From the IMG/VR virus record IMGVR_UViG_3300027770_000025, positions 124,001 through 188,000 of that record: 64,000 nt of DNA. One strand, given 5' to 3'. The notes below the pieces were generated by a model that searched no databases, had not been told where the DNA came from, and saw only the letters and a list, made by a program, of their open reading frames with translations. Within the stretch, counting starts at the first letter, position 1. Each line of letters opens with the position of its first letter. This document shows positions 1-64,000 of this stretch, one piece after another. The translations under genes and the position numbers were made by a program.

Positions 1-281
1 GTGAGTTTAATTCCGCCTTCAACAAATTCCATTGCTTCGACTATAAGTCCTTCCCATTCTGTCTCATAGTAACCCATATCAGCTCCTGGTTGATTTTCAT
101 GTTCGACTGTGGTGTAAGGTCCTCCCGGAGGATCAAACATTATAAGCTTATTGTCATCGGTGACTGAAGTCCGATAAAAATCTGCAGAGTATCCTGACAT
201 TATAAATTCGGTCAGGGATATTCTTTCAACTACTATCTTATCTGAATGGCGATTTATATAAATTGATTCTTTAATATTCAT
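1..281 (-). CDS. Hypothetical protein, truncated by window edge (MNIKESIYINRHSDKIVVERIS...FDPPGGPY)
   Basis: Not in ORF track. Hand-translated open frame from ATG at 281 to the edge; promoter-like motif at 319-350. Confidence 0.65.
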   Translation of the reverse strand, partial: MNIKESIYINRHSDKIVVERISLTEFIMSGYSADFYRTSVTDDNKLIMFDPPGGPYTTVEHENQPGADMGYYETEWEGLIVEAMEFVEGGIKL

Positions 282-318
282 ATTCTACTTGGATATTTAT
301 ATTTTTAGATTATAGACG

Positions 319-350
319 CAAACTTAATTAATAATCCCGGTATATAAAAA
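319..350 (-). promoter_or_regulatory. Bacteroidota-type early promoter (T-tract..CG-N11-TAAGTTTG)
   Basis: Same geometry as 10 other copies. Confidence 0.65.
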
Positions 351-389
351 TAAATTATTGGTTTATCCCGGATCCTTTATCATAAAATA

Positions 390-1001
390 GTGTATAACCC
401 CTATAAATTAATTAAAATGAAGGAGAATCAGGAGTCACGTTTAATCTCGATAATAGGTGCACCGAGTTCAGGTAAGTCCACGCTTGCAACATCTATACAT
501 CACGGATTAAAGATATCAAAAAGAAATTCTGTGTTTGTTGGGGAAGCAGCAACGGACTATATTGCAGAGTGGGGGATACCAAATACACCCACCGATCAAA
601 TCATCATATTCTATAAGCAACTCGGTAGGGAAAGAATGTATGTTGGATCTAAAGAGTTTATCATCTGTGATTCTAGCTCTATTCTAAACTACTTCTATTT
701 CAGATCTTTATTTAGCCCTGTTTTAAGCTTAAAGGATATAGCAACAATAAATCATTTACAGAAGGAAATTCTAAAGTCCTTAAGTCAGTGGCATAAAATA
801 TATTATGTCCCGCCGTTTCTTGATGAAGAAGATCAGAACGATGGTATAAGATACCATAACAAAGAGCAGATAATTAAATTGGATTTGATAATAAAGAATT
901 ATCTTGAACTTGAAAGAATTCCGTATATCGATCTTTCATCAATACCAATGGAAGAAAGAGATAAATGGATTTTGAATGATCTTACTAAACCACGTAAGTA
1001 A
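390..1001 (+). CDS. P-loop kinase/ATPase, AAA_28/NadR-like (probable start ATG 417)
   Basis: Walker A GAPSSGKST at N-terminus; IICDSS strand. Confidence 0.75.
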   Translation: MYNPYKLIKMKENQESRLISIIGAPSSGKSTLATSIHHGLKISKRNSVFVGEAATDYIAEWGIPNTPTDQIIIFYKQLGRERMYVGSKEFIICDSSSILNYFYFRSLFSPVLSLKDIATINHLQKEILKSLSQWHKIYYVPPFLDEEDQNDGIRYHNKEQIIKLDLIIKNYLELERIPYIDLSSIPMEERDKWILNDLTKPRK

Positions 1002-1445
1002 TTAGAAAACTGGTATAATAGCCCAAGGTTCTGCAGGGAGCCAATATTGTGCATCATCTATAACCTTTTGCATTTGCTGTACATTTATAGTATTTCTCCA
1101 GTTAGGAGTTTTATTTTTATTTAACCCTATATTAAACCCTGTCATACCAACCCATTTTTTGAGATACTCTTTTGTTGGCATAACTTTTTTATAAGATAAT
1201 TTTCCATCCTTATATCCCATAATATAAATCTCTTCATACAAATTAGTCATATAAACAGGTATCCCTGGCTTATTTCCGACCTTCATTCTGGATAATTCCT
1301 GAACATATTTAACCGGCATAAGAAAAACATAGCTTTTATCTTCTCTATCTTTCTGAGGATTACCCTTAATAAAAACCCATCCTCCCTGTGTCCATGGTAG
1401 GGTGCCTTCATTTAGCCAGATTTGATATTCTAGTAAGTTTTCCAC
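1002..1445 (-). CDS. Hypothetical, probable internal head protein
   Basis: N-terminus MENLLEYQIWLNE; GATATATA 4 nt upstream. Confidence 0.7.
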   Translation of the reverse strand: MENLLEYQIWLNEGTLPWTQGGWVFIKGNPQKDREDKSYVFLMPVKYVQELSRMKVGNKPGIPVYMTNLYEEIYIMGYKDGKLSYKKVMPTKEYLKKWVGMTGFNIGLNKNKTPNWRNTINVQQMQKVIDDAQYWLPAEPWAIIPVF

Positions 1446-1449
1446 ACCT

Positions 1450-1500
1450 TATATATCAAATCTATAAGATATATATAATGTAAAAAAAAACAGATATATA
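1450..1500. promoter_or_regulatory. Divergent GATATATA putative late promoters
   Basis: Motif on - at 1450-1457 and on + at 1468-1475 and 1493-1500, between divergent genes. Confidence 0.6.
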
Positions 1501-1514
1501 AAAATAAATACAAA

Positions 1515-1985
1515 ATGGAAAACATATTAGAATTTGAAACGTTTAATCCTCAAGCTACAGGATCTGCTCCAGCAGGAGTTGAAGTAGCACCTCCGGTTTT
1601 TGGTAATATAGATTTTACCATGTCGGGAGTATCTGATGATGCTATGAAGCTTATTGCAGGACTTATGGCTCAATCGGTATTAGCATCAGGTGAAGCTGAA
1701 AGAATAGCTAGAATGGCAGATACAGACCCAGCTTCGGCAGCGTCTTATCTACAAAAGAAGGTGGAAGGGATCTTAATTGGAGTTCCGGGATTAGCTCCTA
1801 CATTTATTCAGTCTATGAAATCTCAATCTTCAAATATTTCTAAGATTATGGTTCAAACAATTCCAGGATTACTTGGTAGCTTAACAGATAAAGATATTGA
1901 AGCAAACGAATTAAAACCAGATACATCTAAAGCATCTTTCCTAAGTAAACTTAGCGGATTTTTTGCTGACAATCAGGGAGCATAA
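1515..1985 (+). CDS. Hypothetical, probable internal head protein
   Basis: N-terminus MENILEFETF; late motif upstream. Confidence 0.7.
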   Translation: MENILEFETFNPQATGSAPAGVEVAPPVFGNIDFTMSGVSDDAMKLIAGLMAQSVLASGEAERIARMADTDPASAASYLQKKVEGILIGVPGLAPTFIQSMKSQSSNISKIMVQTIPGLLGSLTDKDIEANELKPDTSKASFLSKLSGFFADNQGA

Positions 1986-1990
1986 TCACT

Positions 1991-2560
1991 ATGAGGTCTA
2001 TAACACCATTTGATAATTTTAAAGCTACCATTAACGAGGAAACTGCGGTTAATCTGGTTGGCTATACTAAGAGTGATGTTGAAACCGCATTCCGTAGTAT
2101 AGAAGATGATCTTAGTGATTATTATTCTATTGATGAGGGTAACACGAGTATATCCCTTGAATGGGATGTGAAGTATGGATCATCACTTGAGGTTGAATGC
2201 TTGATTAATAGTATTGAATTTGATTTTAATCATTCAGGATTCTCCGGAGCTCTTATGAGAAACTTATCGCAGGATCCAGATTCAACAGGACCTAGATTCA
2301 GCAAGTCTGAAATAGAAAGAGCAATAGGGGAAGTACATTATAATGCAGTATTCCAGGAGAATATTGATGTAGATTCAAGGGATTTTTCTACCAGTATATC
2401 CGTGGATCAGGATAGGAATTCAACCGAGCTTACAGTTACCGGAGAAATAGATGAAGACTCTGTTGATTTATCTGATGCTGATATAGATACGGATGAAATA
2501 TTGGAGAAAATAACGGAAGAACTCTACCGAGGTGTTTCTAGAAGAATTGATTATGCATAA
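1991..2560 (+). CDS. Very acidic hypothetical, probable internal head protein
   Basis: MRSITPFDNFKATINEE; D/E-rich. Confidence 0.7.
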   Translation: MRSITPFDNFKATINEETAVNLVGYTKSDVETAFRSIEDDLSDYYSIDEGNTSISLEWDVKYGSSLEVECLINSIEFDFNHSGFSGALMRNLSQDPDSTGPRFSKSEIERAIGEVHYNAVFQENIDVDSRDFSTSISVDQDRNSTELTVTGEIDEDSVDLSDADIDTDEILEKITEELYRGVSRRIDYA

Positions 2561-2573
2561 TAATAATAACAAT

Positions 2574-3383
2574 ATGAAAAGAATTAAATTATTTGAATCA
2601 TTTATAAAAGAGACTGCAATAGATCTACCGGATCCAAGCACAGCTGGTGAAGTTTTTTCTGGCGTGTTAGCAGGAAATAGAAATGCTAAGGAAGAACCAA
2701 AAGGTTCTAATACAGGATCAATGGTTAACCAATACCTATCTTCGGTTGGTCTCAAACCAGGATTACCCTGGTGTGCAGCCTTTGTTTATTATATCTTCGA
2801 TCAGGTTACTAGAAGGCTTCGCGTAAAAAATCAACTCCCTAAAACTGGCGGTGTAATGAATATGTGGAAAGGATCAGACCCGTCACTAAAAATAGATATA
2901 AAAGATGCTAAAGCAAATCCATCTCTTATAAGACCAGGTCAGATATTTATTATGTCTAGACCGGGCAAGGGATTAGGTCACACAGGAATAGTTATAGGTG
3001 TTGATGTCAATAAAAGGGAATTCATAACGATAGAGGGTAATACTAACGACCAGCAGTCTGGCGAGGGTGATAGAGTAGGAGTTAACAGAAGAAAACTTGA
3101 TAAATTACCTCTCCTTGGATTTATAGATTTTTTCAGAAATAACAGAACCCCTGAATTTGAGAAAGATATTATGTCTATGATAGACGGGAATAAACCGCCT
3201 TTATCACCTTTAGATGCTATACCCACGGATGCAGTTGTTAGTGGGTATGAAGAGGGCCCAACTCAGATTAAATCAAAACCAGCGGGATTCATGGCTAAGA
3301 TATTAGCTAACTTAGCAAATACTACTAGCGGGAAATTAGCAGATGCCGACGAGATACAGGCTCAGATGGATAAGCTTAAGTAA
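2574..3383 (+). CDS. CHAP-domain peptidoglycan amidase/peptidase with capsid-targeting-like N-terminus
   Basis: PWCAAFV, GHTGIV, TIEGNT motifs; start MKRIKLFESFIKE at 2574. Confidence 0.85.
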   Translation: MKRIKLFESFIKETAIDLPDPSTAGEVFSGVLAGNRNAKEEPKGSNTGSMVNQYLSSVGLKPGLPWCAAFVYYIFDQVTRRLRVKNQLPKTGGVMNMWKGSDPSLKIDIKDAKANPSLIRPGQIFIMSRPGKGLGHTGIVIGVDVNKREFITIEGNTNDQQSGEGDRVGVNRRKLDKLPLLGFIDFFRNNRTPEFEKDIMSMIDGNKPPLSPLDAIPTDAVVSGYEEGPTQIKSKPAGFMAKILANLANTTSGKLADADEIQAQMDKLK

Positions 3384-3606
3384 GCTTAATAACTTCTTTA
3401 TTTTTTATTCCCCCCAAAGTTCTTCTTCTTCCATAAGGCTCGTTTCCATCATCTACTAGCCAAACATAAGTTTTGTTGTAGGCATTTTCGTCTATCAAAT
3501 ATTTTTTTCCTTCTATTTGATAGATCCTGTCAACTTCTAGTACAATCGGTTTTTCTTTTTTATTATACATCCTGATTTTGTTTAATTTCTGGGTACTCCG
3601 TATCAA
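3376..3606 (-). CDS. Small hypothetical protein
   Basis: ORF in co-oriented run; true start may be downstream. Confidence 0.55.
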   Translation of the reverse strand: MIRSTQKLNKIRMYNKKEKPIVLEVDRIYQIEGKKYLIDENAYNKTYVWLVDDGNEPYGRRRTLGGIKNKEVIKLT

Positions 3607-3820
3607 TCTCTATTTCTTCCATACCAAATCTTTCTTTTAACATGTTTGTTATCGCTGAAGGTCCTCCTGTATATTCTACAGTAGGCCATTGACCTCCTTC
3701 ACTTTCTAATATCTTGTGTGATATTGAATATTCATCAAGATACTCAAAAAAAGATTTATCAAATTCTTCGTTCTCCCCGAGAATAGTATCAACCTTTACT
3801 GTAACAAATTTAAAAATCAT
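3563..3820 (-). CDS. Small acidic hypothetical protein
   Basis: Tightly packed ORF. Confidence 0.65.
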   Translation of the reverse strand: MIFKFVTVKVDTILGENEEFDKSFFEYLDEYSISHKILESEGGQWPTVEYTGGPSAITNMLKERFGMEEIEIDTEYPEIKQNQDV

Positions 3821-3823
3821 ATC

Positions 3824-4132
3824 CTATTTTCTTTTTTTAGCAATTTTATATACCTGTTTAGAACCGACCGGTATGTGAGCCCTTGTCTCATATGTGCTAT
3901 CCAAGTCTGTCCTATTCAGCCAAATAGGTGATCCTTCCTCCATGACATTTCTTGGTATGATTCTTTCAGAGCTGATCACTGTATGGGTATCCACTGTGAT
4001 ATCAAAAGTGTCTTTTCCTGAAATGAGTATGTCGCCATCGACAGCTTTTTCTATTGCCTTTTTATCCCCGGTTCTGCACGAAGTGATTAATATAGATGTG
4101 GCTAATAATGTAAAAAATATTTTATTTTTCAT
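3824..4132 (-). CDS. Putative lipoprotein
   Basis: Signal peptide ending in lipobox-like LITSC. Confidence 0.7.
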   Translation of the reverse strand: MKNKIFFTLLATSILITSCRTGDKKAIEKAVDGDILISGKDTFDITVDTHTVISSERIIPRNVMEEGSPIWLNRTDLDSTYETRAHIPVGSKQVYKIAKKRK

Positions 4133-4172
4133 TTATTTATATTTTAGTGTAAAACATATGATTCGTTTCGGC

Positions 4173-4658
4173 TTAATGGAAAGAAAGTATTCCCCCTTTA
4201 GAAGCTATTTCGAATCCTTTCATAAAGTTATCATAAACACTTTCATAATAACCCTTATATGGATTTTTTGATTTAATTTTTTTATGGAAGGTTTCTCTAT
4301 GCTCCATGAAATCTTTATGTAACTTATCTGACATCTGAGGCCCGAAGTTACCCTCGCAATCGGAAAAGTTTATCATTTCGTAGAATGGTTTGCCTACATA
4401 TTTCTCTTCTTCCACCCAAACCTTTTGGGCTTCAACACCAAGTGCTATTTGACTAAGAAGATTTCGGAAAACGTTATATCCAGAATACGATCCTGCTCTA
4501 AATCTACATGTTTCTGCTTCGATGTCTTCTATATACGTACCCTTCTCGATGTCTTTAGCCTGGTCGTTATGATTCTCTCCACGGTAGATAAAGATTGTTG
4601 CTTCGTCAAGATTATCTGTCTTGTTGATTTTGCTGCATGCTGAAATGTCTAATCCCAT
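4173..4658 (-). CDS. Hypothetical phage protein
   Basis: MGLDIS start, FSDCEG motif; packed ORF. Confidence 0.7.
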   Translation of the reverse strand: MGLDISACSKINKTDNLDEATIFIYRGENHNDQAKDIEKGTYIEDIEAETCRFRAGSYSGYNVFRNLLSQIALGVEAQKVWVEEEKYVGKPFYEMINFSDCEGNFGPQMSDKLHKDFMEHRETFHKKIKSKNPYKGYYESVYDNFMKGFEIASKGGILSFH

Positions 4659-4668
4659 ATTTTTATTT

Positions 4669-4908
4669 TTAAAAAGGTTGATCTAAAGCTAGTGCCATCA
4701 TGTGTGTTTCCCTTGCACCCCATTCTACTAGAATTTCTGCAAATTGGTTTCTTGATAAGCCATTTATGAAGTATGATTTTTCCTCTAACAGATGCTTAGG
4801 CGAATCCTCAGGTTCGTTAAGATCTGTGATGTCATAGAAGTACCCTAGAGCATGATCGAAACCATAAACTAGTTGCTTGTTGTCTTTTTTAATACTATAT
4901 CTACTCAT
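4669..4908 (-). CDS. Small hypothetical protein
   Basis: Packed ORF; YGFDHALGYF. Confidence 0.65.
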   Translation of the reverse strand: MSRYSIKKDNKQLVYGFDHALGYFYDITDLNEPEDSPKHLLEEKSYFINGLSRNQFAEILVEWGARETHMMALALDQPF

Positions 4909-4920
4909 AAGCGTTTTGTT

Positions 4921-5268
4921 TTAATAGTTTATTACATGAACCGATATCCCCTTTTCAGTTGCAAGATCTATCATGTGTTTTGTACCTCTTGATTCGCCGT
5001 CCCAAAATGCGATTAAGCAATCTGCGTAATCGGCCATTTCTTTGTTTCTAACGTATCCTGCCGCTTTACCGTGTTTATCCCAGTCGGCAGGGAATTGACG
5101 CACGCTATAGCCTTTTAAACTGGCGTAGTGCTCACCTAACTTGTCAGCTCCTCTAGCAGTACCACTTATGATCTCAGCTTCATTGGCATTTGCCAATACC
5201 TCTTCACACTTTGTGTAAAGAAGTTGAAAATCTGAGAAGTCTCTGCTGCCTGCTATTATCACTTTCAT
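4921..5268 (-). CDS. SLOG-superfamily protein (DUF2493/YspA-like)
   Basis: MKVIIAGSRDF, IISGTARGAD, AGYVRNKEM, AFWDGESRGT. Confidence 0.85.
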   Translation of the reverse strand: MKVIIAGSRDFSDFQLLYTKCEEVLANANEAEIISGTARGADKLGEHYASLKGYSVRQFPADWDKHGKAAGYVRNKEMADYADCLIAFWDGESRGTKHMIDLATEKGISVHVINY

Positions 5269-5282
5269 TTTGTTAATTTCTA

Positions 5283-5314
5283 CAATATTAATCAATACCC
5301 TCGGGAGAAAAAAA
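5283..5314 (-). promoter_or_regulatory. Early promoter copy
   Basis: T-tract..CG-N11-TAATATTG. Confidence 0.65.
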
Positions 5315-5316
5315 TA

Positions 5317-5348
5317 AAAAAGGGAAAACTTTTTATGTTCTCCCTTTT
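5317..5348 (-). terminator. Probable intrinsic terminator
   Basis: GGGAGAAC/GTTTTCCC stem followed by a T tract on -, downstream of the 5352 gene. Confidence 0.5.
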
Positions 5349-5351
5349 ATT

Positions 5352-6242
5352 TTATTTCTTAAAGATTCTGTTGATAAGATGAGTTATTATATTGTGCCTT
5401 TTAATAGTGGTATTAAGAGTATAGTATTTTAAGTGAGCATTATCTGTTGCTACCAAAGCCATTCTCTTTTTATAATTAAGAACAATATAAGGCATAAGAT
5501 TATCTGGACTTATCTCCTCTGTCTCGATTATCTCTGGCTCCATCTCGTACTGGTATATTCCTTCCTGGCCTTCAAAAGTATTAGATCCTATAACTATAGA
5601 CTCGTCATTCCAATGTAGCATTGGATTGATTATCACTGAGAACTTATTTCCAAAAGCACCAACTTTATGTATAAGTCCTGTACTACGATCTAGATCTGGT
5701 TGATTGGGATCGTTATAAACGAATTGGGGTAGATCCATTATTCTAGATCCCATAGCAGGTCCAACCATAATAAAATCAGCATCAGATCTTCTTGTTTTAC
5801 TGGCTATTGAATTAGAGATAGAAATTATTTTTCCAAATAGATCAGAATCTTCTTTTACCCTAAATTTAGGCTCATAGCCAAACCATTTGTTAGCTTTAAA
5901 AACTATGGTTGACCATCCGATCTTTTCGTTAACAGACCCAGCATACCTAATCATATTATAGATAAGCTTATCCTGCTCCCTTTTATCCTGTTCCTCAATT
6001 TCTGACATTAACATAGCCTTAGGATCTACTGAATGTAGCTTTTCTAGATCTGCTATCTGTTCTTTAGTAACTTTTGATTTAATCATGTAAGTTTCTAACT
6101 GAAAAATCTTTCTTAGGGTCTTCATAGAAAGGGTTCCAGTTCCTTCTGAGTCTTTCTCGGGGGTTTCTGATGTTAGGTAGAATATCTCTCCCGAACTTTT
6201 ATCTGTCTTATTCCAACAGATTCTATTTTTGATTTCTTGCAT
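5352..6242 (-). CDS. Protein whose C-terminal two-thirds resemble the C-terminal part of T4 gp23/gp24-type capsid protein
   Basis: TRRSDADFIMVGP..GAFGNKFSVIINP..IVIGS..GIYQY..SPDNLMPYIVLNYKKRMALV parallels the gp23 pattern RRG.GNFII...G.LGGRY.VYIDP...VGY..AG.YY...DP..FQP.IGF.TRYG. Confidence 0.55.
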   Translation of the reverse strand: MQEIKNRICWNKTDKSSGEIFYLTSETPEKDSEGTGTLSMKTLRKIFQLETYMIKSKVTKEQIADLEKLHSVDPKAMLMSEIEEQDKREQDKLIYNMIRYAGSVNEKIGWSTIVFKANKWFGYEPKFRVKEDSDLFGKIISISNSIASKTRRSDADFIMVGPAMGSRIMDLPQFVYNDPNQPDLDRSTGLIHKVGAFGNKFSVIINPMLHWNDESIVIGSNTFEGQEGIYQYEMEPEIIETEEISPDNLMPYIVLNYKKRMALVATDNAHLKYYTLNTTIKRHNIITHLINRIFKK

Positions 6243-6771
6243 CTGCGTTATTTGTTTTTGTATCTTTTGTATTAGAATTCTCTTTAGTTTGTTTCACATT
6301 AATCCAGTTAATCCTCTTCTGTAGCTGTTTATCGTGAATGGGAATAAGATCCACGGTGATAACGTCATGAATTAAAATCTCAGATGTTTCCCTATCTACA
6401 TTTCCCTTTATTGTTGGCCTGAAACTTGCTAGACCATCGGAGAATATCTTTAATGCTTCCTTTCCGTTTCTGGTATTTCTAAATTTAACAACAGCCATAA
6501 TAAAATTATCTTCAATAAATAAATCGTCTATTATATGCGAAGCCTCCTCAAGTTTAACTAAATAGTGATATTTGGAATTCCAAGTATCGTATCCACCGTC
6601 ATTAAGGAGTACGTCAACCAGTTCCCCCATAAAAAATTTCTTCTCCTCCAGAATTTTGAATATTTTATCCGCTGATTCCTTAGTGTAAATGTTGCCTACA
6701 TTATTAGGAACACCTATCTCCATAAGGGGAACCTCTCTGATAACTGATTTAGCTTCTCCTATTTTAAGCAT
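6223..6771 (-). CDS. Degenerate T4 gp21-like prohead protease homologue, catalytic His/Ser apparently absent
   Basis: NNVGNIYTK, MGEL, ASHII, NTRNGK, KGNVD, VDLIP are in gp21 order; GELxHP reads GELVDV and VSSRG reads FRPTIKG. Confidence 0.6.
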   Translation of the reverse strand: MLKIGEAKSVIREVPLMEIGVPNNVGNIYTKESADKIFKILEEKKFFMGELVDVLLNDGGYDTWNSKYHYLVKLEEASHIIDDLFIEDNFIMAVVKFRNTRNGKEALKIFSDGLASFRPTIKGNVDRETSEILIHDVITVDLIPIHDKQLQKRINWINVKQTKENSNTKDTKTNNADARNQK

Positions 6772-6843
6772 TATAAAAATGTATTTAATATCATAACAAA
6801 CTTTGATTTAGATAATGTTGCCTATGTGGATTCTTTCCCCTTT

Positions 6844-7320
6844 TTATTTTACACCCAAATAAGTTAATACCTCTTTCCATCCGGGAAATTGGTCTGTTCC
6901 AAAGTGGATATGTTCACCTCCGAAATCTGCAACACCATTGGCAATTCTGTCATCAATAAGGAAATCACCCTTAACCAATCCCTTATGGTGGCAGAGAATA
7001 AGCTTCTTGTTAACCGATTTACCTAAATGTGTTTCTACCCAAATTCTTTTCTCAGCCCATGCATCTGGGTTGCTCCAAGGTGGTGTACTTAAAATGTAGG
7101 TCTCGTACTTATCCTGCAAAGCAGCCCATGCACTTATTGCTCCTTCGATAGGTTCAAGATCTTTATATGCACTCGGATGTTTAAAGAGGCTTTGTCCCTT
7201 TATCCCTTGCAATTCTAGTTCTGCTGCTCTCTTATCAAAATCGCAGATAACCCCGTCGAGATCGATTAACAAAATAGGCTTTGTTATTTTAATGCTTGCT
7301 CTTAGCCACGGTTGGTCCAT
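6844..7320 (-). CDS. 5'(3')-deoxyribonucleotidase, HAD/NT5C family
   Basis: IDLDGVICDF, EKRIWVETHL, KGDFLIDDR. Confidence 0.9.
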   Translation of the reverse strand: MDQPWLRASIKITKPILLIDLDGVICDFDKRAAELELQGIKGQSLFKHPSAYKDLEPIEGAISAWAALQDKYETYILSTPPWSNPDAWAEKRIWVETHLGKSVNKKLILCHHKGLVKGDFLIDDRIANGVADFGGEHIHFGTDQFPGWKEVLTYLGVK

Positions 7321-7336
7321 ATATTATATTTTTTAG

Positions 7337-7368
7337 CAAATATAATAAACAGGTACGAGGTAAAAAAA
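7337..7368 (-). promoter_or_regulatory. Early promoter copy
   Basis: TTTTTTTACCTCG-N11-TATATTTG. Confidence 0.75.
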
Positions 7369-7390
7369 TAAATAAAGGGATTTGTTGAAA

Positions 7391-7789
7391 TTATGAAAAT
7401 TTCATACGATCTTTAGCACTAAAATATTTAGGGTCTATTTCTTTTTCTAAGCTGAATTCTATTCTCTGAACATTGCCGTTCGGCGAAAATTGCCAATCTA
7501 TTTTAGTTCCGAATTCTTCAGAAATGATTTCTGCGATGTCGTCTATGTAGTAGGATATTCTTTGTGGGATTCTTCCATCGAAAGACTTTGGCCAGTATTC
7601 GATAACAAATTTTTCAGGGTCATCAACATCTACAAAATCTACGTCCATTAATCTGGAGTTGAAATGAGATATAATATCCTTCTTAGAAAGCTCAACCATT
7701 TTTGATAGAAGCTCTATACCTTCTTCACCCTCTTGTTTAGCACTATCCGATGGCAAGTTCCAGAGTTCATATAGTTTAATGTTCTTCAT
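7391..7789 (-). CDS. Hypothetical, probable internal head protein
   Basis: MKNIKLYELWN N-terminus. Confidence 0.7.
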   Translation of the reverse strand: MKNIKLYELWNLPSDSAKQEGEEGIELLSKMVELSKKDIISHFNSRLMDVDFVDVDDPEKFVIEYWPKSFDGRIPQRISYYIDDIAEIISEEFGTKIDWQFSPNGNVQRIEFSLEKEIDPKYFSAKDRMKFS

Positions 7790-8580
7790 TAGATACCCTT
7801 TAATATTCTAGATGATCTAAGGTATGCTCTGATGACCTTAACCACATCTGTTTCTTCCATTTTTTCTAGCCCTCTTATGATGGAATCTAAAGTATCCCTG
7901 TCCTCGATATCGGAAATGGTGCTTAAAATTGTTTTATCTGATGCGTATATTTCTGCTATAATAGATCCAAGATTTTCCCCCATAGATTCGGGTGATTCCC
8001 CTTTATAGAAGAATGAATCTACCGCATTTTTATAGCTTTCGAGTACTTTCTTTTTCAATGAAGGTTTTAATGAATCCGGCAGATTCTTTTTACCTACCTG
8101 AACCATTACTCTAACTTTCTTGATTTCCCCTATGACCTCTTCGATAGCTTTATTTACTATCGTAACCACCTGATCTTTATTATCAGCGTTAAAATCTATA
8201 TGAAATTCTCTGAACTTAGCTTTATGGGAAGATGACTCAGATGCTATTATGTCCATTAGATATTTCCCATTACCCATTTTTTTATCTCTAACAAAAGTTA
8301 TCCTCATCTTAGATGTTTCGAAATAATGGGGAATGAATTCTATCTCTGATTTTTCTAGAGCATCAAAGTACTCCTTGAGTGATCCAGATAATATGTCAAT
8401 AGAAAATTTATGTGCGTATACATTTGATGAAAATGCAGTGCTCAGTCCTTTTTCTTTGAGACCCTCCGCAATTTTACAGTTCTTCTGAATATACTCAAGA
8501 TCATTCTCGGTTACTCTGTATTCCTCAGGAGTTTCCGATTCAGATAGCCAATTTTTATATTTCAGTAGGGAATTCTGCAT
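7789..8580 (-). CDS. Hypothetical, probable internal head protein
   Basis: MQNSLLKYKNWLSE; GATATATA 4 nt upstream (8585-8592). Confidence 0.75.
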   Translation of the reverse strand: MQNSLLKYKNWLSESETPEEYRVTENDLEYIQKNCKIAEGLKEKGLSTAFSSNVYAHKFSIDILSGSLKEYFDALEKSEIEFIPHYFETSKMRITFVRDKKMGNGKYLMDIIASESSSHKAKFREFHIDFNADNKDQVVTIVNKAIEEVIGEIKKVRVMVQVGKKNLPDSLKPSLKKKVLESYKNAVDSFFYKGESPESMGENLGSIIAEIYASDKTILSTISDIEDRDTLDSIIRGLEKMEETDVVKVIRAYLRSSRILKGI

Positions 8581-9058
8581 TCACTATATATCCCTCAGCA
8601 GGCTCTTCTTGCTGACTGAACTGAACATCAACAACCTCTGAAGATCTCTCAATCTTCTCAGGTTTGTGCGGTTTCTCCTTAAATGGGGATATTTTCTTAT
8701 AGATGCACTCTATTTCATCAAAAGATAGATTACTTTTTTTGCCGTTAATGTCAACTGTGCATGCAACCACATTACCTTCTATGTAACCCTTAGCAGAGTC
8801 AACCCTATCAAAACTTCTGGAGAAGTTACCCTCTTCCTCAAATTTCTTATTGGTGTAGTAGCATGTTTGATAGCTTAGCAGTTTTTTGACAGACTCGAAT
8901 GATAAATTGAATTCTAGCTTTCTGTCTGCTGCACTTTGATATATCTTTAGCATCTTTTTTGCAACCTCTAGATCATTAATCTCTATAGATTCTTGTAAAA
9001 AGACTGGTCTTGGTTTTGTGCGATTTGGTTTTTTTGGTTTAGGATTTGTTTTTTCCAT
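8555..9058 (-). CDS. HNH-like/His-Me finger-like protein, possibly inactive
   Basis: TCYYT..SFDRVDSAKGYIEGNVVACT..IN..K. Confidence 0.55.
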   Translation of the reverse strand: MEKTNPKPKKPNRTKPRPVFLQESIEINDLEVAKKMLKIYQSAADRKLEFNLSFESVKKLLSYQTCYYTNKKFEEEGNFSRSFDRVDSAKGYIEGNVVACTVDINGKKSNLSFDEIECIYKKISPFKEKPHKPEKIERSSEVVDVQFSQQEEPAEGYIVNAEFPTEI

Positions 9059-9067
9059 ATATAATGT

Positions 9068-9571
9068 ATGCGTTACTTAATTATTTTAATTCTATTTATC
9101 CCTTTTACTTCTTTAGCCCAAATAAAAACTGATAAGGCTGGGGATTTCTGGGATCTTAAAGTAGATTCAGCCCTAAATAAGATAAAGTTGATCGACTCTG
9201 TTTATTATAGTCGCATTCTTCAGGTTTGTGACACTGTTTCATTCTGGACAGGAAATTTTTCTAGCTGTTATGGTGGTTATGCAAAAAGAGGAACTATAAT
9301 TATCTCGTCTAAAGATATGAGATCCAATGATATAGATGATATTTGTGCTGTTCTCGTTCATGAGTCTCTTCATCTAAAAATATTAATGATGGGTATGGAA
9401 ATGAATGATAATAACGAGGAAGCATTATGTTATGCTTATGAGAAGCTATTTCTATTAAAGGTACCCGGGGTTAATGAATACCTTATAAAACACGCAGATG
9501 ATATGATTTTTATAATGGAGGCTAAAGGAAATCTATTTCCTCAATATCTCCCAGATCATATCCAGCATTAA
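9068..9571 (+). CDS. Secreted zincin-like metallopeptidase
   Basis: Signal peptide; VHESLH (HExxH) with downstream EEALCY. Confidence 0.6.
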   Translation: MRYLIILILFIPFTSLAQIKTDKAGDFWDLKVDSALNKIKLIDSVYYSRILQVCDTVSFWTGNFSSCYGGYAKRGTIIISSKDMRSNDIDDICAVLVHESLHLKILMMGMEMNDNNEEALCYAYEKLFLLKVPGVNEYLIKHADDMIFIMEAKGNLFPQYLPDHIQH

Positions 9572-10166
9572 AGCTTCCCTCAGCGCTAACTGACATGGAG
9601 TAGTTTTGAGAATCTGATGTTTCATAACTATCAAATATTAATGTTGTCATTTCATCATCTCTATATGTGTCAGCGTGCTCAAATTTCCCGGTAACCATAT
9701 TCTTGCCATTCCAGAATAACATCTCTATGTGGTTCTCGTTAAAATCATTGAAAGTTATTTCTCTCATTCTGGACTTATCCAGAACGTCATAAGAAAATAT
9801 TCCTTTGTGTATGTTAACGCATGACTTATATCTCATAAAGTTAGACATAATGGTGAAAGTCAGTCCATATTCAAAATTATCAAAGGGATTTGAGTAATCT
9901 ATATTGCTGACAGACATTAGAGCTTTTAGAGTTCTTTCATCTGAAGTTGGAAAGAACTCAACTTCATAATTCTTTTCTTTTAGAAACTGGACTAGTTCTA
10001 TGATTTTTTCGGCAGGATAATTCTTTCCTATATTTGCCGTATAGTTTGAAGAGTATCTTCGTCTGTTTTTGAAAATATCAACTGTTCCCAAAAATTCAGC
10101 AATCTCAAGGGCTAGATCTTCCTCCTTAGGATACGTAAATTCCTCGTACAGTTTAAGATTTTTCAT
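9522..10166 (-). CDS. Hypothetical, probable internal head protein
   Basis: MKNLKLYEEF; GATATATA 4 nt upstream (10171-10178). Confidence 0.75.
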   Translation of the reverse strand: MKNLKLYEEFTYPKEEDLALEIAEFLGTVDIFKNRRRYSSNYTANIGKNYPAEKIIELVQFLKEKNYEVEFFPTSDERTLKALMSVSNIDYSNPFDNFEYGLTFTIMSNFMRYKSCVNIHKGIFSYDVLDKSRMREITFNDFNENHIEMLFWNGKNMVTGKFEHADTYRDDEMTTLIFDSYETSDSQNYSMSVSAEGSFNAGYDLGDIEEIDFL

Positions 10167-10169
10167 GGA

Positions 10170-11201
10170 TTATATATCCATGCCTCGGAGTCTCTTCTCC
10201 CATTCCCAGGCACTCTTTAGAATGTCAAAAGTGGTTAGCTTAGACTCCCAGCCTAATACTTCCTTAGCCTTTGTGGTATCGCACCAAACTTCTGCTGTGT
10301 CTCCTGGTCTTCTGTCTGCCTTTTCACAAACAATCATATCAGGTTCAACGTCCATAACAAATGTTTCTAACATTTCGTAAACTGATGTGCCTTTACCAGT
10401 TCCTATATTAAACACATCGAATGTATGTAGTTCCTGTTTGCCAAGCCATTCTAAAGAAGCTAGATGTGCCTGAGCTAAATCTGTTACGTGAATATAGTCT
10501 CTGATAGCGGATCCGTCAGGAGTTGGAAAATCAGTTCCTGTTACCTTGATTGGTTGTTCATAGTAACCCGCTGCTGCCTGTGTGATAATAGGAACTAAAT
10601 TTCCTGGCTTACCTATTGGCATCTCTCCAATCCAACCTGAAGCATCTGCTCCTGCTGGATTAAAATATCGGAGTGCTACTGATTTTAATTTTTTGATTGC
10701 TGTGCAATCATCTAATATCCATTCTCCAACAACTTTTGAAGACCCGTAAGGTGTTGTACCCTTTGATATTGGATGGGATTCGTTTATTGGTAGATAGCGG
10801 GGTTCACCATAGACAGTGCATGAACTGGAGAATATAAAATTCTTAATATCTAGGATCTCGCATAGTCTGATCGAAGTGAGCAAAGAATCTATATTGTTTC
10901 TATAATACGTCAAAGGATTTCCCACAGAATCAGGAGAAGACTTAAGTGCAGCGAAATGAATTAGTGCATCAGCTTTTCTTGAGTGCTCACCTATTACATC
11001 ATAAATATCTAGTGGAGAATCAAGAAGAGATAACTTATAAAACGTCACGGATTTACCAGCGGCTTGTTCTATTCTTTCTATTGACTCGTGTGATGAGTTG
11101 ATCAAAGAATCTATTATAATTACTTCATGGCCTGCTCTCAGAGCTTCTACTGCTGTATGTGAACCGATATATCCTGCTCCTCCTGTGATTATTATTTTCA
11201 T
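10170..11201 (-). CDS. galE: UDP-glucose 4-epimerase
   Basis: ITGGAGYIGSHT, FSSSCTVYG, YGSSK, LRYFNP, RDYIHVTDLA, RRPGD; start MKIIIT at 11201. Confidence 0.93.
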   Translation of the reverse strand: MKIIITGGAGYIGSHTAVEALRAGHEVIIIDSLINSSHESIERIEQAAGKSVTFYKLSLLDSPLDIYDVIGEHSRKADALIHFAALKSSPDSVGNPLTYYRNNIDSLLTSIRLCEILDIKNFIFSSSCTVYGEPRYLPINESHPISKGTTPYGSSKVVGEWILDDCTAIKKLKSVALRYFNPAGADASGWIGEMPIGKPGNLVPIITQAAAGYYEQPIKVTGTDFPTPDGSAIRDYIHVTDLAQAHLASLEWLGKQELHTFDVFNIGTGKGTSVYEMLETFVMDVEPDMIVCEKADRRPGDTAEVWCDTTKAKEVLGWESKLTTFDILKSAWEWEKRLRGMDI

Positions 11202-11211
11202 ATACTGTTTT

Positions 11212-11358
11212 CTAGCTCGGTTCTTTTTTATCTTCCGTATCAATAAATAATTTTGCACACTTGTACCCGATCCACATTCCGATTGAAATACCTAAACATA
11301 AACCACCGAAGAATAATCTCATCTCCATTGGTGTAAAAACCTCATTGATTGTTCCCAT
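11212..11358 (-). CDS. 48-aa single-pass membrane protein
   Basis: Not in ORF track. Hand translation MGTINEVFTPMEMRLFFGGLCLGISIGMWIGYKCAKLF... fills the gap between genes. Confidence 0.6.
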   Translation of the reverse strand: MGTINEVFTPMEMRLFFGGLCLGISIGMWIGYKCAKLFIDTEDKKEPS

Positions 11359-11359
11359 G

Positions 11360-12451
11360 TTACTTCTCTTTTAATAAAAACGTATTTGATATAGCTTTGA
11401 AAGAAACGCTCTTGTCTTTGTTTCTAATAACTATACCTTCTCTATCTGTTAACCCATTCAATCTTGACTTGTCATCAGCATATCTGATGATCTCATCGAT
11501 AGTTGGTGGTAATTTGTAATCGTAATTAACAACCGGTACAAGCTCTAGTGGTTTGTTATCAACATTTACTTTTTGTAGAAAATGCACCATGTCATCAAGG
11601 CCAAGGTATTCTTGAGTGTCTATATTGAAGATGTTAAAGATTAATACTGTTTGACCCTTGAGCTTATATGCATTACCTTGAATTCCCTCTCCGATAAGCT
11701 CACCCTGAATTGCATAGTTCTCTTCTAGAGTTCCTAATTTTTCTTCGATATGCAATTCTCTTGCAACCTTCCAGAATGTATTCCCTTCACTTTCTAATAG
11801 CTCCAGATTTCTGGAACACACCCCAAACACACCATCTCTAAAGTAGTATGTTGCAGAACTACCATCGAGCTTTTCTGTAACATAATATGGCTTATCCTTC
11901 ATGCTCTCGTATTCAGCAGTCATGTTCTGGATTCTTTCCTCATCAGTTTTTCTAATGAATCCAGGGAATCCGCCTTTAACTTTTCCTGATAATTCTGCTG
12001 GGATCGGCGGTTCGTATTTGAGGACACACATGTAAGCTGTAACATCAGCTCCCTCTTCGATAACTATTGCATCATCATAAGGTCCAAGCTGAAGTTGGTC
12101 ACCCCAAGGTTGTTTACTGATCCCGATTTTCATTTCATCATCCTTTTCCAGAACGCTTAACGGTAAGCAAAGTCCCTGTGAAACTTGCCCCTTTAATTTG
12201 ATGGTTCTTAATCTGAATCCTTCTAAGTCACCCATCTTTCTGTAAGATGATTTTCTTAGGAATTCGAAATCTTTTTCCATCGGTAAGAATGAATCGATTT
12301 CGAAGTAAACACAAAGATCCCCTTCTTTAAATTCTCCCTTCTTAGTAACAACCCTCCAAGAGTTAATTGTTACCATTTCTATTGCGTCTGCTCCCATAAT
12401 GGGCAATACTGATCCTATCCTTTGGATGGATGCTAATTTTCTATTTTCCAT
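11360..12451 (-). CDS. RNA ligase, Rnl2/DRB0094 family
   Basis: RKLASIQRI N-domain, YFEIDSFLP, TEKLDGSS, QGELIGEGIQ, REGIVIR, FKAIS. Confidence 0.88.
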   Translation of the reverse strand: MENRKLASIQRIGSVLPIMGADAIEMVTINSWRVVTKKGEFKEGDLCVYFEIDSFLPMEKDFEFLRKSSYRKMGDLEGFRLRTIKLKGQVSQGLCLPLSVLEKDDEMKIGISKQPWGDQLQLGPYDDAIVIEEGADVTAYMCVLKYEPPIPAELSGKVKGGFPGFIRKTDEERIQNMTAEYESMKDKPYYVTEKLDGSSATYYFRDGVFGVCSRNLELLESEGNTFWKVARELHIEEKLGTLEENYAIQGELIGEGIQGNAYKLKGQTVLIFNIFNIDTQEYLGLDDMVHFLQKVNVDNKPLELVPVVNYDYKLPPTIDEIIRYADDKSRLNGLTDREGIVIRNKDKSVSFKAISNTFLLKEK

Positions 12452-12457
12452 TTTATT

Positions 12458-12667
12458 TTATTTATTGTACCATGAAACGTGTGTGGCGTTAAGTTGTGGA
12501 TCGGAGAACACCATATCCTCAGATTCCATACCGTCTTTCATCCAGTAACCGTGGCCATCCCACTTTGTTAATTCTTTTCCTTCAACTGCGGTGTTGAAAT
12601 TTTCAACCGTCAGTATTTCTGATGCTCTCCTAGGAGAGTTGCTGTAAATTCTTAGAGCCGTTTCCAT
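12458..12667 (-). CDS. Small hypothetical protein
   Basis: Packed ORF. Confidence 0.6.
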   Translation of the reverse strand: METALRIYSNSPRRASEILTVENFNTAVEGKELTKWDGHGYWMKDGMESEDMVFSDPQLNATHVSWYNK

Positions 12668-12673
12668 TTTTTT

Positions 12674-13129
12674 TTATTGTTCTTCGGATATCTTATTGAT
12701 TGTTTGTGAAATTATTTCATTATAGGGTAGCCATTCCAATGTCATTTTTTCCTTTTTGTAAGCAGCCGGAACGTGGCATCCGTGATTTTCCATCGGTATC
12801 AATGCTCTGCATTGAGCAGGTCTAGCTTCAAAAGATTTTGAACAACCAGTTTCCGTTAAGAAAACACATTCACCTCCCCAGGATCCGTCTACTATTTTAC
12901 CAACAGATTTCTTAGTCTGTGGTCTTAAATAATAGAGCGTGATGTCTTCGTGTTCAGGTTTACCCGTCATATTCCCTTCCCAGTAATCAAATTGATACCC
13001 TTTTTTAAAAAGGTCGCTTAGAGATTCGACAGTTATTTCACTTAGATCTTTAGGTGAAACTATCCCCGGCATTCCTTTGCAGCATTTACCGCATTTAGAA
13101 CACAGTGATATATTTTCGTTATTTTCCAT
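12674..13129 (-). CDS. YkgJ-like cysteine-cluster (CxxCxxCC) protein
   Basis: CSKCGKCC, CVFL..GC...RPAQC. Confidence 0.8.
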   Translation of the reverse strand: MENNENISLCSKCGKCCKGMPGIVSPKDLSEITVESLSDLFKKGYQFDYWEGNMTGKPEHEDITLYYLRPQTKKSVGKIVDGSWGGECVFLTETGCSKSFEARPAQCRALIPMENHGCHVPAAYKKEKMTLEWLPYNEIISQTINKISEEQ

Positions 13130-13158
13130 CGATGTGAATCTAATTCCTTTATTTTCCT

Positions 13159-13190
13159 CAAATTTATAACATATGGGCGAGATAAAAAAA
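13159..13190 (-). promoter_or_regulatory. Early promoter copy
   Basis: TTTTTTTATCTCG-N11-TAAATTTG. Confidence 0.75.
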
Positions 13191-13225
13191 TATTATTTGA
13201 TAATTTTATCGGATATATAAGTCAC

Positions 13226-14311
13226 ATGACTAATATATTAGATTTTACATCCTTTATTAACGAAGCTGAAAATGTTTACTCTGGAGGAGGCGATCCATAT
13301 TCATATAAGGTGATTAACGGGGAATGGTGGACAAAAGGTCCTCAGATTCCAAATTGGAAAAGTATAGGTGACAACGTAAGAGCCACCCAGATACTAGATA
13401 CAAGATATCCAGGTACAAGAGGAAATGTGGGTATTCCAAATCCTACCCAAGTTTCATCTATATACCAAAGCAATACATCTAATCAATATAATCCGCAAAC
13501 ATCAGCTATAACTCAGACATCTAAGGACATTATGGTTTGTTCCCATGCTGCTAGATGGGATGGCCCAGGGGGAACGAAAGTTTTTAACTCAATTAAGAAT
13601 TTTGAACTAAATGTTAAGAACGGGACAGATATGATAGAAGTTGATATTCAGATCACAGCAGACGGTGTTCCTGTTTTATATCACGACGGAACATTGGATG
13701 CTAGAACTTCAGCTAAAGGTAAAATTCAGAATAAAAATTGGGCCGAGGTAAAGAACATATCATACGACGAGGATCCTAAAGAGAAGATACCTTCATTAGC
13801 AGAAGCAGTTAGAATACTCAAAACTAGCAATAAAACTAAATTACAGTTGGATAAGTGTGATGCTTCAGAGCTTGCTATTATTCACAAATTAGGTCTACTT
13901 AAAGGTATAGAGAACAGAGTTATTGCGAAGGGAACTTCGTACACCCCACCGGCGATAATTAGAAGTATGGGAATCCAATGGATGCCAATAATACCCGGAA
14001 ATATGGTTGGTTCTATAACGGATCAAAAAAATGCAGATTCCGTTGTTGCTAAATGCTCTCCGGGATATCTTGAATATCAATTTAGCGATTCAGATACTTA
14101 TGTAACTAATGGGTATCTTTCAGATGCTCTAAGAGCTAGAGGCGTTATGCCTTTAGTTGTAGCTGTAGGCGGAACAGATAAGACCAACGGAAAATCTTTC
14201 AGAGGAGACGGAGATTCTGCATGGAATAAAATGATAACACAGATTAATCCTAGTGTTATTATGACAAATAGCCCAAAGAGATTAAGAGATAAAATAAATT
14301 CTACCAGATAA
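13226..14311 (+). CDS. Glycerophosphodiester phosphodiesterase (GDPD) domain protein with capsid-targeting-like N-terminus
   Basis: GTDMIEVDIQITADGVPVLYHDGTLD; MTNILDFTSFINE; GATATATA at 13212-13219. Confidence 0.8.
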   Translation: MTNILDFTSFINEAENVYSGGGDPYSYKVINGEWWTKGPQIPNWKSIGDNVRATQILDTRYPGTRGNVGIPNPTQVSSIYQSNTSNQYNPQTSAITQTSKDIMVCSHAARWDGPGGTKVFNSIKNFELNVKNGTDMIEVDIQITADGVPVLYHDGTLDARTSAKGKIQNKNWAEVKNISYDEDPKEKIPSLAEAVRILKTSNKTKLQLDKCDASELAIIHKLGLLKGIENRVIAKGTSYTPPAIIRSMGIQWMPIIPGNMVGSITDQKNADSVVAKCSPGYLEYQFSDSDTYVTNGYLSDALRARGVMPLVVAVGGTDKTNGKSFRGDGDSAWNKMITQINPSVIMTNSPKRLRDKINSTR

Positions 14312-14889
14312 TGAAATATCCTAAGAAATATTTAACAACTAATCCCAATATCATGAAAAGAGAGATCAAGAAGCATGCAGGCAAAGCTGATAATGACGGT
14401 TCTGCATATAAAGAATGGGACGCCGATTATAAAAGCGGAAAAGCAGGAAAGGGTAAAGCAGTTCCAACTAAGACCAGCAAGTACACTAAGAAGTACAAGG
14501 AAATGTTTGGTGAAGGTGAGGAATATGTTTCTAACAACATAGTTAGCTATGATTCATATGAAGATCCACAAAACGTCTTTGAAGAAATAGTACTAGAGGA
14601 CGAAAGCATAACAGCTGAAATGCTAGAAGAAGCTTCAAAAATGAGTAAGGATAGCCCAGTTTATAAGGGTCTTAAGAATAAGTCTGACAAGACAGGATTT
14701 CCATTGGGTATATTAAAGCAAGTTTGGGGTAGAGGATATGCTGCTTGGAAAATAGGACATATACCAGGAACAACACCTCAGCAATGGGCAATGGCTAGGG
14801 TTAATTCATTTTTAACTGGGGGTAAAACTACTAAGATGGGTGATAAAGCTCTTTATAAGAGCGCTAAAGCTAATTTAAAGGATCATTAA
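14311..14889 (+). CDS. Conserved phage protein (DUF5824-like C-terminus)
   Basis: LKNKSDKTGFPLGILKQVWGRGYAAW..GHIPGTTPQQWAMARVNSF. Confidence 0.6.
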   Translation: MKYPKKYLTTNPNIMKREIKKHAGKADNDGSAYKEWDADYKSGKAGKGKAVPTKTSKYTKKYKEMFGEGEEYVSNNIVSYDSYEDPQNVFEEIVLEDESITAEMLEEASKMSKDSPVYKGLKNKSDKTGFPLGILKQVWGRGYAAWKIGHIPGTTPQQWAMARVNSFLTGGKTTKMGDKALYKSAKANLKDH

Positions 14890-14891
14890 GA

Positions 14892-15917
14892 TTATTCCTT
14901 TTGTGTTATCCTAAGCCCTATGTTTATTTCAATATCAAATGGCATAGTAATAAATCTATCGTGATATATTTTTTCTCCTTCGTGGAATACCTTAATTTCT
15001 AACCCGTTATTTTCCTGAATATAATCACTATGCCAAGTTCCACTATTGAGGGTAACCCGTGAAGACATATTAAATTCCTGATTATCCTCAGCATTCACAA
15101 ATATAATGTACACCTTAGTTTGCGTGTCGCATTCAAACGAGGCATTACATTTTCCTGAATCTGCCCATATTCTTAGTTTACCTGATGTTCTGACAGTTAC
15201 ATCATTTCTGCTATCCTCCCTTATTATAGCAGTCTTTCCTCTAAGACCCACATGGTGATTAGAGAACTCCGATTTAGAATAATCCATCCAGCTTTCTGAT
15301 ATTAAATTATTTCGTAAATCTAATATATGTCCATGTAATTTCTTTTGTGTGCGGTATAGATTTGTATCCAATAAATACTCATTCTCGGAAATCATATTCC
15401 ATTTTTTTTCAAAGAAAGATAATGCACATCCTCTATTAGGAGACAGAGGTGATTCTTTTTCGGGATATCTGCTAAAATCATATCCCCATATGATCGCTTT
15501 ATTAAATAGCTTCAATCTCAGCGAGAAGTCATCATCCTCATACTCAGATCCAAGGTACCTCTCGTCGAATAGCCCTATATTTCTAAATAGCTCAACTGTT
15601 GCTCCACAATATCCTGTTCCTATAACGGAAACAAAACAATACCCGGAGATCAGCTTATCAATCATGTGATCTATGTCACTAATTAGAGGTTCAATCTTGG
15701 GATTAATGAATATAATATATTCGTTCGGTGATTCCGATATGCACTCATTTGCTATTTGGGACCATGTATAATAATAACCCTCAAATTTATCGCATCTTCT
15801 CCAGAAGAAGAAATCATAGTCCGAGTTTTGACTTAAAATGGAATCCTGCTGTGCATTAGTTTGCCCGACATTACCCCCAATAAAGCATATGGTTATTTTT
15901 TTGGACCTTTCTATCAT
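14892..15917 (-). CDS. Glycosyltransferase, GT2-like (GT-A)
   Basis: IGLFDERYLGSEYEDDDFSLR; located in sugar cluster. Confidence 0.7.
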   Translation of the reverse strand: MIERSKKITICFIGGNVGQTNAQQDSILSQNSDYDFFFWRRCDKFEGYYYTWSQIANECISESPNEYIIFINPKIEPLISDIDHMIDKLISGYCFVSVIGTGYCGATVELFRNIGLFDERYLGSEYEDDDFSLRLKLFNKAIIWGYDFSRYPEKESPLSPNRGCALSFFEKKWNMISENEYLLDTNLYRTQKKLHGHILDLRNNLISESWMDYSKSEFSNHHVGLRGKTAIIREDSRNDVTVRTSGKLRIWADSGKCNASFECDTQTKVYIIFVNAEDNQEFNMSSRVTLNSGTWHSDYIQENNGLEIKVFHEGEKIYHDRFITMPFDIEINIGLRITQKE

Positions 15918-16978
15918 TTTTCTATTTTTAAAAAGTAGGTGTCTGGTTTATTAGGATCAAAAATCTCATTTGTCCAGAAAGCGCATATCAATTCTTCGTC
16001 ACCTATATTCTTTAACGTGTGCACATTCATAACTGGTATATCTATAACCTTATTGTCGCTATCCGATATGGCGAATGTTTCCACCTCATTTCTGTCTGGT
16101 TTTTGAAACTCTATCTCTGCGGATCCTTTGATAACTATAAATCTCTCTATTTTATGGAAATGAAAATGATTACCCCTTGTTATACCAGGCTTTGTTATCG
16201 AATAAAACATGTGACTATTTCGTGACTTCGTTCTTAGACACTCCAGCAGATAGCCTCTCTCATCAGATTTCCTATCTAGATCTCTAACAGGATTTGAAAA
16301 TGATCTGAACGTATTGAATAAATCAATATCAAATTTGCTATCCATATCGGGTATTGTGTTATTTGAATTATAATCCGAATTATAAATTGATAGCTTATTT
16401 AATACCTCCGATACTTTTATCCGGGTTGTTGTAAAATCCCGGCGTTCATTTACGATTATTGAATGTATATGTTCACATAAATCAGTAACGTAGACGAGCT
16501 CAACCTCATTATCATCGATGATAGTTGGTGTTCCACCATAGCTTAATAGATAGGAGAATGTTGATATAAATGAATTGTAATGTGGCTTGCATAAAGGACC
16601 AAATACATTTGGTATTTTTAATGACTCAACATCCCCAGAATATGAGCTTCTTAATGCAGCAACTGATTCTTGCTTGGCTGTTCCGTATTCTGTTCCGTTA
16701 CCTTCCTGTAGTGATGATGTAAATATTAATTTAGGGGTCAACCATAAATCTCCCAGTATGGAAATCAGATCGTTTGTTATACCCATATTTCTATCATACA
16801 CATCCTCACCCCGATTTACGCCAGCTAAATGCACTATCACGTCGCATGATTCAATTGATTTTATATCGTTCTGGAATCTCCCGCTTGATGGAAGCACCTC
16901 CAGATCTGTTCGGTGTTTTAAATACTGTGTCAGATGATATCCGATAAAACCTTGTGCTCCTGTTATGTAAACTTTCAT
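15914..16978 (-). CDS. NAD-dependent reductase + cupin, WbjC/CapF (FnlB)-like
   Basis: ITGAQGFIG, VHLAGVNR, YGTAK; C-terminal RGNHFHFHKIERF..KG..HTLKNIG..FWTNE..PDTYF. Confidence 0.88.
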   Translation of the reverse strand: MKVYITGAQGFIGYHLTQYLKHRTDLEVLPSSGRFQNDIKSIESCDVIVHLAGVNRGEDVYDRNMGITNDLISILGDLWLTPKLIFTSSLQEGNGTEYGTAKQESVAALRSSYSGDVESLKIPNVFGPLCKPHYNSFISTFSYLLSYGGTPTIIDDNEVELVYVTDLCEHIHSIIVNERRDFTTTRIKVSEVLNKLSIYNSDYNSNNTIPDMDSKFDIDLFNTFRSFSNPVRDLDRKSDERGYLLECLRTKSRNSHMFYSITKPGITRGNHFHFHKIERFIVIKGSAEIEFQKPDRNEVETFAISDSDNKVIDIPVMNVHTLKNIGDEELICAFWTNEIFDPNKPDTYFLKIEK

Positions 16979-17907
16979 GATTTAAAATAGTTGTGTTGTG
17001 TTAATATTGATTCCAGCTCCTCTTTGCTCACAACAACAAGATCACTTGTTAGTTGTTTAAGTCCTAGAGTCTCGTTTACTATATCTCGATAGTGCATGTA
17101 ATACGTGTTATTGCTGCTATCGTAGCTTGTTCGCGGTGATTCCTCCTCGGAGATCATCATCTCGTGAAGTTTCTCTGATATTCGCGGTTCACCTATTCTA
17201 TATTTAAGACCAAATTTATCTGCATAGATTTCAAAAAGATCCTTTACTCTAAATGATTTAAGATTTGGTATCACATTATACCCGTTAACTTCCAACCCTC
17301 TTTCGATCAGATTCATTGCTTCCCCTATATCTATCATGAATCTTGTCATGTGCTCGGAATAAAGAACCAGTTCATAACCTTCAGCTATCGAATTCCAGAT
17401 AAGAGGAATAATGCTGCCTGTAGAATTCATGACGTTTCCATATACTGCGCAGGACAATCTGGTCTTAGATTCTTCGGCATTAACGATAAAGCTTTCGCCG
17501 GCCACAAACTTCATCGACCCATATAGCGTGGTAGCTGCTCTGGATTTATCACTAGAGATGAAGCAAGCTGCTTCGAATCCGCACTCCTCGGAAACTCTTC
17601 TAGAATTAATTGCACCTTTAACTATAATCTCAAGAGCCTCTTCTACATTCTGATCCACGGCCTCTATTTGTTTTAAAGAAGCAGCAAAGATTCCGATGTC
17701 GTGACCTGATGCTGATCTTTTTAAAAGATCAAAATTTCTAACATCACCCACTATACATTTTACGTTGGGATATCTTTTTTTAAGGTAATAATGCTTTGCT
17801 TCGTCTCTTGAGTATACCGTGATTTCATTATCTTTGTAATATCTCTTTACTAGATTCCATCCGAGATATCCTGCACCGCCAGTAATAAAAATTTTCTTAC
17901 CTATCAT
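16975..17907 (-). CDS. UDP-GlcNAc 4,6-dehydratase, WbjB/CapE/PseB-like
   Basis: ITGGAGYLG, YSRDEAK, GDVR, AASLKQI, SSDK, YGNV..STGSIIP, MTRF, EKLHE. Confidence 0.88.
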   Translation of the reverse strand: MIGKKIFITGGAGYLGWNLVKRYYKDNEITVYSRDEAKHYYLKKRYPNVKCIVGDVRNFDLLKRSASGHDIGIFAASLKQIEAVDQNVEEALEIIVKGAINSRRVSEECGFEAACFISSDKSRAATTLYGSMKFVAGESFIVNAEESKTRLSCAVYGNVMNSTGSIIPLIWNSIAEGYELVLYSEHMTRFMIDIGEAMNLIERGLEVNGYNVIPNLKSFRVKDLFEIYADKFGLKYRIGEPRISEKLHEMMISEEESPRTSYDSSNNTYYMHYRDIVNETLGLKQLTSDLVVVSKEELESILTQHNYFKS

Positions 17908-18635
17908 AATTTTTTATTTTGGTAATCTATAACTGAATAACCTACTGGCTCATGCACAATAGGAGCTGAGGTAGCAAATATAGGAACTCTCGTATCGTAA
18001 TTCCAATAAAGCCAAATATCCCAAGCATGCCAACCGCTATTCTTTAATTTGTTCTGCATGCTTTCTTTTTCTAATTCGAATACCATATAACAGTGTGCAC
18101 ATAGAAAATGATCAATCTGTTTATACTTACCCATATAGATCGCTGTGTCTGAAACCGAAGCTTTTGATGCAGTTCCATAACTAACTGCTCCGAATGTAAA
18201 CATTGCACCAGATCTCTGAACACCAAATTCATATGCATCATAAATCTCCTTAACCATTTCTTCTGGGCTCACGTCATACACAACATCACTTTCGATAACC
18301 AGAATAGCATCGTAATTTCCGAAGTCTTCAATAGCAGATCTATGAGCAACGTAAGCTCCGTAGTGGCCATATGATAATACCGGTGGGACGTTGATAAATT
18401 CCTTAGATGTGTTTATGATCTCCGGCTGTGCGCAATTCTCTGATGGTAAATCAGTACGATTAACAACGGAATACATCTGGGAATAACAAGCAAAATTACT
18501 AGCTATTTTTTCAAATGCAGAAATTGACGCTTTCTGTTTATCCATAGCTGAATCCCATCTTTCGGAATGAATATCTTGAGGCTGATTAGGATCCAGTAGT
18601 AAATGACAGATTTTAATTCTTGGTCTTACGCTCAT
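17904..18635 (-). CDS. Probable glycosyltransferase (GT25-like)
   Basis: GHYGAYVAH, ILVIESD, AHCYMV; cluster context. Confidence 0.5.
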   Translation of the reverse strand: MSVRPRIKICHLLLDPNQPQDIHSERWDSAMDKQKASISAFEKIASNFACYSQMYSVVNRTDLPSENCAQPEIINTSKEFINVPPVLSYGHYGAYVAHRSAIEDFGNYDAILVIESDVVYDVSPEEMVKEIYDAYEFGVQRSGAMFTFGAVSYGTASKASVSDTAIYMGKYKQIDHFLCAHCYMVFELEKESMQNKLKNSGWHAWDIWLYWNYDTRVPIFATSAPIVHEPVGYSVIDYQNKKL

Positions 18636-19696
18636 TATTTCTTAAATCTATTTAATGAATTTGTCGAGATCATATTCCATTTAGCGTTTCCTATGAACTC
18701 TTGTAGAGTAGTTGCATTACTGTAACTCATTGCGGAGCTAAGATAGCTTTTGAAATTTTCTGTCCATCCAGATAAAGTGTATTCAACTGGTTGCATCCGG
18801 GTAACACCCTCACTTGTTTTTAAATCTGTCTTGCCCATAGCCTTCTGAGCCTCTTTGGTGCTCATTCCCCTGAACTTCTTAAACATCTTAGTTCCGTAGT
18901 TAAAAAGATTTCTAGTCTCGTCGGAATACTGATCTATCTTCTCTCCTGGCTCGGTCCAACCTTCACCCTTCGTATTAGCTAAATAGGTGTCGCCTGCGCT
19001 CTCTAAAGTCTTATTCAATATTGAACCAAGCATAACGTGATCTGCGCCTAAAGCGAGCGCTTTAATGATGTCTGCGTAACTTTTAAATCCTCCATCTGCA
19101 ACGATTTTTGCTGGTGTTTGTAATGTACAGCTAATTTCGTAGCATTCGTGTATAAGTGAAGCCATAGGATAGCCAATTCCAGTTTGTACTGTTGTTAGAC
19201 ACCCCCCGCCATTGCCTATACCTATTCTTACTAGATCTGCTCCTGCTTCGGAGAAAATCCTATATGTTTCTGGGTTGGCAACGTTACCAACCATTAAAAT
19301 CATGCTGCCACCATATAAAGATTTGGCTTGAAACGTTGCATCGAGTAAACCCTGCATGTGACCATTTGCAATGTCAATCAGAATATAATATTTTTCCGCA
19401 ACATCTACCTTTCCGTTATCTAAAAATATCTTCTTAAACTCATCCTTTCCAAATGATAAGAAGTTATTAAAATCACTATCTAAATTAACTCCGAACGATG
19501 GTGCCTTTCTGGGTCTCACCACATTTATTCCAGATTGCTGAAATAAAGAATAATTACGATCATCTATAACAGTGTCCATTGGTGCGGTGAATAATGGAAG
19601 ATACCCATTATCATAGAAAACATCAACCTGTTTTCTTGATTCAATCCTGCTAATCGCTGCCGGCTGAATTAATATGTCGTCAAAGTCAAATTTCAT
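18635..19696 (-). CDS. IMP dehydrogenase/GMP reductase family, no CBS domain
   Basis: FDDILIQP, APMDTV, DIANGH, GNVA, GIGNGGGCLT, ADGG, KALALGAD, FRGMS, SAMSY. Confidence 0.88.
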   Translation of the reverse strand: MKFDFDDILIQPAAISRIESRKQVDVFYDNGYLPLFTAPMDTVIDDRNYSLFQQSGINVVRPRKAPSFGVNLDSDFNNFLSFGKDEFKKIFLDNGKVDVAEKYYILIDIANGHMQGLLDATFQAKSLYGGSMILMVGNVANPETYRIFSEAGADLVRIGIGNGGGCLTTVQTGIGYPMASLIHECYEISCTLQTPAKIVADGGFKSYADIIKALALGADHVMLGSILNKTLESAGDTYLANTKGEGWTEPGEKIDQYSDETRNLFNYGTKMFKKFRGMSTKEAQKAMGKTDLKTSEGVTRMQPVEYTLSGWTENFKSYLSSAMSYSNATTLQEFIGNAKWNMISTNSLNRFKK

Positions 19697-19986
19697 TATG
19701 TTTGTTTTAGATAGTTAACGACTTCTTGCAGTCTCTCTGCATCGTCTGTATTAAATATAAATTCATCAAAAGCACCATACCTACATTTATAGCCAAAAAT
19801 GTATTTAATTCCGTATTTTAATCTTTCCCAGAAGGGTCTTTTATTCAAATGAACATTCGAATAAACCATGGGATATCCATCATCCTCACTATATAGGATA
19901 ACCATCTGGTGATCAGTGGAGTGGCATTCACAAATAAAAATTTCTGGTGCTTTAGTTTTCTTCATCATGTGATAGTGATTTAACAA
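19696..19986 (-). CDS. Hypothetical protein
   Basis: Packed ORF; CECH motif. Confidence 0.65.
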   Translation of the reverse strand: MLNHYHMMKKTKAPEIFICECHSTDHQMVILYSEDDGYPMVYSNVHLNKRPFWERLKYGIKYIFGYKCRYGAFDEFIFNTDDAERLQEVVNYLKQT

Positions 19987-20188
19987 AAGGTCTGTTCATG
20001 AAACATTTGTATGCTTCCCAAGTTCCTTTTAGTTGGTAAGTGTAATAGCCGTGCGTATCATCATATTCATTGACGACCTCGACAAAATACCTCTGGTCGC
20101 TGTCTTCGATCATGTTGTTAATGAATTCCTTCAGGATTACCCCATCTTCAGGAATAATCCCCACGTAAAAGTATATTTTATCTTTCAT
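19952..20188 (-). CDS. Hypothetical protein
   Basis: Packed ORF. Confidence 0.6.
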   Translation of the reverse strand: MKDKIYFYVGIIPEDGVILKEFINNMIEDSDQRYFVEVVNEYDDTHGYYTYQLKGTWEAYKCFMNRPFVKSLSHDEEN

Positions 20189-20200
20189 ATCCCTAGTTTC

Positions 20201-20404
20201 TTACCAGCTATCGACATCGGTTAAATCTAATTCTGTTTTTGTGTTGTGACTATAAACTACAATCTCACTACCAATTCCATTTGGAGTTATTTTCCAAGTA
20301 AATAATCCATACTCACCATAAATTGCTTTAATGTGTGATAACCATTCATCATACATTTCCTGTTGTTTCTCGTTGAGTTCCTTGTGTATTACAGTATTAC
20401 GCAT
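20201..20404 (-). CDS. Hypothetical protein
   Basis: Packed ORF. Confidence 0.65.
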   Translation of the reverse strand: MRNTVIHKELNEKQQEMYDEWLSHIKAIYGEYGLFTWKITPNGIGSEIVVYSHNTKTELDLTDVDSW

Positions 20405-20407
20405 CGA

Positions 20408-20842
20408 TTATTCTTCTTGATGTCTGTTATACTCCTCTTGCTCCTGGAATTTTCGATAATTGTCCAAATACATAAAGATATTTTTACCTCCTGCTGGATT
20501 CATTGAGTGGATAATGTATTCAGGAAGATCCTGTTTTGTATCAATGCAGAAATCAACCAACCATTTAGCGCAGTCCATTCCAGTTTTTTCTTGGAATGTT
20601 TCGTAGTTCTTGTTGTAGACCTCAGTACTAGCATGCATGTCAGAAGAGTAATGTTCATCAGCCAAATCATGATCAAAAGATATGATGTTAGGCAAGCCAT
20701 TCTTCCTGATGAAGTTAACAAACTCATCATAGTTTCTAACGATAACAAATTCGTTATTGAAATAGAATTTTGCGTCTGGCATGTACTGACAGCAGTCTTT
20801 TGGATTTCTTACATCATCCAAGAATAAATTGTATGTTTTCAT
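20408..20842 (-). CDS. Cyclic-phosphate-processing receiver-domain-like protein
   Basis: LFLDDVRNP, ISFDHDL, TGMDCAKWL, IHSMNPAG; beside kinase, phosphoesterase and ligase. Confidence 0.75.
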   Translation of the reverse strand: MKTYNLFLDDVRNPKDCCQYMPDAKFYFNNEFVIVRNYDEFVNFIRKNGLPNIISFDHDLADEHYSSDMHASTEVYNKNYETFQEKTGMDCAKWLVDFCIDTKQDLPEYIIHSMNPAGGKNIFMYLDNYRKFQEQEEYNRHQEE

Positions 20843-20851
20843 TTTTATTTT

Positions 20852-21301
20852 CTAAAGTTTTACCTCGAATCTTTGTCTCATTTTTTCCAGAGTTTCCACT
20901 GGAACGTTGTGGACATTTGAGCTACCGTGTCTGTTCTCTACGATAAGAGTTGTAACCTGATAACCATACTTCTTAGCAAGGTCGATATAGGCTTGCATCT
21001 CCCATTCTTGTGTGAATGTATTTGACACCACAATCTCTGGATAATACTGGGGATTGACCTGATGATCACTCATTCTGGTCTCAACCTCATTTTTACACCA
21101 CTCGTGGGCTTCTTTTAATCTTGATGCGTCAAAGTTATATTCCCCAGTTTCTTTGCTGTGAAAAAACTTATCAGCTTCACAAATAGCGTACTCATTCCAG
21201 ATATGATTTGCAAAAGTGCTCTTACCTGATCCTGGAATTCCTCTCACAATAAATAGCGTTGGGTTCAGTGTGTGATATTCTTCGCTTCTTACGTTTTCCA
21301 T
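20852..21301 (-). CDS. Polynucleotide-kinase-like P-loop protein (AAA_33)
   Basis: IVRGIPGSGKSTFA, EADKFF, VVSNTFT, HNVPVETLEKM. Confidence 0.85.
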   Translation of the reverse strand: MENVRSEEYHTLNPTLFIVRGIPGSGKSTFANHIWNEYAICEADKFFHSKETGEYNFDASRLKEAHEWCKNEVETRMSDHQVNPQYYPEIVVSNTFTQEWEMQAYIDLAKKYGYQVTTLIVENRHGSSNVHNVPVETLEKMRQRFEVKL

Positions 21302-21474
21302 TATTCAAAAATTATTCCTTCTTTTTCTACATACTCAACGAAAGCTTTTTCAGCTTCTTCTTTTGTTGGATAATATCCTATAATCTCATCATGAGTGATA
21401 GGATCATTAACTCCAAATTTTTCTCCGCCTATTGTAGAGAATACGAATGTGTCTAAAATTTCTTGTGTTACCAT
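21301..21474 (-). CDS. 57-aa hypothetical protein
   Basis: Not in ORF track. Hand translation MVTQEILDTFVFSTIGGEKFGVNDP... fills the operon gap exactly. Confidence 0.6.
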   Translation of the reverse strand: MVTQEILDTFVFSTIGGEKFGVNDPITHDEIIGYYPTKEEAEKAFVEYVEKEGIIFE

Positions 21475-21489
21475 TTTTTATATTTTTTT

Positions 21490-22131
21490 TTATTCTTCTG
21501 TGTGATGATCTTTGGGTAGAACCAGATGTTTAACGGGTCTTCCGTCCATGATCTTCAGTATCTCATTTAAGCTGTAAGGTTCAAGATTGTTTCCATCCAC
21601 ACCAACATCCATTGCCTTTCCTTCGTGGATTTTTAATCTTGGTGGTAGGTGAACATGCCCATGTAAATGCGGAACGTTCTTATTCATCCCATCCCAACTA
21701 GCTATTGGAAAGTGACAGCAAACAAATTGATATTTACCTACCACCTTACCCTCCGGTCTACGTATTTCTAAAACGTCATAACTGGAAACGTGTTTGAAGT
21801 GACCCTGTACACCTTCTTTATTATTACGAATGTGATGATCGTGATTACCTAAAAATAGAATCACGTTCTTGCAAGCAATTCTCTTTCTGAACTCTATAAT
21901 GGATTCAAATCCACCAAAGCTCCAGTCACCCATGTGGACCAGATAATCATCAGCACCAACAACTGAGTTAATGCCGCTTACAATCGCATCGTTCATTTCA
22001 CCTAATGAATGAAAGTCACGTGTACCTCTTCCACCTCCCCAATTTGACGTTGCCCGACAGATATTAGAGTGATTAAAATGCGAATCACTACTGAAAAATA
22101 TGTTCTGATTTTTTTCTAATACTATTTTCAT
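21490..22131 (-). CDS. Calcineurin-like metallophosphoesterase
   Basis: SDSHFNH, HMGD, LGNHD, HFP, HLHGHVH, DVGVD. Confidence 0.9.
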   Translation of the reverse strand: MKIVLEKNQNIFFSSDSHFNHSNICRATSNWGGGRGTRDFHSLGEMNDAIVSGINSVVGADDYLVHMGDWSFGGFESIIEFRKRIACKNVILFLGNHDHHIRNNKEGVQGHFKHVSSYDVLEIRRPEGKVVGKYQFVCCHFPIASWDGMNKNVPHLHGHVHLPPRLKIHEGKAMDVGVDGNNLEPYSLNEILKIMDGRPVKHLVLPKDHHTEE

Positions 22132-22134
22132 TTC

Positions 22135-23274
22135 TTAATCTTTTTTAATCCATTTTGAATCTGCTGGAATTTCTTCTTCCTTATTCCAGAAAGGTTTTTG
22201 GTATTTCGGTTTTATCATTTTCCATATGATGTGATCGTAATTCTTTCTGTCCCACATTGCAAAACAGATAGATCTTATGCTTGGTTCAACCCCACAAAAT
22301 TCTAAGTGCTCTGCAAATTCTTTTTTGGTAGGCTCGGGATCACGATCCCTATATTTTCCATATCTGAAATAGTCATGGGTTTTACCTGCTCTTTCCCCTA
22401 TTCTATATTTATAATATTGCAAATCGCTTATTGTCTCTTTAACCCATTTATCGAACTCATCTGGCACTCTATCTAAAAACTCGTCCAGGCTCTTACCATC
22501 TTTTAAAAGCTCCCAGATATCAACGTTTGAAAAGCTGGTTAGCAACCTATGTAGCCTAACGTACTCCTCACCTTTGATCTTCATTCTGAATCCAGATTTG
22601 AATTTGATTACAAATCCTTCCGCATTGCTCTCGATCATAGATTTCAGCTGTTTGTAATCCTGAACGCCGTCGTACTTCTTAACGATCTTAAATCCTAGGT
22701 TGTTGTAGAGATTAACAAATCTAATACCTTCAAGGTGTATGTCATTGTCATGTATTCTAAGCTCGTAGCCATCCTTGTTATCAATAACAGCAAGCATAAC
22801 CAAATCTTCATATCCATAATCAACTACGATTCTATTTTCAGGGTAGAGGATCTCAAAAAGGTAGGTGAATCCAGGAATTAGTTTATCGTACCTGTATTTG
22901 CTTAGTATCTCCTTACCTTTTATTGCCTGCTCAGAAACAAAGGATCCTCTGGTAGCTAAATGCCAGTCACCTTCGTAGTGGAAAAGAATCCCTAATGATC
23001 CGTCCATCTTTTCAAACACCTCAAACTCCTCATTAGGAATTTCTTCCGGCTTGTGCTCTTCCATATTAAAGAATTTTGGAAAAGTTCTAGCCACAATGTT
23101 ACCCTCACGATCTAAAACTGTACCCCTCATATTTAGCGTAACACTATCCCAAGCTTCGCTATATTGACAATCTCTTGAATAGTTATAAATATCAAGAGGC
23201 AATGTTGGGTGAGAATTCTTAATTAGAAGTCCACGCTCAATATAATCGTTCAATATGTTTAAATCATATTTCAT
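22135..23274 (-). CDS. T4 Rnl1-like RNA ligase
   Basis: RGTVLD..FPKFFN, EKMDGSLG, ATRGSF, FEILYPENRIVVDY, EGFVI, KIKGEEY. Confidence 0.88.
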   Translation of the reverse strand: MKYDLNILNDYIERGLLIKNSHPTLPLDIYNYSRDCQYSEAWDSVTLNMRGTVLDREGNIVARTFPKFFNMEEHKPEEIPNEEFEVFEKMDGSLGILFHYEGDWHLATRGSFVSEQAIKGKEILSKYRYDKLIPGFTYLFEILYPENRIVVDYGYEDLVMLAVIDNKDGYELRIHDNDIHLEGIRFVNLYNNLGFKIVKKYDGVQDYKQLKSMIESNAEGFVIKFKSGFRMKIKGEEYVRLHRLLTSFSNVDIWELLKDGKSLDEFLDRVPDEFDKWVKETISDLQYYKYRIGERAGKTHDYFRYGKYRDRDPEPTKKEFAEHLEFCGVEPSIRSICFAMWDRKNYDHIIWKMIKPKYQKPFWNKEEEIPADSKWIKKD

Positions 23275-23276
23275 TA

Positions 23277-23744
23277 TTAGAGAATTTTATTATCGTTGTC
23301 AAGTTTTCTTTCTATGTGTGCTGCAATATCAATGATGGAGTTGCTATCAATCCAATTGTAACTTTCCCCGTTAAACACAACAGAGAAATCTCCGTCAGTC
23401 CAATCATAAACAGCTTTATCAAATTTCTTGATCTCGACTGTCTGCTTGTTAAGTTCATTTATTAGATCGTTAAATATCTTAGATCCTCCTCTATTTCTCT
23501 TGCTTCTCGTTCCAAAATATTGTGTACCCTCGTGATTAGCGCATCTTAGCATAAGATGCAGTGTCTTGTAATCCTTTACCTTCTCGTAATTGTCAAGAAT
23601 GTAAATCTTTGCTGCTTCTACAAGAGATCTTGTTTCTGCAGAAAGTTCTATGTAGAGGATTTCAAAGTTTCCACCGTTATATTTTTTACCCCCTCTGATT
23701 ACGGAAAGAACTTCTTCTTCACCTTTTGATACGTCTACTAGCAT
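23277..23744 (-). CDS. Hypothetical protein, first gene of the RNA-repair operon
   Basis: ORF directly under an early promoter. Confidence 0.7.
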   Translation of the reverse strand: MLVDVSKGEEEVLSVIRGGKKYNGGNFEILYIELSAETRSLVEAAKIYILDNYEKVKDYKTLHLMLRCANHEGTQYFGTRSKRNRGGSKIFNDLINELNKQTVEIKKFDKAVYDWTDGDFSVVFNGESYNWIDSNSIIDIAAHIERKLDNDNKIL

Positions 23745-23768
23745 AATTAGGTTTTAAGTATTCTATTG

Positions 23769-23800
23769 CAATATTAAATAAATCTTTCGGGGTAAAAAAA
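23769..23800 (-). promoter_or_regulatory. Early promoter copy
   Basis: TTTTTTTACCCCG-N11-TAATATTG. Confidence 0.7.
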
Positions 23801-23898
23801 TTAAATCGGAAGTTTTACCCCACTTAAAAAGAATATTGGGACGTGGGCATAAATTTCTGTTGTTTTAGGGGAACCCGTAATTGAAAATATAACCCAAA

Positions 23899-24498
23899 TT
23901 AAGCTACATTAACGTTTTCTGGCTTAGATTTAGCCGTTAAATCGTTTTTGGAATAAAAATATGTTTTCCCAGCATAATTCCAGAAAAAAGCATTGTTACT
24001 TTTGTTACTTTGTCTCTCTATGGGTTTAGCTGCTCCACCACTTTTTGGTTTATCAGCTAAAAACTCAGTTCTAGACTGAACGTGTTTACCCGCTTCGTTG
24101 GATAGTTTTACGTCCTTTTGAGCCAATATGGAGTTGTTGATAGCAAGGGTAGCTTTATTTCTATCTACTTTCTTTGTTTTCATGTATACTATTATAGCCT
24201 TGTCCTTGGAGTTTATTGAATTCCAATCCGCTCCTCTCTTCTTTCCAATGCTAACAGGCTCATATTGGCCTTTATAAAGAATTATTTCCTTAATTGTTTT
24301 TCCGTAAGGTTTCTTAGGAACTGCTAATCTATTATAAATCGATTGTGCTGTATCTGCCATAGCCTGCTTTTGATCTGAAAAATTCTCACATGCCATTATA
24401 GTTATTAAAGTCCAATACTCCGAATTATCTATTGCACCTGGTGTATTAGACTTCTCGTTGAGTTCGTTAAATTGATTAAATTCTAATACATTTATCAT
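23899..24498 (-). CDS. SleB/Hydrolase_2-like cell wall hydrolase with capsid-targeting-like N-terminus
   Basis: ACE..MADTAQSIYNR..YGKTIKEIILYKGQYEP; start MINVLEFNQFNELNE at 24498. Confidence 0.65.
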   Translation of the reverse strand: MINVLEFNQFNELNEKSNTPGAIDNSEYWTLITIMACENFSDQKQAMADTAQSIYNRLAVPKKPYGKTIKEIILYKGQYEPVSIGKKRGADWNSINSKDKAIIVYMKTKKVDRNKATLAINNSILAQKDVKLSNEAGKHVQSRTEFLADKPKSGGAAKPIERQSNKSNNAFFWNYAGKTYFYSKNDLTAKSKPENVNVA

Positions 24499-24670
24499 AA
24501 TGTTTCTATTATAAATGGAATCCCAGCAAGAGATATTTATCCTTGATATTTCCAAATGCTATCTTCGAATTCAGATTTAATCATAGGATAATATATATCC
24601 TCTTTCGTTGTAAATATTACCTGATTTGCCGTATTCTAATGAATAAGAATATCCAGATTAGAGAAACCTA

Positions 24671-26119
24671 CTAGAATCTTTTCAGAACATAGAGCTTTCT
24701 ACTTGATCTGGTATACGCAGTGTACTTGATTCTATTGCGTTCTACGATTTCCCAGTTCATATCAATATCATCCTCCAGAACGAAGGTTGTGTTGTATGTG
24801 CTTCCTTGTGACTTGTGGGCGGTTATGCAATATCCGTAATTCACATCCGCATACTTTCTAAGAAAGTTATAGTACACCAACCAGCTTTTATCTTTGCCTT
24901 TCTTTTCAATAGCTCTAAGCTTTAGCATATTAGCCAGCTTTTTAAAATCCATCTCGCTGTCTTCGTGTAAGATCTGTATGTTAACCCTTACTGTTTCATC
25001 CTCATCATCAAGATAGCTAACAACAGTTTCATAATACTTTAGTGTTATTGGAAATGGTTCGGCATCAGGATGATCAGATACGTGGTATCTAAGATCATCG
25101 CTATCTATAACAAAACTATCCACACTGAATTCGTCGTTGGTGTTCAGAACTATAGACTCACCTTGAATGATTGGATTGTTTGCTATTAGCTTTTCCCCAA
25201 CTAATATCTTTGATCCTAATGCTTCGTCTCCGTAGATAACTTTACGGATAACATCATTCATGGTTGCAACAGTTTTATTTCTCCATGCAATGATCTTTGC
25301 ATACTCAGAATCTTTTTTGAATTCATCAGTGACAAAATAGCGTCTCAGTATTTCTGAGAATCCCTTTCTTGTCTCGGGAATATTGAGATTGAGAAATTCT
25401 ATTCCTTCACCTTTCTCATTTAACTTTGTAACGGGTTCAACTGGATTTTTCGATCTACCAAGCTCAGATCTAATAGCAACAGATGATTCAATAATAGCAT
25501 TATCTTTCTTCTGACGCATGATCTGTTTTAAATTAAGTGTTTTAATTCTATAACCTGCAGCCAGCTCTTCTCTAAAAGGAATACAATCGGGTTTACCTAC
25601 TGGAGGAATCTGCGCTGGATCGCCCATGCAGATAATTTTTATTCTATCTCGGTATTTTAATACTTCCTGAAACAGATCATCGTTCAGCATCGAAACCTCA
25701 TCGATAATAAGTAACTTTACAGTCTTAATCTTCGGCTGAAAATCCCCTTGGTTAACAAATTCTTGCACACCTTCCTTGGTTATCCTTTCGGTTAGACCAA
25801 GCATTTTATGAATTGTCTGAAACGAAACCCTAGGATTTTTAAGTCCACTGGTTTTCTTAATAACTCTCACTGATTTATTAGTTGGCCCTGTAACTGCTAT
25901 TCGATACCAATTATGAGTTGGGTGTATCACCTCAAGAACATATCTAACAAGCACACTCACACAATAGGTCTTTCCTGTTCCTGCCCAACCTTTCAACACA
26001 TAAACGCTATCATCTCCCTTATCACAGATGAAATCCCTTAGATCTTTAAAAGCTGTCTTCTGATCTGAGTTAAGAGATTCTAAATCTATTATTGGTTTTA
26101 TCTTTTTAACTTTAGCCAT
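24671..26119 (-). CDS. dda: SF1B 5'-3' DNA helicase, T4 Dda/RecD-like
   Basis: GWAGTGKT, TIHKML, IIDEVSM, GDPAQIPPV, QIMRQ, TAHKSQGST, YTAYTR. Confidence 0.85.
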   Translation of the reverse strand: MAKVKKIKPIIDLESLNSDQKTAFKDLRDFICDKGDDSVYVLKGWAGTGKTYCVSVLVRYVLEVIHPTHNWYRIAVTGPTNKSVRVIKKTSGLKNPRVSFQTIHKMLGLTERITKEGVQEFVNQGDFQPKIKTVKLLIIDEVSMLNDDLFQEVLKYRDRIKIICMGDPAQIPPVGKPDCIPFREELAAGYRIKTLNLKQIMRQKKDNAIIESSVAIRSELGRSKNPVEPVTKLNEKGEGIEFLNLNIPETRKGFSEILRRYFVTDEFKKDSEYAKIIAWRNKTVATMNDVIRKVIYGDEALGSKILVGEKLIANNPIIQGESIVLNTNDEFSVDSFVIDSDDLRYHVSDHPDAEPFPITLKYYETVVSYLDDEDETVRVNIQILHEDSEMDFKKLANMLKLRAIEKKGKDKSWLVYYNFLRKYADVNYGYCITAHKSQGSTYNTTFVLEDDIDMNWEIVERNRIKYTAYTRSSRKLYVLKRF

Positions 26120-26124
26120 CTATT

Positions 26125-26334
26125 TTACTCTCCCTTTTTTAATCGATATAGATTTATAGCGATCACTAATATGTTCATTATTATTATAGGGTATGCTGAC
26201 AAAAAAATTCCATATACAACAAACATTGAGCATGCTATGCTGTTTATAATTCTTAGTTTGCTGAAATCCTTCATAGTCATGGAGTAAAGAACAACCAGCA
26301 TTGATAGGTATCCGAATATTTCTATTTTAGTCAT
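26125..26334 (-). CDS. YgjV-like small inner-membrane protein
   Basis: Three hydrophobic segments; LRIINSIACSMFVVYG, MNILVIAINLYRL. Confidence 0.7.
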   Translation of the reverse strand: MTKIEIFGYLSMLVVLYSMTMKDFSKLRIINSIACSMFVVYGIFLSAYPIIIMNILVIAINLYRLKKGE

Positions 26335-26417
26335 GTGGAATATAAAATTATGGGGTTACCTTAAGCATTCTCTTCTGAAAGCTTAGCATTTTTCTTATGA
26401 GATTAAAATTCTCCATT

Positions 26418-26645
26418 CTATTTTTTATTATTTTCTTTTTCTACTAGATGCACGTTGTGCTTAATGTCGCCGATAACAGCTACCTTTTTTAGATCTTCTC
26501 CTTGGATGTCATACCATCCGTCGGAAAGTGGATCCTCACCCACCTTAACCGCATCAATTTTCCAGATTGTGTTTTCTTTGCCGAAATAAATCGCCATTGG
26601 CTCTAGCCATTGACGATTTCTAGAGTCCCATATTTTTATGTCCAT
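26418..26645 (-). CDS. Small hypothetical protein
   Basis: ORF under an early promoter. Confidence 0.65.
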   Translation of the reverse strand: MDIKIWDSRNRQWLEPMAIYFGKENTIWKIDAVKVGEDPLSDGWYDIQGEDLKKVAVIGDIKHNVHLVEKENNKK

Positions 26646-26665
26646 AATACATAGCTTCTTTGAAG

Positions 26666-26697
26666 CAAAAGTAATATCTGGCTACGGATAAAAAAAA
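26666..26697 (-). promoter_or_regulatory. Early promoter copy
   Basis: TTTTTTATCCG-N11-TACTTTTG. Confidence 0.7.
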
Positions 26698-26757
26698 TAT
26701 TTCCGCAAAAAAAATTCCAACCTTTTGAGCTGGAATTTTAAAATTATGAGGTTATTC

Positions 26758-27759
26758 TTATTCTGTCTTTTTATCCTCTGTGCTAGCTGGTGTTTCTGTG
26801 CTAGTATCGGGAGTTGGAGAGGAAGAAGTTGGCTGAGGAGTAGGTGCTGGCTGTTCTGGTTTACCTGGTGCTGGTTTACCTCCGGGTTTACCTGGTGCTG
26901 GTTTAGCTCCTGGTTTACCTGGTGCTGGTTTACCTGGTGCTGGTTTACCTGGTGCTGGTTTACCTGGTGCTGGTTTAGTTGATTTGTAGTTACCTTCTTT
27001 ATTTAGTATTTCACTAAAATCTTTATTCTGTTTCAAAATAGATTCTCTAGCTACCTTACGAACTAAATATAAGCTACCGAGTGTTTGTCCAACTTGTTTG
27101 GATAATAAAACAGATGGATCTGCTTTAACCGAAGCAATCAATTTCTGGAGTGAATTCACATAAATTGCAGAGATCGTCTTCATCTGTTGACTTGCTGCAA
27201 GTTCTTTTCTAAATTCTGCAGGATTATTTCCTGCTTTTTTCATAGAATCTGCTATTCCCTTACTTACTGATATTAATAGGCCGTTTACCTTGGGATCTAC
27301 TGATTCCTGACCCATTCCTTTAGAGATCTTACCTGTAATTGATGAGATAAAAGATTTTATCTTGCCCATTAAGTCAGAGCTGTCGTTCTTTCCCTCATTT
27401 AACCCTTCGTCCAATCCTTCTTCTAAACAGGCTTGATCTAGGAAATCCCATTCGGGTAGATTTTCTTTTTCGTGAACTCTTGATTCTACGAATTTTGTGA
27501 ATTTAATTATGTTGTTCATATTTTCTGGTTTTTTTTCTTCGCTTAATTTTTGATTTGGCTGCATAACAGGAGAGTTCTGAAGCCATTTAGAAATACCTAA
27601 AGTTTTAGCTGCCGCTCTCTCGTGATATGCCTTATGAGGAAATGCTCCACATGTTGGGCATTCTTTTTCACTGTCTTCTATGCTTTTTCCGCAACCAGAA
27701 CAAACGTCCTGTCTTTTTCTTTCTGTTACGAATTGGGTTATTTGTTTTAGTTGCTTCAT
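26758..27759 (-). CDS. Probable internal head protein with Zn ribbon and PAPGK repeats
   Basis: MKQLKQITQFVTE; CSGC..CPTC; second motif MNNIIKFTKFVE; Pro-rich tail. Confidence 0.75.
   Translation of the reverse strand: MKQLKQITQFVTERKRQDVCSGCGKSIEDSEKECPTCGAFPHKAYHERAAAKTLGISKWLQNSPVMQPNQKLSEEKKPENMNNIIKFTKFVESRVHEKENLPEWDFLDQACLEEGLDEGLNEGKNDSSDLMGKIKSFISSITGKISKGMGQESVDPKVNGLLISVSKGIADSMKKAGNNPAEFRKELAASQQMKTISAIYVNSLQKLIASVKADPSVLLSKQVGQTLGSLYLVRKVARESILKQNKDFSEILNKEGNYKSTKPAPGKPAPGKPAPGKPAPGKPGAKPAPGKPGGKPAPGKPEQPAPTPQPTSSSPTPDTSTETPASTEDKKTE
26857..26976 (-). repeat. 15-bp coding tandem repeat (TGGTTTACCTGGTGC on +, PAPGK)
   Basis: Four perfect units at 26911-26970 plus degenerate copies. 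Confidence 0.95.
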
Positions 27760-27760
27760 A

Positions 27761-29005
27761 TTATACGTATCTTAATGCTTTAGAAACATTGATCAATCTC
27801 TTAGTTAATCCGTCGATGTCTTCGATCTTAGTTGCCATATCAACATACTGATTCATCTTATCGTTTCCTGAGATTAGACTCTTAATTGACATTGATCCCT
27901 CCTTTAGGAGATATTTAATTAGAATAGCTTTAGCGTTCTCGTGTACTGCTGTTGTGTCGTGTTCTTTATCGAAGAAAACAGTTTGACTCACATCCGCTGA
28001 TGCATCATGAAAATAGTTTGCAAGAAGGCCGTTAAGTTCTTCCATTGTTTCTTTATCTTCTGCCGATGCTCTCCATCCAGGTATTACTAATTTCTCGTCT
28101 AGAGATTTACCCTTTGCTCTTTTAAAAGTTCTTTTTGCAATAGCAATAAAAATGGCGTTAAACATCTCGACGTCTTCCAACCTACATCTTAGAGTGTTTT
28201 CACCTGTTCTAAAATTAACGGAGTTGATAGGCATTCTTTGTGTGTTGGTAACTGTCCAAGTTTCGTAATCTGTTTTGGTAATCATTTGACCGTGTGTATC
28301 ACCACCTACTAGATCTTTAATTAGATCTCCATAAAGTTGTTTAGCTCTTTCTAAAGCTCTCAGGTAGAAATAGTACTTAACTTTACCGCCTTTAGAAATG
28401 TCTCTCACTAAACTAACCCTTCCGCTGCTAGAATATCTGACACTCTTACCAACGAAGTCAAGTTCAACCAACCTTTGCATTGTTGCAAGCTGAAGTAACT
28501 CGTCGTTATTAGGATGAGCTAATTGATCTCCTCCCATCATAGGTTTTAGCCTTTCCCTAATCTGATCAAGGGTAAGTTCTTCACCTGCAGGATACATCTC
28601 ATCAAAATCAACTTTCTCGTTAACGTCTCTCTTGCTTATAAGTGAAGCTGGAATTCCGTTTTTAACAATTCTAAGCCAGATGTGTCTGAAAAGTTCTTGT
28701 GGGGTATCAAAACTAGCAAATCCATATGTTTCTAATCCAGGTTTACTTGAGTAGTGTTCGCAACAGTAATTACCATCATCATCAACAAACATGGAGGTTT
28801 TAGGCATTGAGCTTCCTCTGATTTCTAATCTAATCTTCTGATCATCTATTCTCTGAACGGTTACATTTAACCCTCTTTTAAGGTCTCTCGCAGAAGGTAG
28901 ATTGCTGTCAAAAGAATCTATTAATTCTCTTCCTGGAGGATTGAGCCAGTTTTTACTCCAATAAGCTTCCCCGATAAACTCGGAGTAATTTGAAACTTTT
29001 TCCAT
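27761..29005 (-). CDS. Hypothetical, probable internal head protein
   Basis: MEKVSNYSEFIGE; 414-aa ORF. Confidence 0.75.
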   Translation of the reverse strand: MEKVSNYSEFIGEAYWSKNWLNPPGRELIDSFDSNLPSARDLKRGLNVTVQRIDDQKIRLEIRGSSMPKTSMFVDDDGNYCCEHYSSKPGLETYGFASFDTPQELFRHIWLRIVKNGIPASLISKRDVNEKVDFDEMYPAGEELTLDQIRERLKPMMGGDQLAHPNNDELLQLATMQRLVELDFVGKSVRYSSSGRVSLVRDISKGGKVKYYFYLRALERAKQLYGDLIKDLVGGDTHGQMITKTDYETWTVTNTQRMPINSVNFRTGENTLRCRLEDVEMFNAIFIAIAKRTFKRAKGKSLDEKLVIPGWRASAEDKETMEELNGLLANYFHDASADVSQTVFFDKEHDTTAVHENAKAILIKYLLKEGSMSIKSLISGNDKMNQYVDMATKIEDIDGLTKRLINVSKALRYV

Positions 29006-29006
29006 A

Positions 29007-30548
29007 TTATAATTTAGATTTAATTCTTTTAGCTATATTTTGCTCTTCTCTAACCACGTTTTTCATGCTTTCGACTTGGGTAGGCTTTAATGGAAGATTT
29101 CCTTCTGCATTAAGATCCAAAACGTACTTAATCTCTTCGATACCCTTTTCTGTTGCCTTTAATATATCTTCGATATCAGCTTTAGTGTAATCATCACCAA
29201 TAAGTCTATTGAATACATTTAGAGTTGCCTCACTGAAGATACCATATTGTTTAAACTCGTTCATGAAGTCACTTTTCTTAAGACCTTTAACATCATAGAT
29301 GATCTGAGCAACCAATCCTGAGATCTTCTCCCAGTCTTCCTGTGGCATAGCACCAGCTAAGAAACCTTTTGATGTTGCTATAAGGGATTCAATAATGTTT
29401 CTAATAGTAAGACCTGTTCCGTCTCGGTAATATCTTTCAAGAGCGATCTTGATATCACACTCCATTTTGAACTTTGACATAACAGTATCAACCAGATCCT
29501 TAGGGTAATCGAGTCCTTCTAAAACATCTTTTAGCGTTTTGAACGTGTTATTGTTTTTATCCCTTAGTCTATTGTTAGGTCTTGTGGCATCAGTGTGGAT
29601 TGATCCGTCTTGGTTAACCGTGACACCAATTAAGCTGTGTATATCAGTAACGGGAACGTTTGAGTTAATGATATTGATCTGTACCCTTCCCCCGTTATAG
29701 GACCAGAATGTTGAATCTGTTCTAATACACCAGTTGGTATCTGCACATATTGCTCTTTGGGCTTCCGGTGTTCTTGCGGATTCCACGATGTAACCGTCCT
29801 TAGCATAAAGAATACCTGCCATTGGACCTAGATCCTTAAGCTTCTTAAGTAATCCGGACTCGTCTTGGCTCCAGCCTTCAATAAATTCTAATGCGTCCTT
29901 AATAATATCAGCGAAAGCCACCTTTTCATCTCTGTATTCAGGATAAGTTCTGGTGTCTTCGTATTTCTTTAGTCCTTTGGTGAATTCTTTCCAAGCAATT
30001 TTTCCGTCTTTATCTTTTAGTTGTTCTAATTGGTTGGAGATTTCGGTAAGGTCATCAATTTGTTTGTCCGTTGCTTTTGCGAAAACCTTTCTCATTTTAC
30101 CTGTTAACTCACCGTAAAACTTTTTTAGTTTTCTTTTTCTCTCGATATTTCTAAGGTCGTCACCCAAAACTTCATATCCTGGACGGATGTCGTCTTCCGT
30201 AGGTTCAACTTTAGCGTAATCATTAATGTTCATAGACAAATCCTGTCCTAGGGTTTGTTTATATTTCATTAGATTATCGAAAATCTCCTTTAGTTCCTCC
30301 ATGTGAGCTTTCTGATCGAATCTGAATTTTACGAACATTGGGGTGTAGCCAGGGAATTTTTCTGTTAAATCCTTAACCTCTTTAAATTTTGGATCTGCTA
30401 GGATCTTTTTCTTTGTTTCTTCACCGATTTCAGATGTTTTTATCTTCTTTTCTAAAGCATATCTCTTTAAAAGATAGTCCTTAGCAGCTTGGACATTTTC
30501 TAACAGAGCTTGTTTCTCTGAAAATGTTGGGAAACTATATTTCATCAT
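29007..30548 (-). CDS. Large hypothetical protein (possible PcfJ-like WC motif)
   Basis: Probable start MMKYSFPTFSE at 30548; ICADTNWCIRTDSTFWSY. Confidence 0.7.
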   Translation of the reverse strand: MMKYSFPTFSEKQALLENVQAAKDYLLKRYALEKKIKTSEIGEETKKKILADPKFKEVKDLTEKFPGYTPMFVKFRFDQKAHMEELKEIFDNLMKYKQTLGQDLSMNINDYAKVEPTEDDIRPGYEVLGDDLRNIERKRKLKKFYGELTGKMRKVFAKATDKQIDDLTEISNQLEQLKDKDGKIAWKEFTKGLKKYEDTRTYPEYRDEKVAFADIIKDALEFIEGWSQDESGLLKKLKDLGPMAGILYAKDGYIVESARTPEAQRAICADTNWCIRTDSTFWSYNGGRVQINIINSNVPVTDIHSLIGVTVNQDGSIHTDATRPNNRLRDKNNNTFKTLKDVLEGLDYPKDLVDTVMSKFKMECDIKIALERYYRDGTGLTIRNIIESLIATSKGFLAGAMPQEDWEKISGLVAQIIYDVKGLKKSDFMNEFKQYGIFSEATLNVFNRLIGDDYTKADIEDILKATEKGIEEIKYVLDLNAEGNLPLKPTQVESMKNVVREEQNIAKRIKSKL

Positions 30549-30596
30549 AAGGTATAATTTTGTATTGTGATATATATTCAAATTAAAAAACCAACT

Positions 30597-30863
30597 ATGA
30601 AAGTTTTCACCAAAATAGAAGAGTTTTTGGCAACTAAGCCCCAAACGGCACCTGGTCAGCCAACTACAAGGCCTGGAACTACCCCAGGAACGAGACCTAC
30701 TCCTTCAAGACCAAGTCCAATCAGAAGGGATAAACCAGCTGTTGACCCAGCTCCTAAAGCTAAAGCATCTGCCGTTGTTGATAGATTTATGGTGGAACTT
30801 AAAAAGGCTAAGGCACCTATAAAATTTAACATCTCAAAATTAAAAGACAGATATGAATCTTAA
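30597..30863 (+). CDS. Pro/Thr-rich small protein, probable head-associated
   Basis: MKVFTKIEEF at 30597; GATATATA at 30569-30576. Confidence 0.7.
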   Translation: MKVFTKIEEFLATKPQTAPGQPTTRPGTTPGTRPTPSRPSPIRRDKPAVDPAPKAKASAVVDRFMVELKKAKAPIKFNISKLKDRYES

Positions 30864-32271
30864 ATCATTTACACAGTTAGTAGACGAAGCCTCATTAAAG
30901 GATAATCCAGGAATACCTGGCGAAGGCGGAAAAGAAGGGGATTACCTTGCAAAAGTTGAAGGTAGAGCCAAAGAAAGAATTGATGCTCTCCAAAGAAGAC
31001 ATGGAGCAGATATCCCTAGATTCATGTCACTTGTTTCTAGGACAAAACAAATCCAATCAGGAAAAGAGAAAGAGCTAGAAAAGCTTGCAGAGGACTCAAT
31101 CAGATTATATTACGGTTCTATTCTAGAGGAGGTCACGCTAAACATTAAGTTTGAGAAGGACGATGAGATTAAGAAGTCTATGGAGAAGGTTCAAGCAGAA
31201 CCCCCTGAAATGCCACAACTTAAAGAGCTTAAGGATGCTAATATCATTTCAGAAATCCAAAAAAGAAAAATAGCAAACAACATCACCCAAGGGGAAGCTA
31301 AGAACACTAAGCTAATACTAAATCTACCTGAGGTTAGAGACGGTTTAATTAGAATACTAGGACAAGAGCAAGGTACAGAGTATAAAGATCTACTTAATAA
31401 GATCACAGAAATCGCTGGATTCTTTGATTGGAAAATCCCAATGGAAGTTCAGTTGGAGATGTGGACAAGAGATAAATCAGGATTTAGTGGATCAGTAACC
31501 GTTGAATGGAACACTGACAAAGAGGAAGATTCAGAAGAACTTGCACAGGAGATTCTTGGTGAATTAGAAGACGACACAGAAATACCAGAAGAGACTGAAG
31601 AACTATTCTCACAAACACAGCCTACTATTAATGCTTTAGGTACTGACTTTGCCATGTTACTTCATGAGGCAGTTAAAGGTATCTATGAACTTATAGCTGC
31701 AGTGGGTATTCCTGATGATGAAGAAACAGCAGAAACAGTTATAATGAACACCGATTCATTAGCAGACGAGATCGAAGATCTTAGATATGGACCAGAAATT
31801 GCAGCAGATCTCAGAGATCTTGTTAACTCGTTTCCCGAATTTGAGAGCATTCCTAATTTAAGAGAACATGTTTTCGGTAAGATGATGGCAATGGAAGCTA
31901 AGGATTTCCTTGAGCTTATGTACATGATACTTATTGAGGATCCTAAGGCTAAGCCAATTGTACAGGAGTTCATTGACGAGATTGCAGAAGAGATTGGTAA
32001 ATACGAGCTTGGTCAGGCAGGAATAGATAATGACGACGACTACGAGCCAGCGGAAACACCAGGTAGAGCACCAGCACAGGCTGGACAGGAAGAGGTTGAT
32101 TACTCTGAACTTACAAGAAGAGAGATTGAGAGATTGATCGATGCTGCTCTAGATGTTAAAGACTTTGATAGGGTTAGGGATCTTTCTAAGTACCTAAAAG
32201 AGTCAAAACAACAAGAAATCTCAGAAAAACTTCACAAAGAAATGGGTTACCCATCAAATTTAGAAGAATGA
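30853..32271 (+). CDS. Acidic helical hypothetical protein, probable virion protein
   Basis: MNLKSFTQLVDE; 472-aa ORF. Confidence 0.75.
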   Translation: MNLKSFTQLVDEASLKDNPGIPGEGGKEGDYLAKVEGRAKERIDALQRRHGADIPRFMSLVSRTKQIQSGKEKELEKLAEDSIRLYYGSILEEVTLNIKFEKDDEIKKSMEKVQAEPPEMPQLKELKDANIISEIQKRKIANNITQGEAKNTKLILNLPEVRDGLIRILGQEQGTEYKDLLNKITEIAGFFDWKIPMEVQLEMWTRDKSGFSGSVTVEWNTDKEEDSEELAQEILGELEDDTEIPEETEELFSQTQPTINALGTDFAMLLHEAVKGIYELIAAVGIPDDEETAETVIMNTDSLADEIEDLRYGPEIAADLRDLVNSFPEFESIPNLREHVFGKMMAMEAKDFLELMYMILIEDPKAKPIVQEFIDEIAEEIGKYELGQAGIDNDDDYEPAETPGRAPAQAGQEEVDYSELTRREIERLIDAALDVKDFDRVRDLSKYLKESKQQEISEKLHKEMGYPSNLEE

Positions 32272-32369
32272 GATAGATATATAGTAAAACTAATAAATAA
32301 TATGAAAAATAATATGAAAAATAACAAACCAGTATTTGAGAGCTTTAATGAATTCATTAAGTTCATTTA
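32271..32369 (+). repeat. Copy 1 of late promoter + targeting-peptide head (copy 2 at 34475-34568)
   Basis: 30-nt identity (32271-32300/34475-34504) and 44-nt identity (32326-32369/34525-34568). Confidence 0.95.
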
Positions 32370-33675
32370 TGAAGCAGATCAATTAAACGAAGGAGAAACA
32401 ACAGGTTACGCAGGTAAGTTATCTGCTATTCTATCTGGAGGTATGAAACTCCAAGGACAGAATAAGACTTTTACCGAAACTCTAGTTACTGAATATCTTA
32501 ACAAATATTACAATGCTAGCGTGCCAGGAACTAAGGAGATGGCAGATACGCTAATACAAGTCTTAAGTGATGCTTTTGATACGCTTAACAATAAAGTAAT
32601 AAGAACTACACCTGGTGTTGTCTCAAAAACAATACTACCAACAACTTACGAATATTTAACCGACGGTGTGGTTAAAGCGGAAGGACATTGTAATCTAGAG
32701 ACTACTTTTGAATACACCGGCTATGATGATAAGGGAAATTTACAAGGAGGTCTAGAAGGTAGTTACACAATTGGAGATAGAGTAGATGAAACACAAACGT
32801 TACCCTTGTCATATCTTTTAGCAGCTGTTAATGCTCATAATTTTAACGCATTTGCAGAACTGGTTGACATGGCAGCGGGATATAAAAAAGGGGATACTAT
32901 AGTAAATTATGGGGACAAAGCCGATCTGAAGGGGTATCTAAAATGGTCTACTGGAACAAGTAATGAGAATAAAAGATTTTTCCAAATGGATTCCGAATCT
33001 CTTGGTGGTAATATCATTCAATTTACTGATTACAAACCTAAAGGAACCGCACCTGGTTGGGGATGGCAATTCCCTATTTACGTAGCTTCTTTTATTACCG
33101 CAGGTGGGGGTAGTCTTGTAGATGCTTCAACGTATGACGAAGTTATTCAGCCAGCAGGAAATTCGGTAGAGGTTTCTGAAAAGGAATATAATGCTCCACC
33201 CGAAGCTAAATTCTTTGACGCAAACGAGGTAACAATCTCTGAAGATGGTAAAGCATCATTAAATGCTATACTTTCCTCATTTAACTCTATTGATAAAATT
33301 TTAGTTAACGGTGGTGCTTCAAGCTCAAAAACTGATAGAGAAGGAGGAAACGAACAACTTGCTAAAGATAGACAAGCAGCTGGTATTACAGAATTAAATG
33401 CTCTTAAAGAATCAGGAGTACTTCAACTTAAAGATACAGTAATTGAAGCGGGAACAGCTAAAGTTCAGGATGCAGCAGAAAAAAGTGATCCTACAAAACA
33501 GCAAGTTTCTTTTATTATTTCAGGTAAGATTAAATCAACTAAAGTTGTAGAAACCAAACCAGTTACAATTCAAAGGGTTGAGACGATAAAAGGAGATGCT
33601 GTTCAATTTACTGAATACGTATTTAACATTATGGTTAATGCAGAGCCTAACACTAAAACTCTAACAGAAGCTTAA
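32302..33675 (+). CDS. Probable virion protein with degenerate OmpA-like C-terminal domain (cassette 1)
   Basis: KPVFESFNEFIKFIYE; FDANEVTISEDGKASLNAIL..ILVNGGAS..GNEQLAKDR. Confidence 0.65.
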   Translation: MKNNMKNNKPVFESFNEFIKFIYEADQLNEGETTGYAGKLSAILSGGMKLQGQNKTFTETLVTEYLNKYYNASVPGTKEMADTLIQVLSDAFDTLNNKVIRTTPGVVSKTILPTTYEYLTDGVVKAEGHCNLETTFEYTGYDDKGNLQGGLEGSYTIGDRVDETQTLPLSYLLAAVNAHNFNAFAELVDMAAGYKKGDTIVNYGDKADLKGYLKWSTGTSNENKRFFQMDSESLGGNIIQFTDYKPKGTAPGWGWQFPIYVASFITAGGGSLVDASTYDEVIQPAGNSVEVSEKEYNAPPEAKFFDANEVTISEDGKASLNAILSSFNSIDKILVNGGASSSKTDREGGNEQLAKDRQAAGITELNALKESGVLQLKDTVIEAGTAKVQDAAEKSDPTKQQVSFIISGKIKSTKVVETKPVTIQRVETIKGDAVQFTEYVFNIMVNAEPNTKTLTEA

Positions 33676-33689
33676 ATATTTTTATAACA

Positions 33690-33727
33690 CACAAAAAAAG
33701 CCTAGAATATTCTAGGCTTTTTTTGTG
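33690..33727. terminator. Bidirectional terminator, perfect 38-bp palindrome
   Basis: CACAAAAAAAGCCTAGAAT-ATTCTAGGCTTTTTTTGTG between convergent genes. Confidence 0.85.
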
Positions 33728-33740
33728 ATCTTTATTTTAT

Positions 33741-34343
33741 TTATTCAACGATTACAGTGAATCCTATACTTTCTAATTCTTTATCTAATTTTTCAACGTC
33801 TACAATTACTGAGTTACGGTCGAAGTTTCTGTCAATTACCAAAGCATATAGGATAATCCCATTTTTATTAATAGCCAAAGCATCAAATTCTACATATCCC
33901 AATTTGCCTAATCCCTCTGGTGTTACGTCGATTGCTAATCTTTTTACTAGTCTTTCTTTATATTCAGTAACGATTCTTTTTGCTTCTTCCTTTTCATTTG
34001 CTGTAATACTAGCTTTACCTTTATCTCTAGCAGTAAAACATGATGGGTTTCCAGCTACTTCTTGTGCTTCCTTTAATACCACATATGTTTTTTTTCCGTT
34101 AGGTAAATCAACCAATTTGTTTGTACCGTCCGAGTTTTTTTCATATACGTTTTCTGCTCTCAGTACATAATCTAGAGTTGTGTCCAAATTTAATCCTGGA
34201 AATTGAATGTACATCTCATCAACCAATGCTTTCTGAAATAGGCTGACATCAAATCCTTTTGCTGTGTCTGCTGGCTGAGCTTTTACCTGTGCAGTAGTTA
34301 CCGATGCGATAACGATTGCTGCGATTGCGATTAACTTTTTCAT
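33741..34343 (-). CDS. Secreted/periplasmic protein (cassette 1 partner)
   Basis: Signal peptide MKKLIAIAAIVIASVTTAQVKA; early promoter upstream. Confidence 0.8.
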   Translation of the reverse strand: MKKLIAIAAIVIASVTTAQVKAQPADTAKGFDVSLFQKALVDEMYIQFPGLNLDTTLDYVLRAENVYEKNSDGTNKLVDLPNGKKTYVVLKEAQEVAGNPSCFTARDKGKASITANEKEEAKRIVTEYKERLVKRLAIDVTPEGLGKLGYVEFDALAINKNGIILYALVIDRNFDRNSVIVDVEKLDKELESIGFTVIVE

Positions 34344-34434
34344 AACTTTTTTTATTTTATATTTTAATTACAATACAAATATAAGACCCATTCACGGGAT
34401 AAAAAAATTTTTATGGGGATTTATTAATATTTTT
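34269..34434 (-). repeat. Copy 1 of 166-bp early promoter + signal-peptide block (copy 2 at 36187-36352)
   Basis: Manual alignment shows 5 mismatches and no gaps; includes the early promoter at 34376-34407. Confidence 0.95.
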
Positions 34435-34474
34435 TAGCAGGCTAGATCTATTATACATCAAATTTGGAATAATT

Positions 34475-34568
34475 AGATAGATATATAGTAAAACTAATAA
34501 ATAACAAATAACATGACAAACAATAAACCAGTATTTGAGAGCTTTAATGAATTCATTAAGTTCATTTA
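34475..34568 (+). repeat. Copy 2 of late promoter + targeting-peptide head
   Basis: See 32271-32369. Confidence 0.95.
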
Positions 34569-35751
34569 CAGCGATGCAATTTACGAATCGGTAAAAATCG
34601 AAAATCTTTCCGACTTGCAAAGAACCCTAGGAAGCTTGGGTATGGATAAAGTAGGAAAAAATGCACTGACCGAGATTGAAAGCTTAGCAGAGCAATCTGG
34701 GGCTATATTTTCTGCAGCGGATCTAAGCCAAATTGGGGTAGTCCTAGGAAAGTTAACAATCCCTGACGTAATCTCTATTACAGATGTAAATGTAGATGTA
34801 GAAAAATTCTACTACGACAATTTAATGGGCGGAGCGGTTAAAACACAAAAGGGTGATAAAGTAGGTCTTGCCCAATTCTTAACCCAAGCAAATAAGGAGA
34901 ATTTAAAACCTTTGAGTGGAAAGATCCCAAATATAAACCTAAAGAAGAAGAAGTTTGATTTAGACGAGAATGGAAAATTTGTACCAGGATCAGGTTTAAT
35001 TGGCCAATATTTACCGGTTCAGATAGAGGGTACACTAGATCTGAAGAAATGGAAATTTGATGACCCTGTTAAGAATTCTGTGATTGCTTTACCAGATTAT
35101 GATCCTTCGGGAACAAGTATTAGTTCCAGCGAACCAGTATCTAAGGAAACTCGAGCATATATGTACGGCGAAATACATGTTGCGTATGTGCTTTATCATC
35201 CAACCTTTGTAGGTAATAATGGTCAGCCATACACATCTAAAAAGGTGGAAACATACGTTCGTCCAGTACCTACAGTTACGGAGAAATTAAACCCTATCGT
35301 TGTTCAAGAAGAGCTTCCGCTTTTCGTAGTAAATACTGCAAATCTAACGGAAGAAGGAAAAATTGCAATCATGCAAGCACTATCAAACGTAACAACAGCT
35401 AAATCTATTTCAATCAGAGGCGGTGCTTCTCAAGAAGGAACTCCGGAAAGAAATAAGGAACTTTGTAAACTACGATCTGAAGCAGTGGCTGAATTTCTTA
35501 AACCTACTTTCCCTGATGCTGCTATCACTGCAGAAGCAGAAGGTGAGATACAACCTAAAACACCAGATACAGACGAGAAAACAAGAAAAACTTTCAGAAA
35601 GATAATTATGGACGTTGATGGTACAACATTGGTTAAACAGCCAGGAACAAAGGATGAAACTATTACAACAATTAACACCGTTAGCAAGAGAGCACAAAAG
35701 GTTACTATTGCAGCAACTATAATTACTATAACCGCTAAGTTTAATGAATAA
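34513..35751 (+). CDS. Probable virion protein with OmpA-like C-terminal domain (cassette 2)
   Basis: FVVNTANLTEEGK..ISIRGGASQEGTPERNKELCKLRSEAVAEFL..GEIQP matches the OmpA_C pattern. Confidence 0.75.
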   Translation: MTNNKPVFESFNEFIKFIYSDAIYESVKIENLSDLQRTLGSLGMDKVGKNALTEIESLAEQSGAIFSAADLSQIGVVLGKLTIPDVISITDVNVDVEKFYYDNLMGGAVKTQKGDKVGLAQFLTQANKENLKPLSGKIPNINLKKKKFDLDENGKFVPGSGLIGQYLPVQIEGTLDLKKWKFDDPVKNSVIALPDYDPSGTSISSSEPVSKETRAYMYGEIHVAYVLYHPTFVGNNGQPYTSKKVETYVRPVPTVTEKLNPIVVQEELPLFVVNTANLTEEGKIAIMQALSNVTTAKSISIRGGASQEGTPERNKELCKLRSEAVAEFLKPTFPDAAITAEAEGEIQPKTPDTDEKTRKTFRKIIMDVDGTTLVKQPGTKDETITTINTVSKRAQKVTIAATIITITAKFNE

Positions 35752-35764
35752 GTATAATATCAAA

Positions 35765-35803
35765 ACAAAAAAAGATCAAAGTTAGCTTTGATCTTTTTTT
35801 TGT
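35765..35803. terminator. Bidirectional terminator
   Basis: A7-GATCAAAG/CTTTGATC-T8 between convergent genes. Confidence 0.85.
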
Positions 35804-35817
35804 GGTCTTTGATTTTA

Positions 35818-36261
35818 TTAATACCCGCTCATTTCTTTCTTAATGCTTTCCACTGTTGTTCTAACCTGATAATCCTGAATTAAGATGAAGTATTTAGCTC
35901 CTTCATTTTCGATAACGGTGAAGCTATATAGATCATAGTCATAATCTGAATTTACCTCGCTATTAATGTCTCTAACAAATTGATTGTATACTTTTTCGGC
36001 ATTATCCTTATACTCAAGCGGAAATTCAGCGGGGAATGCAACCACTTGGAATGCCAAAGGAATTTGTCCATTAAAGATTGGCTCCCCATCTTTAGTAATA
36101 CCTGATACCTGATATCTTTCAATCTTAGCGTACTCCGAATGCTGAGCTTTCATAAAGGTATCGATAGAGATACTAATACGTTCTGATGCTGGTTGAGCTT
36201 TTACCTGTGCAGTAGTTACCGATGCGATAACGATTGCTGCGATTGAGATTAACTTTTTCAT
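35818..36261 (-). CDS. Secreted/periplasmic protein (cassette 2 partner)
   Basis: Signal peptide MKKLISIAAIVIASVTTAQVKA; mature part unlike the 33741 protein by eye. Confidence 0.8.
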   Translation of the reverse strand: MKKLISIAAIVIASVTTAQVKAQPASERISISIDTFMKAQHSEYAKIERYQVSGITKDGEPIFNGQIPLAFQVVAFPAEFPLEYKDNAEKVYNQFVRDINSEVNSDYDYDLYSFTVIENEGAKYFILIQDYQVRTTVESIKKEMSGY

Positions 36262-36352
36262 AACTTTTTTTATTTTATATTTTAATTACAATACAAATAT
36301 AAGACCCATTCACGAGATAAAAAAATTTTTCTGGGTATTTATTAATATTTTT
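36187..36352 (-). repeat. Copy 2 of early promoter + signal-peptide block
   Basis: See 34269-34434; promoter at 36294-36325. Confidence 0.95.
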
Positions 36353-36366
36353 CAAAAGTAATGTTC

Positions 36367-36537
36367 TTACATCCTAGCAATTATATAGATCACTGTTCCT
36401 GCGATAGCAACTATCGCTGCAATAAAAGCTATGACTATTAATATACCACCTCCTTGTCGTTCTCTTTCATCCTCTTCCCAGCCTTCCCAATTCAAATTGG
36501 AATCTTTCGTATGATCTTCTATTTTTTTCTTTTTCAT
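36367..36537 (-). CDS. 56-aa membrane protein
   Basis: Not in ORF track. Hand translation MKKKKIEDHT...GILIVIAFIAAIVAIAGTVIYIIARM. Confidence 0.6.
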   Translation of the reverse strand: MKKKKIEDHTKDSNLNWEGWEEDERERQGGGILIVIAFIAAIVAIAGTVIYIIARM

Positions 36538-36549
36538 AGTTATTAGTTA

Positions 36550-36945
36550 TTAATAGAAGTTTGACATAAGGTTTCGATAATCAGCGGGGGTGGAAACTCT
36601 GAATGTTGTGGTATCGACATTACAGATAGTTCCTGACTTGGTTGGTGCACCATATTTTTTTTCAGCCTGTTTAATAGCTTCCTCTTCATAGAAAGCCCAT
36701 TCGGAATTCCAACCACCCCCTTTAAAATTGAAGAGGTATTCTCTTCTATTATCTTTTAAGTCTTTAAGGTGCAGAAGTTCTTCTTCGGTCTCTTTGATGA
36801 TATCTTCTAAATCGTTTAGATGTGACTGTCCAAAGCTCATATGAATAGTTGGCTTAACCTCATCTATAATAAGTCTTAAACTATCTACCCTATTAAGAAG
36901 GTCTGTATAACGTTGTAGCATTTTATTTCTTTCCGCCTTTTTCAT
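36550..36945 (-). CDS. Hypothetical protein
   Basis: Packed ORF. Confidence 0.65.
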   Translation of the reverse strand: MKKAERNKMLQRYTDLLNRVDSLRLIIDEVKPTIHMSFGQSHLNDLEDIIKETEEELLHLKDLKDNRREYLFNFKGGGWNSEWAFYEEEAIKQAEKKYGAPTKSGTICNVDTTTFRVSTPADYRNLMSNFY

Positions 36946-36952
36946 TATTGAG

Positions 36953-37240
36953 TTATTTAATTATAGGTTGGAACCAAGCTTCTTTCTGTATGTAAGGTTT
37001 ACTAATAGACATTGAATCAAACGAGAAGGACATTACCTCTGATTCTATAATAGTAAACTCTATCCCTTCTAGTACGTATCTGTCTATCTTCTTATGTGCT
37101 CTACTTTCTTTATTAGAGAAATAAGGACCGAAATTACCCATAGTCCCGTATAGACCTGCTTTAATAAGTGCTTCTTTAGCACGGCGAAAGTCTGTCGGAT
37201 CTTCTGTTAGACCGTTTTGATAAATCTTTGGCTGTCTCAT
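36953..37240 (-). CDS. Hypothetical protein
   Basis: Packed ORF. Confidence 0.65.
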   Translation of the reverse strand: MRQPKIYQNGLTEDPTDFRRAKEALIKAGLYGTMGNFGPYFSNKESRAHKKIDRYVLEGIEFTIIESEVMSFSFDSMSISKPYIQKEAWFQPIIK

Positions 37241-37267
37241 AGTGATTATTTAATTAACTAAAAATTT

Positions 37268-37945
37268 TTAATATTGGGTTCTCAGTAACTGTATAACGTC
37301 CCAAGCATCTTCTAAAGCATCGTGTGTAACTATACCTTCGATATTAGCCCTCTGTTTGCATTCATATAAAGAAGGGATTGCTTTATCATCAGTCCAATTT
37401 GTAAAGATCACTGATGGATCGATGATCCGCTGTCTGATCCTAATAACCTGCTGCCATCTGGGTAATCTCTCTAGGAAGTGCTTGTCGAACGAAGCAAAGT
37501 TTTTTCCTGCCACATTGATAGTAACAGGTTTCATCTTTGATGTTAACATTGGATAGCTTTTTCCGTTTTCCAATTTAACCATCTGGCTCTTAAATTTCTC
37601 CATATCAAATTCGACTACATCGTTATCATAAAGCCATCGATAGAATCCTTCTACAACCTGATCCTCCTGATAAAAGTGCATGCCGGTCATCTGAACTAGA
37701 TCGTTCTTTTCATCCTGATCTTTTGCTGTTTGATATTGCACAATAGCTTCAATAATCTTCTTGTTCATATTGAGAGCAAAAGGAGAACCTGTGATCTCGT
37801 TGTGCAGGATAGCTGCATGAAACTTAGGTATTTCTTCAAAACTAAGCTTCTTAGTTGTATCCTCTAGAATAGCACCGATTGAAAGAATCTGATAGCGATC
37901 CTTTTCTAATCCTGTCGTTTCGACATCGATTGAAATGTATATCAT
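37268..37945 (-). CDS. DEDDh 3'-5' exonuclease
   Basis: IDVETTGL, GKNFASFD, HDALEDA; start MIYISID at 37945. Confidence 0.88.
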   Translation of the reverse strand: MIYISIDVETTGLEKDRYQILSIGAILEDTTKKLSFEEIPKFHAAILHNEITGSPFALNMNKKIIEAIVQYQTAKDQDEKNDLVQMTGMHFYQEDQVVEGFYRWLYDNDVVEFDMEKFKSQMVKLENGKSYPMLTSKMKPVTINVAGKNFASFDKHFLERLPRWQQVIRIRQRIIDPSVIFTNWTDDKAIPSLYECKQRANIEGIVTHDALEDAWDVIQLLRTQY

Positions 37946-37978
37946 ATTATTTATAGGGATTTTTAATATTATTTGTTC

Positions 37979-38010
37979 CAAATGTATTATAAACTCCCGA
38001 GGAAAAAAAA
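37979..38010 (-). promoter_or_regulatory. Early promoter copy
   Basis: TTTTTTTTCCTCG-N11-TACATTTG; back-to-back with GATATATA on + at 38022-38029. Confidence 0.75.
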
Positions 38011-38046
38011 TAAAAGCGGGGGATATATAAAACAAAATTAAAAAAT

Positions 38047-38649
38047 ATGGCTTATAAAAGAGAGCAAATCGAAAAAGCGGTAAAAGAAAAAGGATACGTT
38101 TGGTTTGAAGGAGCCAAAGATTTTGATGTTAATATTGTTGGTATTAGAAATAATGCTCCCGCGATAGCAGATAAGGTAACTAATGTATTTGATGATTACA
38201 TAACGCTATCTTTTAAAGAAGCTGGGGTATGGAAATTTTATGAGTGGAATATTACCACAGATCCTGGAACAAAAGCTGTTAAAGAGTTTCACAATCCAAA
38301 TGGGGTTGCAAGAGTAGTACCTGGGCAATATCGGGGAATGTGGGCCGTTGGTTTACATCAGGGTAAATACGAAGCTATGCGTCAGGTTAAACCAGTTAAG
38401 GTTTACCGTGACAAGAATAAGGATATGACTTTTAATGAAACTGTTATCCAAGAGGGTATTTTTGGAATCAATGGACATAGATCTAATCCAACTACTGAGT
38501 CCGCTTATGTAGAAAATTGGTCGGAAGGATGTCAAGTATTCAAGAGGGTAAAGGATTTTAATGAATTTATGGGACTTATTAATAAAGCAAAGGCGATCCA
38601 CGGTAATCAATTTACCTACACACTAATAGAGTCAAATGACTTAATATAA
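38047..38649 (+). CDS. L,D-transpeptidase (YkuD)-like catalytic domain protein
   Basis: GINGHRS...WSEGCQV fits the H-x(n)-S-x-G-C motif; directly upstream of the endolysin. Confidence 0.6.
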   Translation: MAYKREQIEKAVKEKGYVWFEGAKDFDVNIVGIRNNAPAIADKVTNVFDDYITLSFKEAGVWKFYEWNITTDPGTKAVKEFHNPNGVARVVPGQYRGMWAVGLHQGKYEAMRQVKPVKVYRDKNKDMTFNETVIQEGIFGINGHRSNPTTESAYVENWSEGCQVFKRVKDFNEFMGLINKAKAIHGNQFTYTLIESNDLI

Positions 38650-38664
38650 AAAAAACCAAAAAAT

Positions 38665-39486
38665 ATGTTATTAAAAAACGGGTCTAAAGGGGAAGACGTT
38701 AAAAAACTCCAAGCAAAATTAGGTGCTACCGCAGACGGAAATTTTGGTCCAGGTACGGAAGCAAAAGTAAAAGCGTGGCAATCAGCTAATGGATTAGTAG
38801 CAGACGGCGTTGTAGGAGATGGAACTTGGGCTAAGATGTTTGGCTCTGCTCCAGTAGCAGCAGCTCCAGCAGCTATTCCAGCTTCATCTTTTAAATTGGA
38901 AGCTCTGAGAGGTCACATTCCTGATGCAGTTATTGCGCAAATCCCAGATACAGCAGCTAAATTTGGTATTACGAATACCCTAAGACTAGCTCACTTCTTA
39001 GCTCAGTGCGGTCACGAATCTGGTGGATTCAAAGCAGTTAATGAAAATCTTAACTACTCAGCTGATGGTCTTAAAAAGATCTTCCCTAAATACTTCCCTG
39101 GAAATTTAAACGAGTCTTATGCAAGACAGCCGGAGAAAATTGCTAATAAGGTGTACTCATCTAGAATGGGCAACGGAGACGAAGCATCTGGTGATGGATA
39201 TCGATATAAAGGTGCGGGTTTTATCCAATTAACAGGCAAAAGCAACTATGCTGCTTTTGATAAATTTGTTGATGATGACATATTAGCAAATCCCAATTTA
39301 GTTGCAACCAAATATCCATTAGCCTCTGCAGCATTCTTTTTTAATTCAAATAAGCTTTGGTCTATATGTGATAAAGGAGCTGATGATGCTACAGTGACTG
39401 CGGTTACGAAGCGTGTAAACGGTGGCACAATCGGGCTAGCTGATAGAATTAAACACTTTAAGGAATACTATAATCTACTTAAATAA
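38665..39486 (+). CDS. Endolysin: PG-binding domain + GH19 lysozyme
   Basis: GEDVKKLQ..DGNFGPGT; LAHFLAQCGHESGGF, ENLNYS, GFIQLTGKSNY, TKRVNGG. Confidence 0.92.
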   Translation: MLLKNGSKGEDVKKLQAKLGATADGNFGPGTEAKVKAWQSANGLVADGVVGDGTWAKMFGSAPVAAAPAAIPASSFKLEALRGHIPDAVIAQIPDTAAKFGITNTLRLAHFLAQCGHESGGFKAVNENLNYSADGLKKIFPKYFPGNLNESYARQPEKIANKVYSSRMGNGDEASGDGYRYKGAGFIQLTGKSNYAAFDKFVDDDILANPNLVATKYPLASAAFFFNSNKLWSICDKGADDATVTAVTKRVNGGTIGLADRIKHFKEYYNLLK

Positions 39487-39518
39487 GAATATATAAAGGG
39501 TAAAAATAAAAAAAATAT

Positions 39519-39860
39519 ATGAAAAACTTATTTTCTTCAATTAAAGAACACAGTAAAGGACTATGTTCCTGGGTAGCTGGCTTATTCAAAGATGAGTCTG
39601 GCCACCCATCATCCAAAAGATTTGTAGGCATAGTAGCTTCGCTTACTTTATGTATTACTATGTACCACAATAGCTATACTGCCGTGGACATTGCGCCAGC
39701 AGAATATCTTGTGAATGCTGTAGCACTTCTTGCATTTTCAACACTCGGACTTTCGTCTGTTGACAAATTTGTAAAGAGTAGAAAAGACATGCACATGGCT
39801 ACTAAAGCCAATGAAACCCCAGCAGAAACGACTGAAGAATCAACAGAAAACCCGTTATGA
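39519..39860 (+). CDS. Putative holin-like membrane protein (2 TM)
   Basis: SSKRF followed by two hydrophobic helices; follows the endolysin. Confidence 0.6.
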   Translation: MKNLFSSIKEHSKGLCSWVAGLFKDESGHPSSKRFVGIVASLTLCITMYHNSYTAVDIAPAEYLVNAVALLAFSTLGLSSVDKFVKSRKDMHMATKANETPAETTEESTENPL

Positions 39861-40162
39861 AAAAGTTTATTTTATTAGCAGCTTTTGCTTTAATCAGCAA
39901 TTTAGGAATCTCACAATGTTGTAAAGATTCTAAAAAAGTTAATCAACCTTGGGCATTAAGTACAAGTCTTGGCTATATCAACGTATCAAATACTACAATT
40001 GGACCAAGATACCAATCAAATGCATGGGGATCTCTTAACATTAGCTATAGTACAAATAGGTGGACTTTCGGTGCTTGGGCAGGAGCTAACTATTGGGTAA
40101 ATGGTAAACAGCCCGATCTTAGATTAGGAGTCACTACTACATACACAATAAAAAAATGGTAA
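39857..40162 (+). CDS. Small secreted beta-rich protein
   Basis: Signal peptide; alternating aromatic strands ending in W. Confidence 0.6.
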   Translation: MKKFILLAAFALISNLGISQCCKDSKKVNQPWALSTSLGYINVSNTTIGPRYQSNAWGSLNISYSTNRWTFGAWAGANYWVNGKQPDLRLGVTTTYTIKKW

Positions 40163-40167
40163 TATAA

Positions 40168-40524
40168 ATGAAAGATATAGGCATAACACTTAGTTTCTTA
40201 ATAAGTGGTCTTTTCGGTGCTATTCTAATGGTATCGAACAATGCACAGGGAAACTTAAAATCTGCTATGCTGTCAATCATCGGCGGAATGGCATCAGCTA
40301 ATTACCTAACCCCTGTTATGATCGAGATGCTGGGTCTTAAGGAAGCTAAATTACAGAATGGTTTAGCTTTTATTGTCGGATTTTTAGGGTTAAAATTAGT
40401 TGAGGTTCTTAGCAATAAATTTCTTAAGCAAGTTTCTCCTTCTGAGCAGGTTGTAAAAGAGCCAGTTAGAAGAAAGCCTGCGGCTAAGAAACCAGCAGTG
40501 AAGAAACCTGTGACAAAGAAATAG
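40168..40524 (+). CDS. Putative holin (3 TM, basic tail)
   Basis: Three hydrophobic segments; K/P-rich C-terminus. Confidence 0.65.
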   Translation: MKDIGITLSFLISGLFGAILMVSNNAQGNLKSAMLSIIGGMASANYLTPVMIEMLGLKEAKLQNGLAFIVGFLGLKLVEVLSNKFLKQVSPSEQVVKEPVRRKPAAKKPAVKKPVTKK

Positions 40525-40547
40525 CATAAAAGAATTAAAATATTAAT

Positions 40548-41252
40548 ATGAAAGAAATAATCGAAAAGATAAAATCAAAACTTTGGTTTATTACTATTCC
40601 AGTAGCAGCTTTAGTTTTGTTTTCAATGTCAGCATTGAAAGATATAGAAGCTTCCCATCAAGAATTAGAAACGGGAAAGAAATTAAGTTATTATTTAAGA
40701 ACTTCTACAGATAGCTTAACTTATCTTGCAATAGCTTATACATCAACTAAAGATCCAAAATTTTTAGATCAATTTAACGGCCATCTAGAACGTAGAAAAT
40801 ATAAACAAATTGATATTGATCCTGAATTTCAAATCTATTACAACGAAGGTCTTAGTTTAAGTAATGAATTAGCAACTAAGATTGAAGCTCCTGCATTTGA
40901 AAAGATGGACGATCAAGCTTTTTTCTCAAAAGAATATATCGATTACAAAACGAGGATAATCGCATCTATTGAAAAACTGAGAGAAGAGACATATAAGAAA
41001 TCTAATAATAAACTAAGTAGAGCTCTTTTAGAAATTAACATCTATATCTATTCGCTAATTCTTATCATTCTAGCATTCATCATTCTTATTAGATTTGAAT
41101 CTAAAGAAGAAGTTCAAGTAAAGAGAGTTACGAAGCCTAAAGCTAAAGCTAAATTAACACCTGTTAAAAAGGCACCTGTTAAAAAGGCACCTGTTAAAAA
41201 GGCACCTGTTAAAAAGGCACCTGTTAAAAAATCAACAAAAAATAAAATATGA
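40548..41252 (+). CDS. Two-TM protein with chemoreceptor-like periplasmic helical domain and KKAPV-repeat tail
   Basis: LRTSTDSLTYLAIAYTSTKDPKF..SNEL..IE..FSKEYIDYKTRI recalls MCP/HK sensor domains; no signalling domain follows. Confidence 0.55.
   Translation: MKEIIEKIKSKLWFITIPVAALVLFSMSALKDIEASHQELETGKKLSYYLRTSTDSLTYLAIAYTSTKDPKFLDQFNGHLERRKYKQIDIDPEFQIYYNEGLSLSNELATKIEAPAFEKMDDQAFFSKEYIDYKTRIIASIEKLREETYKKSNNKLSRALLEINIYIYSLILIILAFIILIRFESKEEVQVKRVTKPKAKAKLTPVKKAPVKKAPVKKAPVKKAPVKKSTKNKI
41158..41230 (+). repeat. 15-bp coding tandem repeat CACCTGTTAAAAAGG (KKAPV)
   Basis: Four perfect units plus a 13-nt partial. Confidence 0.95.
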
Positions 41253-42601
41253 AAAAAATAATAGGCCTATTAATTCTTTGTTCAGGAATTTTTGTTATTC
41301 TACACTCATGCGCAAAAGTGGAAAAGAAGATTACACCAGTTCAATTCCCCGATGTAGCAATTCAAAATTTTAGATTCCCCGAAGATTCAACAACTATTAA
41401 TGGGTGGTTATCTAAACAAGACACTACACAGATTGTAAGTCATGCATGGGGTATTTGGGCAGGTTTAACCGAGCCTACCGATCAAAAATATAACGGTCAA
41501 ACTTTATTAGTATTCGAAACATGGCTAGGCATACAGGAAATAGCAAATTCATCAAATAATAATACTTCTAAAATTAATAGAACTGCATTAAATGTACCAA
41601 AACAATTTATCCACGGTGCATTAAGAGACCCACAAGTTATAGACACTGCATTTCAAGTTCTAGAAACCGTATCATATGATCCTTTTGCGGCAAACTTTGC
41701 AATATCTAATCAACTGTTGACTGGCTCAAAATTAAGATCTTATGCAGTAACCGACGGGATTGGTTTTATACCGGATTTTCCCAACGCATCTATTGTAACT
41801 AAACCTACATACTATACGGGTGTACCTGATAAGAATAGTTTAATCAGAGTTCCTGTTTGGGTATCACCAGTTCCTGCTAAGGCGTTCAGATCGTCAGATT
41901 GGAAAACTTGGGTTTATGCTGATATTAACAATCGTCAAAAACCTAATAAGATTTTAGTTCCTGTAACTTCTTCAAACCCCTCTAAAAAACAGATTGAAGA
42001 TGCAACGTGCAATCTAAACGAATTTATTAACTACAAACTTGATGAAGAAGGTGCTGAGTATTTAAACCTACATGAGGATTTTAATAGTACCACTTATAAA
42101 GATGGTGATTATGTTTTATTGGTTGCTATGCACGTTGCGACTAAGGAGATTAAAAACTGGACATGGCAAACATATTTTTGGTGTCCTGATCCAACAAATC
42201 CTCCATCTCCAAGCTCAAAATTTGCAGCAAACTTAAAACCTAAAGAATTGAAAGGTGCAGCATCTCATTATGCAGTCAGTGTTGCTTATGCAATGGTTTG
42301 GCCAAATCAACCAATAACTGGGGGGAGTGATAAAAACACAAGACCTATCATAGCATTTAACCCATATTTAGAAGGAGGTTTTGGACCTGGAGTTTTTAAT
42401 CAGCCTAACACATATAAACCAGAATTTATTTATGGCATGCAAACGAATTGTATGTCTTGCCATGCATTAGCTACATATAAAGGTACAGTTGGCTATACAA
42501 CAGATCAATACATAGATATGAAAAATTCAAAACTATTCAAAAATGACATTCAATTAGATTTTCTTTGGTCAATTCAGGGAAACATGGATACGCTTAAATA
42601 A
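41249..42601 (+). CDS. Lipoprotein with a single CxxCH (c-type heme-binding) motif
   Basis: Lipobox-like ILHSC; MHVATKEIKNWTWQTYFW; TNCMSCH near the C-terminus. Confidence 0.65.
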   Translation: MKKIIGLLILCSGIFVILHSCAKVEKKITPVQFPDVAIQNFRFPEDSTTINGWLSKQDTTQIVSHAWGIWAGLTEPTDQKYNGQTLLVFETWLGIQEIANSSNNNTSKINRTALNVPKQFIHGALRDPQVIDTAFQVLETVSYDPFAANFAISNQLLTGSKLRSYAVTDGIGFIPDFPNASIVTKPTYYTGVPDKNSLIRVPVWVSPVPAKAFRSSDWKTWVYADINNRQKPNKILVPVTSSNPSKKQIEDATCNLNEFINYKLDEEGAEYLNLHEDFNSTTYKDGDYVLLVAMHVATKEIKNWTWQTYFWCPDPTNPPSPSSKFAANLKPKELKGAASHYAVSVAYAMVWPNQPITGGSDKNTRPIIAFNPYLEGGFGPGVFNQPNTYKPEFIYGMQTNCMSCHALATYKGTVGYTTDQYIDMKNSKLFKNDIQLDFLWSIQGNMDTLK

Positions 42602-42621
42602 AAATAAAATAAAAACAGATT

Positions 42622-42879
42622 ATGAACAACTACAATACATTAGGCACTATTATGCTATTTGCTGGAAATTTTGCACCACAAGGGTGGATGTACTGCAATG
42701 GCGCAACATTATCAATTCAGCAATACGAGGCACTATTCTCTATTCTTGGAATTACGTATGGAGGTGATGCTGAACAAGTCTTTAAATTGCCAAATCTTAT
42801 AGGACCGGCATCTACTGAGGTCTCTTTACCAATAAACTACATTATATGCGTAGAGGGAATTTTTCCAGCTAGACAGTAA
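42622..42879 (+). CDS. Standalone phage tail collar domain protein
   Basis: GTIMLFAGNFAPQGWMYCNG..LFSILGITYGGD..FKLPNL..NYIIC. Confidence 0.88.
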   Translation: MNNYNTLGTIMLFAGNFAPQGWMYCNGATLSIQQYEALFSILGITYGGDAEQVFKLPNLIGPASTEVSLPINYIICVEGIFPARQ

Positions 42880-42900
42880 TTAAAAAAAAATAAAGAAAAA

Positions 42901-43512
42901 ATGAACACTACAGAACAGAGATTACAAGAATTAACTAACATTGCCCCAACAGTATCCGTCAAAATGGATATGGAGTGGTTGGGTTCAACAACAAACACTG
43001 CGGATTTCCAAATTCGATTAACAAACACAGGTACATCAGTAGTTAAATTAAATGCTTTGATTATTCGTGGAATCCATTCACCTAAATTAACAACAGGAAC
43101 TATAACATGGAAAGCATTAAATGACAATACTGATCCGTCATGGTTAGGCTGGCCTAAAAAAGGAACAGATAACTTGCCTTATATTTCAGGTGCAAGAAAA
43201 TTAAATTTCTCTTCAGCAACAAATATCTTTACTAACGAAACTGCTCCTATTATACCAAAAGAAACAGGAGTAATAGCTGGGACTTTTAGAGTTTCTACAA
43301 CAACAACATGGAATCCAAATACTGATTTTGGTTTTGTATGGGAAATGACAACAGGTGGAGTTGTAGGTTACATAAATTTTGAAACGCAATCTTCAACTTC
43401 ATTACTACCAGTTGGTTTTATGCATTACGGACCAACAACATCTAATTCAATAGGTAAATGTTTAACTGTAACAGCACCAAGTGCACAGAAATTAAATGAA
43501 TTGAAAAAATAA
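42901..43512 (+). CDS. Hypothetical beta-rich protein
   Basis: Packed ORF, Thr/Gly-rich. Confidence 0.7.
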   Translation: MNTTEQRLQELTNIAPTVSVKMDMEWLGSTTNTADFQIRLTNTGTSVVKLNALIIRGIHSPKLTTGTITWKALNDNTDPSWLGWPKKGTDNLPYISGARKLNFSSATNIFTNETAPIIPKETGVIAGTFRVSTTTTWNPNTDFGFVWEMTTGGVVGYINFETQSSTSLLPVGFMHYGPTTSNSIGKCLTVTAPSAQKLNELKK

Positions 43513-43515
43513 ATT

Positions 43516-44514
43516 ATGAAAAAACACGCAAATGTTAAACAAAACCACACAGCAGAAACGCATTCAGACGAAACTTCAGGTGGTGCATCGATTGATACTA
43601 CAACAACTGCATCGGCAGGAGTAGAAACAGGAGATGAAAATGCATCAATTGGTATCGAAGTGTCTGCTAAAACTGGAACTGAAGCATCAGTTGATGGTGG
43701 ATTAGATGGAAATAATGTATATGTAGAAGCAAACTATTCAGATACAACCGAGGTTCATGTTACAGTAGAAGGCCAAGCTAATGCTGAAGGATTTGGAGTT
43801 GGCGGTTCTGTAGATGCTTATGCAAAAACAGGAAACGAAGCTAGCATTGAAGTGCGAGCAGGAGACGAAGGTGTAGTAGCAAATGGGAGTGTATCAGCAG
43901 GATCATCTGTTGGTGTTGACGGAGAAGGAACTGCTGATTTAAGAGAAGGTTCTGTTACAGCTGGTGCAGGTGTGTCAGTCGGAGAACAAGTTGGAATTGG
44001 TGGTGGAGGAGAAGCTACATATGTAGATGGCGTTGCAACTGTTGGTGTTAGTGGTGAAGTTGCAGTTTTACTTGGTGTTGATGTTGATTTAAGTGTAAGT
44101 GTTGATACAAACCAAATAGCAGAAGATGCTGCTGCTGCTCAAAAACTTGCTGAAGAACAAGCTGCTGAGGCAAAACGTTTATCTGATGAAGCTGATAGAG
44201 TATTAGCTGAACAAGCTGCTGCTGCACAAAAACTTGCTGAAGAGCAAGCTGCTGAAGCTAACAGAGTATTAGCTGAACAAGCTGCTGCTGCACAAAGAGA
44301 AACTGAAAGACAAGCAAAAGCTGCTCAGGAAGAATTTGATAGACAAGCAAGAGCTGCTCAAGAAGAATTTGATAGACAAGCAAGAGCTGCTCAAGAAGCT
44401 GCCGAAGCTGCACAAAGAGAAACAGAAAGGGTAGCTAGAGAAACTCAAGACGCTTTAAATCAAGCAGCAGAAGATGCTAAAAAATCAAAATGGAATCCTA
44501 AAAATTGGTTCTAA
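43516..44514 (+). CDS. G/V/A/S-rich beta region + repetitive coiled coil
   Basis: AGAGVSVGEQVG-type strands followed by AAAQKLAEEQAAEA and AAQEEFDRQAR repeats. Confidence 0.75.
   Translation: MKKHANVKQNHTAETHSDETSGGASIDTTTTASAGVETGDENASIGIEVSAKTGTEASVDGGLDGNNVYVEANYSDTTEVHVTVEGQANAEGFGVGGSVDAYAKTGNEASIEVRAGDEGVVANGSVSAGSSVGVDGEGTADLREGSVTAGAGVSVGEQVGIGGGGEATYVDGVATVGVSGEVAVLLGVDVDLSVSVDTNQIAEDAAAAQKLAEEQAAEAKRLSDEADRVLAEQAAAAQKLAEEQAAEANRVLAEQAAAAQRETERQAKAAQEEFDRQARAAQEEFDRQARAAQEAAEAAQRETERVARETQDALNQAAEDAKKSKWNPKNWF
44125..44430 (+). repeat. Imperfect coding repeats including a 33-bp unit (AAQEEFDRQAR)
   Basis: Recurrent GCTGCTCAAGAAGAATTTGATAGACAAGCAAGA and GAGTATTAGCTGAACAAGCTGCTGCTGCACAAA; boundaries approximate. 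Confidence 0.8.
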
Positions 44515-44689
44515 ATCAATGCTTTGTAGAAAAAACAAAAGTATGATATGATTAGAAAATATTCAAATTTCTAATCATTTAAGTAAAGAAATTAACCAGA
44601 GGGAAAGTAAAACAGGAAGTGTGAGTAAACCACTTCCTGAACTGGTACGATATAAGAATAGCGATATATAGTTCTAAAAACATCCCAAA

Positions 44690-45718
44690 TTGGCAACAGT
44701 CAGAACATTCGCATACAATTCAGGAACTGGTGTAACCGGAACAACACAGGTTGGCTATATAGCAGCAGGGGCAACCGCTGCTGACTATGGTGCAGGTATT
44801 ACCTGGTGGAAAGGACCGGACGAAGATCTAGGCTATGTTATATGTCACACATCAGAGGCTAGAACAGCAGGACGAAACGCATATGCTGTTGCAGCACCCA
44901 CTATAGGATTTTGGAGAAGCCCAGCAAAAACAGATTCTAGCTTTATTGATTTCTGTAATAGCGTATTCAAACAAAATTTCACAACCGCGATCGATGCAAG
45001 TACTTGGCTAACGATCAATGGGTATTGGAGTTCATATCCCGAATCTATATCATTAGTAATGAATCTGGATTCAACAACAGGGGTTACTGGTTCAAACTGG
45101 ACTGATATTTCAGGTGGGGGTCATAATGCAACATTAAATGGTGGGTATGGGACAACAACATATAACGGTAACCAAGTTGTTACCCTTAATGGAACGAGCG
45201 GTTATGTTTTACCATCCTCTTTTGGAACTCAATTAAATTCAACAGGATTTACATATAATGTTTGGGTTTATCCAACTACAACATCCAACGGAACAATAAT
45301 TGGCGAATGGGGAGGAACACCTCCGAATGGTTGGACAGATGCTCAAATTGCATTGGTTTCTGGAACTATAAGGGGCGGTGTATTTTCTCCGTCAGCTTTT
45401 TCACCAACAGGTTATATTACAGGGCAAACATTCTTCACAAACACTTGGTATAATATCGCAATGACATACAATCCAACAACTAAAGATCTTAAGTTGTATA
45501 TCAACGGAACATTGAATTCAACTATAAACGGGGTAAAATCAAATCCAGGTACATTGTATTTAACTTTGGGAAGACCCGATGGTGTATCAAGCTATTTAGG
45601 AGGTGCTTCGGGATATTTTCAAGGATATGTTGGATCTTGGAAAATATGGAATGGTCCAATATCTGCAACAAGCATTTTATCAAATTATAACTTAACCAAA
45701 TCAATATACGGATTATAA
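44690..45718 (+). CDS. LamG/concanavalin-A-like domain protein, probable virion appendage
   Basis: NWTDISGGGHNATL, TYNVWVYP, TWYNIAMTY, KLYINGTL, YFQGYVGSWKIWN; TTG start. Confidence 0.82.
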   Translation: MATVRTFAYNSGTGVTGTTQVGYIAAGATAADYGAGITWWKGPDEDLGYVICHTSEARTAGRNAYAVAAPTIGFWRSPAKTDSSFIDFCNSVFKQNFTTAIDASTWLTINGYWSSYPESISLVMNLDSTTGVTGSNWTDISGGGHNATLNGGYGTTTYNGNQVVTLNGTSGYVLPSSFGTQLNSTGFTYNVWVYPTTTSNGTIIGEWGGTPPNGWTDAQIALVSGTIRGGVFSPSAFSPTGYITGQTFFTNTWYNIAMTYNPTTKDLKLYINGTLNSTINGVKSNPGTLYLTLGRPDGVSSYLGGASGYFQGYVGSWKIWNGPISATSILSNYNLTKSIYGL

Positions 45719-45733
45719 AAAAAATAAATTAAT

Positions 45734-46033
45734 ATGGAAAAAAAAGAACCACAAAATACTCAAAGCCCAATGAATGGATTTGCTGATGCGTTTTTTTCAA
45801 AACTCAAAGAACAATCATTCACCATTATAGTTATGGTTGGTATAATTTGGTACCAAGGTAAAATGATGGAAGAGCGAGTAGCATATTGGCAAAAACTATA
45901 TGAAGACCAAAAAGCCTATATTGAACAAACGGTAAAAGAGGATAAAGCAATTATGCTAAACAGAATAAATTATCTACAGGATCAGAGAGATAAGTATGTC
46001 GAGGCTGCAATAGATGAATTAAAAATAAAATAA
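45734..46033 (+). CDS. Single-TM protein with coiled coil
   Basis: SFTIIVMVGIIWY followed by a helical tail. Confidence 0.65.
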   Translation: MEKKEPQNTQSPMNGFADAFFSKLKEQSFTIIVMVGIIWYQGKMMEERVAYWQKLYEDQKAYIEQTVKEDKAIMLNRINYLQDQRDKYVEAAIDELKIK

Positions 46034-46048
46034 AATACAGGATAAAAA

Positions 46049-46459
46049 ATGGAAACACCCTTCGTACCTAACCACCTACATTTAATTGTTAAGGGATATT
46101 TTAAAACTCCCCCTAGGGAAGAGAAAATCTTAAATGACTGGCTTAGAAGGCTAGTTGAAAAAGTAAGAATGGTGGTTGTCGCCGGACCCTCGTCCATTTA
46201 TGTTGATGAACCAGGAAATGAAGGGATTACAGGAACAGTTACCCTAGCAACTTCACACGCTGCTATTCACGTTTGGGATCGCGCTGTTCCTGCAATGTTT
46301 CAATTTGATATCTACTCCTGCTCAGAGTTCACCGCAGAGGAGGTTTTAGAGCATCTAGATGAGTTTGGTCTTATTTCATGTGAATACATTCGGATTGACA
46401 GAAACGGAGAAAGCATGACAGTTATAGAGCAAAAGAAGATAGGATATACAGCATCTTAA
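46049..46459 (+). CDS. speD: Pyruvoyl-dependent AdoMet decarboxylase-family proenzyme
   Basis: HLHLIV, GITGTVTLATSHAAIHVW, FDIYSC. Confidence 0.8.
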   Translation: METPFVPNHLHLIVKGYFKTPPREEKILNDWLRRLVEKVRMVVVAGPSSIYVDEPGNEGITGTVTLATSHAAIHVWDRAVPAMFQFDIYSCSEFTAEEVLEHLDEFGLISCEYIRIDRNGESMTVIEQKKIGYTAS

Positions 46460-46463
46460 CGAA

Positions 46464-46504
46464 ACAAAAAAAGCCTAGTAATTTATTTTACTAGGCTTTT
46501 TTGT
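46464..46504. terminator. Bidirectional terminator
   Basis: A7-GCCTAGTAA/TTACTAGGC-T6 between convergent genes. Confidence 0.85.
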
Positions 46505-46519
46505 GGATTGTTAAGTCTA

Positions 46520-46804
46520 TTATACTAATAAAAATTCGTTAATCATTTTGGCGATTTTTTCTTTGGAGTGATTGCCAGATACCTTTGAAGCTTCCTCTCC
46601 GTCTTTTAAAAAAATAAGTGTCGGAATTCCTCTAATGTTATACTTTTGTGTGAGTTCAGGCTCGTTGTCAACGTTCACCTTTTTAATCTCAACATTAGAA
46701 CCCTCCACATTATATTCAGCCATTAGTGACTCGATTGCTGGCCCCATTGATTTGCAGGGCTCGCACCATTCAGCGTAAAAATCTAATACTTTTACCTTTG
46801 CCAT
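46520..46804 (-). CDS. trxA: Thioredoxin
   Basis: DFYAEWCEPCK, IRGIPTL. Confidence 0.92.
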   Translation of the reverse strand: MAKVKVLDFYAEWCEPCKSMGPAIESLMAEYNVEGSNVEIKKVNVDNEPELTQKYNIRGIPTLIFLKDGEEASKVSGNHSKEKIAKMINEFLLV

Positions 46805-46811
46805 TTTTTAT

Positions 46812-48242
46812 TTATCGTTTATATTTCCTTGCTAATTCCTGTGCATGATTCAAGTCCCTAACACCAAATTTCTGGGATTGCTGCAAATACCCATCAGCAA
46901 ATGATCTAGGCTTATTTAAAGCCATTGAATTCCATCCATTATAATTTGTACTGTATTTCCAAATCTGGTCTGTAGTTGCTATAGATCCATTAGGTCTTTC
47001 CGTGTATAAATAACCACCTACATTACCTCCTGTTCGATCTGCTCCATGAGCGCAGTGTACTAATGTGTTACCACTTTTAATAATTTCATTTACCTTGTCC
47101 TGATCTCTAGTAGATGAAAGCTTATAGAATTTACATCCTAGCTGTTTACATAATGCTTCCTCTTCTGCGATTGAAACAGATTGATCTTTTCTTTGATGTC
47201 TTCCATCCTTTCCATCCCCGTTAAATCGTATAACATTCTTTATTCCGTATTTAGGGTACATCTGTTTCATTACCTCGAGAGGAAATTGTGCACTTCTGTA
47301 ATTTGTTCCCTTTCCGTCAGGAATCAAATGAAAATTATACTCTCTAGAAATAGCTGCATCATCCTGTTCTGGATTAGTCCCCACCACAGCAGGAGTAAAT
47401 ATTATATTGTTATTAGGTATCGGAGATTGGTTATTAACTATCTGAGATGTATTATTGGCATCTGCGCCAGATTTCTTAGGAGCATTCTTAGACCTCATGT
47501 TTGGGTTTTCGCTATCCAATGTGTCAATGGAAATCTGATAAGCTGGATTAAAATCTGCTCCAGTTAGCTCATACCATCTTGATTGACTATCTTTTTTAGC
47601 TAACCAATGATCGCCTTCTACCTTATATTTATAAGGATCCTTCGGTCTAGAAATAATTTGACTCGCTGTAGAGTTTCCTTTACTTAGATCTGTTGGTGGA
47701 ATGTATCCAGATTGGTTTGTTACCAACCCGTCAATTTCCTTTGCTATAGTATCATATACAGGTAGATTAACATGGGGGTTTGTTACTTTCCCGATTGGTG
47801 GTTCAATAACGGTAACGCCTTCACCTTTAAATCTGTCATAGTATTGCTTAACCTTATCAGTGGTTACTGATACATTTCCGCCCCAACCCCATGATCCCTG
47901 AACAACAGACAATTTTGCCTGCGGAAAAACTCTTCTTAATTCAGAAACTAGACCTTTGATGTCGTCATTGGGGCTAAATCCCCCATTCGTTCCGATGTTT
48001 ATTACAACATCTTTAACTTTAGTGTCAACTGGATGCTTAGAAACAGCCCCATTCAGCCATTTAACGCCCATTCCACTTTTCCATAAGTTTTCTTCCGATC
48101 CAGTAGTTCCTAACATTGTAAGGGTCTTGGATCTCCTGAATATGTTTGGAGTACAAGAATCACCTATTACGATGCTTGTCCCATCACTTTTAGACTCGTT
48201 TAAACTTATAAAAGATTTAAAATCATGTATTCTATTTTTCAT
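46812..48242 (-). CDS. Multidomain probable virion protein: SGNH-like + linker module + Cys-based (CX5R) phosphatase
   Basis: MKNRIHDFKSFISLNE; IGDS and IGTNG blocks; VHCAHGADRTG; GATATATA 4 nt upstream. Confidence 0.75.
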   Translation of the reverse strand: MKNRIHDFKSFISLNESKSDGTSIVIGDSCTPNIFRRSKTLTMLGTTGSEENLWKSGMGVKWLNGAVSKHPVDTKVKDVVINIGTNGGFSPNDDIKGLVSELRRVFPQAKLSVVQGSWGWGGNVSVTTDKVKQYYDRFKGEGVTVIEPPIGKVTNPHVNLPVYDTIAKEIDGLVTNQSGYIPPTDLSKGNSTASQIISRPKDPYKYKVEGDHWLAKKDSQSRWYELTGADFNPAYQISIDTLDSENPNMRSKNAPKKSGADANNTSQIVNNQSPIPNNNIIFTPAVVGTNPEQDDAAISREYNFHLIPDGKGTNYRSAQFPLEVMKQMYPKYGIKNVIRFNGDGKDGRHQRKDQSVSIAEEEALCKQLGCKFYKLSSTRDQDKVNEIIKSGNTLVHCAHGADRTGGNVGGYLYTERPNGSIATTDQIWKYSTNYNGWNSMALNKPRSFADGYLQQSQKFGVRDLNHAQELARKYKR

Positions 48243-48273
48243 GAATTATATATCCCATTTTATAATACATTTA

Positions 48274-48840
48274 TCAGATTAGGTATTCTAAAAGCTTATT
48301 TTTTATTCCCGATTGTTTAATTCCTTCATTTGACCTGGGGGTGAGCACAAAGTTTTTTAACCCGTGTCCCTGGTTATATTCAGGTGACATGTTTAAATCA
48401 TCTATAGCAACCCAATGGGTAATCTCTGGATGTAGTTCAAGATATTTTTGTATTTCTAATATCCTCTCTTTTTCTTTCCAGCCTTTCCAATGATAAAGAC
48501 CAGCAGCTCCCTCATCGAAGTCGTAGAGATCGGGAGTTGTTGCTATAGGTTTCTTTATAATACCTTGGGATTCGTAATACTCTCCAAGTCCTTCTAGATC
48601 AGCATGCAGCTTCCAGTCAGACGAGACCACTATTTCTGCCCCCGTTTCTTGCAGCACCTCATTTAATATCAATACTGCTTTTTTATCAAAGTCATCGAAT
48701 CTCACAGTAACTGGAGCATCTTTTAACTCCCTGCTAGATTCTGGATTTTCTCTCCGATATCTAGACCATTTTTTGCTTCGCCCACCCCAATTACTCGAGA
48801 GACAAATTACTCCGTCATTATCCAAGAACAAGATTTTCAT
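48274..48840 (-). CDS. HAD-domain protein, Swiss-Army-Knife RNA-repair-like
   Basis: LFLDNDGVI, IVVSSDWK, WVAIDDL. Confidence 0.82.
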   Translation of the reverse strand: MKILFLDNDGVICLSSNWGGRSKKWSRYRRENPESSRELKDAPVTVRFDDFDKKAVLILNEVLQETGAEIVVSSDWKLHADLEGLGEYYESQGIIKKPIATTPDLYDFDEGAAGLYHWKGWKEKERILEIQKYLELHPEITHWVAIDDLNMSPEYNQGHGLKNFVLTPRSNEGIKQSGIKNKLLEYLI

Positions 48841-48844
48841 TTTA

Positions 48845-49051
48845 TTATTTGTTTACAGTAAACATATCAGCGTAAACAGCTATTCTTTCATCAGCTATCC
48901 CCAAAGAAAATTCTAGCTGCTTTTCCTTTTTTCCTTTGGGGTATTTCTTTCTCATTAGTTCATAGAGTGCAGTTCTTCTTTCGGAAGGTTCTCTCAGAAA
49001 TACCTGTTCTTCGTTTTCTTTTTGTTTATTTGTCATTGTTAAAATTTTCAA
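48845..49051 (-). CDS. Small hypothetical protein
   Basis: Packed ORF. Confidence 0.5.
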   Translation of the reverse strand: MKILTMTNKQKENEEQVFLREPSERRTALYELMRKKYPKGKKEKQLEFSLGIADERIAVYADMFTVNK

Positions 49052-49370
49052 TCTTTGCTAAATCTGATTTAAGTCTTTCTATAAAAGTGTCTTCCCCGTC
49101 GTCACCGCTAAGCAACCAATCTACTCTCTGAGCATAAATCTCAGCTACCCTAAGATGCTTAACCGCATTCTTAAATTCTGCCAAGACTTCTTCTGTATAT
49201 TTGTGGTGATTCAGATCCTCCGGATACTTCTCGTACCAACTGGGATCCCTCCAACTATCCTTAATCTCCTCTTGAGTTTTTGGACGTCCGCTGCTTTCTA
49301 TCTCATGCTCTATCTGATCAGCTATGTAGCCGATCTTGTACTGATTATATTCAAATGCTCCGCCGCTCAT
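49026..49370 (-). CDS. Hypothetical phage protein
   Basis: MSGGAFEY start; DWLLSGDDGE. Confidence 0.7.
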   Translation of the reverse strand: MSGGAFEYNQYKIGYIADQIEHEIESSGRPKTQEEIKDSWRDPSWYEKYPEDLNHHKYTEEVLAEFKNAVKHLRVAEIYAQRVDWLLSGDDGEDTFIERLKSDLAKIENFNNDK

Positions 49371-49371
49371 A

Positions 49372-49749
49372 TTATTTAGATTTATAGTTTTCTTCTAGAT
49401 ATTCCCAGGTCGATTTAACAGAATAAAAAATAGGCTTTCCGTTTTCGTCCGTTGCACCGTATTTCTTTTTCTTTGATTTTTTTACCTTGACCATCTTACC
49501 GTCAATGGTTTCATACGTGTCTAGGTTTCCCTTATTCCAATCTTTCTCACCATACTCAGCTTCGTAACAGAACCAGCTGAACCAGTCAGCTCCTTCCTCT
49601 CCATATACCTCTTTAATTAGTATATTTATTATGTGATGTAGCCCGTCCGCAAAATCGTAAACGTCTATGCCAACCTTATGTGCTTTCTGCACTGAAGAAT
49701 CATACTCTTTTAGGCGATCTATGATTTCAGAAAATTCTTTATATTCCAT
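49372..49749 (-). CDS. Hypothetical protein
   Basis: ORF under an early promoter. Confidence 0.7.
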   Translation of the reverse strand: MEYKEFSEIIDRLKEYDSSVQKAHKVGIDVYDFADGLHHIINILIKEVYGEEGADWFSWFCYEAEYGEKDWNKGNLDTYETIDGKMVKVKKSKKKKYGATDENGKPIFYSVKSTWEYLEENYKSK

Positions 49750-49781
49750 GGTATTTATAGAAATCAGTTCATATTTTGTTC

Positions 49782-49812
49782 CAAATATAATGATTCTTTG
49801 CGGGGATAAAAA
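49782..49812 (-). promoter_or_regulatory. Early promoter copy
   Basis: TTTTTATCCCCG-N11-TATATTTG. Confidence 0.75.
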
Positions 49813-49832
49813 TATTTAATGGTATATAGATT

Positions 49833-50048
49833 ATGAAACCTAGCAAAGAATATTTAGATCATATAGCTAAAAGACTCGAAGCAATGAATCCCAATATAGT
49901 TAACGGGGTTAACATTATACAGGAGCCATATAAAATGCCAAGCTTCGAGGACCAATTAGGTCAAACAGCAATGGCTTATTTAGCAAACAAAAAAAATCAG
50001 GAACACGCAGCTCCTGATCCTCTTTTTCCTGATAGAAACTCCTACTGA
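49833..50048 (+). CDS. Small hypothetical protein
   Basis: ORF with a variant late motif (GTATATAG) just upstream. Confidence 0.55.
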   Translation: MKPSKEYLDHIAKRLEAMNPNIVNGVNIIQEPYKMPSFEDQLGQTAMAYLANKKNQEHAAPDPLFPDRNSY

Positions 50049-51730
50049 TTCGGTTTCCTGGTAATCACATAATTCCCTATACAAAGTGCATGCAGATTTC
50101 TTCCCCAGAATGTTCTGATCGCATGATAGGGCGATTCAACTATAGGCTCGTCAGGTCCATTAAAACTAGTATTGAGAACAAGGGGTATACCACTTATTGA
50201 TTCGAATTCGGAAATCAATTTATGATAATATAGGTTGGATTCTTTAGTTACTGATTGATATCTTGAAGTTCCGTCTATATGAACCACTGATGGTATTTTA
50301 GATTTCCACTCTTCTCTAACCCTCGCGGTCACCATCATATAAGGGGAATAAACATCAAGATCAAAAACATCCTTTTGTTTTTCGAAAAGAACCGAGGGAG
50401 CAAATGGTCTGTACCATTCCCTTAATTTAATGTCATGATTAATATGGTCTTTCATCCATGAGCATTTAGGTGAAGCTATTATCGACCGGTTACCTAAAGC
50501 TCTTGGACCAATTTCAGATCCTCCTTGGAATAGACCAATAACTTTATTTTGATTAATTAACGAAGCTACATTTTTAATTTGTTCGGATTTATCCCGATAT
50601 AGCTCAATATTAACCAGGTCACCAAATTCAAACTCTGATGAAGCTTTATCTATGTCATCTTTTATCTGGAGATCCGAATACGATCTCCCCATGTATGGAT
50701 TAAGGTACTTTCCTTTATGTGCTCCCCCGCTTTTAACGTAACCCCACCAAGCACAACCTAATGGTATACCGCTATCATCTGAACACGGAACGAAATACTG
50801 ATCTTTATATAAACCAGATTTTATGATCATCTCGTTCGTGTTGCAGTTTAGAAAAGATCCTCCGGCAACGCAAACATTCTCGGATCCAGTTAATCTTTTA
50901 GCCATTTCAACCAGATGAATTGAATTCTGTTCCTGATCCCTTTGATATAATCCAGCAACATTTGCTTTGGAATAGAAGTCAGATTTGTAATCAACCTCTG
51001 GCATTATCTTAACCGAAGGTATAAAGATGTCATACTCTCTTAAAGTTGTATGTGAAGGGATTTGGTTAACCCACTCCTGATCTGCATATGAAGCTAGTCC
51101 CATAAGTTTCCCCGCTGGCCATGAATGTGTTTTTGTATCATATACAAGTTGGAGAGATCCCTTCGTGTATTGTTCGCCTATTGATGTTTCCGAATTTTCG
51201 TCTATAAGCATTGGATACTTTATCAACTTCTTGTAAACCTCTCGATCTTCTTCCTGAGAGAACTTATAAATAGTTATACCTTCTGCATATTCATAATCCT
51301 CTGTACCTGGCCATTCCTGATTAAACCACTTTAGAGCATTGCTATTCCTTTTCAAAACGCTACCCATAGCATCAGCAACAACAACCGCAGCTTCAGAAAA
51401 GCCAGAGCTATAAAAGGTTGAATACGCATGGGCCAAGTGATGAGGAATGAAATGAAGTCTGCTTTTACCGATTCCAAAGGTCTTCTCGAAAGAATCAGCT
51501 ACAACATCATCATCCTCTACCGTATCAAATGTCCATCTGTCAACGTCTGAATACTCAAAACCGAGATATTTCAGGCAGTAATCTATAGATTCCACGGGTA
51601 AACCAGTGCTATATGCGCCATCATGTTTCACTCTAGTGATCCTTTCCTGTGATATACCCACTTTAACCTCTCCGTCTACTATGATTACACAGCCTTTATC
51701 GTGTCCTACTGAAAATCCTAAGCTTACCAT
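50042..51730 (-). CDS. Carbamoyltransferase, NodU/CmcH family
   Basis: HD..ERITRVKH, HHLAHA, AGKLMGLASY, AGGSFLNC, DDSG, EIGPRALGNRS, REWYRPFAP, VHIDGTSRYQ, LNTSFN. Confidence 0.92.
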   Translation of the reverse strand: MVSLGFSVGHDKGCVIIVDGEVKVGISQERITRVKHDGAYSTGLPVESIDYCLKYLGFEYSDVDRWTFDTVEDDDVVADSFEKTFGIGKSRLHFIPHHLAHAYSTFYSSGFSEAAVVVADAMGSVLKRNSNALKWFNQEWPGTEDYEYAEGITIYKFSQEEDREVYKKLIKYPMLIDENSETSIGEQYTKGSLQLVYDTKTHSWPAGKLMGLASYADQEWVNQIPSHTTLREYDIFIPSVKIMPEVDYKSDFYSKANVAGLYQRDQEQNSIHLVEMAKRLTGSENVCVAGGSFLNCNTNEMIIKSGLYKDQYFVPCSDDSGIPLGCAWWGYVKSGGAHKGKYLNPYMGRSYSDLQIKDDIDKASSEFEFGDLVNIELYRDKSEQIKNVASLINQNKVIGLFQGGSEIGPRALGNRSIIASPKCSWMKDHINHDIKLREWYRPFAPSVLFEKQKDVFDLDVYSPYMMVTARVREEWKSKIPSVVHIDGTSRYQSVTKESNLYYHKLISEFESISGIPLVLNTSFNGPDEPIVESPYHAIRTFWGRNLHALCIGNYVITRKPNQ

Positions 51731-51785
51731 TGTATTTAATTTTGAATGCGTCTAGCGGCTCCTAACGAGCTCTTAGAGATGTTCA

Positions 51786-52163
51786 TTAGTTGGAATAATG
51801 TTTGTATGATTTTTCCTCCACAAAAAGCGAACCGTATTTTATGTTGATTTCTTTTTTGATTTCTGCTCTTTTATCGTTTGTGTAATAAACAGACCTAGCA
51901 AGCTCTATGAAATCCTGATCAAATTCATTAACTTTCTCCTTATCTCTAAGATCATCTTCAATAACCCATAAAGATCTATTAACCTCTAATAATCTGGAGT
52001 AGTCATCATAGCTGATATCCAATTGCGAGAATACAATTTCATATAGGTAAACATATTCCTTGTTGACGTTTTCTAATTTAACCTCGTCTGTTATGTTGTC
52101 TTTTTTAATGTGTAGGATTGACAGCTTATCTACTATCTCACCTATCGATACTTCTATTTTCAT
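51786..52163 (-). CDS. DUF6165-like protein
   Basis: SIGEIVDKLSIL..LWVIED..ARSVYYTNDKRAEIKKEIN..EEKSY. Confidence 0.75.
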   Translation of the reverse strand: MKIEVSIGEIVDKLSILHIKKDNITDEVKLENVNKEYVYLYEIVFSQLDISYDDYSRLLEVNRSLWVIEDDLRDKEKVNEFDQDFIELARSVYYTNDKRAEIKKEINIKYGSLFVEEKSYKHYSN

Positions 52164-52174
52164 ATTTAATTTTT

Positions 52175-52900
52175 TTATTCCCAGTATTTTTGATCCTTAT
52201 AGAAGTGCTTCTTATTATCCCTATTAAACCAATTTTTCATGGCCATTTTAAGCATGTTAAGATATCCGAACTTCTTAAATCTTCTATTATCCTGGGTTAT
52301 TAAATTAGGAATAAGTTTAAAGTACTTGGATTTTATTTGTCTACTCAGTAACCAATCTTCCGATTGATGAACCATTTCATCAAATCCGCCTAAATCCGTG
52401 AATTTTTTCCTTGATATCAACATAAATGCTCCAATTGCAAATGGATCTGTTATTGACATTATTCTAGCTGTGAATCTGTTAAAAATGAATATCAGACTAG
52501 CCGCTATATCGGGCTCTCCCATGTATTCAGGGGTTGTTCCAATAAGCTCGAGATTTGTATTTTCTTTAAGTGCCTCGAATGACATTTCTATCGCTAATAA
52601 ATCAGTAAATGTTATATCAGCATCGAGAAATAATATAAAAGGAGTTTTAACTAAAGCAGCTCCTCTATTTCTGCCAACAGAAACTGTTCCTCCTTCTATA
52701 ACCTCTATCTTTAGGTTGTTTTCTTCCGATTTTATGAATTCTTCTATTTTTTGAAGCGTAGAATCTGTGGATCCTCCATCGGCAATAATAATTCTCGTTC
52801 CCCTTATACCTGATTGGATAGATATCTCATTAAGAGTTCTTTTAATGTAGTTTTCCTCGTTTTTACAAGGAATAACGATGCTCAAATAATCCTTTATCAT
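52175..52900 (-). CDS. Glycosyltransferase family 2
   Basis: SIVIPCKNEE, ADGGSTD, GRNRGA, FLDAD, SED. Confidence 0.92.
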   Translation of the reverse strand: MIKDYLSIVIPCKNEENYIKRTLNEISIQSGIRGTRIIIADGGSTDSTLQKIEEFIKSEENNLKIEVIEGGTVSVGRNRGAALVKTPFILFLDADITFTDLLAIEMSFEALKENTNLELIGTTPEYMGEPDIAASLIFIFNRFTARIMSITDPFAIGAFMLISRKKFTDLGGFDEMVHQSEDWLLSRQIKSKYFKLIPNLITQDNRRFKKFGYLNMLKMAMKNWFNRDNKKHFYKDQKYWE

Positions 52901-53564
52901 AAACTATATAGCTATTATTTTCTATCCAGTCACCACAATTAAGATAGTGGATTCCGTCAATGTGGGTATCAGCCACTGTGTGTATGTGTCCGCATATAAC
53001 CCCGGTGCATCCTCTTTTCTTAGCCTGAAAGGCTAATTGTTTTTCAAAGGAGGTTATAAATTTAACCGCTCCTTTAACTTTGTTTTTTAAATACTTACTT
53101 AGTGATCTCTTGTACCCGAGACTCTTTAAAAATCTATCCAGAGATATTGCTATCTCATACCCAATAGAGCCTAACATACCAAGCCACTTTAACTTAACAA
53201 CTCCATCATAAAGATCTCCATGTGTTATATAGTATTCTTTAAATCTTGCTTCGTCGACAACATTTATATTATCCCCAAGAGATAATGGAACGTAATGTCT
53301 TAGAAATTCGTCATGATTTCCTGTTACGTAAGTTACATTAGTTCCGTTTTTGCTGTATGATAATATTTTTCTGATTAAATTGGTGTTCTCTTGTGTCCAA
53401 TAGTGTCTCTTCTTAAGAAGCCAGCCATCAATAAAATCACCAACTATAAAGAGTTCCTCGGGATCGTACATTTTTAGGGTTTCCAAAAGTTTTCCTGAAT
53501 TAGATCCCCTGCTACCCAAGTGGACATCTGATATAAATAGGGCTTCTATTTTTTTCGCTTTCAT
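52863..53564 (-). CDS. LpxH-like metallophosphoesterase (UDP-2,3-diacylglucosamine diphosphatase family)
   Basis: ISDVHLG, VGDFIDGW, TGNHDE, HGDLYD, CGHIH, NCGDW. Confidence 0.88.
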   Translation of the reverse strand: MKAKKIEALFISDVHLGSRGSNSGKLLETLKMYDPEELFIVGDFIDGWLLKKRHYWTQENTNLIRKILSYSKNGTNVTYVTGNHDEFLRHYVPLSLGDNINVVDEARFKEYYITHGDLYDGVVKLKWLGMLGSIGYEIAISLDRFLKSLGYKRSLSKYLKNKVKGAVKFITSFEKQLAFQAKKRGCTGVICGHIHTVADTHIDGIHYLNCGDWIENNSYIVYDKGLFEHRYSL

Positions 53565-53971
53565 TATTTTCTTTTATCTATATATGGATCTTTGAAAACT
53601 AACGAATCCATATTTTCTTCTTCCATTTGATACCACGTATTCATCCAACAGAATTCTCTAGATCCTATTTTAATTTTTTTATCACTTCCTATCACAACTC
53701 CATTTTCTAGGGTTACGATATATTTAGTGGTAATCCAATTTTTATCTTTCGATGTATTTATTTCGCATGAAATAACAGGTACCGGCATCCATTCATTTCC
53801 TGTTTTGAAATCTATAGAGGAAGTATCTATCTCTTCTATCTCATCTGAAGATTCTATATCAGGTGTTTCTGCAATTTTTGTAATTTCTTTAGATGAATTA
53901 CTATTTATAAAAATATTAAGAGCTATTCCAAGAATGATTAGAATTGTTATTAATGCTATATTATTTCTCAT
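53564..53971 (-). CDS. Membrane-anchored hypothetical protein
   Basis: N-terminal hydrophobic helix. Confidence 0.65.
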   Translation of the reverse strand: MRNNIALITILIILGIALNIFINSNSSKEITKIAETPDIESSDEIEEIDTSSIDFKTGNEWMPVPVISCEINTSKDKNWITTKYIVTLENGVVIGSDKKIKIGSREFCWMNTWYQMEEENMDSLVFKDPYIDKRK

Positions 53972-54332
53972 TTTTACTTTTTAAATGGTTGTCATAGTAC
54001 TCAGATAAAGACTTGGATAGCTCAATTCCACCATCATAGAAAAACTTAACTGCATATGATTCTATCTTTGGATTATCCTCGTTTTCGAACCTTCCGTCCA
54101 TCTCATAGAGAACATAGAGATCCTCACTTAATATAAATGCTAGATCGGCTATGAAAGTTTGCTTTAGAGTTACGTCTAAATCCCCCCACCAGATCTTTTC
54201 ATCCTTAGTACAGATGTTTGCATTGAAGATTGATAAATTTTCAGGATGTTTTTCCCTGTATCCGCTTTTTGAATGGGAGATAATAGTTCCTAGTGGTCCT
54301 ATTATCGATTGTGCTTTTTGTTCTTTATTCAT
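53961..54332 (-). CDS. Hypothetical protein
   Basis: Packed ORF. Confidence 0.65.
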   Translation of the reverse strand: MNKEQKAQSIIGPLGTIISHSKSGYREKHPENLSIFNANICTKDEKIWWGDLDVTLKQTFIADLAFILSEDLYVLYEMDGRFENEDNPKIESYAVKFFYDGGIELSKSLSEYYDNHLKSKNEK

Positions 54333-54730
54333 TTTTTTAAGCTTTGAGCTATTAAAGTTTTATATTTTGTTGTTGACCAACCATGATCTCTATTGAGATA
54401 GTGTATAGGTATTTCTAGATCATCCCCGGTAAAAGATTTCCCTGTGTAATCATCTCCTAGAAATCTAACCCCAGGATTCATATCTTTTAGAATTTCGTAA
54501 AGATCTGATTCTGTCTTATAAGTAATTACATTATCAATTTGTTTAAGTGATAGGAGTATGTCCGTTCTCTCACCCGAGGATAAAACAGGTTTGCACTTTT
54601 CTGGTCTTTCTATTGTGGGATCTTCATGTAGTAAAACTACAAATTCTTTGCAGTTGGCTTTGCACTCATCAAACATATAGATGTATCCAGGATGGATCAC
54701 GTCAAAATTACCAGCTATTACTCCGAGCAT
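54329..54730 (-). CDS. Cytidylyltransferase-like protein (TagD/RfaE type)
   Basis: GNFDVIHPGY, RFLGDDY, HGWSTT. Confidence 0.88.
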   Translation of the reverse strand: MLGVIAGNFDVIHPGYIYMFDECKANCKEFVVLLHEDPTIERPEKCKPVLSSGERTDILLSLKQIDNVITYKTESDLYEILKDMNPGVRFLGDDYTGKSFTGDDLEIPIHYLNRDHGWSTTKYKTLIAQSLKK

Positions 54731-54731
54731 A

Positions 54732-55163
54732 TTATTTGATTTTTATTGATTCAATAAATTCTTTGTTCGACTCAACCATTCGACCAACCGAGTTTCTGCC
54801 CTTCTCCCCGATAGGAATTGGGTTTCCCTCTTCGTCTATATGAACAAACTTAATGTGTGTTTTAAGAACCACCGACTGTCTGCCTGTGTAAACATTATGT
54901 GCTCTTGCCTCGATGTATAAAGTTATTGATGTGTGACCTATGTCGGTCGATATCCCATATATTTTAATTAATTGACCCTCTTTTGCGGGTTTTTCGAAAT
55001 AACACTTATCGATGAGTATCGTGACCATTCTCGGGGTATCACATAACTGCATAGAATATCCCGCCGCAGCTGCATCGATCCATGCTAATAATTGACCACC
55101 AAAAAGATTACCATGAAATCCAAGATCTGACTTTTTAATCGGGTGGGTGTTTAATAATTCCAT
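54732..55163 (-). CDS. Hotdog-fold acyl-CoA thioesterase (YciA-like)
   Basis: HGNLFGGQLLAWID, MVT, FVHIDEEGNP. Confidence 0.88.
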   Translation of the reverse strand: MELLNTHPIKKSDLGFHGNLFGGQLLAWIDAAAAGYSMQLCDTPRMVTILIDKCYFEKPAKEGQLIKIYGISTDIGHTSITLYIEARAHNVYTGRQSVVLKTHIKFVHIDEEGNPIPIGEKGRNSVGRMVESNKEFIESIKIK

Positions 55164-55176
55164 TCTTTATATCAAT

Positions 55177-56064
55177 CTAAACTTTTTGTGAAACCGAAAC
55201 TGATCTGATAACCATTGCACTTTCATCGGGTAAAACATTAGGCTGATTCTCGGTCCTTCCATGATTTAGTATTATTATCATCTGGTCTCTTTCTCCATTA
55301 TACCACTTTAATATTTTTTGGTCGGTTGTTTCGAAAACTAAAGCACCATCGTAATAGATTCTTATGAAATCTTTCTCCCAGTGGCAAACATACTGTACAA
55401 GCCTATTGGTACAATCAGCAACTGCCACGTCATAAGATCCGTACATTTCTTTTGTGCCATCCTCGACAACACCATAATGAAGGTTTGGCTGTATTCTACT
55501 AGTCTTACCTAAAGTGTGTTTTTTAGCGTAGTCTGGACTTTGATCGCTGTAAGCCTCAAATATGTCAATTTCTGGTGGCCAACTATTAAGCCCGCTTAAC
55601 CAAAAAGCTGGCCAATATGATTGTCCATATGGTAATTGAACCCATGACTCAAACCAGCCATACTGCCATCCGATTTTTGATGTGGCATAACCAACGCCAG
55701 TAGGTATGGTAAATTCATCGGGAAGCTGTGCGGTTTGTCTCCAATCAGGTAACTCTGATTTAATATATGTCTTTGGCGTATTTCTCAGCTCGAGAATTAA
55801 TCCTTCTGGTGAAACATACGATAGTGTACCATCAGTGTCATAATATTGATATAAGGCATTAGGGTGAAAATCACCCCAGGAAGGTCCATATCCCCAATTT
55901 TCTTGGTTTAGCGGCGATTCGAATTTATCTACGAAAACGGGGGAATATCCGTCAGGCAAAGAAACCGATCTTGTCCCGCCCTTATAATATCTTGCTCTTA
56001 TCCTTGATCTTATCTTACGAATGCAATTAAGCAATGTATCTTTTAGATTATGTTTTATATTCAT
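55177..56064 (-). CDS. Glycoside hydrolase family 16
   Basis: YGWFE, WPAFWL, EIDIFE catalytic motif, WEKDFIRIYYDG. Confidence 0.88.
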   Translation of the reverse strand: MNIKHNLKDTLLNCIRKIRSRIRARYYKGGTRSVSLPDGYSPVFVDKFESPLNQENWGYGPSWGDFHPNALYQYYDTDGTLSYVSPEGLILELRNTPKTYIKSELPDWRQTAQLPDEFTIPTGVGYATSKIGWQYGWFESWVQLPYGQSYWPAFWLSGLNSWPPEIDIFEAYSDQSPDYAKKHTLGKTSRIQPNLHYGVVEDGTKEMYGSYDVAVADCTNRLVQYVCHWEKDFIRIYYDGALVFETTDQKILKWYNGERDQMIIILNHGRTENQPNVLPDESAMVIRSVSVSQKV

Positions 56065-56285
56065 ATTTTTAATTCTTTATATTCTCTATTGTAATATTCC
56101 TCAGAAGTTCCATTACAGCCTTGATTAAATTCGCCCTTATCATAGGCATCCATTATTTTTTCCTTCTCTTCGGGTAGGCTATTCTCCATCATAGTTACAA
56201 TTCCTTTCATAGTTAAAGTTATTCCCCTAGATTCAATTTCCTTAACCGATTCTATTAGATGCTCAAGTGTTGTTTTGTTTTTCAT
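56061..56285 (-). CDS. Small hypothetical protein
   Basis: Packed ORF; EKEKIMDAY..EEYYN. Confidence 0.65.
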   Translation of the reverse strand: MKNKTTLEHLIESVKEIESRGITLTMKGIVTMMENSLPEEKEKIMDAYDKGEFNQGCNGTSEEYYNREYKELKI

Positions 56286-56419
56286 ATCGATATTGTTAGT
56301 TGATAATTAAGCCATCCTATTATAAATTCGTAGTTACCGTTTAAGAACCTTTCGTGTGTTATCTTAATGTATGGGGTAATATACATCTGGTACATTACCT
56401 CGTCTATCCGTATCTTCAT
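56282..56419 (-). CDS. 45-aa hypothetical protein
   Basis: Not in ORF track. Hand translation MKIRIDEVMYQMYITPYIKITHER... fills the gap exactly. Confidence 0.55.
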   Translation of the reverse strand: MKIRIDEVMYQMYITPYIKITHERFLNGNYEFIIGWLNYQLTISI

Positions 56420-56421
56420 GG

Positions 56422-57633
56422 TTAATTTGATAAAGGTGCTTTAATTGAAGGGTGTGATTGGTAATTTTCAACAACAAAATCAGTATTATCCAAATGTGTG
56501 ATTAAACTTAAATCTTCACCTAAGGATTTATAAAAATTATCGGTCTTCATATGTTTTAATGTTGGTAACGGAAATGGATCTCTAGTTTTTACCCTCGGGA
56601 TATCCCATTGATCAATCTCTAAATGTGATAGAGTTTCAGGGCCTCCAGCATTATAGATTTGATTAAACATTTCTTGTGTAACCATTTCTCTTCTTTCCTC
56701 CAGACTCAGAACCCTACCAATTTGTTCTTTCGCTTGCTCAATGTGATTCAAATACAAATGGGTATCCCCCAAGTTGCCAATTAGCTCATCGGGTACCATA
56801 TCCACTGCTTTTGCAATGATTTCAAGTAACAAACCGTAACTAGCAATATTAAACGGTAAACCTAAGAATGTATCTACTGAACGCTGATTCCACATTAAAG
56901 AGATTGCTCGGGTTGGAATATTGTAATCATCCCATCCTTTTGGAGTCATTGGTCCATTTATAGCATATGATTCTTTTATGGTTGAATTTGTTAATGCTAG
57001 CTGCTCTCGTTCATTGTAACTTAACTCTCTTGTATAAACTTGAAATCCATAATGACAAGGTGGAAGAACCATTTGGTCTAATTCACCTACATTCCAAGCA
57101 TTAACCATTAATCGTCTTGAGTCTGGATTTGTTTTAAGGTCGTTAATTAGATTTTGGATTTGGTCTATTTGTTTTGTATAAACACCAGGGTCAACTATTT
57201 TCTCATCACGAGTTGCATTTCGGTTCCAACTTCTCCATTGCTTTCCATACACAGGTCCAAGGTCACCCCACTTCTTAGCAAACTCATCATCTGTTTTGAT
57301 TTTGTTTATGAATTCTTGATAAGTACAACCTTTGATCAATTGTCTTGATTGCTGTTCACAATAGTTCTTATAAGCATCACCATCCCAAATATGACAATTA
57401 TTATCAACAAGGAACTTAATGTTTGTATCACCACGCAAGAACCACATTAGTTCTGTTGCGATAAGTCTGAACGGCATCTTCTTTGTTGTAAGTAATGGAA
57501 ACCCCTCACTCATTTTATGTCTAATCTGTCTACCAAACACTGAAAGAGTACCACCGTTTCTTGTTTCTTTTTTTACACCATTATCAAGGATGTCTTGTAG
57601 GAGTAATTGGTATTGTTTATCTAGGTTATTCAT
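56422..57633 (-). CDS. thyA: Thymidylate synthase with three insertions
   Basis: FPLLTTKK, ELMWFLRG, IWD, LGPVYGKQWR, SRR, LPPCH, QRSVD..LGLPFNIASY, HLYLNH. Confidence 0.95.
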   Translation of the reverse strand: MNNLDKQYQLLLQDILDNGVKKETRNGGTLSVFGRQIRHKMSEGFPLLTTKKMPFRLIATELMWFLRGDTNIKFLVDNNCHIWDGDAYKNYCEQQSRQLIKGCTYQEFINKIKTDDEFAKKWGDLGPVYGKQWRSWNRNATRDEKIVDPGVYTKQIDQIQNLINDLKTNPDSRRLMVNAWNVGELDQMVLPPCHYGFQVYTRELSYNEREQLALTNSTIKESYAINGPMTPKGWDDYNIPTRAISLMWNQRSVDTFLGLPFNIASYGLLLEIIAKAVDMVPDELIGNLGDTHLYLNHIEQAKEQIGRVLSLEERREMVTQEMFNQIYNAGGPETLSHLEIDQWDIPRVKTRDPFPLPTLKHMKTDNFYKSLGEDLSLITHLDNTDFVVENYQSHPSIKAPLSN

Positions 57634-58027
57634 TAATAATCTCGTTTAATCGTTTAATTTCTGCTATCACATCATCCCCCAATTCGATCTTGGACATCAT
57701 GGTTAGATCCACTACTTGATTAGTTAGTAATTCAATTAATTCATCTCTAAATTTAATTTGTTTATGTTGTACTTGTGTATACTCATCGATCATCCACTTT
57801 ATCTTATCAAACTCAGATCGAATGTCATCGTTTAGTCTATTTAATTGAGTATCTGCTGTTATTGTTTTTTCCATATTTTTTATTAGTTCATATCGTTCAA
57901 CTTGTGGTTTTACTACAGTGTCTATAATATGTTGTGCCTTGCGATTGAATTCTTCTACATCTATTTTCATTAGTTCTTTACGTTTTTCTGGGTGTCTCCA
58001 CTTTCCATAGTTAGGCCATTTATTCAT
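57626..58027 (-). CDS. Hypothetical protein carrying a duplicated segment at its C-terminus
   Basis: Probable start at 58027 overlapping the upstream stop codon. Confidence 0.65.
   Translation of the reverse strand: MNKWPNYGKWRHPEKRKELMKIDVEEFNRKAQHIIDTVVKPQVERYELIKNMEKTITADTQLNRLNDDIRSEFDKIKWMIDEYTQVQHKQIKFRDELIELLTNQVVDLTMMSKIELGDDVIAEIKRLNEIINE
57633..57719 (-). repeat. 87-bp imperfect direct repeat (partner at 58201-58287)
   Basis: Both copies encode QVVDLTMMSKIELGDDVI.EIKRLN.IIN. Confidence 0.9.
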
Positions 58028-58343
58028 AACGTTCCAATTGATTTTCGTTGAAGATGTGTAATAGTCCATATTCATCCATTTCACCAATCACCCGGACTTC
58101 ACCAGCAATTGTTTCAAATACACCTACAATTGTGCAAGGAAATTTATAACCTTTTGGTTTGTGTGCCTTATAACCAACCTTAAATTTTGGTTCTGTTTGA
58201 TTAATAATACCGTTTAATCGTTTAATCTCATCAATCACATCATCACCCAATTCAATTTTGGACATCATGGTTAGATCTACTACTTGAGAATATAATACTT
58301 TGATTAACAGGTCTTTTGCTTCTTCCTTATTTATTTTTCTCAT
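58020..58343 (-). CDS. Hypothetical protein with duplicated N-terminal segment and small beta C-domain
   Basis: KFKVG...GTIVGVF...HIFNENQL. Confidence 0.7.
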   Translation of the reverse strand: MRKINKEEAKDLLIKVLYSQVVDLTMMSKIELGDDVIDEIKRLNGIINQTEPKFKVGYKAHKPKGYKFPCTIVGVFETIAGEVRVIGEMDEYGLLHIFNENQLERYE

Positions 58344-58451
58344 GATTTTTATTTTAATAAATTTTAATAGTGGAGTATTATGTTATGTCTACAAATCTCT
58401 TACCAACTTCGTAGTATTTTTCCAAAACCCACTCTAGCAATTTCTCTTTTG

Positions 58452-58522
58452 TAGCCAGGACAGGAATCGAACCTGTGTACTCCGACTTAAAAGGTCGGGC
58501 TTTACCATTAAGCCACCTGGCT
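58452..58522 (-). tRNA. trnK: tRNA-Lys(UUU), 71 nt, CCA not encoded
   Basis: Hand fold: AGCCAGG/CCTGGCT acceptor, GCTT/AAGC D stem, CCGAC/GTCGG with CTTTTAA loop, ACAGG-TTCGATT-CCTGT T arm. Confidence 0.85.
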
Positions 58523-58532
58523 ATTTTATTTT

Positions 58533-58832
58533 TTATTTATTATATTCTTCCCAATTGCTATATTTTAATCCCCATTGTAAATTATTCCACATCATTTCAC
58601 GTTCGGCTAATGCTTTATTCATTTTAAGATTTTTACGTAGGTAAGCAATCCCCCATTTTTTCCATTCTTCAGACTGCTCAACAGTCATTAAGTATTCTAA
58701 AAACCATTTATCTTTACCTAAAATGTCATTATAAGTAACATCATAACCGGCAATAATAAACATTTGGTTAATCAAGTCAACAACTGCTTTTTCTCGTTTT
58801 TGGTCTCTAGTTAATCGTTTTTTAGTTTCCAT
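58533..58832 (-). CDS. Hypothetical protein
   Basis: Packed ORF. Confidence 0.65.
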   Translation of the reverse strand: METKKRLTRDQKREKAVVDLINQMFIIAGYDVTYNDILGKDKWFLEYLMTVEQSEEWKKWGIAYLRKNLKMNKALAEREMMWNNLQWGLKYSNWEEYNK

Positions 58833-58862
58833 AATTCATTCTTTCCCTTTACGAATCTTATT

Positions 58863-59054
58863 TTAATCCCCATTTTCCGTGCTTATTTCTCCGGTTTCCA
58901 AATCAAACCAAACTGTCTCTGGCCCTTCGTTACCCATCTGTGATAGAGCTTTCTGCAGCATTGGTCCTAAAACTTGATTCATCCATTGATCCTGGGTCAG
59001 ATCAGAATCTGGATTATCCTTTAGGTAATTTTTGTACTGTGATTCTAATGTCAT
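58863..59054 (-). CDS. Small hypothetical protein
   Basis: Packed ORF. Confidence 0.55.
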   Translation of the reverse strand: MTLESQYKNYLKDNPDSDLTQDQWMNQVLGPMLQKALSQMGNEGPETVWFDLETGEISTENGD

Positions 59055-59072
59055 ATCAATTTATTTTTAATA

Positions 59073-60068
59073 TTAATGTGATCCGAAGCCAACCTCTTTT
59101 TGCTTCTTACCTTTTGGCGTTTTTTTCATACCCTTAAGATGCTCTATCGCATTTTCGTATTTGTTGTCTAGCAACACAACAGAAATGAAAAGTTCTTTTA
59201 AATGAGACATAGAAAGATCCTCAGTATCATCTAACCATTTCTCGATGTTGATATCAATTTTATTATCTCCGATTTTATTTTCCAGGTAGGATTTTCTAAC
59301 CTCTCTAGAAGGTGGGGAAACGTAATATCTTCGGTCAAACCGTGAGGGTCTATTAGTAATCCTTTCCTCTAGTTTTTCTGGATAGTTCGTTGTTGCTATG
59401 TAAACAACATTTTCAATTTGTTTAATTCCGTCAAGAATATTAAGTAACACTGAAGTTGAATAATTACTATCCCCTGCAACGCTATCGATATCTTCGATAA
59501 CAACAACTAGCGGACGATTAGGTTCAATTTGTCTTAACTTTGGAACCATTTCAACATATGCTTTGATAGAGTCTTCGTTTTTAATATTGATAACAACACC
59601 AGATAACTCCCTGATGATGTGCATCATGCAAAGCTGTAAAATACCTGACTTACCACATCCAGGATCTCCATATAAAAGAATACCTCTTTTGTGCATAAGC
59701 TTATATGATTTATAAAGTTCTGCTTTTTTCCAGAATGATTTTATATCAGTTAGGATTTCTCCAATCTCAACTGTTGGAAGCTCATATAACTCATCGGTAT
59801 TAATGGCTTGTCTCATTACACACCACTCATTGGCTCTGCCATTCCATTCAAGTTCATATAGACCAGCAGGAAGTTGTTTCTCTGCTTTAGGAGCTGCGAT
59901 ATAACTACCGTCGCCCATCACAGACCACTGTGCAAAATCTAGTTTTTTCTCCTCATCCACCGAATCTGATGGAACAGCTTCAACATTAAGATAGTCATCA
60001 ACTTCTATTTCAATATTTGGCATACCTAAATCTGCCAGTAATCTTTCCTTAATTCTTCTGCTTGCCAT
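59073..60068 (-). CDS. AAA+ ATPase
   Basis: GILLYGDPGCGKS, VIEDID, LLNILDG, ATTNYPEKL, RPSRFDR. Confidence 0.92.
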   Translation of the reverse strand: MASRRIKERLLADLGMPNIEIEVDDYLNVEAVPSDSVDEEKKLDFAQWSVMGDGSYIAAPKAEKQLPAGLYELEWNGRANEWCVMRQAINTDELYELPTVEIGEILTDIKSFWKKAELYKSYKLMHKRGILLYGDPGCGKSGILQLCMMHIIRELSGVVINIKNEDSIKAYVEMVPKLRQIEPNRPLVVVIEDIDSVAGDSNYSTSVLLNILDGIKQIENVVYIATTNYPEKLEERITNRPSRFDRRYYVSPPSREVRKSYLENKIGDNKIDINIEKWLDDTEDLSMSHLKELFISVVLLDNKYENAIEHLKGMKKTPKGKKQKEVGFGSH

Positions 60069-60160
60069 TTTATGTAGATTATATTATTTTATATTTTTGA
60101 ATATTTTTTAGTTTCGGTTTAATCCTCACTAAATAGTGGGTTTGGTTTTTTATGAACATA

Positions 60161-60505
60161 CTAATTCCAATTGTTAGCTAAATAATTTATAATAAAATAC
60201 GAGATCTTATACCCAGTAAAAGCACCAAGTGCTGAGGGTATCGGAAACACTATTAGTTTTCCGAGATCGGTTACATACTTTGGTCTGTTTACAATTCTCC
60301 CTAAGTAAGAATAATAAACAAGATAACTCACTAATACAGCAAAGTCAACCCTTGTTGCTATAAAAACAACCAGGGTAGCACTAATAAATCCATAAATGAA
60401 ATTATCCCTAACTCCTTCCCAAATCTCTGCCGTGGTAGCATCTTTATATTCCTTAACTATTTTATTAATCGAAGTAATCTTTTTACCAGGTTTCTGTATT
60501 TCCAT
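60161..60505 (-). CDS. Membrane protein
   Basis: Multiple hydrophobic segments; under an early promoter. Confidence 0.7.
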   Translation of the reverse strand: MEIQKPGKKITSINKIVKEYKDATTAEIWEGVRDNFIYGFISATLVVFIATRVDFAVLVSYLVYYSYLGRIVNRPKYVTDLGKLIVFPIPSALGAFTGYKISYFIINYLANNWN

Positions 60506-60510
60506 TTCTA

Positions 60511-60542
60511 CAAATATAATGTTTGACTACGTATTAAAAAAA
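60511..60542 (-). promoter_or_regulatory. Early promoter copy
   Basis: TTTTTTTAATACG-N11-TATATTTG. Confidence 0.7.
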
Positions 60543-61193
60543 TTAAATAGCGGATTCTTTTAAACTTTTTATCTGAGCTTCGTATAGCTTATTCTTATCC
60601 TCAAGCAAGATAAGATTGCTTCTTGTATTTTTCCAGTAGTAGTAGAACTTGTCGCAAAGTTTTTTTGTTAGTTCAATCTTTTCTTTGTGTAGGAATCTAG
60701 GCTCCTTTATAGTAGTGACCACACCATAGGAACTTACGTACATTAACCCTGCATAATCAGGAACTTCCTCCTTTTTAATTAGACCCTCGGGTACGCAATA
60801 ATAGAATTTATTGGGTCTAAATTTCCATTCTATCGGGCCATAGTAATGTTCAGATATCTTTTTCTTTGTTACTGAATCAGTATGATATCTATACTTCTTT
60901 TTCATATAGACACCTTCGTTTAGTATCCTGTGTTTGTTAGTTTTTTTGAAATCATTTAAGAAATCACCTCTGCTAATTTTTATTTCTATCTCATAGCAGT
61001 ATCCACTTTTCTGAACTACTAGAAAATCGGTTTCCCAGTCATCTTTGAAAAGATAAAGATTCCCTGCGGTGTACTTTATATTTCCGCTGTCAAATCTTTT
61101 TTCTAAATTATTCTGGATTGTTTTTTCTGTGTGTTTTTTATCTAGCATTTCTAATTTTTTAATCCCACCACCCGCGAAGACCTGTTCCGTCAA
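60543..61193 (-). CDS. PD-(D/E)xK nuclease-like protein (MmcB-like)
   Basis: ETDFLVV..YEIEIKISRGDFLND; NKFYYCVP..VPDYAGL. Confidence 0.7.
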   Translation of the reverse strand: MTEQVFAGGGIKKLEMLDKKHTEKTIQNNLEKRFDSGNIKYTAGNLYLFKDDWETDFLVVQKSGYCYEIEIKISRGDFLNDFKKTNKHRILNEGVYMKKKYRYHTDSVTKKKISEHYYGPIEWKFRPNKFYYCVPEGLIKKEEVPDYAGLMYVSSYGVVTTIKEPRFLHKEKIELTKKLCDKFYYYWKNTRSNLILLEDKNKLYEAQIKSLKESAI

Positions 61194-61815
61194 ACCATTT
61201 ATAATAATGATCCTCGTCTTTGTGCTCTTCTTCGGTTAGTGATTCTAATATTTTTTGATATTCCCTGCGATCCTGGCCCTCTATAATTCTCCATAGCTCT
61301 TTCCATTCCTCTTGAGCTATTTCATGGGATCTTTCAAACACCTTTCTGTTGTGAGCTTTCTCCTCTTCAGTTTCTTTATCAATCAATTTAGAATATCCTG
61401 GCTTATCATCAACAGCTTCGAATTCCCAATCGTGGTTTATAATCTCCCCTAATTCTGCCTCAGCCATTTCGATATACAGATCCTCGTTATAGTTCCGCAT
61501 AAGCTCCGCAGCTCTCTTCATCGCTTTAACTTTTTTTAGTCTGCTGATGTCAACCTCGTGGCCATGTTTTTCCATTTTGTCTCCCATATCAGAAATCCCT
61601 ATTTCCATGAATTTAAGTAAAGAGTGATGATCCCACCAGTAGTGATTTGCTAGAGGCTTTCTGAATTTCCAAACATTTTTCAGAAATCTTGGAATGTCGT
61701 ATCTGAAAAGTGAGTAGGTTTTATACCACCATGTATTGTGTCTTATTAATCTTTTGATGCTATCGCCAAATGTGTCTGCAAACTCTACTTTCATAAAAAA
61801 TGGTTTGTTTTTCAT
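61159..61815 (-). CDS. Hypothetical phage protein
   Basis: 218-aa ORF ending in GWWD. Confidence 0.7.
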   Translation of the reverse strand: MKNKPFFMKVEFADTFGDSIKRLIRHNTWWYKTYSLFRYDIPRFLKNVWKFRKPLANHYWWDHHSLLKFMEIGISDMGDKMEKHGHEVDISRLKKVKAMKRAAELMRNYNEDLYIEMAEAELGEIINHDWEFEAVDDKPGYSKLIDKETEEEKAHNRKVFERSHEIAQEEWKELWRIIEGQDRREYQKILESLTEEEHKDEDHYYKWFDGTGLRGWWD

Positions 61816-61840
61816 AGATTATGATCAATACAAAGTTCCA

Positions 61841-61872
61841 CAAAAAAAGCCAGATAAACTATATCTGGCTTT
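61841..61872 (-). terminator. Intrinsic terminator
   Basis: GCCAGATA/TATCTGGC stem followed by T7 on -. Confidence 0.75.
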
Positions 61873-61891
61873 AAATATTATAGATTTTTAA

Positions 61892-62311
61892 TTATTCCTC
61901 ATCTTCCTCATCTTCATCTTCCTCGCCTTCTTCTTTCTCCCCATCTTCAACTTCTGGTTTTTCGTCGTCTTCAACTTCAACCTCTATGTTTTCCGGTTCG
62001 AATAATTCTTCTCCTGATTCTTCTGATGATCCTTCACCTTCAATTTCGTTTCTGATCCAATCAGCAACTTCTTGAATATCGTCTTTAGATGTAGCAATAT
62101 GATCAGCAGCCCAATCGTGACCATTCTTAAGATGATTATCGACTTCTTCTGGATCCATTTTAAGAATCTCTTCTATGTAATGTTTAATGGAAGTTAAGTT
62201 CGCAAAAAACATGTAATGCTGTTTCTCCTGACCTCCATCCATGTGGTTGTCGTCTTCCACTATTTCCGTAGCTTTTTTCTTGAAGTCGTCAAATGATACT
62301 ATTCTTTCCAT
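61892..62311 (-). CDS. Acidic protein, probable internal head protein
   Basis: MERIVSFDDF; DWAADHIATSKDDIQEV; GATATATA at 62334-62341. Confidence 0.72.
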   Translation of the reverse strand: MERIVSFDDFKKKATEIVEDDNHMDGGQEKQHYMFFANLTSIKHYIEEILKMDPEEVDNHLKNGHDWAADHIATSKDDIQEVADWIRNEIEGEGSSEESGEELFEPENIEVEVEDDEKPEVEDGEKEEGEEDEDEEDEE

Positions 62312-62349
62312 TTTTTAAATTTTTATGTTTATGTATATATCTATCTTCA

Positions 62350-62940
62350 CTATCTAATTATGTAATCTGTGTATTTAGGCTTTGCCGGTGTTTCGTTTGG
62401 AAAATAATACTTTATTGTCTTTTTAGACTTTTCTAGGTATATCGTTTTATAAAATCCGCTAGGAACGGTGGCTCCCGTTGGGAGTTTAATTGATTTCTTA
62501 TCAAAAACTAGCGTTATAGTAACTGTTACTTTCTCTCTTTTAGCTAATTCCCTCTCATATTCCTCTAGCATTCTCCAAACCCCTCTGTTTAAATATTGGT
62601 TTTGTAAAGCGCAGTTTAAATAACTAAATGTTTGGTGCAAAAGCTCCTTAGTGCAATTGAAATCAGCTGCAGGTGCTAAATGCCCTTTATCATAAATATT
62701 CTTTACGTAATCTTCATTATCTGATGTTTTGATCGAGTCATTGGTATAAAAATCCATGCCTGCTCTAGAAGCCGTCCCATTTGGACACTGTACGATATAT
62801 TGTATCCAGGTGGGCTGTTCTAATTTTTCGCTGTATACCACTTCATATATTGGGGTTTTTACCTTAACCTCTTCTCTAAATTTCTGCCCAAATACTAAGG
62901 TCGGTAATAATAGTATTAATATTAATTTTTTCATTAACAA
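62350..62940 (-). CDS. Secreted DNA/RNA non-specific endonuclease (NucA/EndA family)
   Basis: Signal peptide; YDKGHLAPAAD, NCALQ, LNRGVW..LE, VPSGFYK. Confidence 0.88.
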   Translation of the reverse strand: MLMKKLILILLLPTLVFGQKFREEVKVKTPIYEVVYSEKLEQPTWIQYIVQCPNGTASRAGMDFYTNDSIKTSDNEDYVKNIYDKGHLAPAADFNCTKELLHQTFSYLNCALQNQYLNRGVWRMLEEYERELAKREKVTVTITLVFDKKSIKLPTGATVPSGFYKTIYLEKSKKTIKYYFPNETPAKPKYTDYIIR

Positions 62941-62971
62941 TTTTTACTACTATTTATCAAAATATCTGAAT

Positions 62972-63985
62972 TTATTTAGTCCAGCTCCTAGCCTCTATAG
63001 CATCCATTACCTGCTTTGCCGATATTCTCTTGGTGCATTCAAATTGTCTAGATGTTCCTTTATGCTCTGGACACCAGAACCAATCCCCGGGATCAAATGG
63101 GAATTTTTCGGGTGAGTTAAAACAGGAATTACAAACGTCTTCCTTGTGGACCCTAATACAATCCTCATCAAACTCATTATCCTTCTTGGTTACCCCTGAT
63201 ATCACGACAACTTTTTTCCCTAGTGCATGTGCCACCCAAGATAATCCACTGGAAAGCCCTACGAAGAATTCGCAATGCTCTATCCAGTGCATCATTTCTG
63301 TAAGCTCCATGCCTGTCTTATTCATGCAGTTCTTAGGGATCTCGTTCCAATTTCCTTCTGTACCAAAGCTATAATATCGATCTATACAAACTGGGGTTAG
63401 TCCCTTCTTAGTAAGAAGGTCACATAATTTTTCCCAAGAATTGTTATTGTTCCAATGCTTAGCCTGAGCCGTACTATGGCTGGAGAAGCAAACATACTTC
63501 TTATTTAAAGGAGAAGGTTTACCAGATGTCTTTAACTGTGGTCTAACTTTGCCCATATCGGCTAATCCTAGCTGTTTAGCGAAGCCTATTTGTAAAGGTA
63601 AGTCATAGATATAGTCACAGCATATAATGTCTGTATAAGCGCTTAAATCGCCTGGCATTTGTATCAGATTCACATTGGGATATAGATCTTGATACAGAAA
63701 CCCAAAATTACCAACAACATCGCATTCAATCCCATGTCTTTTAGCGTACTCGTCTGCATACGGCATGAACGATATGGTATCACCCAATGCAGCTGTTTTT
63801 AAAATTATAAGCGGATTATGGGATTTAACGTGATTGGGGCTAAAGTAAGATATTATCTGATCCGTGTTTAGCACTCTATAAAATCCAGACTCGTCATCAC
63901 CATTATATTTAAAATGTGGTACATAAATGTCTTCAAGGTATTTTGATTTTTCAGATATTGAAGGAATACACTTAGTCGAAGACAC
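62972..63985 (-). CDS. Autotransporter-type O-heptosyltransferase, Aah/TibC-like (GT9 fold)
   Basis: ALGDTISFMPY, STAQAKHWNN, FVGLSSGLSW, VISG, CNSCFN..WFWCPEHKGT..FECTKRI. Confidence 0.8.
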   Translation of the reverse strand: MSSTKCIPSISEKSKYLEDIYVPHFKYNGDDESGFYRVLNTDQIISYFSPNHVKSHNPLIILKTAALGDTISFMPYADEYAKRHGIECDVVGNFGFLYQDLYPNVNLIQMPGDLSAYTDIICCDYIYDLPLQIGFAKQLGLADMGKVRPQLKTSGKPSPLNKKYVCFSSHSTAQAKHWNNNNSWEKLCDLLTKKGLTPVCIDRYYSFGTEGNWNEIPKNCMNKTGMELTEMMHWIEHCEFFVGLSSGLSWVAHALGKKVVVISGVTKKDNEFDEDCIRVHKEDVCNSCFNSPEKFPFDPGDWFWCPEHKGTSRQFECTKRISAKQVMDAIEARSWTK

Positions 63986-64000
63986 AAAGTCCTTGACTAT

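Follow-up and report, generated by a model that had tools for sequence, protein, structure and literature searches.

A tandemly duplicated, convergent two-gene cassette in uncultured giant phages: a candidate Spackle-like exclusion pair

Results

Two tandem units share one layout

The window analyzed here is a 64,000-nt stretch of DNA that forms part of a 348,582-bp IMG/VR contig. Between positions 32247 and 36352 it contains two units of the same layout, in each of which a large gene (A) and a small gene (B) converge on a hairpin. The large gene is preceded by a GATATATA motif and encodes a common N-terminal tag on a 412-457-aa protein with an OmpA-like domain. The small gene has a Bacteroidota-type promoter and encodes a signal-peptide protein of 147-200 aa. 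The first-pass annotation had described two tandem units of identical layout, and every element that it named lies where it was placed.

32247..32369, plus strand: A1 head, with candidate late promoter GATAGATATATAG at 32272-32284, short leader and tag codons; repeated at 34451-34568
32302..33675, plus strand: A1, open reading frame, 457 aa
33690..33727, no strand assigned: bidirectional intrinsic terminator 1, with A-run, perfect GC-containing stem (17-19 bp) and T-run
33741..34343, minus strand: B1, open reading frame, 200 aa
34269..34434, minus strand: B1 head, with signal-peptide codons, AT-rich 5'UTR, -7 box TATATTTG at 34376-34383 (minus) and upstream T-run; repeated at 36187-36352
34451..34568, plus strand: A2 head, with the candidate late-promoter motif at 34476-34488 and tag codons
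34513..35751, plus strand: A2, open reading frame, 412 aa
35767..35800, no strand assigned: bidirectional intrinsic terminator 2, a perfect hairpin with a 15-bp stem
35818..36261, minus strand: B2, open reading frame, 147 aa
36187..36352, minus strand: B2 head, with signal peptide, 5'UTR, -7 box at 36294-36301 and T-run

Comparison of the repeats agrees with the earlier observation that DNA identity is restricted to the gene heads. The small-gene heads (34269-34434 and 36187-36352) are 97% identical over 166 nt, with 5 mismatches. The large-gene heads (32302-32369 and 34501-34568) are 91% identical over 68 nt, as are the 54-nt blocks upstream of them (32247-32300 and 34451-34504), which carry GATAGATATATAG. 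An exact 35-nt run of tag codons is found at only two sites in the window, both of them large-gene heads, against a chance expectation of zero; exact matches to GATAGATATATAG are confined to the same two heads. The first-pass annotation had also extended the small-gene identity through the signal peptide. This holds in the present lineage, but other genomes share only the promoter and 5'UTR. Each hairpin has an A-run on one side and a T-run on the other, so that either strand reads as a hairpin followed by a U-tract, as in bidirectional intrinsic terminators; equivalents are present in 17/17 units first examined (10 genomes), with fold energies of -16 to -30 kcal/mol.

As had been annotated, A and B differ in promoter class, and both motifs are present in all 17 of these units. 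The large genes have GATATATA[AG] 17-32 nt upstream (17/17 genes, 10 genomes). In the window, 11 of the 14 occurrences of GATATATA fall within 60 nt upstream of a start on the same strand. This phage-specific motif, probably a late promoter, also precedes an endolysin-like gene and other tagged genes. The small genes are preceded by the Bacteroidota -7 box (TAnnTTTG), which is also found before a DnaQ-like exonuclease gene. Because this promoter is of the host-sigma type, B is probably expressed early.

The large-protein tag resembles T4 capsid-targeting sequences

The N-terminal ~25-30 residues of A, which include the tag, fit the pattern of the T4 capsid-targeting sequence (CTS), aromatic-x-x-aromatic-I/L/V-x-E; A1 carries F-I-K-F-I-Y-E|A. 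In the T4 sequence MKTYQEFIAE, residues 4 and 7 function in targeting and residues 8 and 10 in processing, and the prohead protease recognizes the motif L/I-x-E (PMC9026906, PMC3012670). The corresponding [ILV]-x-E of the large proteins is invariant, at E25 in the A2 family and at E30 in the A1 family. Within the window, the strict T4-like pattern occurs at 5/98 N-termini and in 0/559 interior windows, and a relaxed pattern at 13/98 N-termini compared to 4.1% of interior windows. Similar N-termini are found on at least 13 other genes of the window, mostly those with the candidate late motif. In the predicted structure the tag has low pLDDT and stands apart from the fold. The virion-type tag proposed in the first-pass annotation is thus borne out as a match to the T4 targeting pattern (PMC9026906), and this likeness makes it most likely that A is packaged in the prohead, cleaved there by the protease and expelled from the head during infection. 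The genes for the prohead protease and the late sigma factor lie outside the window.

The closest parallel is with the internal proteins IPI, IPII and IPIII of T-even phages, in which a short conserved N-terminal propeptide is joined to highly diverse late proteins. The motif spacing is the same as in the A tag (here F-x-x-F-I/L/V-x-E), and the hyperplastic loci that encode these proteins are likewise conserved only at the head and differ among close relatives (PMC9026906, PMC3012670). A has no sequence homology with the T4 proteins, however, and the A bodies are all homologous to one another and share an OmpA-like, predicted wall-binding domain. In addition, A is obligatorily paired with a convergent gene for a secreted protein, whereas the T4 genes are unpaired, and packaging and cleavage of A are predictions.

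The large proteins are full-length homologs with an OmpA-like domain

The tag of A2 (residues 5-25, with invariant I-Y-E25) is followed by a segment of three helices (32-81), a beta-rich domain whose hypervariable stretch lies at ~190-250, an OmpA-like domain (262-365, nt 35296-35607) and C-terminal beta strands. In A1, whose family set comprises 90 homologs, a CTS-like tag (~residues 9-30, with invariant L-N-E30) precedes a helical and beta-rich middle; a weak OmpA-like region spans residues 304-397 (nt 33211-33492), and a beta segment forms the C terminus. Against PF00691 (OmpA_C-like), A2 reaches 31.8 bits, above the 27.2-bit gathering cutoff, and A1 reaches 16.8 bits, below it. The A2 region also matches a PDB profile (E 2e-6), and its model (mean pLDDT 81) has the beta-alpha-beta-alpha-beta-beta fold and superposes on solved OmpA/Pal/MotB domains; Foldseek matches to 4erh, 3td5, 5nhx and 5m38 range from E 6e-6 to 9e-4, with target TM of 0.65-0.75. 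Residues 262-365 therefore share fold and motif with the peptidoglycan-anchoring domains of OmpA_C, Pal, MotB and TagL proteins. Unlike those, the A domain is embedded in a phage protein that has neither a signal peptide nor a membrane anchor, and the A1 family remains below the Pfam threshold. Canonical domains hold the diaminopimelate (DAP) of the peptide stem with a conserved Asp and Arg. Here the Arg (R321) is invariant in 27 sequences, but the Asp is not retained: in the A2 family its position is occupied by Ser (alignment to 5nhx and 6u83), so peptidoglycan binding by A is not assured.

The first-pass annotation regarded the large payloads as unalignable. This is true of BLASTP, which aligns A1 with A2 outside the heads only across ~60 aa of the OmpA-like region (32% identity), but not of profile-profile comparison, in which the two families are homologous over their full length (hhalign 99.7%, E 1.6e-25, 373 columns). 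The remaining A types match the same profiles. From these sequence profiles, A1 and A2 are full-length ancient paralogs rather than different payloads on a constant tag. Searches of Pfam, PHROGs, NCBIfam, PADLOC, PDB and BFVD revealed no toxin or enzyme domain in A besides the OmpA-like domain, and no A relatives were found among 185,579 bacterial and archaeal species, each represented by one genome. The polymorphic-toxin architecture suggested earlier is therefore not supported: all types of the large protein are full-length homologs, with neither swapped effector domains nor a detectable toxin domain.

The small proteins are predicted to be exported and have homologs in bacteria

B1 has a Sec-type signal peptide, probably cleaved after VKA, and an alpha/beta mature domain without a recognized fold; its family set contains 58 homologs. 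In B2 the signal peptide is followed by a small mature domain that ends in the shared motif G-x-K-Y-F-I-L-I-Q-D. BLASTP alignment of the two is limited to the signal peptide and a few residues. No lipobox Cys follows the signal peptide in B1, B2 or most partners. The B1 model has no significant match in the PDB, and no match to B1 was found in PHROG or Pfam; the predicted fold offers no functional clue. The signal peptide is present in B and absent from A. Both facts point to the periplasm, which A could enter only from outside.

Homologs of B also occur in bacteria without A. One adjoins an IetA-like ATPase gene on a Bacteroidota chromosome, and others form a tandem array on a Crocinitomicaceae MAG contig. 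These genes suggest that B is useful alone. Equally, B could be a captured host periplasmic protein that acts on a host target.

A and B recur as a unit and are exchanged together

We found the module in every related metagenomic phage locus examined, for a total of 47 units, 39 of them non-redundant. The clade that carries it consists of uncultured giant phages of Bacteroidota, and our search found neither a cultured relative nor a described system that matches the cassette. A survey of co-occurrence, co-variation and copy number in related genomes, which the first-pass annotation had called for, gave the outcome that it anticipated. A convergent signal-peptide partner accompanies 47/47 large genes with enough downstream sequence, the lone exception being a unit with only 257 nt of flank left. 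Large-type and partner-type clusters correspond nearly one-to-one, and the pairwise identities of A and B are correlated in a mirror-tree comparison (r=0.89, Mantel 0/5000), although such co-variation by type is also expected from tandem duplication and tight linkage without interaction. Copy number and cassette content vary among close relatives.

In these relatives, cassettes have been deleted, replaced and reordered, with A and B affected jointly and with breakpoints at the conserved heads, where the tag ends. The 96% DNA identity between locus L007 and the window stops at 32378, and the alignment of L003 jumps from 32369 into the second unit. Between L013 and L014, dS is 0.08-0.15 in cassette 2 compared to 0.19-1.2 in the flanks, and cassette 1 is only 26-31% identical. 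This contrast argues for cassette exchange.

A evolves rapidly while its partner is conserved

Across six close comparisons A had dN/dS of 0.50-0.99, against a range of 0.00-0.15 in most of the flanking genes (odds ratio 6.2, P=2e-23). Values for A1 were 0.53-0.74. Most partners had values of 0.05-0.13, as did B1, and B2 had a value of 0.05. Nonsynonymous changes in A2 cluster at residues 209-248 (22 nonsynonymous, 6 synonymous), whereas the OmpA core at 289-328 has neither kind. On a short time scale B retains 98.5% amino-acid identity while its A has changed by 12-26%. Over long distances B diverges as far as A, down to 26-35% identity, and the two are the fastest-diverging genes of their neighborhood. 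Symmetric short-term co-evolution is not supported: A is fast and its partners are conserved. If B followed the variable surface of A, a symmetric arms race would be expected instead. A nearly invariant B would need to contact a conserved portion of A, such as the OmpA-like domain.

Discussion

T4 internal proteins reach the cytoplasm rather than the periplasm, which counts against delivery of A to the periplasm by the same route. Nevertheless, the reading that we tentatively favor, at somewhat less than an even chance, is that A and B form a Spackle-like exclusion pair within a conserved, iterated cassette that is swapped by recombination. The phage-specific and probably late promoter GATATATA[AG] would drive A, whose product would enter the prohead, be processed there by the prohead protease and be released when the virion infects a cell. 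Once in the periplasm, A would act on peptidoglycan through its OmpA-like domain; its middle domain carries the rapidly diversifying surface. B, insulated by the bidirectional terminator, would be made early and exported by Sec to the periplasm, where it would bind its cognate A type. B would neutralize same-type A from secondary phages, thereby excluding superinfection and guarding the cell against lysis from without, and might do the same to A that remains from the primary phage. Within a genome the constant heads (promoter and tag on one gene, promoter and 5'UTR on the other) are kept identical, and they are shared across the population; homologous recombination at these heads moves the A and B bodies as one unit. 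On this reading, the cassette may represent a new type-specific means by which phages shut out rivals.

The model for this proposal is Spackle (gp61.3) of T4, an early periplasmic protein with a signal peptide that neutralizes the virion-delivered gp5 tail lysozyme of superinfecting phages (PMC7677548). The likeness, which for A and B is only predicted, is that of an early periplasmic protein set against a virion-delivered protein directed at peptidoglycan. Spackle, however, is a highly conserved 75-aa helical bundle unlinked to gene 5, whereas the B proteins fall into several types, are alpha/beta proteins with 120-175 aa and always adjoin their presumed target, and that target has no lysozyme domain. 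In keeping with these differences, B shows no sequence or fold similarity to the gp61.3 family of small disulfide-containing helical bundles, the B1 model being alpha/beta.

An alternative, to which we give a rather low probability, is a receptor-masking pair like T5 pb5 and Llp, in which the A middle domain binds a variable host envelope component and early B masks or modifies the same component, so that types co-vary via the host target. In T5, and in Cor-type systems, a small early envelope protein is likewise encoded beside the gene for a virion entry protein, llp lying downstream of the receptor-binding protein gene, and the pair co-varies among related phages (PMC9586334). Rapid change in A with a conserved B is consistent with B binding a conserved host protein, and the Bacteroidota chromosomal homologs would fit a protein of host origin that has a host partner. 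Llp, though, is a lipoprotein of the outer membrane, and it binds a host receptor, FhuA, rather than a phage protein; B lacks a lipobox and is not a lipoprotein. Nor is A recognizable as a receptor-binding tail protein like pb5: it has no such features and no tail-protein similarity, and its tag resembles a head-targeting sequence. The long-range divergence of B would also be odd in a protein that binds a conserved host partner.

A comparably small chance attaches to the absence of any functional coupling, with the B proteins being independent early "moron"-like periplasmic factors for host takeover or defense that lie among late genes. Duplication and linkage alone would produce matched types and a high mirror-tree correlation, over short times A and B change at independent rates, and bacteria carry B without A. 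Against this, adjacency, convergence and the terminator are kept in 47/47 units despite A identities of ~20-25% and differing surrounding gene order, close relatives show at least three replacements of A and B as a unit, and both genes lead their neighborhood in long-range divergence.

It is similarly doubtful, but conceivable, that the cassettes constitute a type-specific lock-and-key for periplasmic recognition between phages. Each phage would eject one or two A "keys", and each infected cell would display the matching B "locks" in its periplasm, so that secondary infection by kin of the same type would be detected or blocked. Orphan and fused locks in bacteria would be captured genes that serve on their own against phages. 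The outcome could be exclusion or a delay of lysis, as in the T4 RI/lysis-inhibition signal, and diversifying selection on A together with cassette swapping would allow escape from the locks of rivals.

We consider it improbable that A is a late cytoplasmic non-virion protein that is released at lysis or has a role in it, for instance by tethering or remodeling peptidoglycan or debris, with B modulating lysis timing or shielding progeny from wall fragments. Lysis genes do cluster 2 kb downstream: position 38047 has an endolysin-like gene with the same promoter motif, 38665 has a PG_binding_1+GH19 gene, and membrane proteins follow from 39519 onward. In L008 and L009, however, the cassette adjoins Dda instead of lysis genes. 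Moreover, the capsid-targeting pattern of the tag is common to many non-lysis proteins, and the dN/dS of A approaches 1, which is unusual among lysis proteins.

Least probable of all is polymorphic effector-immunity, in which A would be a toxin whose trafficking head stays constant while its toxic payloads are exchanged, and B the cognate immunity protein of the infected cell: the identical heads on divergent bodies, the adjacent co-varying small gene in 47/47 units, the immunity-like orphan arrays of the bacterial MAG contig and the precedent of phage-borne MuF polymorphic toxins with a head-morphogenesis N-terminus (PMC5576092) are outweighed by the whole-length homology of the A families, which indicates that domains are not swapped, by the lack of a toxin or enzyme domain in any library searched, by the lack of a signal peptide on A, such that the periplasm of the producing cell is never exposed to newly made A, and by a partner that is convergent with its own promoter rather than co-transcribed downstream. 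MuF toxins similarly place a head-associated N-terminal part on a presumed injected protein, followed by a small cognate gene (PMC5576092), but theirs are unrelated, swapped C-terminal toxin domains with a co-directional immunity gene, whereas the A proteins are homologous throughout and their partner is secreted and convergent.

Two tandem cassettes with repeated heads

The contig to which the window belongs, UViG_3300027770_000025 of IMG/VR (348,582 bp), carries two tandem cassettes, each consisting of a large gene with an OmpA-like region (A1 or A2) and a convergent small gene encoding a signal-peptide protein (B1 or B2).

Genes of the two cassettes, in window positions
32302-33675, + strand: A1, large gene, 457 aa
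33741-34343, - strand: B1, small gene, 200 aa
34513-35751, + strand: A2, large gene, 412 aa
35818-36261, - strand: B2, small gene, 147 aa

The duplicated convergent layout and head repeats described in the first-pass annotation were confirmed, and the repeats are exact. The 5' ends of B1 and B2 match over 166 nt at 97% identity, a stretch that spans the signal peptide, 5'UTR and promoter, and those of A1 and A2 match in two blocks (54 and 68 nt, 91% identity). Each A head contains the 13-mer GATAGATATATAG and a 35-nt run coding for the tag, and neither has a further copy in the 64 kb. Past the heads, BLASTP aligned only ~60 residues of the OmpA-like region for A1 and A2, and only the signal peptide for B1 and B2. 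A perfect hairpin with flanking A-runs and T-runs parts each convergent pair; against Rfam, these hairpins gave only terminator-like matches below threshold, and no RNA element was matched by the conserved 5'UTRs. The small-gene promoter block has no further copy within the window, and therefore is not a general early-promoter repeat.

We infer a Bacteroidota host from the TAnnTTTG sequence upstream of the small genes, which is the -7 box consensus of Bacteroidota as used in PMC6847099 and PMC9723704, from the AQ-rich signal-peptide ends, and from a T9SS Por_Secre_tail protein in a relative. DNA and protein searches found no relatives among ~50,000 deposited phage genomes, and the A2-family profile had no match in 185,579 bacterial and archaeal species, each represented by one genome. 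We found neither a published description of the module nor a cultured relative.

Large and small genes are kept together

Homologs of all four proteins come from metagenomes: A2 has 32, A1 has 90 and B1 has 58, and the B2 set consists of 7 representatives. The large genes of ten related genomes (17/17) all have GATATATA[AG] 17-32 nt upstream of the ATG and, downstream, a hairpin and then a convergent gene for a signal-peptide protein; a T-run and TAnnTTTG lie upstream of every small gene. A metagenome scan brought the collection to 47 units, of which 39 are non-redundant. The co-occurrence of partners foreseen in the first-pass annotation held throughout these 47 units, in that every large gene with enough flanking sequence has a convergent partner; the single large gene without one had just 257 nt of contig remaining. 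Co-variation by type was borne out as well: when large bodies without the tag and mature small proteins without the signal peptide were clustered, the table of A types against B types was near one-to-one (21, 6, 4, 3, 2, 1, 1 and 1 units).

Pairwise identities of A and B correlate (r=0.89; Mantel 0/5000), although this value alone is also expected from duplication of a two-gene unit together with linkage. Coupling is argued more strongly by the adjacency, orientation and terminator, which are kept in every unit despite divergence. The large proteins fall to ~20-25% identity across units, and the surrounding gene order differs. We consider it unlikely that A and B are merely linked, with no functional coupling.

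Cassettes are exchanged at their heads

Comparison with related metagenomic phage loci shows that each cassette moves as a whole and that the breakpoints fall in the heads. The DNA of L007 is 96% identical to the window up to 32378, in the last tag codons, and beyond this point gives way to a third type, which looks unrelated and has another partner. L003 is without unit 1: aligned to the window, it passes directly from 32369 into the second unit. Where the window has a type I cassette followed by type II, L016 has type III followed by type I. L008 and L009 encode backbone proteins that are 82-89% identical, and their first cassettes differ in both genes at once. Between L013 and L014, cassette 2 has a dS of 0.08-0.15, below that of the flanks (0.19-1.2), and cassette 1 is just 26-31% identical. 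The tags of both large genes are near-identical in every two-unit genome and cluster by genome rather than by type; the small genes of one genome likewise have promoter and 5'UTR in common. Together, the breakpoints and the within-genome sharing indicate that the heads are population-wide junction sequences bracketing the A body, the terminator and the B body. Close by, the 95-aa product of 36953-37240 (- strand) is 67% identical to its L016 counterpart, whereas adjoining genes are 99.6-100% identical; this is another locally replaced or fast-evolving gene.

Protein features and asymmetric selection

In the A2 model (mean pLDDT 81) an N-terminal helix stands apart and is followed by a segment of three helices, a beta-rich domain, the OmpA-like domain at residues 262-365 and, at the C-terminus, further strands. 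No part of A2 but the OmpA-like one resembles a known structure or family. Foldseek searches of the PDB and BFVD matched the OmpA-like domain alone, leaving the N-terminal 230 residues without a match, and PHROGs returned just two weak OmpA-type families. In the OmpA-like part of A2 the Arg is invariant and the canonical Asp is Ser. The small proteins carry a Sec signal peptide and no lipobox, have a C-terminal G-x-x-Y-hydrophobic-run-D motif in common across types, and are probably one superfamily; hhalign gives a probability of 94%, a value raised in part by the signal peptide. The B1 model (pLDDT 77) had no significant fold match, and a Foldseek resemblance to CAP/PR-1-like proteins (probability <0.7, E >0.02) was set aside as not significant. 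None of the four proteins had a match in PADLOC.

Selection differs between the partners. Between the window and L002, dS is ~0.12 for A1, A2 and flanks alike, and dN/dS is 0.74 for A1 and 0.63 for A2, compared to 0.12 for B1, 0.05 for B2 and 0.01-0.15 for nine flanking genes. Counts of nonsynonymous and synonymous changes set A apart from the flanks (odds ratio 6.2, P=2e-23), whereas B does not differ from them. Four more close comparisons gave dN/dS of 0.50-0.99 for large genes. Imported divergent patches were rejected as the source of the high A values between the window and L002, because A dS (0.12-0.13) equals that of the flanks; they may contribute between the window and L016, where dS is 0.31. 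Changes in A2 concentrate at residues 209-248 and 81-120, with none in the OmpA core. Over longer distances, A and B are both the most diverged genes of the neighborhood, with similar dN. The asymmetric selection on A and B suggests that any binding of A by B probably involves the OmpA-like part, which is conserved, in which case the hypervariable surface of A would respond to something other than B.

The tag resembles a capsid-targeting sequence

In T4, proteins are directed into the prohead by the first ten residues of IPIII, MKTYQEFIAE (string in bioRxiv 10.1101/2021.01.19.427310). Targeting depends on residues 4 and 7, processing on residues 8 and 10, and the gp21 protease cleaves after L/I-x-E (PMC9026906). 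T-even internal proteins have only this capsid-targeting sequence in common (PMC3012670). The A1 tag reads F-I-K-F-I-Y-E|A, and both A families have an invariant Glu at position 25 or 30 with I/L/V two residues ahead. A strict T4-like pattern occurs in 5/98 predicted N-termini in the window and in 0/559 interior windows, and a relaxed pattern in 13/98 N-termini as against 4.1% of interior windows. At least 13-14 predicted window proteins begin with hydrophobic-x-F/Y-x-x-F/W, often followed by I/L/V-x-E; this motif resembles the T4 sequence and would predict a large set of head cargo proteins.

Examples of tag-like N-termini, by window position
1515, 1991, 2553, 7391, 7789, 9522, 13226, 23899, 27761, 29007, 30597, 30853, 46812, 61892

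GATATATA, a candidate phage late promoter reminiscent of T4 TATAAATA, occurs at 14 window sites, and 11 of them fall in the 60 nt ahead of a start codon on the same strand, a space that makes up only 4.6% of positions. A palindromic copy lies between the divergent genes 30548 and 30597.

Examples of GATATATA sites
8584-8596, - strand
32272-32284, + strand
34476-34488, + strand
62333-62345, - strand

Most pattern-bearing genes have GATATATA or come after a gene that has it. This speaks for packaging into the head and cleavage, but is not proof of either. The products of two tagged genes with the late motif, 13226-14311 (+) and 46812-48242 (-), look like enzymes that act on the envelope: one contains a glycerophosphodiester phosphodiesterase domain (Pfam E 1.8e-16), and in the other, for which there was no family match, a GDS motif close to the N-terminus hints at an SGNH/GDSL hydrolase.

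Partner genes alone in bacteria

B1 homologs that form a clade and are 51-54% identical are flanked on a Bacteroidota chromosome by dapF, htrA, an rpoD-like (sigma-70) gene and a gene for a T9SS substrate (L055:10001-10597, 198 aa; also L050, L052, L056 and L057). No large gene was found near the L055 homolog, which lies 3.7 kb from genes for an IetA-like AAA ATPase (PADLOC E 2.7e-28) and a Cas4-like DUF2779 protein. A Crocinitomicaceae MAG contig (L053:223-1587) carries two tandem partner genes that have the same contig-specific upstream sequence, again with no large gene. The 159-aa product is 85% identical to a phage partner (~90% in DNA, in the coding part only), and the 277-aa product fuses a type I domain to one resembling other partner types. 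Since these contigs are short, the assignment is provisional. Stand-alone chromosomal partner genes may represent a new class of small periplasmic anti-phage proteins.

A possible exclusion pair

The reading we favor, tentatively and at somewhat short of an even chance, is an exclusion pair like T4 Spackle, the precedent for periplasmic neutralization (PMC7677548). A would be a wall-binding entry protein ejected at infection, and B a cognate early secreted protein that neutralizes A in the periplasm, resulting in type-specific exclusion. Within this scheme we infer the timing, the packaging, the periplasmic delivery and the A-B binding; orphan partners in bacteria fit a protein that is protective by itself. 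An arrangement like that of T5 Llp, in which A and B would both address one host component (PMC9586334), seems unlikely to us, as does linkage alone. A lysis-related role for A and B is improbable. Neighboring genes include a lysis cluster and genes for RnlA-like and Rnl2-like RNA ligases, a Dda-like helicase, thymidylate synthase and a DnaQ-like exonuclease.

The polymorphic toxin-immunity model of the first-pass annotation, with swapped effector payloads, is the most doubtful, because all large proteins are homologous and no toxin domain was found. Profile-profile comparison aligned the A1 and A2 families over their full length (99.7%, E 1.6e-25, 373 columns, 20% identity) and all further A types match the A1/A2 profiles; the A types are diverged paralogs and not swapped effector domains.

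The Spackle-like module would bring together a capsid-targeting tag carried by diverse cargo and a periplasmic factor that excludes by acting on a virion protein; each principle is known, and what is new is their combination as an obligate, iterated and swappable cassette. If A is indeed ejected and neutralized by B, the cassettes would be the first case of an entry protein genetically hard-wired, in multiple types, to its exclusion factor, and a natural system in which to study phage-phage exclusion or sensing and the diversification of its specificity. The T4 capsid-targeting principle would also extend to giant Bacteroidota phages, with at least 13 cargo proteins predicted in the window. 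Even if binding were not confirmed, the strict conservation of the cassette, the recombination at its heads and a dN/dS close to 1 for just one of the partners are unusual.

Genes around the cassettes

The adjacent block 26758-32271 encodes proteins of 333, 414 and 513 aa (-), an 88-aa proline-rich protein and a very acidic 472-aa protein (+). All have tag-like N-termini and none a family match, and the block is syntenic in L002, L003, L007 and L017; the products may be head core or scaffold-like proteins. Directly after the second cassette, 36367-36537 (-) encodes a protein of 56 aa that is acidic at the N-terminus and has a transmembrane helix at the C-terminus; it is conserved in L002, L003 and L017. 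Two kb downstream lies a probable lysis cluster (38047-40524), which encodes a phrog_3000/endolysin-like protein, a second protein with PG_binding_1 and glycoside hydrolase 19 domains, and then several small membrane or signal-peptide proteins. A tRNA-Lys(UUU) is located at 58451-58522. Clusters at 10170-19696 and 50042-51730 contain sugar-nucleotide epimerase/dehydratase-like genes, a dehydrogenase and a Nol-like carbamoyltransferase, and suggest phage-encoded glycan or nucleotide-sugar modification.

What the first reader, a model, noticed from the sequence alone, without database searches (positions are those of the whole stretch)
40548..42601. Orphan chemoreceptor-like sensor domain translationally coupled to a CxxCH lipoprotein
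Seen: a 2-TM protein whose periplasmic part recalls MCP/histidine-kinase helical sensors but whose cytoplasmic part is only a KKAPV-repeat basic tail. It overlaps by 4 nt with a 450-aa lipoprotein carrying one CMSCH. The upstream holin-like gene also ends in a K/P/A/V tail. Established: CxxCH is the c-type heme attachment motif for exported proteins. Inference: a phage envelope module that senses or sequesters a ligand or redox cue, possibly tuning lysis timing; alternatively, captured host genes.
Basis: partly seen in the sequence, partly recalled or inferred. Interest (0 to 1): 0.6.

Follow-up and report, generated by a model that had tools for sequence, protein, structure and literature searches.

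The report
Holin-partner sensor module beside captured haem lipoprotein
Two neighbouring genes of a freshwater jumbo phage are not one unit: one is a stand-alone sensor-shaped membrane protein that always travels with a holin, and so probably helps time host lysis, and the other is a haem lipoprotein gene that the phages took once from Flavobacterium-like hosts.

Summary
The proposed two-gene module is not.

**The 234-aa protein (40548-41252).** It has two transmembrane helices, and its periplasmic part is predicted to fold as a four-helix bundle like those of histidine-kinase and chemoreceptor sensors. There is no output domain. Its conserved partner is the upstream holin:
- It lies directly beside a holin homologue in every one of the 29 viral loci that held both genes.
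- It lies directly beside the holin in 47 of 76 holin-centred loci, in both gene orders.
- It is never followed by the haem gene in any other locus.

I read it as a holin-coupled lysis regulator of the antiholin type. This is an inference.

**The 450-aa protein (41249-42601).** It belongs to a sparsely distributed family, mostly from Bacteroidota.
- The lipobox cysteine is invariant in a 30-sequence alignment, and all 88 distinct homologues examined carry a C-terminal CxxCH.
- The predicted fold matches cytochrome P460 / c'-beta.
- The phage copies form one clade among Flavobacteriaceae sequences.
- In bacteria, and in this phage, the gene travels with tail-collar-domain genes.
- In some bacteria it lies in frame behind a flavin amine oxidase.

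The 4-nt overlap between the two genes is found only in this phage. Both proteins are uncharacterised and worth testing separately.

The parts
38047..38649 (+). Endolysin-type gene (200 aa)
   Evidence: phrog_3000 E 4e-35 and phrog_33083 'endolysin' E 4e-15. It travels with the membrane cassette in related phages.
38665..39486 (+). Endolysin (273 aa): PG_binding_1 plus a glycoside hydrolase 19-like domain
   Evidence: PF01471 E 1e-13 and PF00182 E 2e-6; phrog_181 endolysin E 3e-68.
39519..39860 (+). Small membrane protein (113 aa). First gene of the four-gene membrane cassette; holin-like, unverified.
   Evidence: One strong hydrophobic segment, residues 63-81. Homologues sit in the same cassette in related phages. 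No family hit.
39857..40162 (+). Small exported protein (101 aa) with an N-terminal signal, a Cys-Cys after it, and a C-terminal aromatic residue. Candidate outer-membrane component of the lysis cassette.
   Evidence: Hydrophobic N-terminus, residues 4-22. Weak DUF6808 hit below cut-off. Conserved in the cassette in related phages.
40168..40524 (+). Holin (118 aa) with a basic K/P-rich cytoplasmic tail. The conserved partner of the 234-aa gene.
   Evidence: phrog_2359 holin E 1.4e-12. Alignment A3. Directly adjacent to the 234-aa family in 47 of 76 holin loci.
40548..41252 (+). The 234-aa gene ('tm234'): a stand-alone 2-TM protein with a periplasmic four-helix bundle and no transmitter domain.
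   Evidence: ORF. AF2 model pLDDT 77 with helices 2-67, 70-85, 92-119 and 128-182. Fold matches to NarQ, Tar, Tsr, PcaY and histidine-kinase sensor domains. 147 homologues in the word search, none carrying an organism name. Only 37 hits in 1.84 billion representatives.
40581..40637 (+). TM1 of tm234 (residues 12-30)
   Evidence: Hydropathy 2.14. Continuous with helix 1 of the bundle in the model.
40638..41033 (+). Periplasmic four-helix-bundle domain of tm234 (residues 31-162)
   Evidence: 52 of the 57 invariant columns of A4 lie here. VIA Z 9.8-11.6 to periplasmic sensor domains, which fill 10 of the top 11 rows.
41034..41090 (+). TM2 of tm234 (residues 163-181)
   Evidence: Hydropathy 2.81.
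41091..41249 (+). Basic cytoplasmic tail of tm234 (residues 182-234). Predicted disordered.
   Evidence: K+R 20 against D+E 3. pLDDT below 50. Length varies from 0 to about 50 residues among homologues.
41158..41230 (+). Perfect 15-bp tandem repeat (4.9 copies) that encodes the KKAPV units
   Evidence: TRF: 100% matches, score 146. Copy number differs among 88-95% identical relatives.
41249..42601 (+). The 450-aa gene ('CYT450'): an exported lipoprotein with one C-terminal CxxCH on a cytochrome P460 / c'-beta-like core.
   Evidence: phrog_19967 E 1e-27. 1111 homologues. AF2 pLDDT 86, pTM 0.87. The top five of 48,161 chains are all P460 / c'-beta, Z 5.9-7.2. Tree.
41309..41311 (+). Lipobox cysteine (Cys21) of CYT450
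   Evidence: ILHSC. Invariant in A1.
42449..42463 (+). Haem-attachment motif CMSCH (residues 401-405)
   Evidence: Translation. C401, C404 and H405 are invariant. Present in 88 of 88 homologues.
42622..42879 (+). Minimal tail-collar-domain protein (85 aa). The gene that travels with CYT450 in bacteria and in this phage lineage.
   Evidence: PF07484 E 1.6e-25. A Collar gene lies within four genes downstream of CYT450, and directly after it in most cases, in 20 bacterial loci and in L087.

Best explanation
The interval holds two functionally separate genes that abut only in this phage.

**(1) tm234 is the last gene of the phage's lysis membrane cassette.**
- It sits in the inner membrane with both ends in the cytoplasm.
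- It exposes a strongly conserved four-helix bundle of the kind used as the input module of histidine kinases and chemoreceptors. There is no kinase or signalling domain behind it, only a basic disordered tail.
- Its gene stays glued to one family of holin genes, usually by an ATGA overlap, and remains adjacent even where the gene order is inverted.

The most likely role is a holin partner that sets or gates the time of hole formation, in the manner of an antiholin. On this reading the periplasmic bundle is the part that binds something: a small ligand, an envelope component, or the holin's periplasmic loop. Shown: topology, predicted fold, conservation pattern, gene linkage. Inferred: binding to the holin, and any effect on lysis timing.

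**(2) CYT450 is a gene captured from the host.** It is an exported lipoprotein of a patchily distributed family, mostly from Bacteroidota.
- One c-type haem would be attached at the invariant C-terminal CxxCH by the host's CcsBA system.
- The core fold is that of cytochrome P460 / c'-beta, enlarged by long insertions.
- That fold, the many invariant polar residues, and the bacterial companions point to a periplasmic redox or small-ligand enzyme rather than a simple electron carrier. The companions are a HisKA_3/LuxR two-component system, tail-collar paralogues, a 2OG-Fe(II) oxygenase and, in some species, a flavin amine oxidase in the same reading frame. Candidate substrates are N-oxides (NO, hydroxylamine) or peroxide.
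- Jumbo phages acquired it once and keep all family-invariant residues, so it probably works as an auxiliary gene during infection.

Shown: motif invariance, export signal, predicted fold match, phylogeny, neighbourhoods. Inferred: haem attachment, coordination state, chemistry, and benefit to the phage.
For: **tm234**
- Two TM segments, with the positive charge at both ends.
- AF2 model with TM1 continuous with helix 1 and helix 4 continuous with TM2.
- Foldseek ranks the NarQ sensor+TM fragment, the Adeh_2942 histidine-kinase sensor, PcaY, Tsr and Tar first, at probability about 1.
- In VIA-align, 10 of the top 11 of 48,161 chains are periplasmic histidine-kinase or chemoreceptor sensor domains, Z 9.8-11.6.
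- The ESM Atlas nearest named clusters are CHASE3 and a viral 4HB_MCP_1 cluster.
- A profile search of 1.84 billion proteins finds a small family. Beyond it there are only weak hits (E 2e-7 to 6e-4) to the N-terminal regions of proteins that Pfam shows to be histidine kinases and MCPs.
- Linkage, tm234-centred: the homologue lies directly downstream of the holin in all 29 viral loci that held both genes. A 4-nt overlap is called in 27, and in the other two the longest-ORF start exaggerates the overlap.
- Linkage, holin-centred: of 76 holin loci, 31 have tm234 at +1 and 16 at -1 with gaps of 0-3 nt.
- Antiholin genes are typically adjacent to or overlapping holin genes (PMC7182436).

**CYT450**
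- Invariant C21, C401, C404 and H405. CxxCH in 88 of 88 homologues.
- Model pLDDT 86.
- The top five structural matches are all cytochrome c'-beta or P460. The next row has Z 4.1.
- hhalign places the C-terminal GGFG...CxxCH block in register with GGWGF...CxxCH of P460, probability 51-62%.
- An ESM Atlas neighbour cluster carries PF16694.
- Atlas structural relatives in Myxococcota carry class I cytochrome c domains.
- The phage rows form one clade (SH-aLRT 95) inside a 99-supported group whose other members are Flavobacteriaceae or unclassified Bacteroidota.
- Found in 5 of 151 sampled Flavobacterium genomes.
- CcsBA-type assembly protein in four CYT-bearing Bacteroidota genomes, none in the phage.
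- Neighbours and the amine-oxidase frame.
Against: **tm234**
- No Pfam or NCBIfam sensor family is hit.
- hhalign against home-made 4HB_MCP_1 and CHASE3 alignments gives probability below 1%.
- Helical bundles match each other easily, and Z below about 13 is not decisive for them.
- The weak hits to kinases and MCPs could be driven partly by the TM-plus-helix composition.
- TM1 and TM2 are poorly conserved, which fits badly with an intramembrane contact to the holin.
- 29 of 76 holin loci lack tm234 and carry other small membrane proteins instead, so the holin does not need it.
- No antiholin of this architecture is known to me.

**CYT450**
- PF16694 does not hit it.
- Whole-length hhalign probability is only 16-26%.
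- Z 6-7 is within the range that unrelated models sometimes reach (note).
- The protein is about three times the size of P460.
- A nearly invariant Met 19 residues after the CxxCH could be a sixth ligand, which would make it an ordinary electron-transfer cytochrome.
- No expression or haem data exist. RNA-library contigs are short and do not prove transcription.
Confidence: 0.65

Rival explanations
1. The sensor-like protein and the haem lipoprotein form one translationally coupled envelope module. The haem protein captures a redox or ligand cue and passes it to the sensor-like protein to tune lysis.
For: A 4-nt ATGA overlap in this phage. Both products face the periplasm. In bacteria the haem gene often sits next to a two-component system, so a signalling context for the haem family is not absurd.
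Against: The pair occurs only here. None of 30 other tm234 loci has the haem gene, and none of the other viral haem loci has tm234. The closest relative has endolysin, then the haem gene, then the Collar gene, with no membrane cassette. The bacterial kinases beside the haem gene are HisKA_3 proteins with multi-TM partners that BLAST does not relate to tm234.
Confidence: 0.04
2. tm234 is a structural lysis component without any sensing role. It could be a second holin subunit or co-holin, or an inner-membrane anchor that works with the small exported protein (39857-40162) to breach the outer membrane, as a spanin analogue.
For: It lies in a cassette with endolysins, a holin and a small exported protein. 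In holin lineages without tm234, the neighbouring slot holds small membrane proteins of 93-123 aa. Helical periplasmic domains are typical of i-spanins (own knowledge).
Against: A second TM followed by a strongly basic tail puts the C-terminus back in the cytoplasm. Known i-spanins need a free periplasmic C-terminus (own knowledge). The best fold matches are sensor bundles rather than coiled-coil hairpins. Conservation is concentrated in the periplasmic bundle, as expected for a binding domain.
Confidence: 0.22
3. tm234 is a decoy. As an output-less copy of a host sensor, it forms dead heterodimers with a host histidine kinase or receptor and silences a host envelope response during infection.
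For: Four-helix-bundle sensors act as dimers (own knowledge). The protein lacks any transmitter. There are weak sequence links to the sensor regions of real kinases and MCPs.
Against: No close bacterial homologue exists in 1.84 billion representatives, so no host protein could be mimicked closely. The fixed linkage to a holin, in two gene orders, is not explained by this model.
Confidence: 0.05
4. CYT450 is an ordinary six-coordinate (His/Met) electron-transfer cytochrome, or a haem-independent surface lipoprotein that the phage uses to mask a receptor or exclude superinfection. It is not a P460-like small-ligand enzyme.
For: A nearly invariant Met lies 19 residues after the CxxCH. PF16694 is not hit. 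Sequence-level links to P460 are weak. Phage-encoded lipoproteins that block receptors are well known (own knowledge). The neighbours are tail-collar (receptor-binding type) genes.
Against: The five best structural matches are all P460 / c'-beta, with a clear gap to the next row. About 70 invariant residues across 46-93% identity argue for an active site, not a mere anchor. The CxxCH is kept in all 88 homologues, including all phage copies. The reading frame shared with a flavin amine oxidase argues for redox chemistry.
Confidence: 0.25

Closest known systems
Periplasmic four-helix-bundle sensor modules of histidine kinases and chemoreceptors (NarQ/NarX, Tar/Tsr, PcaY; Pfam 4HB_MCP_1 and CHASE3)
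   Same: N-in 2-TM topology. A periplasmic domain of about 130 aa, predicted as an antiparallel four-helix bundle with helix 1 continuing TM1 and helix 4 continuing into TM2.
   Different: No HAMP, kinase or MCP signalling domain, only a basic disordered tail. Not detected by the Pfam models or by hhalign. The gene is tied to a phage holin rather than to a signalling pathway.
Antiholins next to their holins: T4 RI with holin T (PMC11413866, PMC8385771) and ICP1 ArrA with TeaA (PMC7182436)
   Same: A membrane-tethered protein with a periplasmic domain, encoded next to or overlapping the holin gene. In T4 the periplasmic domain is thought to sense a periplasmic cue and to hold the holin inactive.
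   Different: RI has one N-terminal signal or anchor and a small domain, and it acts on the large periplasmic domain of holin T. Here the partner has two TMs and a sensor-type bundle, and the holin is a small multi-TM protein with short loops. No functional data exist for tm234.
Cytochrome P460 and cytochrome c'-beta (PF16694; PDB 2je3, 6hiu, 6amg, 7s5o, 8brk)
   Same: A mainly beta-sheet core with a single haem c attached at a CxxCH close to the C-terminus. A glycine-rich GGxGF-like block lies about 22 residues before the motif.
   Different: About 450 aa instead of 135-200, through long insertions. Lipid-anchored. No hit to the Pfam model. The lysine-haem cross-link and the coordination state are unknown. 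The family is mostly from Bacteroidota and their phages.
Phage auxiliary ('moron') genes captured from hosts
   Same: A single phage clade nested among host-family sequences. Variable position in phage genomes. All family-invariant residues retained.
   Different: I found no report of a haem c lipoprotein of this fold as a phage auxiliary gene. PHROGs lists the family (phrog_19967) as of unknown function.

Membership tests
4HB sensor modules (Pfam 4HB_MCP_1 PF12729 / CHASE3 PF05227) | Two TM helices flanking a periplasmic domain of about 130-150 aa, N-in and C-in | tested here: met
   TM 12-30 and 163-181. The loop is 132 aa. The basic residues lie at both ends.
4HB sensor modules (Pfam 4HB_MCP_1 PF12729 / CHASE3 PF05227) | Antiparallel four-helix bundle continuous with the TM helices | tested here: met
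   AF2 helices 2-67, 70-85, 92-119 and 128-182. NarQ sensor+TM fragment TM-score 0.67, rmsd 3.7. Z 9.8-11.6 to ten sensor domains. This is a predicted model, and helical bundles match easily.
4HB sensor modules (Pfam 4HB_MCP_1 PF12729 / CHASE3 PF05227) | Match to the family profile | tested here: not met
   No Pfam hit at E 0.1. hhalign probability below 1% against alignments built from genomic PF12729 and PF05227 matches. Only weak library-wide hits (E 2e-7 to 6e-4) to sensor regions of kinases and MCPs.
4HB sensor modules (Pfam 4HB_MCP_1 PF12729 / CHASE3 PF05227) | Cytoplasmic transmitter (HAMP with MCP signalling domain, or HisKA with HATPase) | tested here: not met
   After TM2 there are only 53 basic, disordered residues.
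Antiholin / holin partner | Gene adjacent to or overlapping the holin gene | tested here: met
   All 29 tm234-centred loci that held both genes, and 47 of 76 holin-centred loci, in both orders, mostly with an ATGA overlap or a 0-3 nt gap. In the window itself the gap is 23 nt.
Antiholin / holin partner | Physical binding to the holin and a delay of lysis | not testable with these tools
   The complex prediction returned 'no answer', which is no evidence either way. Co-expression and lysis curves are needed.
Two-component spanin (i-spanin) | A single N-terminal TM with a free periplasmic C-terminus that meets an outer-membrane lipoprotein | tested here: not met
   A second strong TM (hydropathy 2.81) and a basic tail return the C-terminus to the cytoplasm.
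c-type cytochrome | CxxCH motif in an exported protein | tested here: met
   CMSCH at 401-405, present in 88 of 88 homologues. Lipoprotein signal with invariant Cys21.
c-type cytochrome | A maturation system available in the cell | tested here: met
   PF01578 proteins of 831-1085 aa in four CYT-bearing Bacteroidota genomes; none in the phage record. The true host of this phage is inferred, not known.
c-type cytochrome | Covalently bound haem | not testable with these tools
   Needs haem staining, a pyridine haemochrome spectrum or mass spectrometry.
Cytochrome P460 / c'-beta (PF16694) | Beta-sheet core fold with a C-terminal CxxCH | tested here: met
   The top five of 48,161 chains are 8brk, 6hiu, 2je3, 7s5o and 6amg. 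Z is 5.9-7.2 with 124-142 residues aligned, covering nearly the whole chains. The next row is Z 4.1. The Z values are moderate and the model is a prediction.
Cytochrome P460 / c'-beta (PF16694) | Match to the family profile | tested here: inconclusive
   No Pfam hit. hhalign gives 16-26% for the whole length and 51-62% for the C-terminal block in the correct register. A neighbouring Atlas cluster carries PF16694 in 12% of its members.
Cytochrome P460 / c'-beta (PF16694) | Lysine-haem cross-link (P460) or five-coordinate haem (both) | not testable with these tools
   No residue-level structural alignment or spectra are available. An invariant Lys185 exists, but its position relative to the haem was not determined.
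Holin (phrog_2359), for the upstream gene 40168-40524 | Small multi-TM protein with a charged C-terminal tail in a lysis cassette | tested here: met
   phrog_2359 E 1.4e-12. Hydrophobic segments and a tail with 12 K+R. Endolysins lie upstream. Hole formation itself was not tested.

The most novel reading that the evidence does not exclude
tm234 founds a new class of antiholin. It would be an output-less four-helix-bundle sensor wired directly to a holin, so that freshwater Flavobacterium phages open or hold the lysis hole according to a chemical or envelope cue read in the periplasm. That would be signal-gated lysis without any phosphorelay. Separately, CYT450 would be the first phage-borne member of an enlarged, lipid-anchored branch of the cytochrome P460 superfamily that handles N-oxides or peroxide in the infected cell's periplasm.
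Probability: 0.3. Interest if true: 0.8.

Novelty: new variant of a known kind. Interest (0 to 1): 0.55.

Why it matters
- **Lysis timing.** It sets phage burst size and fitness. Outside T4, ICP1 and a few other phages, the proteins that adjust it are unknown, and nothing is known for phages of Bacteroidota. A sensor-type periplasmic module held next to a holin through an inversion of gene order is a concrete, easily tested candidate for environment-dependent lysis control. Lysis curves with and without the gene, and ligand screens on a 132-aa soluble domain, would test it.
- **The haem protein.** It defines an uncharacterised, enlarged branch of the cytochrome P460 / c'-beta fold in Bacteroidota. 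It has informative companions: a two-component system, tail-collar paralogues, a 2OG oxygenase, and a flavin amine oxidase in the same frame. It also has a single transfer into jumbo phages. This widens the known range of that fold and of phage auxiliary genes.
- **A caution.** An ATGA overlap in one genome is not evidence of a functional pair.

Tried and rejected
- **Complex prediction** of tm234 (1-188) with the holin (1-92): 'no answer', score 0.00. This is not evidence either way.
- **BLAST against GenBank phages.** megablast of the 8-kb region, and tblastn of CYT450, tm234 and the holin, found no match. No cultured relative is available.
- **Family scans.** Pfam and NCBIfam name neither protein. 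The NCBIfam hits of the tm234 tail (Rv3852 family, histone H1-like) reflect K/P/A composition only.
- **PDB searches for CYT450.** A profile search of PDB sequences with A1 found nothing meaningful. Foldseek against PDB had no row at E <= 0.001. The exhaustive VIA search was needed to bring P460 to the top.
- **PF16694 in six CYT-bearing genomes.** No match, so the Pfam model does not see this family.
- **hhalign of tm234** against 4HB_MCP_1 and CHASE3 alignments: below 1%. Loci L160 and L165 come from an unpublished genome (G045).
- **Promoter and terminator scan** of 37800-46600. No + strand terminator inside the co-directional block, and promoter-like sites are fewer than in shuffles. It is uninformative for Bacteroidota-type promoters.
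- **Literature.** No paper links cytochrome P460 to phages. Nothing useful was found on tail-collar / MdpB proteins of Bacteroidota.
- **Sequencing runs.**
  - The stretch is held in freshwater, lake and river metagenomes of at least 11 studies.
  - Contigs from four metatranscriptome libraries cover short pieces of the cassette. Two pieces are 100% identical, in genes 39519-39860 and 40168-40524.
  - Pieces about 93% identical cover CYT450.
  - DNA carry-over cannot be excluded, and contigs cannot show a transcript.
- **Spanin reading of tm234:** rejected on topology.
- **Tree.** Identical sequences were collapsed. The window's own duplicate locus L001 and fragments with under 300 aligned residues (such as L075, L084, L086, L109) were left out. 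The root on Alcanivorax is a choice, no test_one_clade was run, and the bacteria-to-phage direction is an inference.


Full report
**Setting**

The window is bases 124001-188000 of a 348.6-kb viral record that CheckV rates as complete, so this is a jumbo phage.

Genes 38047-46459 form one co-directional block on the + strand, in this order:
- two endolysin-type genes (PG_binding_1 with GH19, phrog_181; phrog_3000/33083);
- a four-gene membrane cassette: a 113-aa membrane protein, a 101-aa exported protein, a 118-aa holin of phrog_2359, and the 234-aa protein;
- the 450-aa protein;
- an 85-aa tail-collar-domain protein;
- further genes, including a Laminin_G_3 protein and an AdoMet-decarboxylase-like gene.

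The same stretch is held in freshwater, lake and river metagenomes of many studies. No GenBank phage matches it.

**Observation check**

- The two ORFs overlap in ATGA at 41249-41252.
- The 234-aa protein (tm234) has hydrophobic segments at residues 12-30 and 163-181, a 132-aa loop, and a tail with 20 K+R against 3 D+E.
- The KKAPV units are encoded by a perfect 15-bp repeat of 4.9 copies at 41158-41230. The repeat is therefore recent. Its copy number differs among relatives that are 88-95% identical, and more distant homologues have short K/P-rich tails or none.
- The 450-aa protein (CYT450) begins with a signal ending ILHSC and has one CMSCH at 401-405.
- The upstream holin ends in a similar basic tail.

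**The two genes are not a unit**

- The word search for tm234 finds 147 proteins, none carrying an organism name.
- The search for CYT450 finds 1111, many on bacterial chromosomes of 3-4 Mb.
- In 30 viral loci fetched with the tm234 alignment, none has a CYT450 homologue next to it.
- In the viral loci fetched with the CYT450 alignment, none has tm234.
- In the closest relative (L087, CYT450 93-94% identical) the order is endolysin, CYT450, 85-aa Collar. The membrane cassette is absent from that position.
- In other phage lineages CYT450 sits after a thymidylate synthase and small unknown genes. There it is overlapped by 4 nt by an unrelated 82-88-aa gene.

The ATGA overlap is therefore the ordinary tight packing of a phage genome.

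**What tm234 is**

*Fold.*
- The AlphaFold model (pLDDT 77; tail below 50) is a four-helix bundle. Its first helix continues from TM1 and its last runs into TM2.
- Foldseek's best PDB rows are the NarQ sensor-plus-TM fragment (TM-score 0.67 by target, rmsd 3.7 A), a histidine-kinase periplasmic domain, and the PcaY, Tsr and Tar ligand-binding domains. All have probability near 1 but E-values of only 0.02-0.2.
- The exhaustive VIA search puts ten periplasmic kinase or chemoreceptor sensor domains among the top eleven of 48,161 chains, Z 9.8-11.6. For helical bundles such Z values are suggestive, not decisive.
- The language-model search gives viral clusters first, then CHASE3 and a viral 4HB_MCP_1 cluster.

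*Sequence.*
- The family is not a member of those Pfam families: there is no Pfam hit, and hhalign gives below 1%.
- A profile search of 1.84 billion representatives finds only 37 proteins at E <= 0.001.
- Beyond the family itself, these are weak hits to the N-terminal regions of proteins that Pfam identifies as histidine kinases (HisKA_2 or HisKA with HATPase, some with HAMP, PAS and REC) and as MCPs.

There is a faint sequence trace, but no family membership and no output domain.

*Conserved partner.*
- In all 29 tm234-centred loci that held both genes, the holin homologue is immediately upstream. A 4-nt overlap is called in 27. In the other two my longest-ORF start exaggerates the overlap.
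- From the holin side, 76 loci had a callable holin. Of these, 31 have tm234 at +1 and 16 have it at -1 with gaps of 0-3 nt.
- Adjacency has thus survived an inversion of gene order.
- The remaining 29 loci have more distant holins with other small membrane proteins of 93-123 aa beside them.

*Conservation pattern.*
- Conservation in tm234 is concentrated in the periplasmic bundle: 52 of 57 invariant columns. The TM helices and the tail vary.
- The holin's invariant residues include an ANYLTP motif in its central segment.

*Interpretation.*
- Antiholin genes are typically adjacent to or overlapping holin genes (PMC7182436).
- T4 RI is a periplasmic antiholin that is thought to sense a periplasmic signal (PMC8385771, PMC11413866).
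- I therefore take tm234 to be a holin partner that modulates hole formation, with the bundle as its binding part.
- This step is inferred. The complex prediction gave no answer.
- An i-spanin role is unlikely, because the C-terminus returns to the cytoplasm.

**What CYT450 is**

*Conservation and fold.*
- Thirty homologues down to 46% identity share about 70 invariant residues, including the lipobox Cys, C401, C404 and H405.
- All 88 distinct homologues from bacterial and viral loci keep a C-terminal CxxCH.
- The model is confident: pLDDT 86, pTM 0.87.
- Foldseek finds nothing significant, but its most probable rows include cytochrome P460 and c'-beta.
- In the exhaustive VIA search the five best of 48,161 chains are all of that one superfamily: Thermus c'-beta, Methylococcus and Nitrosomonas P460, and Nitrosomonas c'-beta. 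Z is 5.9-7.2 with 124-142 residues aligned, which is nearly the whole of each chain. The alignments are spread over residues 30-450 of the model, and the next row is Z 4.1.
- The core is thus a P460-type sheet with long insertions.

*Sequence support is weak but consistent.*
- hhalign aligns the C-terminal block in register (GGFG, about 22 residues, CxxCH, against GGWGF, about 22 residues, CxxCH) at 51-62% probability.
- The whole length reaches only 16-26%.
- The Pfam model does not hit.
- A neighbouring Atlas cluster of 416-aa proteobacterial proteins carries PF16694 in 12% of its members.
- Structural relatives in Myxococcota carry class I cytochrome c domains.
- Four CYT-bearing Bacteroidota genomes encode a CcsBA-type assembly protein, and the phage does not.

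**Origin and company of CYT450**

*Distribution and phylogeny.*
- The family is spread over Flavobacteriaceae, Reichenbachiella, Saprospiraceae, Chitinophagaceae and Sphingobacteriaceae, with outliers in Alcanivorax, Balneolota and Lentisphaerota.
- It is sparse: 5 of 151 sampled Flavobacterium genomes have it.
- In a maximum-likelihood tree of 88 rows the ten phage rows form one group (SH-aLRT 95). That group lies within a 99-supported set whose other members are Flavobacteriaceae or unclassified Bacteroidota.
- This fits one capture from a Flavobacterium-like host. The direction of transfer is inferred from the breadth of the bacterial distribution.

*Bacterial neighbourhoods.* About 20 of roughly 80 bacterial loci show a recurring cluster:
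- a multi-TM protein, a HisKA_3 kinase and a LuxR-type regulator;
- then CYT450;
- then one to three tail-collar-domain proteins of about 180 aa;
- often a PKHD-type 2OG-Fe(II) oxygenase as well, and sometimes a formyltransferase and a periplasmic-binding-protein-like gene.

The phage keeps the collar link, with an 85-aa minimal collar gene directly downstream, here and in L087.

*Amine oxidase.*
- In seven loci from four lineages, CYT450 lies in one open frame of 1,256-1,272 aa behind a flavin amine oxidase and a jacalin-like region. It still carries its hydrophobic segment and lipobox in the middle.
- In one further locus the oxidase is a separate gene directly upstream.

Together these point to a periplasmic redox enzyme acting on a small nitrogen- or oxygen-containing ligand. 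The chemistry itself is not shown.

**Verdict**

It is wrong in its core, the two-gene module.

What is there is (a) a holin-coupled, output-less sensor-type membrane protein restricted to uncultured phages, and (b) an enlarged, lipid-anchored P460-fold haem protein taken from the host. Each is a new variant of a known kind and can be tested with simple experiments.

Noticed in passing
L209-L224 (viral contigs), e.g. L215:2365-3297: In one phage lineage the tm234 homologue lies directly upstream of the holin (gap 0-3 nt) instead of downstream. The pair was kept through an inversion of order. There the gene after the holin is an 80-aa coiled-coil protein with a C-terminal TM.
   Followed up: partly
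L232-L265 (viral contigs), e.g. L243:2914-3628: More distant holins of the same family are overlapped at their 3' end by a 114-123-aa membrane protein with an N-terminal TM, or by a 93-97-aa protein with 2-3 TMs. The slot beside this holin is filled by different small membrane proteins in different lineages.
   Followed up: partly
window 39857-40162: A 101-aa exported protein with Cys-Cys after the signal and a C-terminal Trp is conserved in the lysis membrane cassette of related phages. It is a candidate outer-membrane disruptor. There is only a weak DUF6808 hit, below cut-off.
   Followed up: no
L015, L016, L017, L018, L022, L023, L061 (bacterial loci); L060: CYT450 homologues lie in one open frame of 1,256-1,272 aa behind a flavin amine oxidase (PF01593) and a jacalin-like region. 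They keep an internal hydrophobic segment and lipobox. In L060 the oxidase is a separate 777-aa gene just upstream. Whether one polypeptide is made is unknown.
   Followed up: partly
L017:769-12181, L031:3205-10771 and about 20 other bacterial loci: A recurring Bacteroidota cluster: a multi-TM protein, a HisKA_3 kinase, a LuxR regulator, CYT450, one to three tail-collar-domain proteins, a PKHD-type 2OG-Fe(II) oxygenase, and sometimes a formyltransferase and a periplasmic-binding-protein-like gene. I found no described function for it.
   Followed up: partly
window 42622-42879: The phage collar protein (85 aa) matches the bacterial 180-aa collar proteins at both ends: the N-terminal collar domain and a C-terminal INYIICV-type motif. 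It lacks their central part of about 100 aa.
   Followed up: no
L087:5140-7616 (viral contig, CYT450 93-94% identical): In the closest relative the four membrane genes are missing between the endolysin and CYT450. One metatranscriptome-library contig (X16, record 9) joins 39561-39828 to 42656-42744 with 150 other letters between them. It therefore comes from a relative that lacks all four genes from 39857 to 42601. The region is a mosaic.
   Followed up: partly
window 46049-46459 and 46520-46804: An AdoMet-decarboxylase-like gene (PF02675, E 3e-10) and a thioredoxin (PF00085, E 2e-25) flank the convergent junction. A strong bidirectional hairpin lies at 46467-46502.
   Followed up: no
window 46812-48242 (- strand): A 476-aa protein without any Pfam hit. 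Its C-terminal part contains HCAHGADRTG, which reads like a Cys-based phosphatase signature (HCx5R). That is my own reading and is not tested.
   Followed up: no
window 43516-44514: A 332-aa protein whose second half consists of repeated A/E/Q-rich units (AEQAAAAQ..., FDRQARAAQEE...). There is only a weak hit to a tape-measure PHROG. Homologues follow tm234 in many related phages.
   Followed up: no
L005:7382-7921, L088:7395-7958, L097:7371-7928: In other phage lineages the gene after CYT450 is a 2H-phosphoesterase-like protein of 179-187 aa. It has weak hits to Acb1 (anti-CBASS) and the 2'-5' RNA ligase family, all below the Pfam cut-offs.
   Followed up: no

What the first reader, a model, noticed from the sequence alone, without database searches (positions are those of the whole stretch)
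46812..48242. Capsid-tagged SGNH-like + CX5R phosphatase fusion
Seen: targeting peptide, GDS and GTN blocks without a clear DxxH, the shared DPYxYKV module, and an intact HCAHGADRTG loop. Inference: an injected phosphatase acting at once on host phosphoproteins, phosphorylated signalling molecules or RNA/lipid phosphates; kinase-based defences would be plausible targets.
Basis: partly seen in the sequence, partly recalled or inferred. Interest (0 to 1): 0.6.

Follow-up and report, generated by a model that had tools for sequence, protein, structure and literature searches.

The report
Virion-tagged esterase–phosphatase aimed at the envelope
A 348-kb phage related to Lak megaphages encodes a two-enzyme protein (an acetyl-esterase-like domain and a cysteine phosphatase) with a T4-style head-targeting peptide, and its relatives point to the host cell wall and periplasm as the target, not host phosphoproteins.

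Summary
Window 46812-48242 (-) is an intact 476-aa ORF with four parts: a 16-residue N-terminal peptide ending L-N-E, a compact SGNH domain (GDS, GTN, N-P-H; no DxxH), a small DPYKYKV module shared with a GDPD paralogue in the window, and a PTP-fold domain with the loop HCAHGADRTG.

The capsid-tag reading is well supported but inferred. The genome encodes a T4-type prohead protease and a gp23-like capsid protein. The peptide fits that protease's L/I-x-E cleavage rule. The capsid protein's own propeptide junction carries the same motif. About 30-55 genes of the genome carry such peptides. The gene also has the GATATATA promoter-like motif found upstream of the portal, protease, sheath and fibre genes.

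The proposed targets (host phosphoproteins, kinase-based defences) are not supported. In several hundred relatives both domains are fused, in either order, to peptidoglycan-binding domains, lysozymes, amidases, M23, NlpC/P60, SLT and VanY domains, GDPD and a baseplate spike domain.

Best reading: a head-packaged, protease-processed ejection enzyme that removes ester substituents (O-acetyl, phosphate) in the cell envelope at infection. The substrate is unknown. No virion-delivered PTP phosphatase was found in the literature searched.

The parts
46812..48242 (-). Whole gene, 476 aa (P0001): leader, SGNH domain, B module, linker, PTP-fold phosphatase
   Evidence: 186 homologues
48247..48254 (-). 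GATATATA promoter-like motif, ending 4 nt before the ATG. No Shine-Dalgarno sequence is evident
   Evidence: The same motif lies upstream of the sheath, portal, protease, head-closure and fibre genes. It is kept at the same place in orthologous contigs L034/L035 and L039
48195..48242 (-). N-terminal peptide, residues 1-16, F8-x-x-F11-x-x-L14-N-E16. Predicted head-targeting propeptide, cut after E16
   Evidence: F8 and E16 invariant, position 14 L/I/V in 25 orthologues. Low-confidence helix in AF2. T4 rule L/I-x-E (PMC9026906)
47709..48185 (-). Domain A, residues 20-178: compact SGNH hydrolase. Putative catalytic residues S29 (48156-48158), G57, N86 (47985-47987), H157 (47772-47774); D171 nearly invariant
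   Evidence: AF2. VIA Z 13.0 to the OatA C-terminal domain and 12.9 to sialate O-acetylesterase. Foldseek. Invariance
47460..47654 (-). B module, residues 197-261 (DPYKYKV...): small beta-hairpin + helix module, portable, function unknown
   Evidence: It follows the leader directly in B-C proteins and in the GDPD paralogue
47373..47459 (-). Low-complexity, disordered linker, residues 262-290 (N/S/P-rich)
   Evidence: pLDDT <40. Variable in length and sequence among orthologues
46815..47372 (-). Domain C, residues 291-476: PTP/DSP-fold cysteine phosphatase. Motifs NYRSAQ (314-319), R339, N341, D346
   Evidence: AF2 pLDDT 95.5. VIA Z 12.5-13.1 to PFA-DSP1, Tk-PTP, PTPMT1, TpbA and Siw14. Foldseek. 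PDB profile hit to TpbA, E 0.0067
47028..47057 (-). P-loop HCAHGADRTG (C397 nucleophile, R403, invariant D402 at loop position 6)
   Evidence: HCxxGxDR type as in MptpB and myotubularin (PMC3091653)
13226..14311 (+). Paralogue in design, 361 aa: leader (MTNILDFTSFINE) + B module + GDPD phosphodiesterase. Also preceded by GATATATA at -14

Best explanation
The gene encodes a virion-packaged ejection enzyme that acts on the host cell envelope.

Inferred steps, in order:
1. It is transcribed with the structural genes from a GATATATA-type promoter.
2. The 16-residue N-terminal peptide takes the protein into the prohead core, as the T4 capsid targeting sequence does.
3. The T4-type prohead protease cuts after L14-N15-E16, leaving a mature protein that starts at S17.
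4. At infection the protein leaves the head with the DNA and works in the periplasm or cell-wall layer.

In the envelope, the SGNH domain (S29/H157, oxyanion G57/N86) would remove acyl, most likely O-acetyl, esters. The PTP-fold domain (C397 thiolate, R403, P-loop D402 as likely general acid) would remove phosphate monoesters. The small B module would hold the enzyme on its polymer.

The most likely purpose is to strip substituents that block the phage's own muralytic enzymes or its DNA channel. Examples are 6-O-acetyl or phosphate-linked groups on peptidoglycan or other envelope glycans.

Shown: the ORF, the folds, the conserved catalytic residues, the fusion network, the protease and capsid genes, and the motif statistics. 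Inferred: packaging, cleavage, ejection, compartment and substrates.
For: Tag and packaging:
- The leader ends in L/I/V-x-E with E16 invariant. T4 gp21 cuts after L/I-x-E, and the T4 CTS is a 10-residue N-terminal peptide with key residues at 4, 7, 8 and 10 (PMC9026906; PMC8442874).
- The genome has Peptidase_S77 (32.9 bits; PHROG head maturation protease, E 2e-37) next to a gp23-like capsid gene (138 bits).
- The capsid protein's propeptide junction reads Y-x-x-Y-x-S-L-N-E|S, like the leader.
- Leader-like N-termini occur in 56 of 388 crude genes. The rate at internal Met is 3.9%, and shuffled N-termini give a mean of 18 and a maximum of 29.
- GATATATA occurs 77 times in the genome. 59 copies lie within 90 nt upstream of genes, including the sheath, portal, protease, head-closure and fibre genes and 14 of 29 strict leader genes. 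It sits at -12 here and in orthologous contigs.

Envelope target:
- Domain C is fused to PG_binding_1 (mostly weak or sub-threshold in the 'leader-PGbinding-C' class), GH24 lysozyme, SLT, Amidase_2, GDSL and Phage_base_V.
- Domain A is fused to VanY + tail lysozyme, Amidase_2, NlpC/P60 + CHAP, PG_binding_1 and GDPD.
- A tally over 80 further representatives gave PG_binding_1 in 6, Phage_lysozyme2 in 4, Amidase_2 in 4, M23 in 3, plus GDPD, SLT, VanY and M15.
- Domains A and C occur together in both orders: A-B-C 30, C-A 11, A-C 5.
- Many short A-only relatives begin with signal-peptide-like N-termini directly before the GDS block.
- Other leader-tagged proteins of this genome include SLT and PG_binding_1 proteins.
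- Structural neighbours fit: the peptidoglycan O-acetyltransferase OatA C-domain, sialate O-acetylesterase and CE2 for A; periplasmic TpbA for C (PMC4409338).
Against: - There is no proteomic or expression evidence.
- T4 internal proteins are thought to reach the cytoplasm. The leader-tagged set here also includes cytoplasm-type enzymes: adenylate kinase, a RimK-like ATP-grasp and a P-loop kinase. The tag therefore does not specify the compartment.
- Large polyvalent virion proteins can combine domains that act in different compartments, so fusion does not prove a shared site.
- The PG_binding_1 hits in the abundant 'X-C' class are just below Pfam's cut-off (about 17-22 bits against 23).
- The target has N155 where most relatives have D/E beside the catalytic His.
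- A thiol phosphatase may be inactivated in an oxidising periplasm.
- No known envelope substrate for a PTP-fold enzyme in phage entry was found in the literature.
Confidence: 0.45

Rival explanations
1. Membrane-lipid attack. The ejected enzyme acts on envelope lipids rather than glycans. The SGNH domain would be a (lyso)phospholipase or lipid deacylase. The PTP domain would be an MptpB/myotubularin-like atypical lipid phosphatase acting on phospholipid or lipid A head groups. The GDPD paralogue would handle the glycerophosphodiester products. The effect would be to loosen the membrane locally for DNA entry, or to scavenge phosphate.
For: - The P-loop HCAHGADR is of the HCxxGxDR type. The Asp before the Arg is kept in every resolvable family P-loop. 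In MptpB (HCFAGKDR) and myotubularins (HCSDGWDR) this Asp is the catalytic acid, and those enzymes take phosphoinositides (PMC3091653).
- There are sub-threshold Pfam hits to Y_phosphatase3, the PDB profile search weakly hits PtpB 1ywf (E 0.024), and PTPMT1 is among the tied structural neighbours (Z 12.9).
- E. coli TesA/lysophospholipase L1 is among the SGNH neighbours (Z 11.4).
- A GDPD paralogue shares the leader and the B module.
Against: - The fusion partners are peptidoglycan enzymes and binders, not lipid-binding domains.
- The top SGNH neighbours are acetyl-specific carbohydrate enzymes.
- The Lys at P-loop position 5 that MptpB uses for phosphoinositide binding is Ala here (PMC3091653).
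- Pfam PF13350 stays below its cut-off (14.8 against 22.2 bits).
Confidence: 0.2
2. The phosphatase is injected into the cytoplasm and dephosphorylates host phosphoproteins or signalling molecules, for example to disarm kinase-based defence systems.
For: - The tag evidence is the same as above.
- T4 internal proteins and Alt enter the cytoplasm and act in host take-over (PMC9026906).
- The leader-tagged set of this genome includes cytoplasm-type enzymes.
- DSP-fold enzymes such as TpbA, VHZ and Cdc14 are protein phosphatases.
Against: - No relative is fused to or found beside kinase, signalling or defence-related domains in the contexts read.
- Both domains are persistently fused to cell-wall domains and to a baseplate spike domain.
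- The loop Asp expected of protein DSPs (D380) is kept in only 42 of 55 sequences, whereas the P-loop Asp is invariant.
- The model gives no role to the covalently linked SGNH esterase.
Confidence: 0.15
3. Not a virion protein. It would be a late-expressed lysis or cell-wall-remodelling accessory enzyme (endolysin helper), and the N-terminal peptide would have another role, such as translation context or regulation.
For: - Peptidoglycan-related fusion partners are also typical of endolysins.
- The late-type promoter motif would suit lysis genes too.
- AT-rich genomes favour K/N/I/F-rich N-termini.
Against: - The leader has no signal or holin-like features that would take it across the membrane at lysis.
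- The invariant E, the L/I/V at -2 and the aromatic spacing exceed composition controls.
- The same motif sits at the capsid protein's maturation site, and head-module genes beside the capsid gene carry it.
- Relatives occur as domains of baseplate-spike and very large tail-lysozyme proteins.
Confidence: 0.08
4. An RNA- or nucleotide-end phosphatase of the 'Swiss-army-knife' RNA-repair kind, working with the neighbouring HAD_SAK_2 gene.
For: - The neighbour at 48274-48840 is HAD_SAK_2 (E 2.6e-19), and an orthologous contig also has one nearby.
- Some relatives give weak PTP-SAK hits.
- Bacterial PTP-SAK/PTP-NADK clusters are the next structural neighbours in the ESM Atlas.
Against: - The PTP-SAK hits are all below cut-off.
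- The HAD gene has no leader and is not adjacent in more distant orthologues.
- Only 1 of 80 representatives carries a nucleic-acid-repair domain (HAD_PNKP).
Confidence: 0.04

Closest known systems
T4 internal proteins (IPI-III, Alt) with the capsid targeting sequence
   Same: Both have a short N-terminal peptide with aromatic residues three apart, followed by L/I-x-E and cleavage by a gp21-type protease. Both attach the peptide to diverse cargo, and the phage has gp23-like capsid and gp21-like protease genes.
   Different: The peptide here is 16 residues with two extra residues before the L-x-E. The tagged set is far larger (tens of genes). The cargo here is a two-enzyme envelope-type protein, not a small basic anti-restriction protein. 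Nothing has been tested experimentally.
Virion-associated peptidoglycan hydrolases, including head-internal ones such as the T7 gp16 transglycosylase domain (own knowledge)
   Same: They are enzymes carried in the particle and released at infection to act on the wall. In this genome SLT and PG_binding_1 proteins carry the same leader. Relatives of both domains are fused to lysozymes, amidases and peptidases.
   Different: The target has no glycosidase, amidase or peptidase domain. Its chemistry is ester and phosphoester hydrolysis, which is not a described activity of such proteins.
TpbA of Pseudomonas aeruginosa (periplasmic dual-specificity phosphatase; PDB 4r0s, 2m3v)
   Same: It is the best sequence-profile and Foldseek match. 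It shares the YRSA motif, the HC-x-H-G-x-x-R-T-G loop and the DSP fold, with Z 12.7 over 132 residues. It acts in the periplasm (PMC4409338).
   Different: Identity is about 16-18%. TpbA has a Sec signal and a loop Asp (D105) as acid, and its loop is HCKHGNNR without the P-loop Asp. Its substrate is a bacterial pTyr protein.
MptpB-like atypical lipid phosphatases and myotubularins (HCxxGxDR P-loop)
   Same: The P-loop pattern matches, with an invariant Asp before the Arg. There are weak Pfam Y_phosphatase3 and PDB 1ywf hits.
   Different: Pfam stays below its cut-off. The Lys at loop position 5 is absent. MptpB is larger and has a lid. No lipid-binding feature was seen.
Carbohydrate O-acetyl SGNH enzymes: OatA C-domain, PatB, sialate O-acetylesterase, CE2 esterases
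   Same: All are compact SGNH folds. Z is 13.0 (132 aligned) to OatA-C and 12.9 to sialate esterase. The GDS and GxN blocks match. CE2 also works without the block-V Asp (own knowledge).
   Different: Identity is 13-20%. Many SGNH families are tied within 1 Z unit. The acid is at His-2 in the family and is Asn in this protein. The substrate is unknown.

Membership tests
Cysteine-based PTP / dual-specificity phosphatase superfamily | HCX5R(S/T) P-loop | tested here: met
   H396-C-A-H-G-A-D-R-T404 is invariant in 55 of 55 relatives. 108 of 117 C-domain proteins have HCxHGxDR[TS]. Seven of the other nine show HCxxGxDRTG, and two have no resolvable loop.
Cysteine-based PTP / dual-specificity phosphatase superfamily | PTP/DSP alpha-beta fold | tested here: met
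   AF2 pLDDT 95.5. VIA Z 12.5-13.1 with 128-135 residues aligned at 2.4-3.2 A to PFA-DSP1, Tk-PTP, PTPMT1, TpbA and Siw14. Foldseek E about 1e-5.
Cysteine-based PTP / dual-specificity phosphatase superfamily | General-acid Asp | tested here: inconclusive
   The loop Asp D380 is kept in 42 of 55 sequences. The P-loop Asp D402 and D346 are invariant.
Cysteine-based PTP / dual-specificity phosphatase superfamily | Curated Pfam score (DSPc, Y_phosphatase3) | tested here: not met
   12.5 bits against 33.5 and 14.8 against 22.2. Relatives reach E 6e-7 and 3e-6.
MptpB-like atypical lipid phosphatases | HCxxGxDR loop with catalytic Asp, and Lys at position 5 for phosphoinositide binding | tested here: inconclusive
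   The Asp is present and invariant. Position 5 is Ala, not Lys (PMC3091653).
SGNH hydrolases | Block I GDS nucleophile, block II Gly, block III GxN | tested here: met
   G27-D-S29, G57 and G84-T-N86 are invariant in 49 of 49. The assignment of G57 to block II is by position only.
SGNH hydrolases | Block V DxxH | tested here: not met
   H157 is invariant, but there is no Asp at His-3. The family has D/E at His-2 (44 of 49) and the target has N155.
SGNH hydrolases | SGNH flavodoxin-like fold | tested here: met
   Core pLDDT >90. Z 11.4-13.0 over 132-154 residues to many SGNH enzymes.
T4-type capsid-targeted, protease-processed head proteins | N-terminal peptide ending in L/I-x-E, with aromatic residues upstream | tested here: met
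   F8, F11, L14 and E16. E16 is invariant and position 14 is L/I/V in 25 orthologues. The rule is from PMC9026906.
T4-type capsid-targeted, protease-processed head proteins | gp21-type prohead protease and gp23-type capsid protein in the same genome | tested here: met
   Peptidase_S77 at 32.9 bits, Gp23 at 138 bits, PHROG head maturation protease at E 2e-37.
T4-type capsid-targeted, protease-processed head proteins | Presence in virions, removal of the peptide, ejection | not testable with these tools
   There is no proteome. The complex prediction of protease with leader gave no answer.

The most novel reading that the evidence does not exclude
PTP-fold phosphatases, alone or paired with a compact SGNH esterase, would be a so far unrecognised class of virion-delivered envelope-active enzymes in large aquatic and gut phages. 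On this reading phosphate-ester removal from cell-wall glycans or envelope lipids is a step in phage entry, alongside the known glycosidase, amidase and peptidase activities. It would be delivered here through a T4-like head-targeting system that tags tens of proteins in a Lak-related jumbo phage.
Probability: 0.3. Interest if true: 0.75.

Novelty: new variant of a known kind. Interest (0 to 1): 0.6.

Why it matters
If the reading holds, it adds a new chemistry to the phage entry toolkit: phosphoester removal coupled to de-esterification. It would also name a substrate class in the bacterial envelope that phages must clear.

It gives a testable function to a family of several hundred uncharacterised phage proteins. 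It also shows that T4-style capsid targeting extends, on a much larger scale, to jumbo phages related to the uncultured Lak megaphages. There it can be read from sequence to predict the injected proteome.

The leader plus L-x-E site may also be a usable tag for loading foreign proteins into such capsids, as was done with T4.

Tried and rejected
- Whole-protein scans left the protein open. Pfam gave only sub-threshold phosphatase hits, PHROGs nothing and PDB sequences nothing.
- blastn and tblastn against 50,697 GenBank phage records found no match. The family is absent from deposited phage genomes, though near-identical records may be hidden by the tool.
- The scan of species-representative genomes found only 6 loci, all on MAG contigs. 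In the one locus read (L006, Flavobacteriales) the domain A homologue has a TM-anchored N-terminus and lies beside a large mobile-element-like protein.
- The ESM Atlas feature search of the B module gave no usable hit, so the B fold was not identified. It looks like a beta-hairpin plus helix, not the three-helix PG_binding_1 fold.
- I tested whether the segment that replaces B in three orthologues (P0033, P0045, P0048) is PG_binding_1-like. Only an 11.6-bit match to the GxFGPxT core turned up in P0048, which is suggestive and no more.
- Thioredoxin lies directly downstream here and in a 58%-identical orthologue contig but not in more distant ones. I dropped a functional pairing with the thiol phosphatase.
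- Complex prediction of the protease domain with residues 1-34 gave no answer. This is not evidence either way.
I therefore did no read-based work on expression or habitat, did not use read laying, and tried no other route.
- No alternative genetic code was needed. Table 11 gives about 90% coding.
Full report
**What is there**

Window 46812-48242 (-) is one intact 476-aa ORF, stored as P0001. Its ATG follows an in-frame TAA by one codon. It lies 31 nt after the stop of the upstream HAD_SAK_2 gene.

The window is bases 124001-188000 of a 348,582-bp virus record with 36% G+C, judged complete by CheckV. Table 11 gives about 90% coding, so no other genetic code was considered.

The capsid protein's closest deposited relatives are an uncultured 462-kb phage (LR756500.1, 43% identity) and the Prevotella Lak megaphages (44%). 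This is therefore a jumbo phage of a Lak-related lineage. A host in Bacteroidota is a guess. The few MAG contigs that carry relatives are from lake and gut samples.

**Anatomy**

BLAST of 120 homologues against the query, and HMMs of each part, show four portable pieces.

1. *Leader, residues 1-16.* F8 and E16 are invariant, F11 is nearly so, and position 14 is always L, I or V. AF2 gives it as a low-confidence helix.
2. *Domain A, residues 20-178.* G27-D-S29, G57, G84-T-N86 and H157 are invariant in 49 of 49 sequences, and D171 in 48 of 49. There is no Asp at His-3. Most relatives have D/E at His-2; this protein has N155.
   - The model core has pLDDT >90. It aligns best to the S. aureus peptidoglycan O-acetyltransferase OatA C-terminal domain (Z 13.0, 132 residues) and to sialate O-acetylesterase (Z 12.9).
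   - CE2/CE3 esterases, PAF acetylhydrolase, PatB and TesA all lie within about 1.6 Z. The fold is certain; the subfamily is not.
3. *B module, residues 197-261 (DPYKYKV...).* It is a beta-hairpin plus helix at pLDDT about 87-90. The genome has only two copies: this one and the GDPD paralogue at window 13226-14311, where it follows the leader directly.
4. *Domain C, residues 291-476.* It follows a disordered N/S/P-rich linker. The loop H396-C-A-H-G-A-D-R-T-G-G406 is invariant, as are N314-Y-R-S-A-Q319, R339, N341 and D346.
   - The model (pLDDT 95.5) is a PTP/DSP fold. Z is 12.5-13.1 to AtPFA-DSP1, Tk-PTP, PTPMT1, TpbA, Siw14 and VHZ, all tied.
   - By sequence profile the best solved relative is the periplasmic phosphatase TpbA (E 0.0067).
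   - The Asp before the Arg is kept in every resolvable P-loop of the family. This is the HCxxGxDR pattern of MptpB-like atypical lipid phosphatases and myotubularins, where that Asp is the catalytic acid (PMC3091653).
   - The conventional loop Asp (D380) is kept in only 42 of 55 sequences.

**Is it capsid-tagged?**

The evidence is indirect but comes from several independent sources.

- The genome encodes a T4-type prohead protease (Peptidase_S77, 32.9 bits; PHROG head maturation protease, E 2e-37). It lies directly upstream of a gp23-like major capsid gene (138 bits).
- T4 gp21 cuts after L/I-x-E. The T4 capsid targeting sequence is a 10-residue N-terminal peptide in which residues 4 and 7 matter for targeting and 8 and 10 for processing (PMC9026906; sequence in PMC8442874).
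- The leader here has the same logic: two aromatic residues three apart, then L-N-E.
- The capsid protein's own N-terminal extension ends ...Y-C-H-Y-H-S-L-N-E|S-A-G, the same motif at the expected maturation site.
- Three genes directly downstream of the capsid gene also start with such peptides.
- Genome-wide, a loose pattern matches 56 of 388 crude genes. The rate at internal Met is 3.9%, and shuffled N-termini give a mean of 18 and a maximum of 29. A strict pattern matches 29 genes.
- The octamer GATATATA occurs 77 times in the genome, and 59 copies lie within 90 nt upstream of a gene. The genes include tail sheath, portal, protease, head closure and tail fibre, and 14 of the 29 strict leader genes.
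- The octamer sits at -12 before this gene. It is kept at the same place before orthologues that are 58% and 52% identical.

I read this as a late, structural-gene promoter, often giving near-leaderless mRNAs. Packaging, cleavage and ejection remain untested. A complex prediction of the protease with the leader gave no answer.

**What does it act on?**

The exhaustive profile search found 819 relatives. Among the 254 sequences in hand the architectures are: A alone 90, C alone 60, A-B 43, A-B-C 30, C-A 11, B-C 10 and A-C 5. The two catalytic domains are therefore joined in both orders, which argues for a shared task.

The other partners are almost all cell-wall domains.

- *Partners of C:* PG_binding_1 (mostly weak or sub-threshold hits just before the phosphatase domain in an abundant 'leader-PGbinding-C' class), GH24 lysozyme, SLT + PG_binding_1 + GDSL, PG_binding_1 + Amidase_2, and the baseplate spike domain Phage_base_V with an intact HCAHGADRT loop.
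- *Partners of A:* VanY + tail lysozyme at the end of 2,300-aa proteins, Amidase_2, NlpC/P60 + CHAP, PG_binding_1 and GDPD.
- *Tally over 80 further representatives:* PG_binding_1 6, Phage_lysozyme2 4, Amidase_2 4, M23 3, GDPD 2, SLT 2, plus VanY, M15 and lysozyme. Only one carried a nucleic-acid-repair domain and none a kinase or signalling domain.
- *Short A-only relatives* often begin with signal-peptide-like N-termini placed exactly where the phage proteins have the leader.
- *In this genome* the leader is also found on an SLT transglycosylase, a PG_binding_1 protein, a weak SleB-like hydrolase, the GDPD paralogue and a weak OmpA-like protein.

Together these place the enzyme in the periplasm or wall layer at the start of infection. 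This is the way T7 delivers a transglycosylase from inside its head (own knowledge).

**Mechanism proposed**

The mature protein (from S17) is released with the DNA. The SGNH domain uses S29/H157 to remove acyl esters. These are most likely O-acetyl esters, because the nearest folds are acetyl-specific carbohydrate enzymes, including peptidoglycan O-acetyl enzymes. The phosphatase uses C397/R403, with D402 as the likely acid, to remove phosphate monoesters. The B module probably binds the polymer.

One attractive version is that both domains, together with the GDPD paralogue, clear the C6 position of MurNAc or similar sites. That would let the phage's glycosidases cut. This step is inference only.

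The P-loop type and the GDPD paralogue keep a lipid-directed version alive (rival 1).

Caveats:
- The tagged set also holds adenylate kinase, a RimK-like ATP-grasp and a P-loop kinase, so the tag does not fix the compartment.
- Polyvalent virion proteins can mix domains with different destinations.
- A thiol enzyme may fare poorly in an oxidising periplasm.

**Comparison and novelty**

The protein works like a T4 internal protein in its delivery and like a virion-associated wall enzyme in its target. Its chemistry, an esterase plus a PTP-fold phosphatase, is not among the described activities of either.

Full-text searches found no paper on virion or ejected phage tyrosine/dual-specificity phosphatases. 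They found none on leader or propeptide systems in Lak-type phages either.

The family has no match in 50,697 deposited phage genomes. It is not a member of any curated Pfam phosphatase family by score.

I rate it a new variant of known kinds, of moderate to good interest. Its proposed targets are not.

**Limits**

Model coordinates could not be inspected, so active-site geometry is argued from conservation only.

Noticed in passing
whole genome G000; in the window e.g. 1991-2560(+), 13226-14311(+), 23899-24498(-), 30853-32271(+), 32302-33675(+), 34513-35751(+): A genome-wide set of about 29 (strict) to 56 (loose) genes begins with M-x(2-7)-Ar-x-x-Ar-...-L/I-x-E peptides. The tagged proteins include an SLT transglycosylase, a PG_binding_1 protein, adenylate kinase, a RimK-like ATP-grasp, a CPT-like P-loop kinase and an LRR protein. 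The predicted injected proteome is therefore very large.
   Followed up: partly
genome-wide; window 48247-48254(-), and upstream of 13226, 32302 and 34513: GATATATA is a promoter-like octamer: 77 copies, 59 of them within 90 nt upstream of genes. There are two spacing classes, about -12/-13 (near-leaderless) and -24 to -40. It precedes the sheath, portal, protease, head-closure and fibre genes.
   Followed up: partly
window 32302-33675(+) and 34513-35751(+): Two nearby genes share almost the same leader (M..NNKPVFESFNEFIKFIY) and nearly identical upstream sequence (AGATAGATATATAGTAAAACTAATAAA). This looks like a recent duplication of a tagged gene. The first has a weak OmpA-like hit.
   Followed up: no
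window 5580-6146(-) (genome 129580-130146): A second, weaker gp23-family match (38.9 bits) lies within a 313-codon open frame far from the head module. It may be a vertex (gp24-like) protein or a diverged capsid paralogue.
   Followed up: no
loci L036-L038 and proteins P0069-P0121: Another phage clade carries PG_binding-like + phosphatase (+ SGNH) proteins behind different conserved leaders (MNLQENIxRIKEVMG..., MKIKITESQLKRIV...LNE). The downstream C39/C70-like peptidase gene has one too. This suggests that parallel tag systems exist in other phage lineages.
   Followed up: partly
window 46520-46804(-): A thioredoxin gene lies 7 nt downstream of the target on the same strand. The pairing is kept in a 58%-identical orthologue contig but not in more distant ones.
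   Followed up: yes
window 48274-48840(-), 46049-46459(+), 50042-51730(-): The neighbours are auxiliary-metabolism-type genes: HAD_SAK_2 phosphatase, S-adenosylmethionine decarboxylase and carbamoyltransferase. None has a leader.
   Followed up: no
window 43516-44514(+): A 332-aa protein has a G/V/E/A-rich first half and a tail of near-repeats rich in A, Q and E (AEQAAAAQKLAEEQAAEA...). It has no Pfam match.
   Followed up: no
window 58451-58522(-): tRNA-Lys (anticodon TTT), the only tRNA in the window.
   Followed up: no
locus L006 3141-4456: On a Flavobacteriales MAG contig, a classic SGNH gene and a domain-A homologue sit side by side. Both have an N-terminal membrane anchor followed by a very basic stretch. 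They lie next to a 1,258-aa polyvalent-looking protein, probably a mobile element or phage.
   Followed up: no
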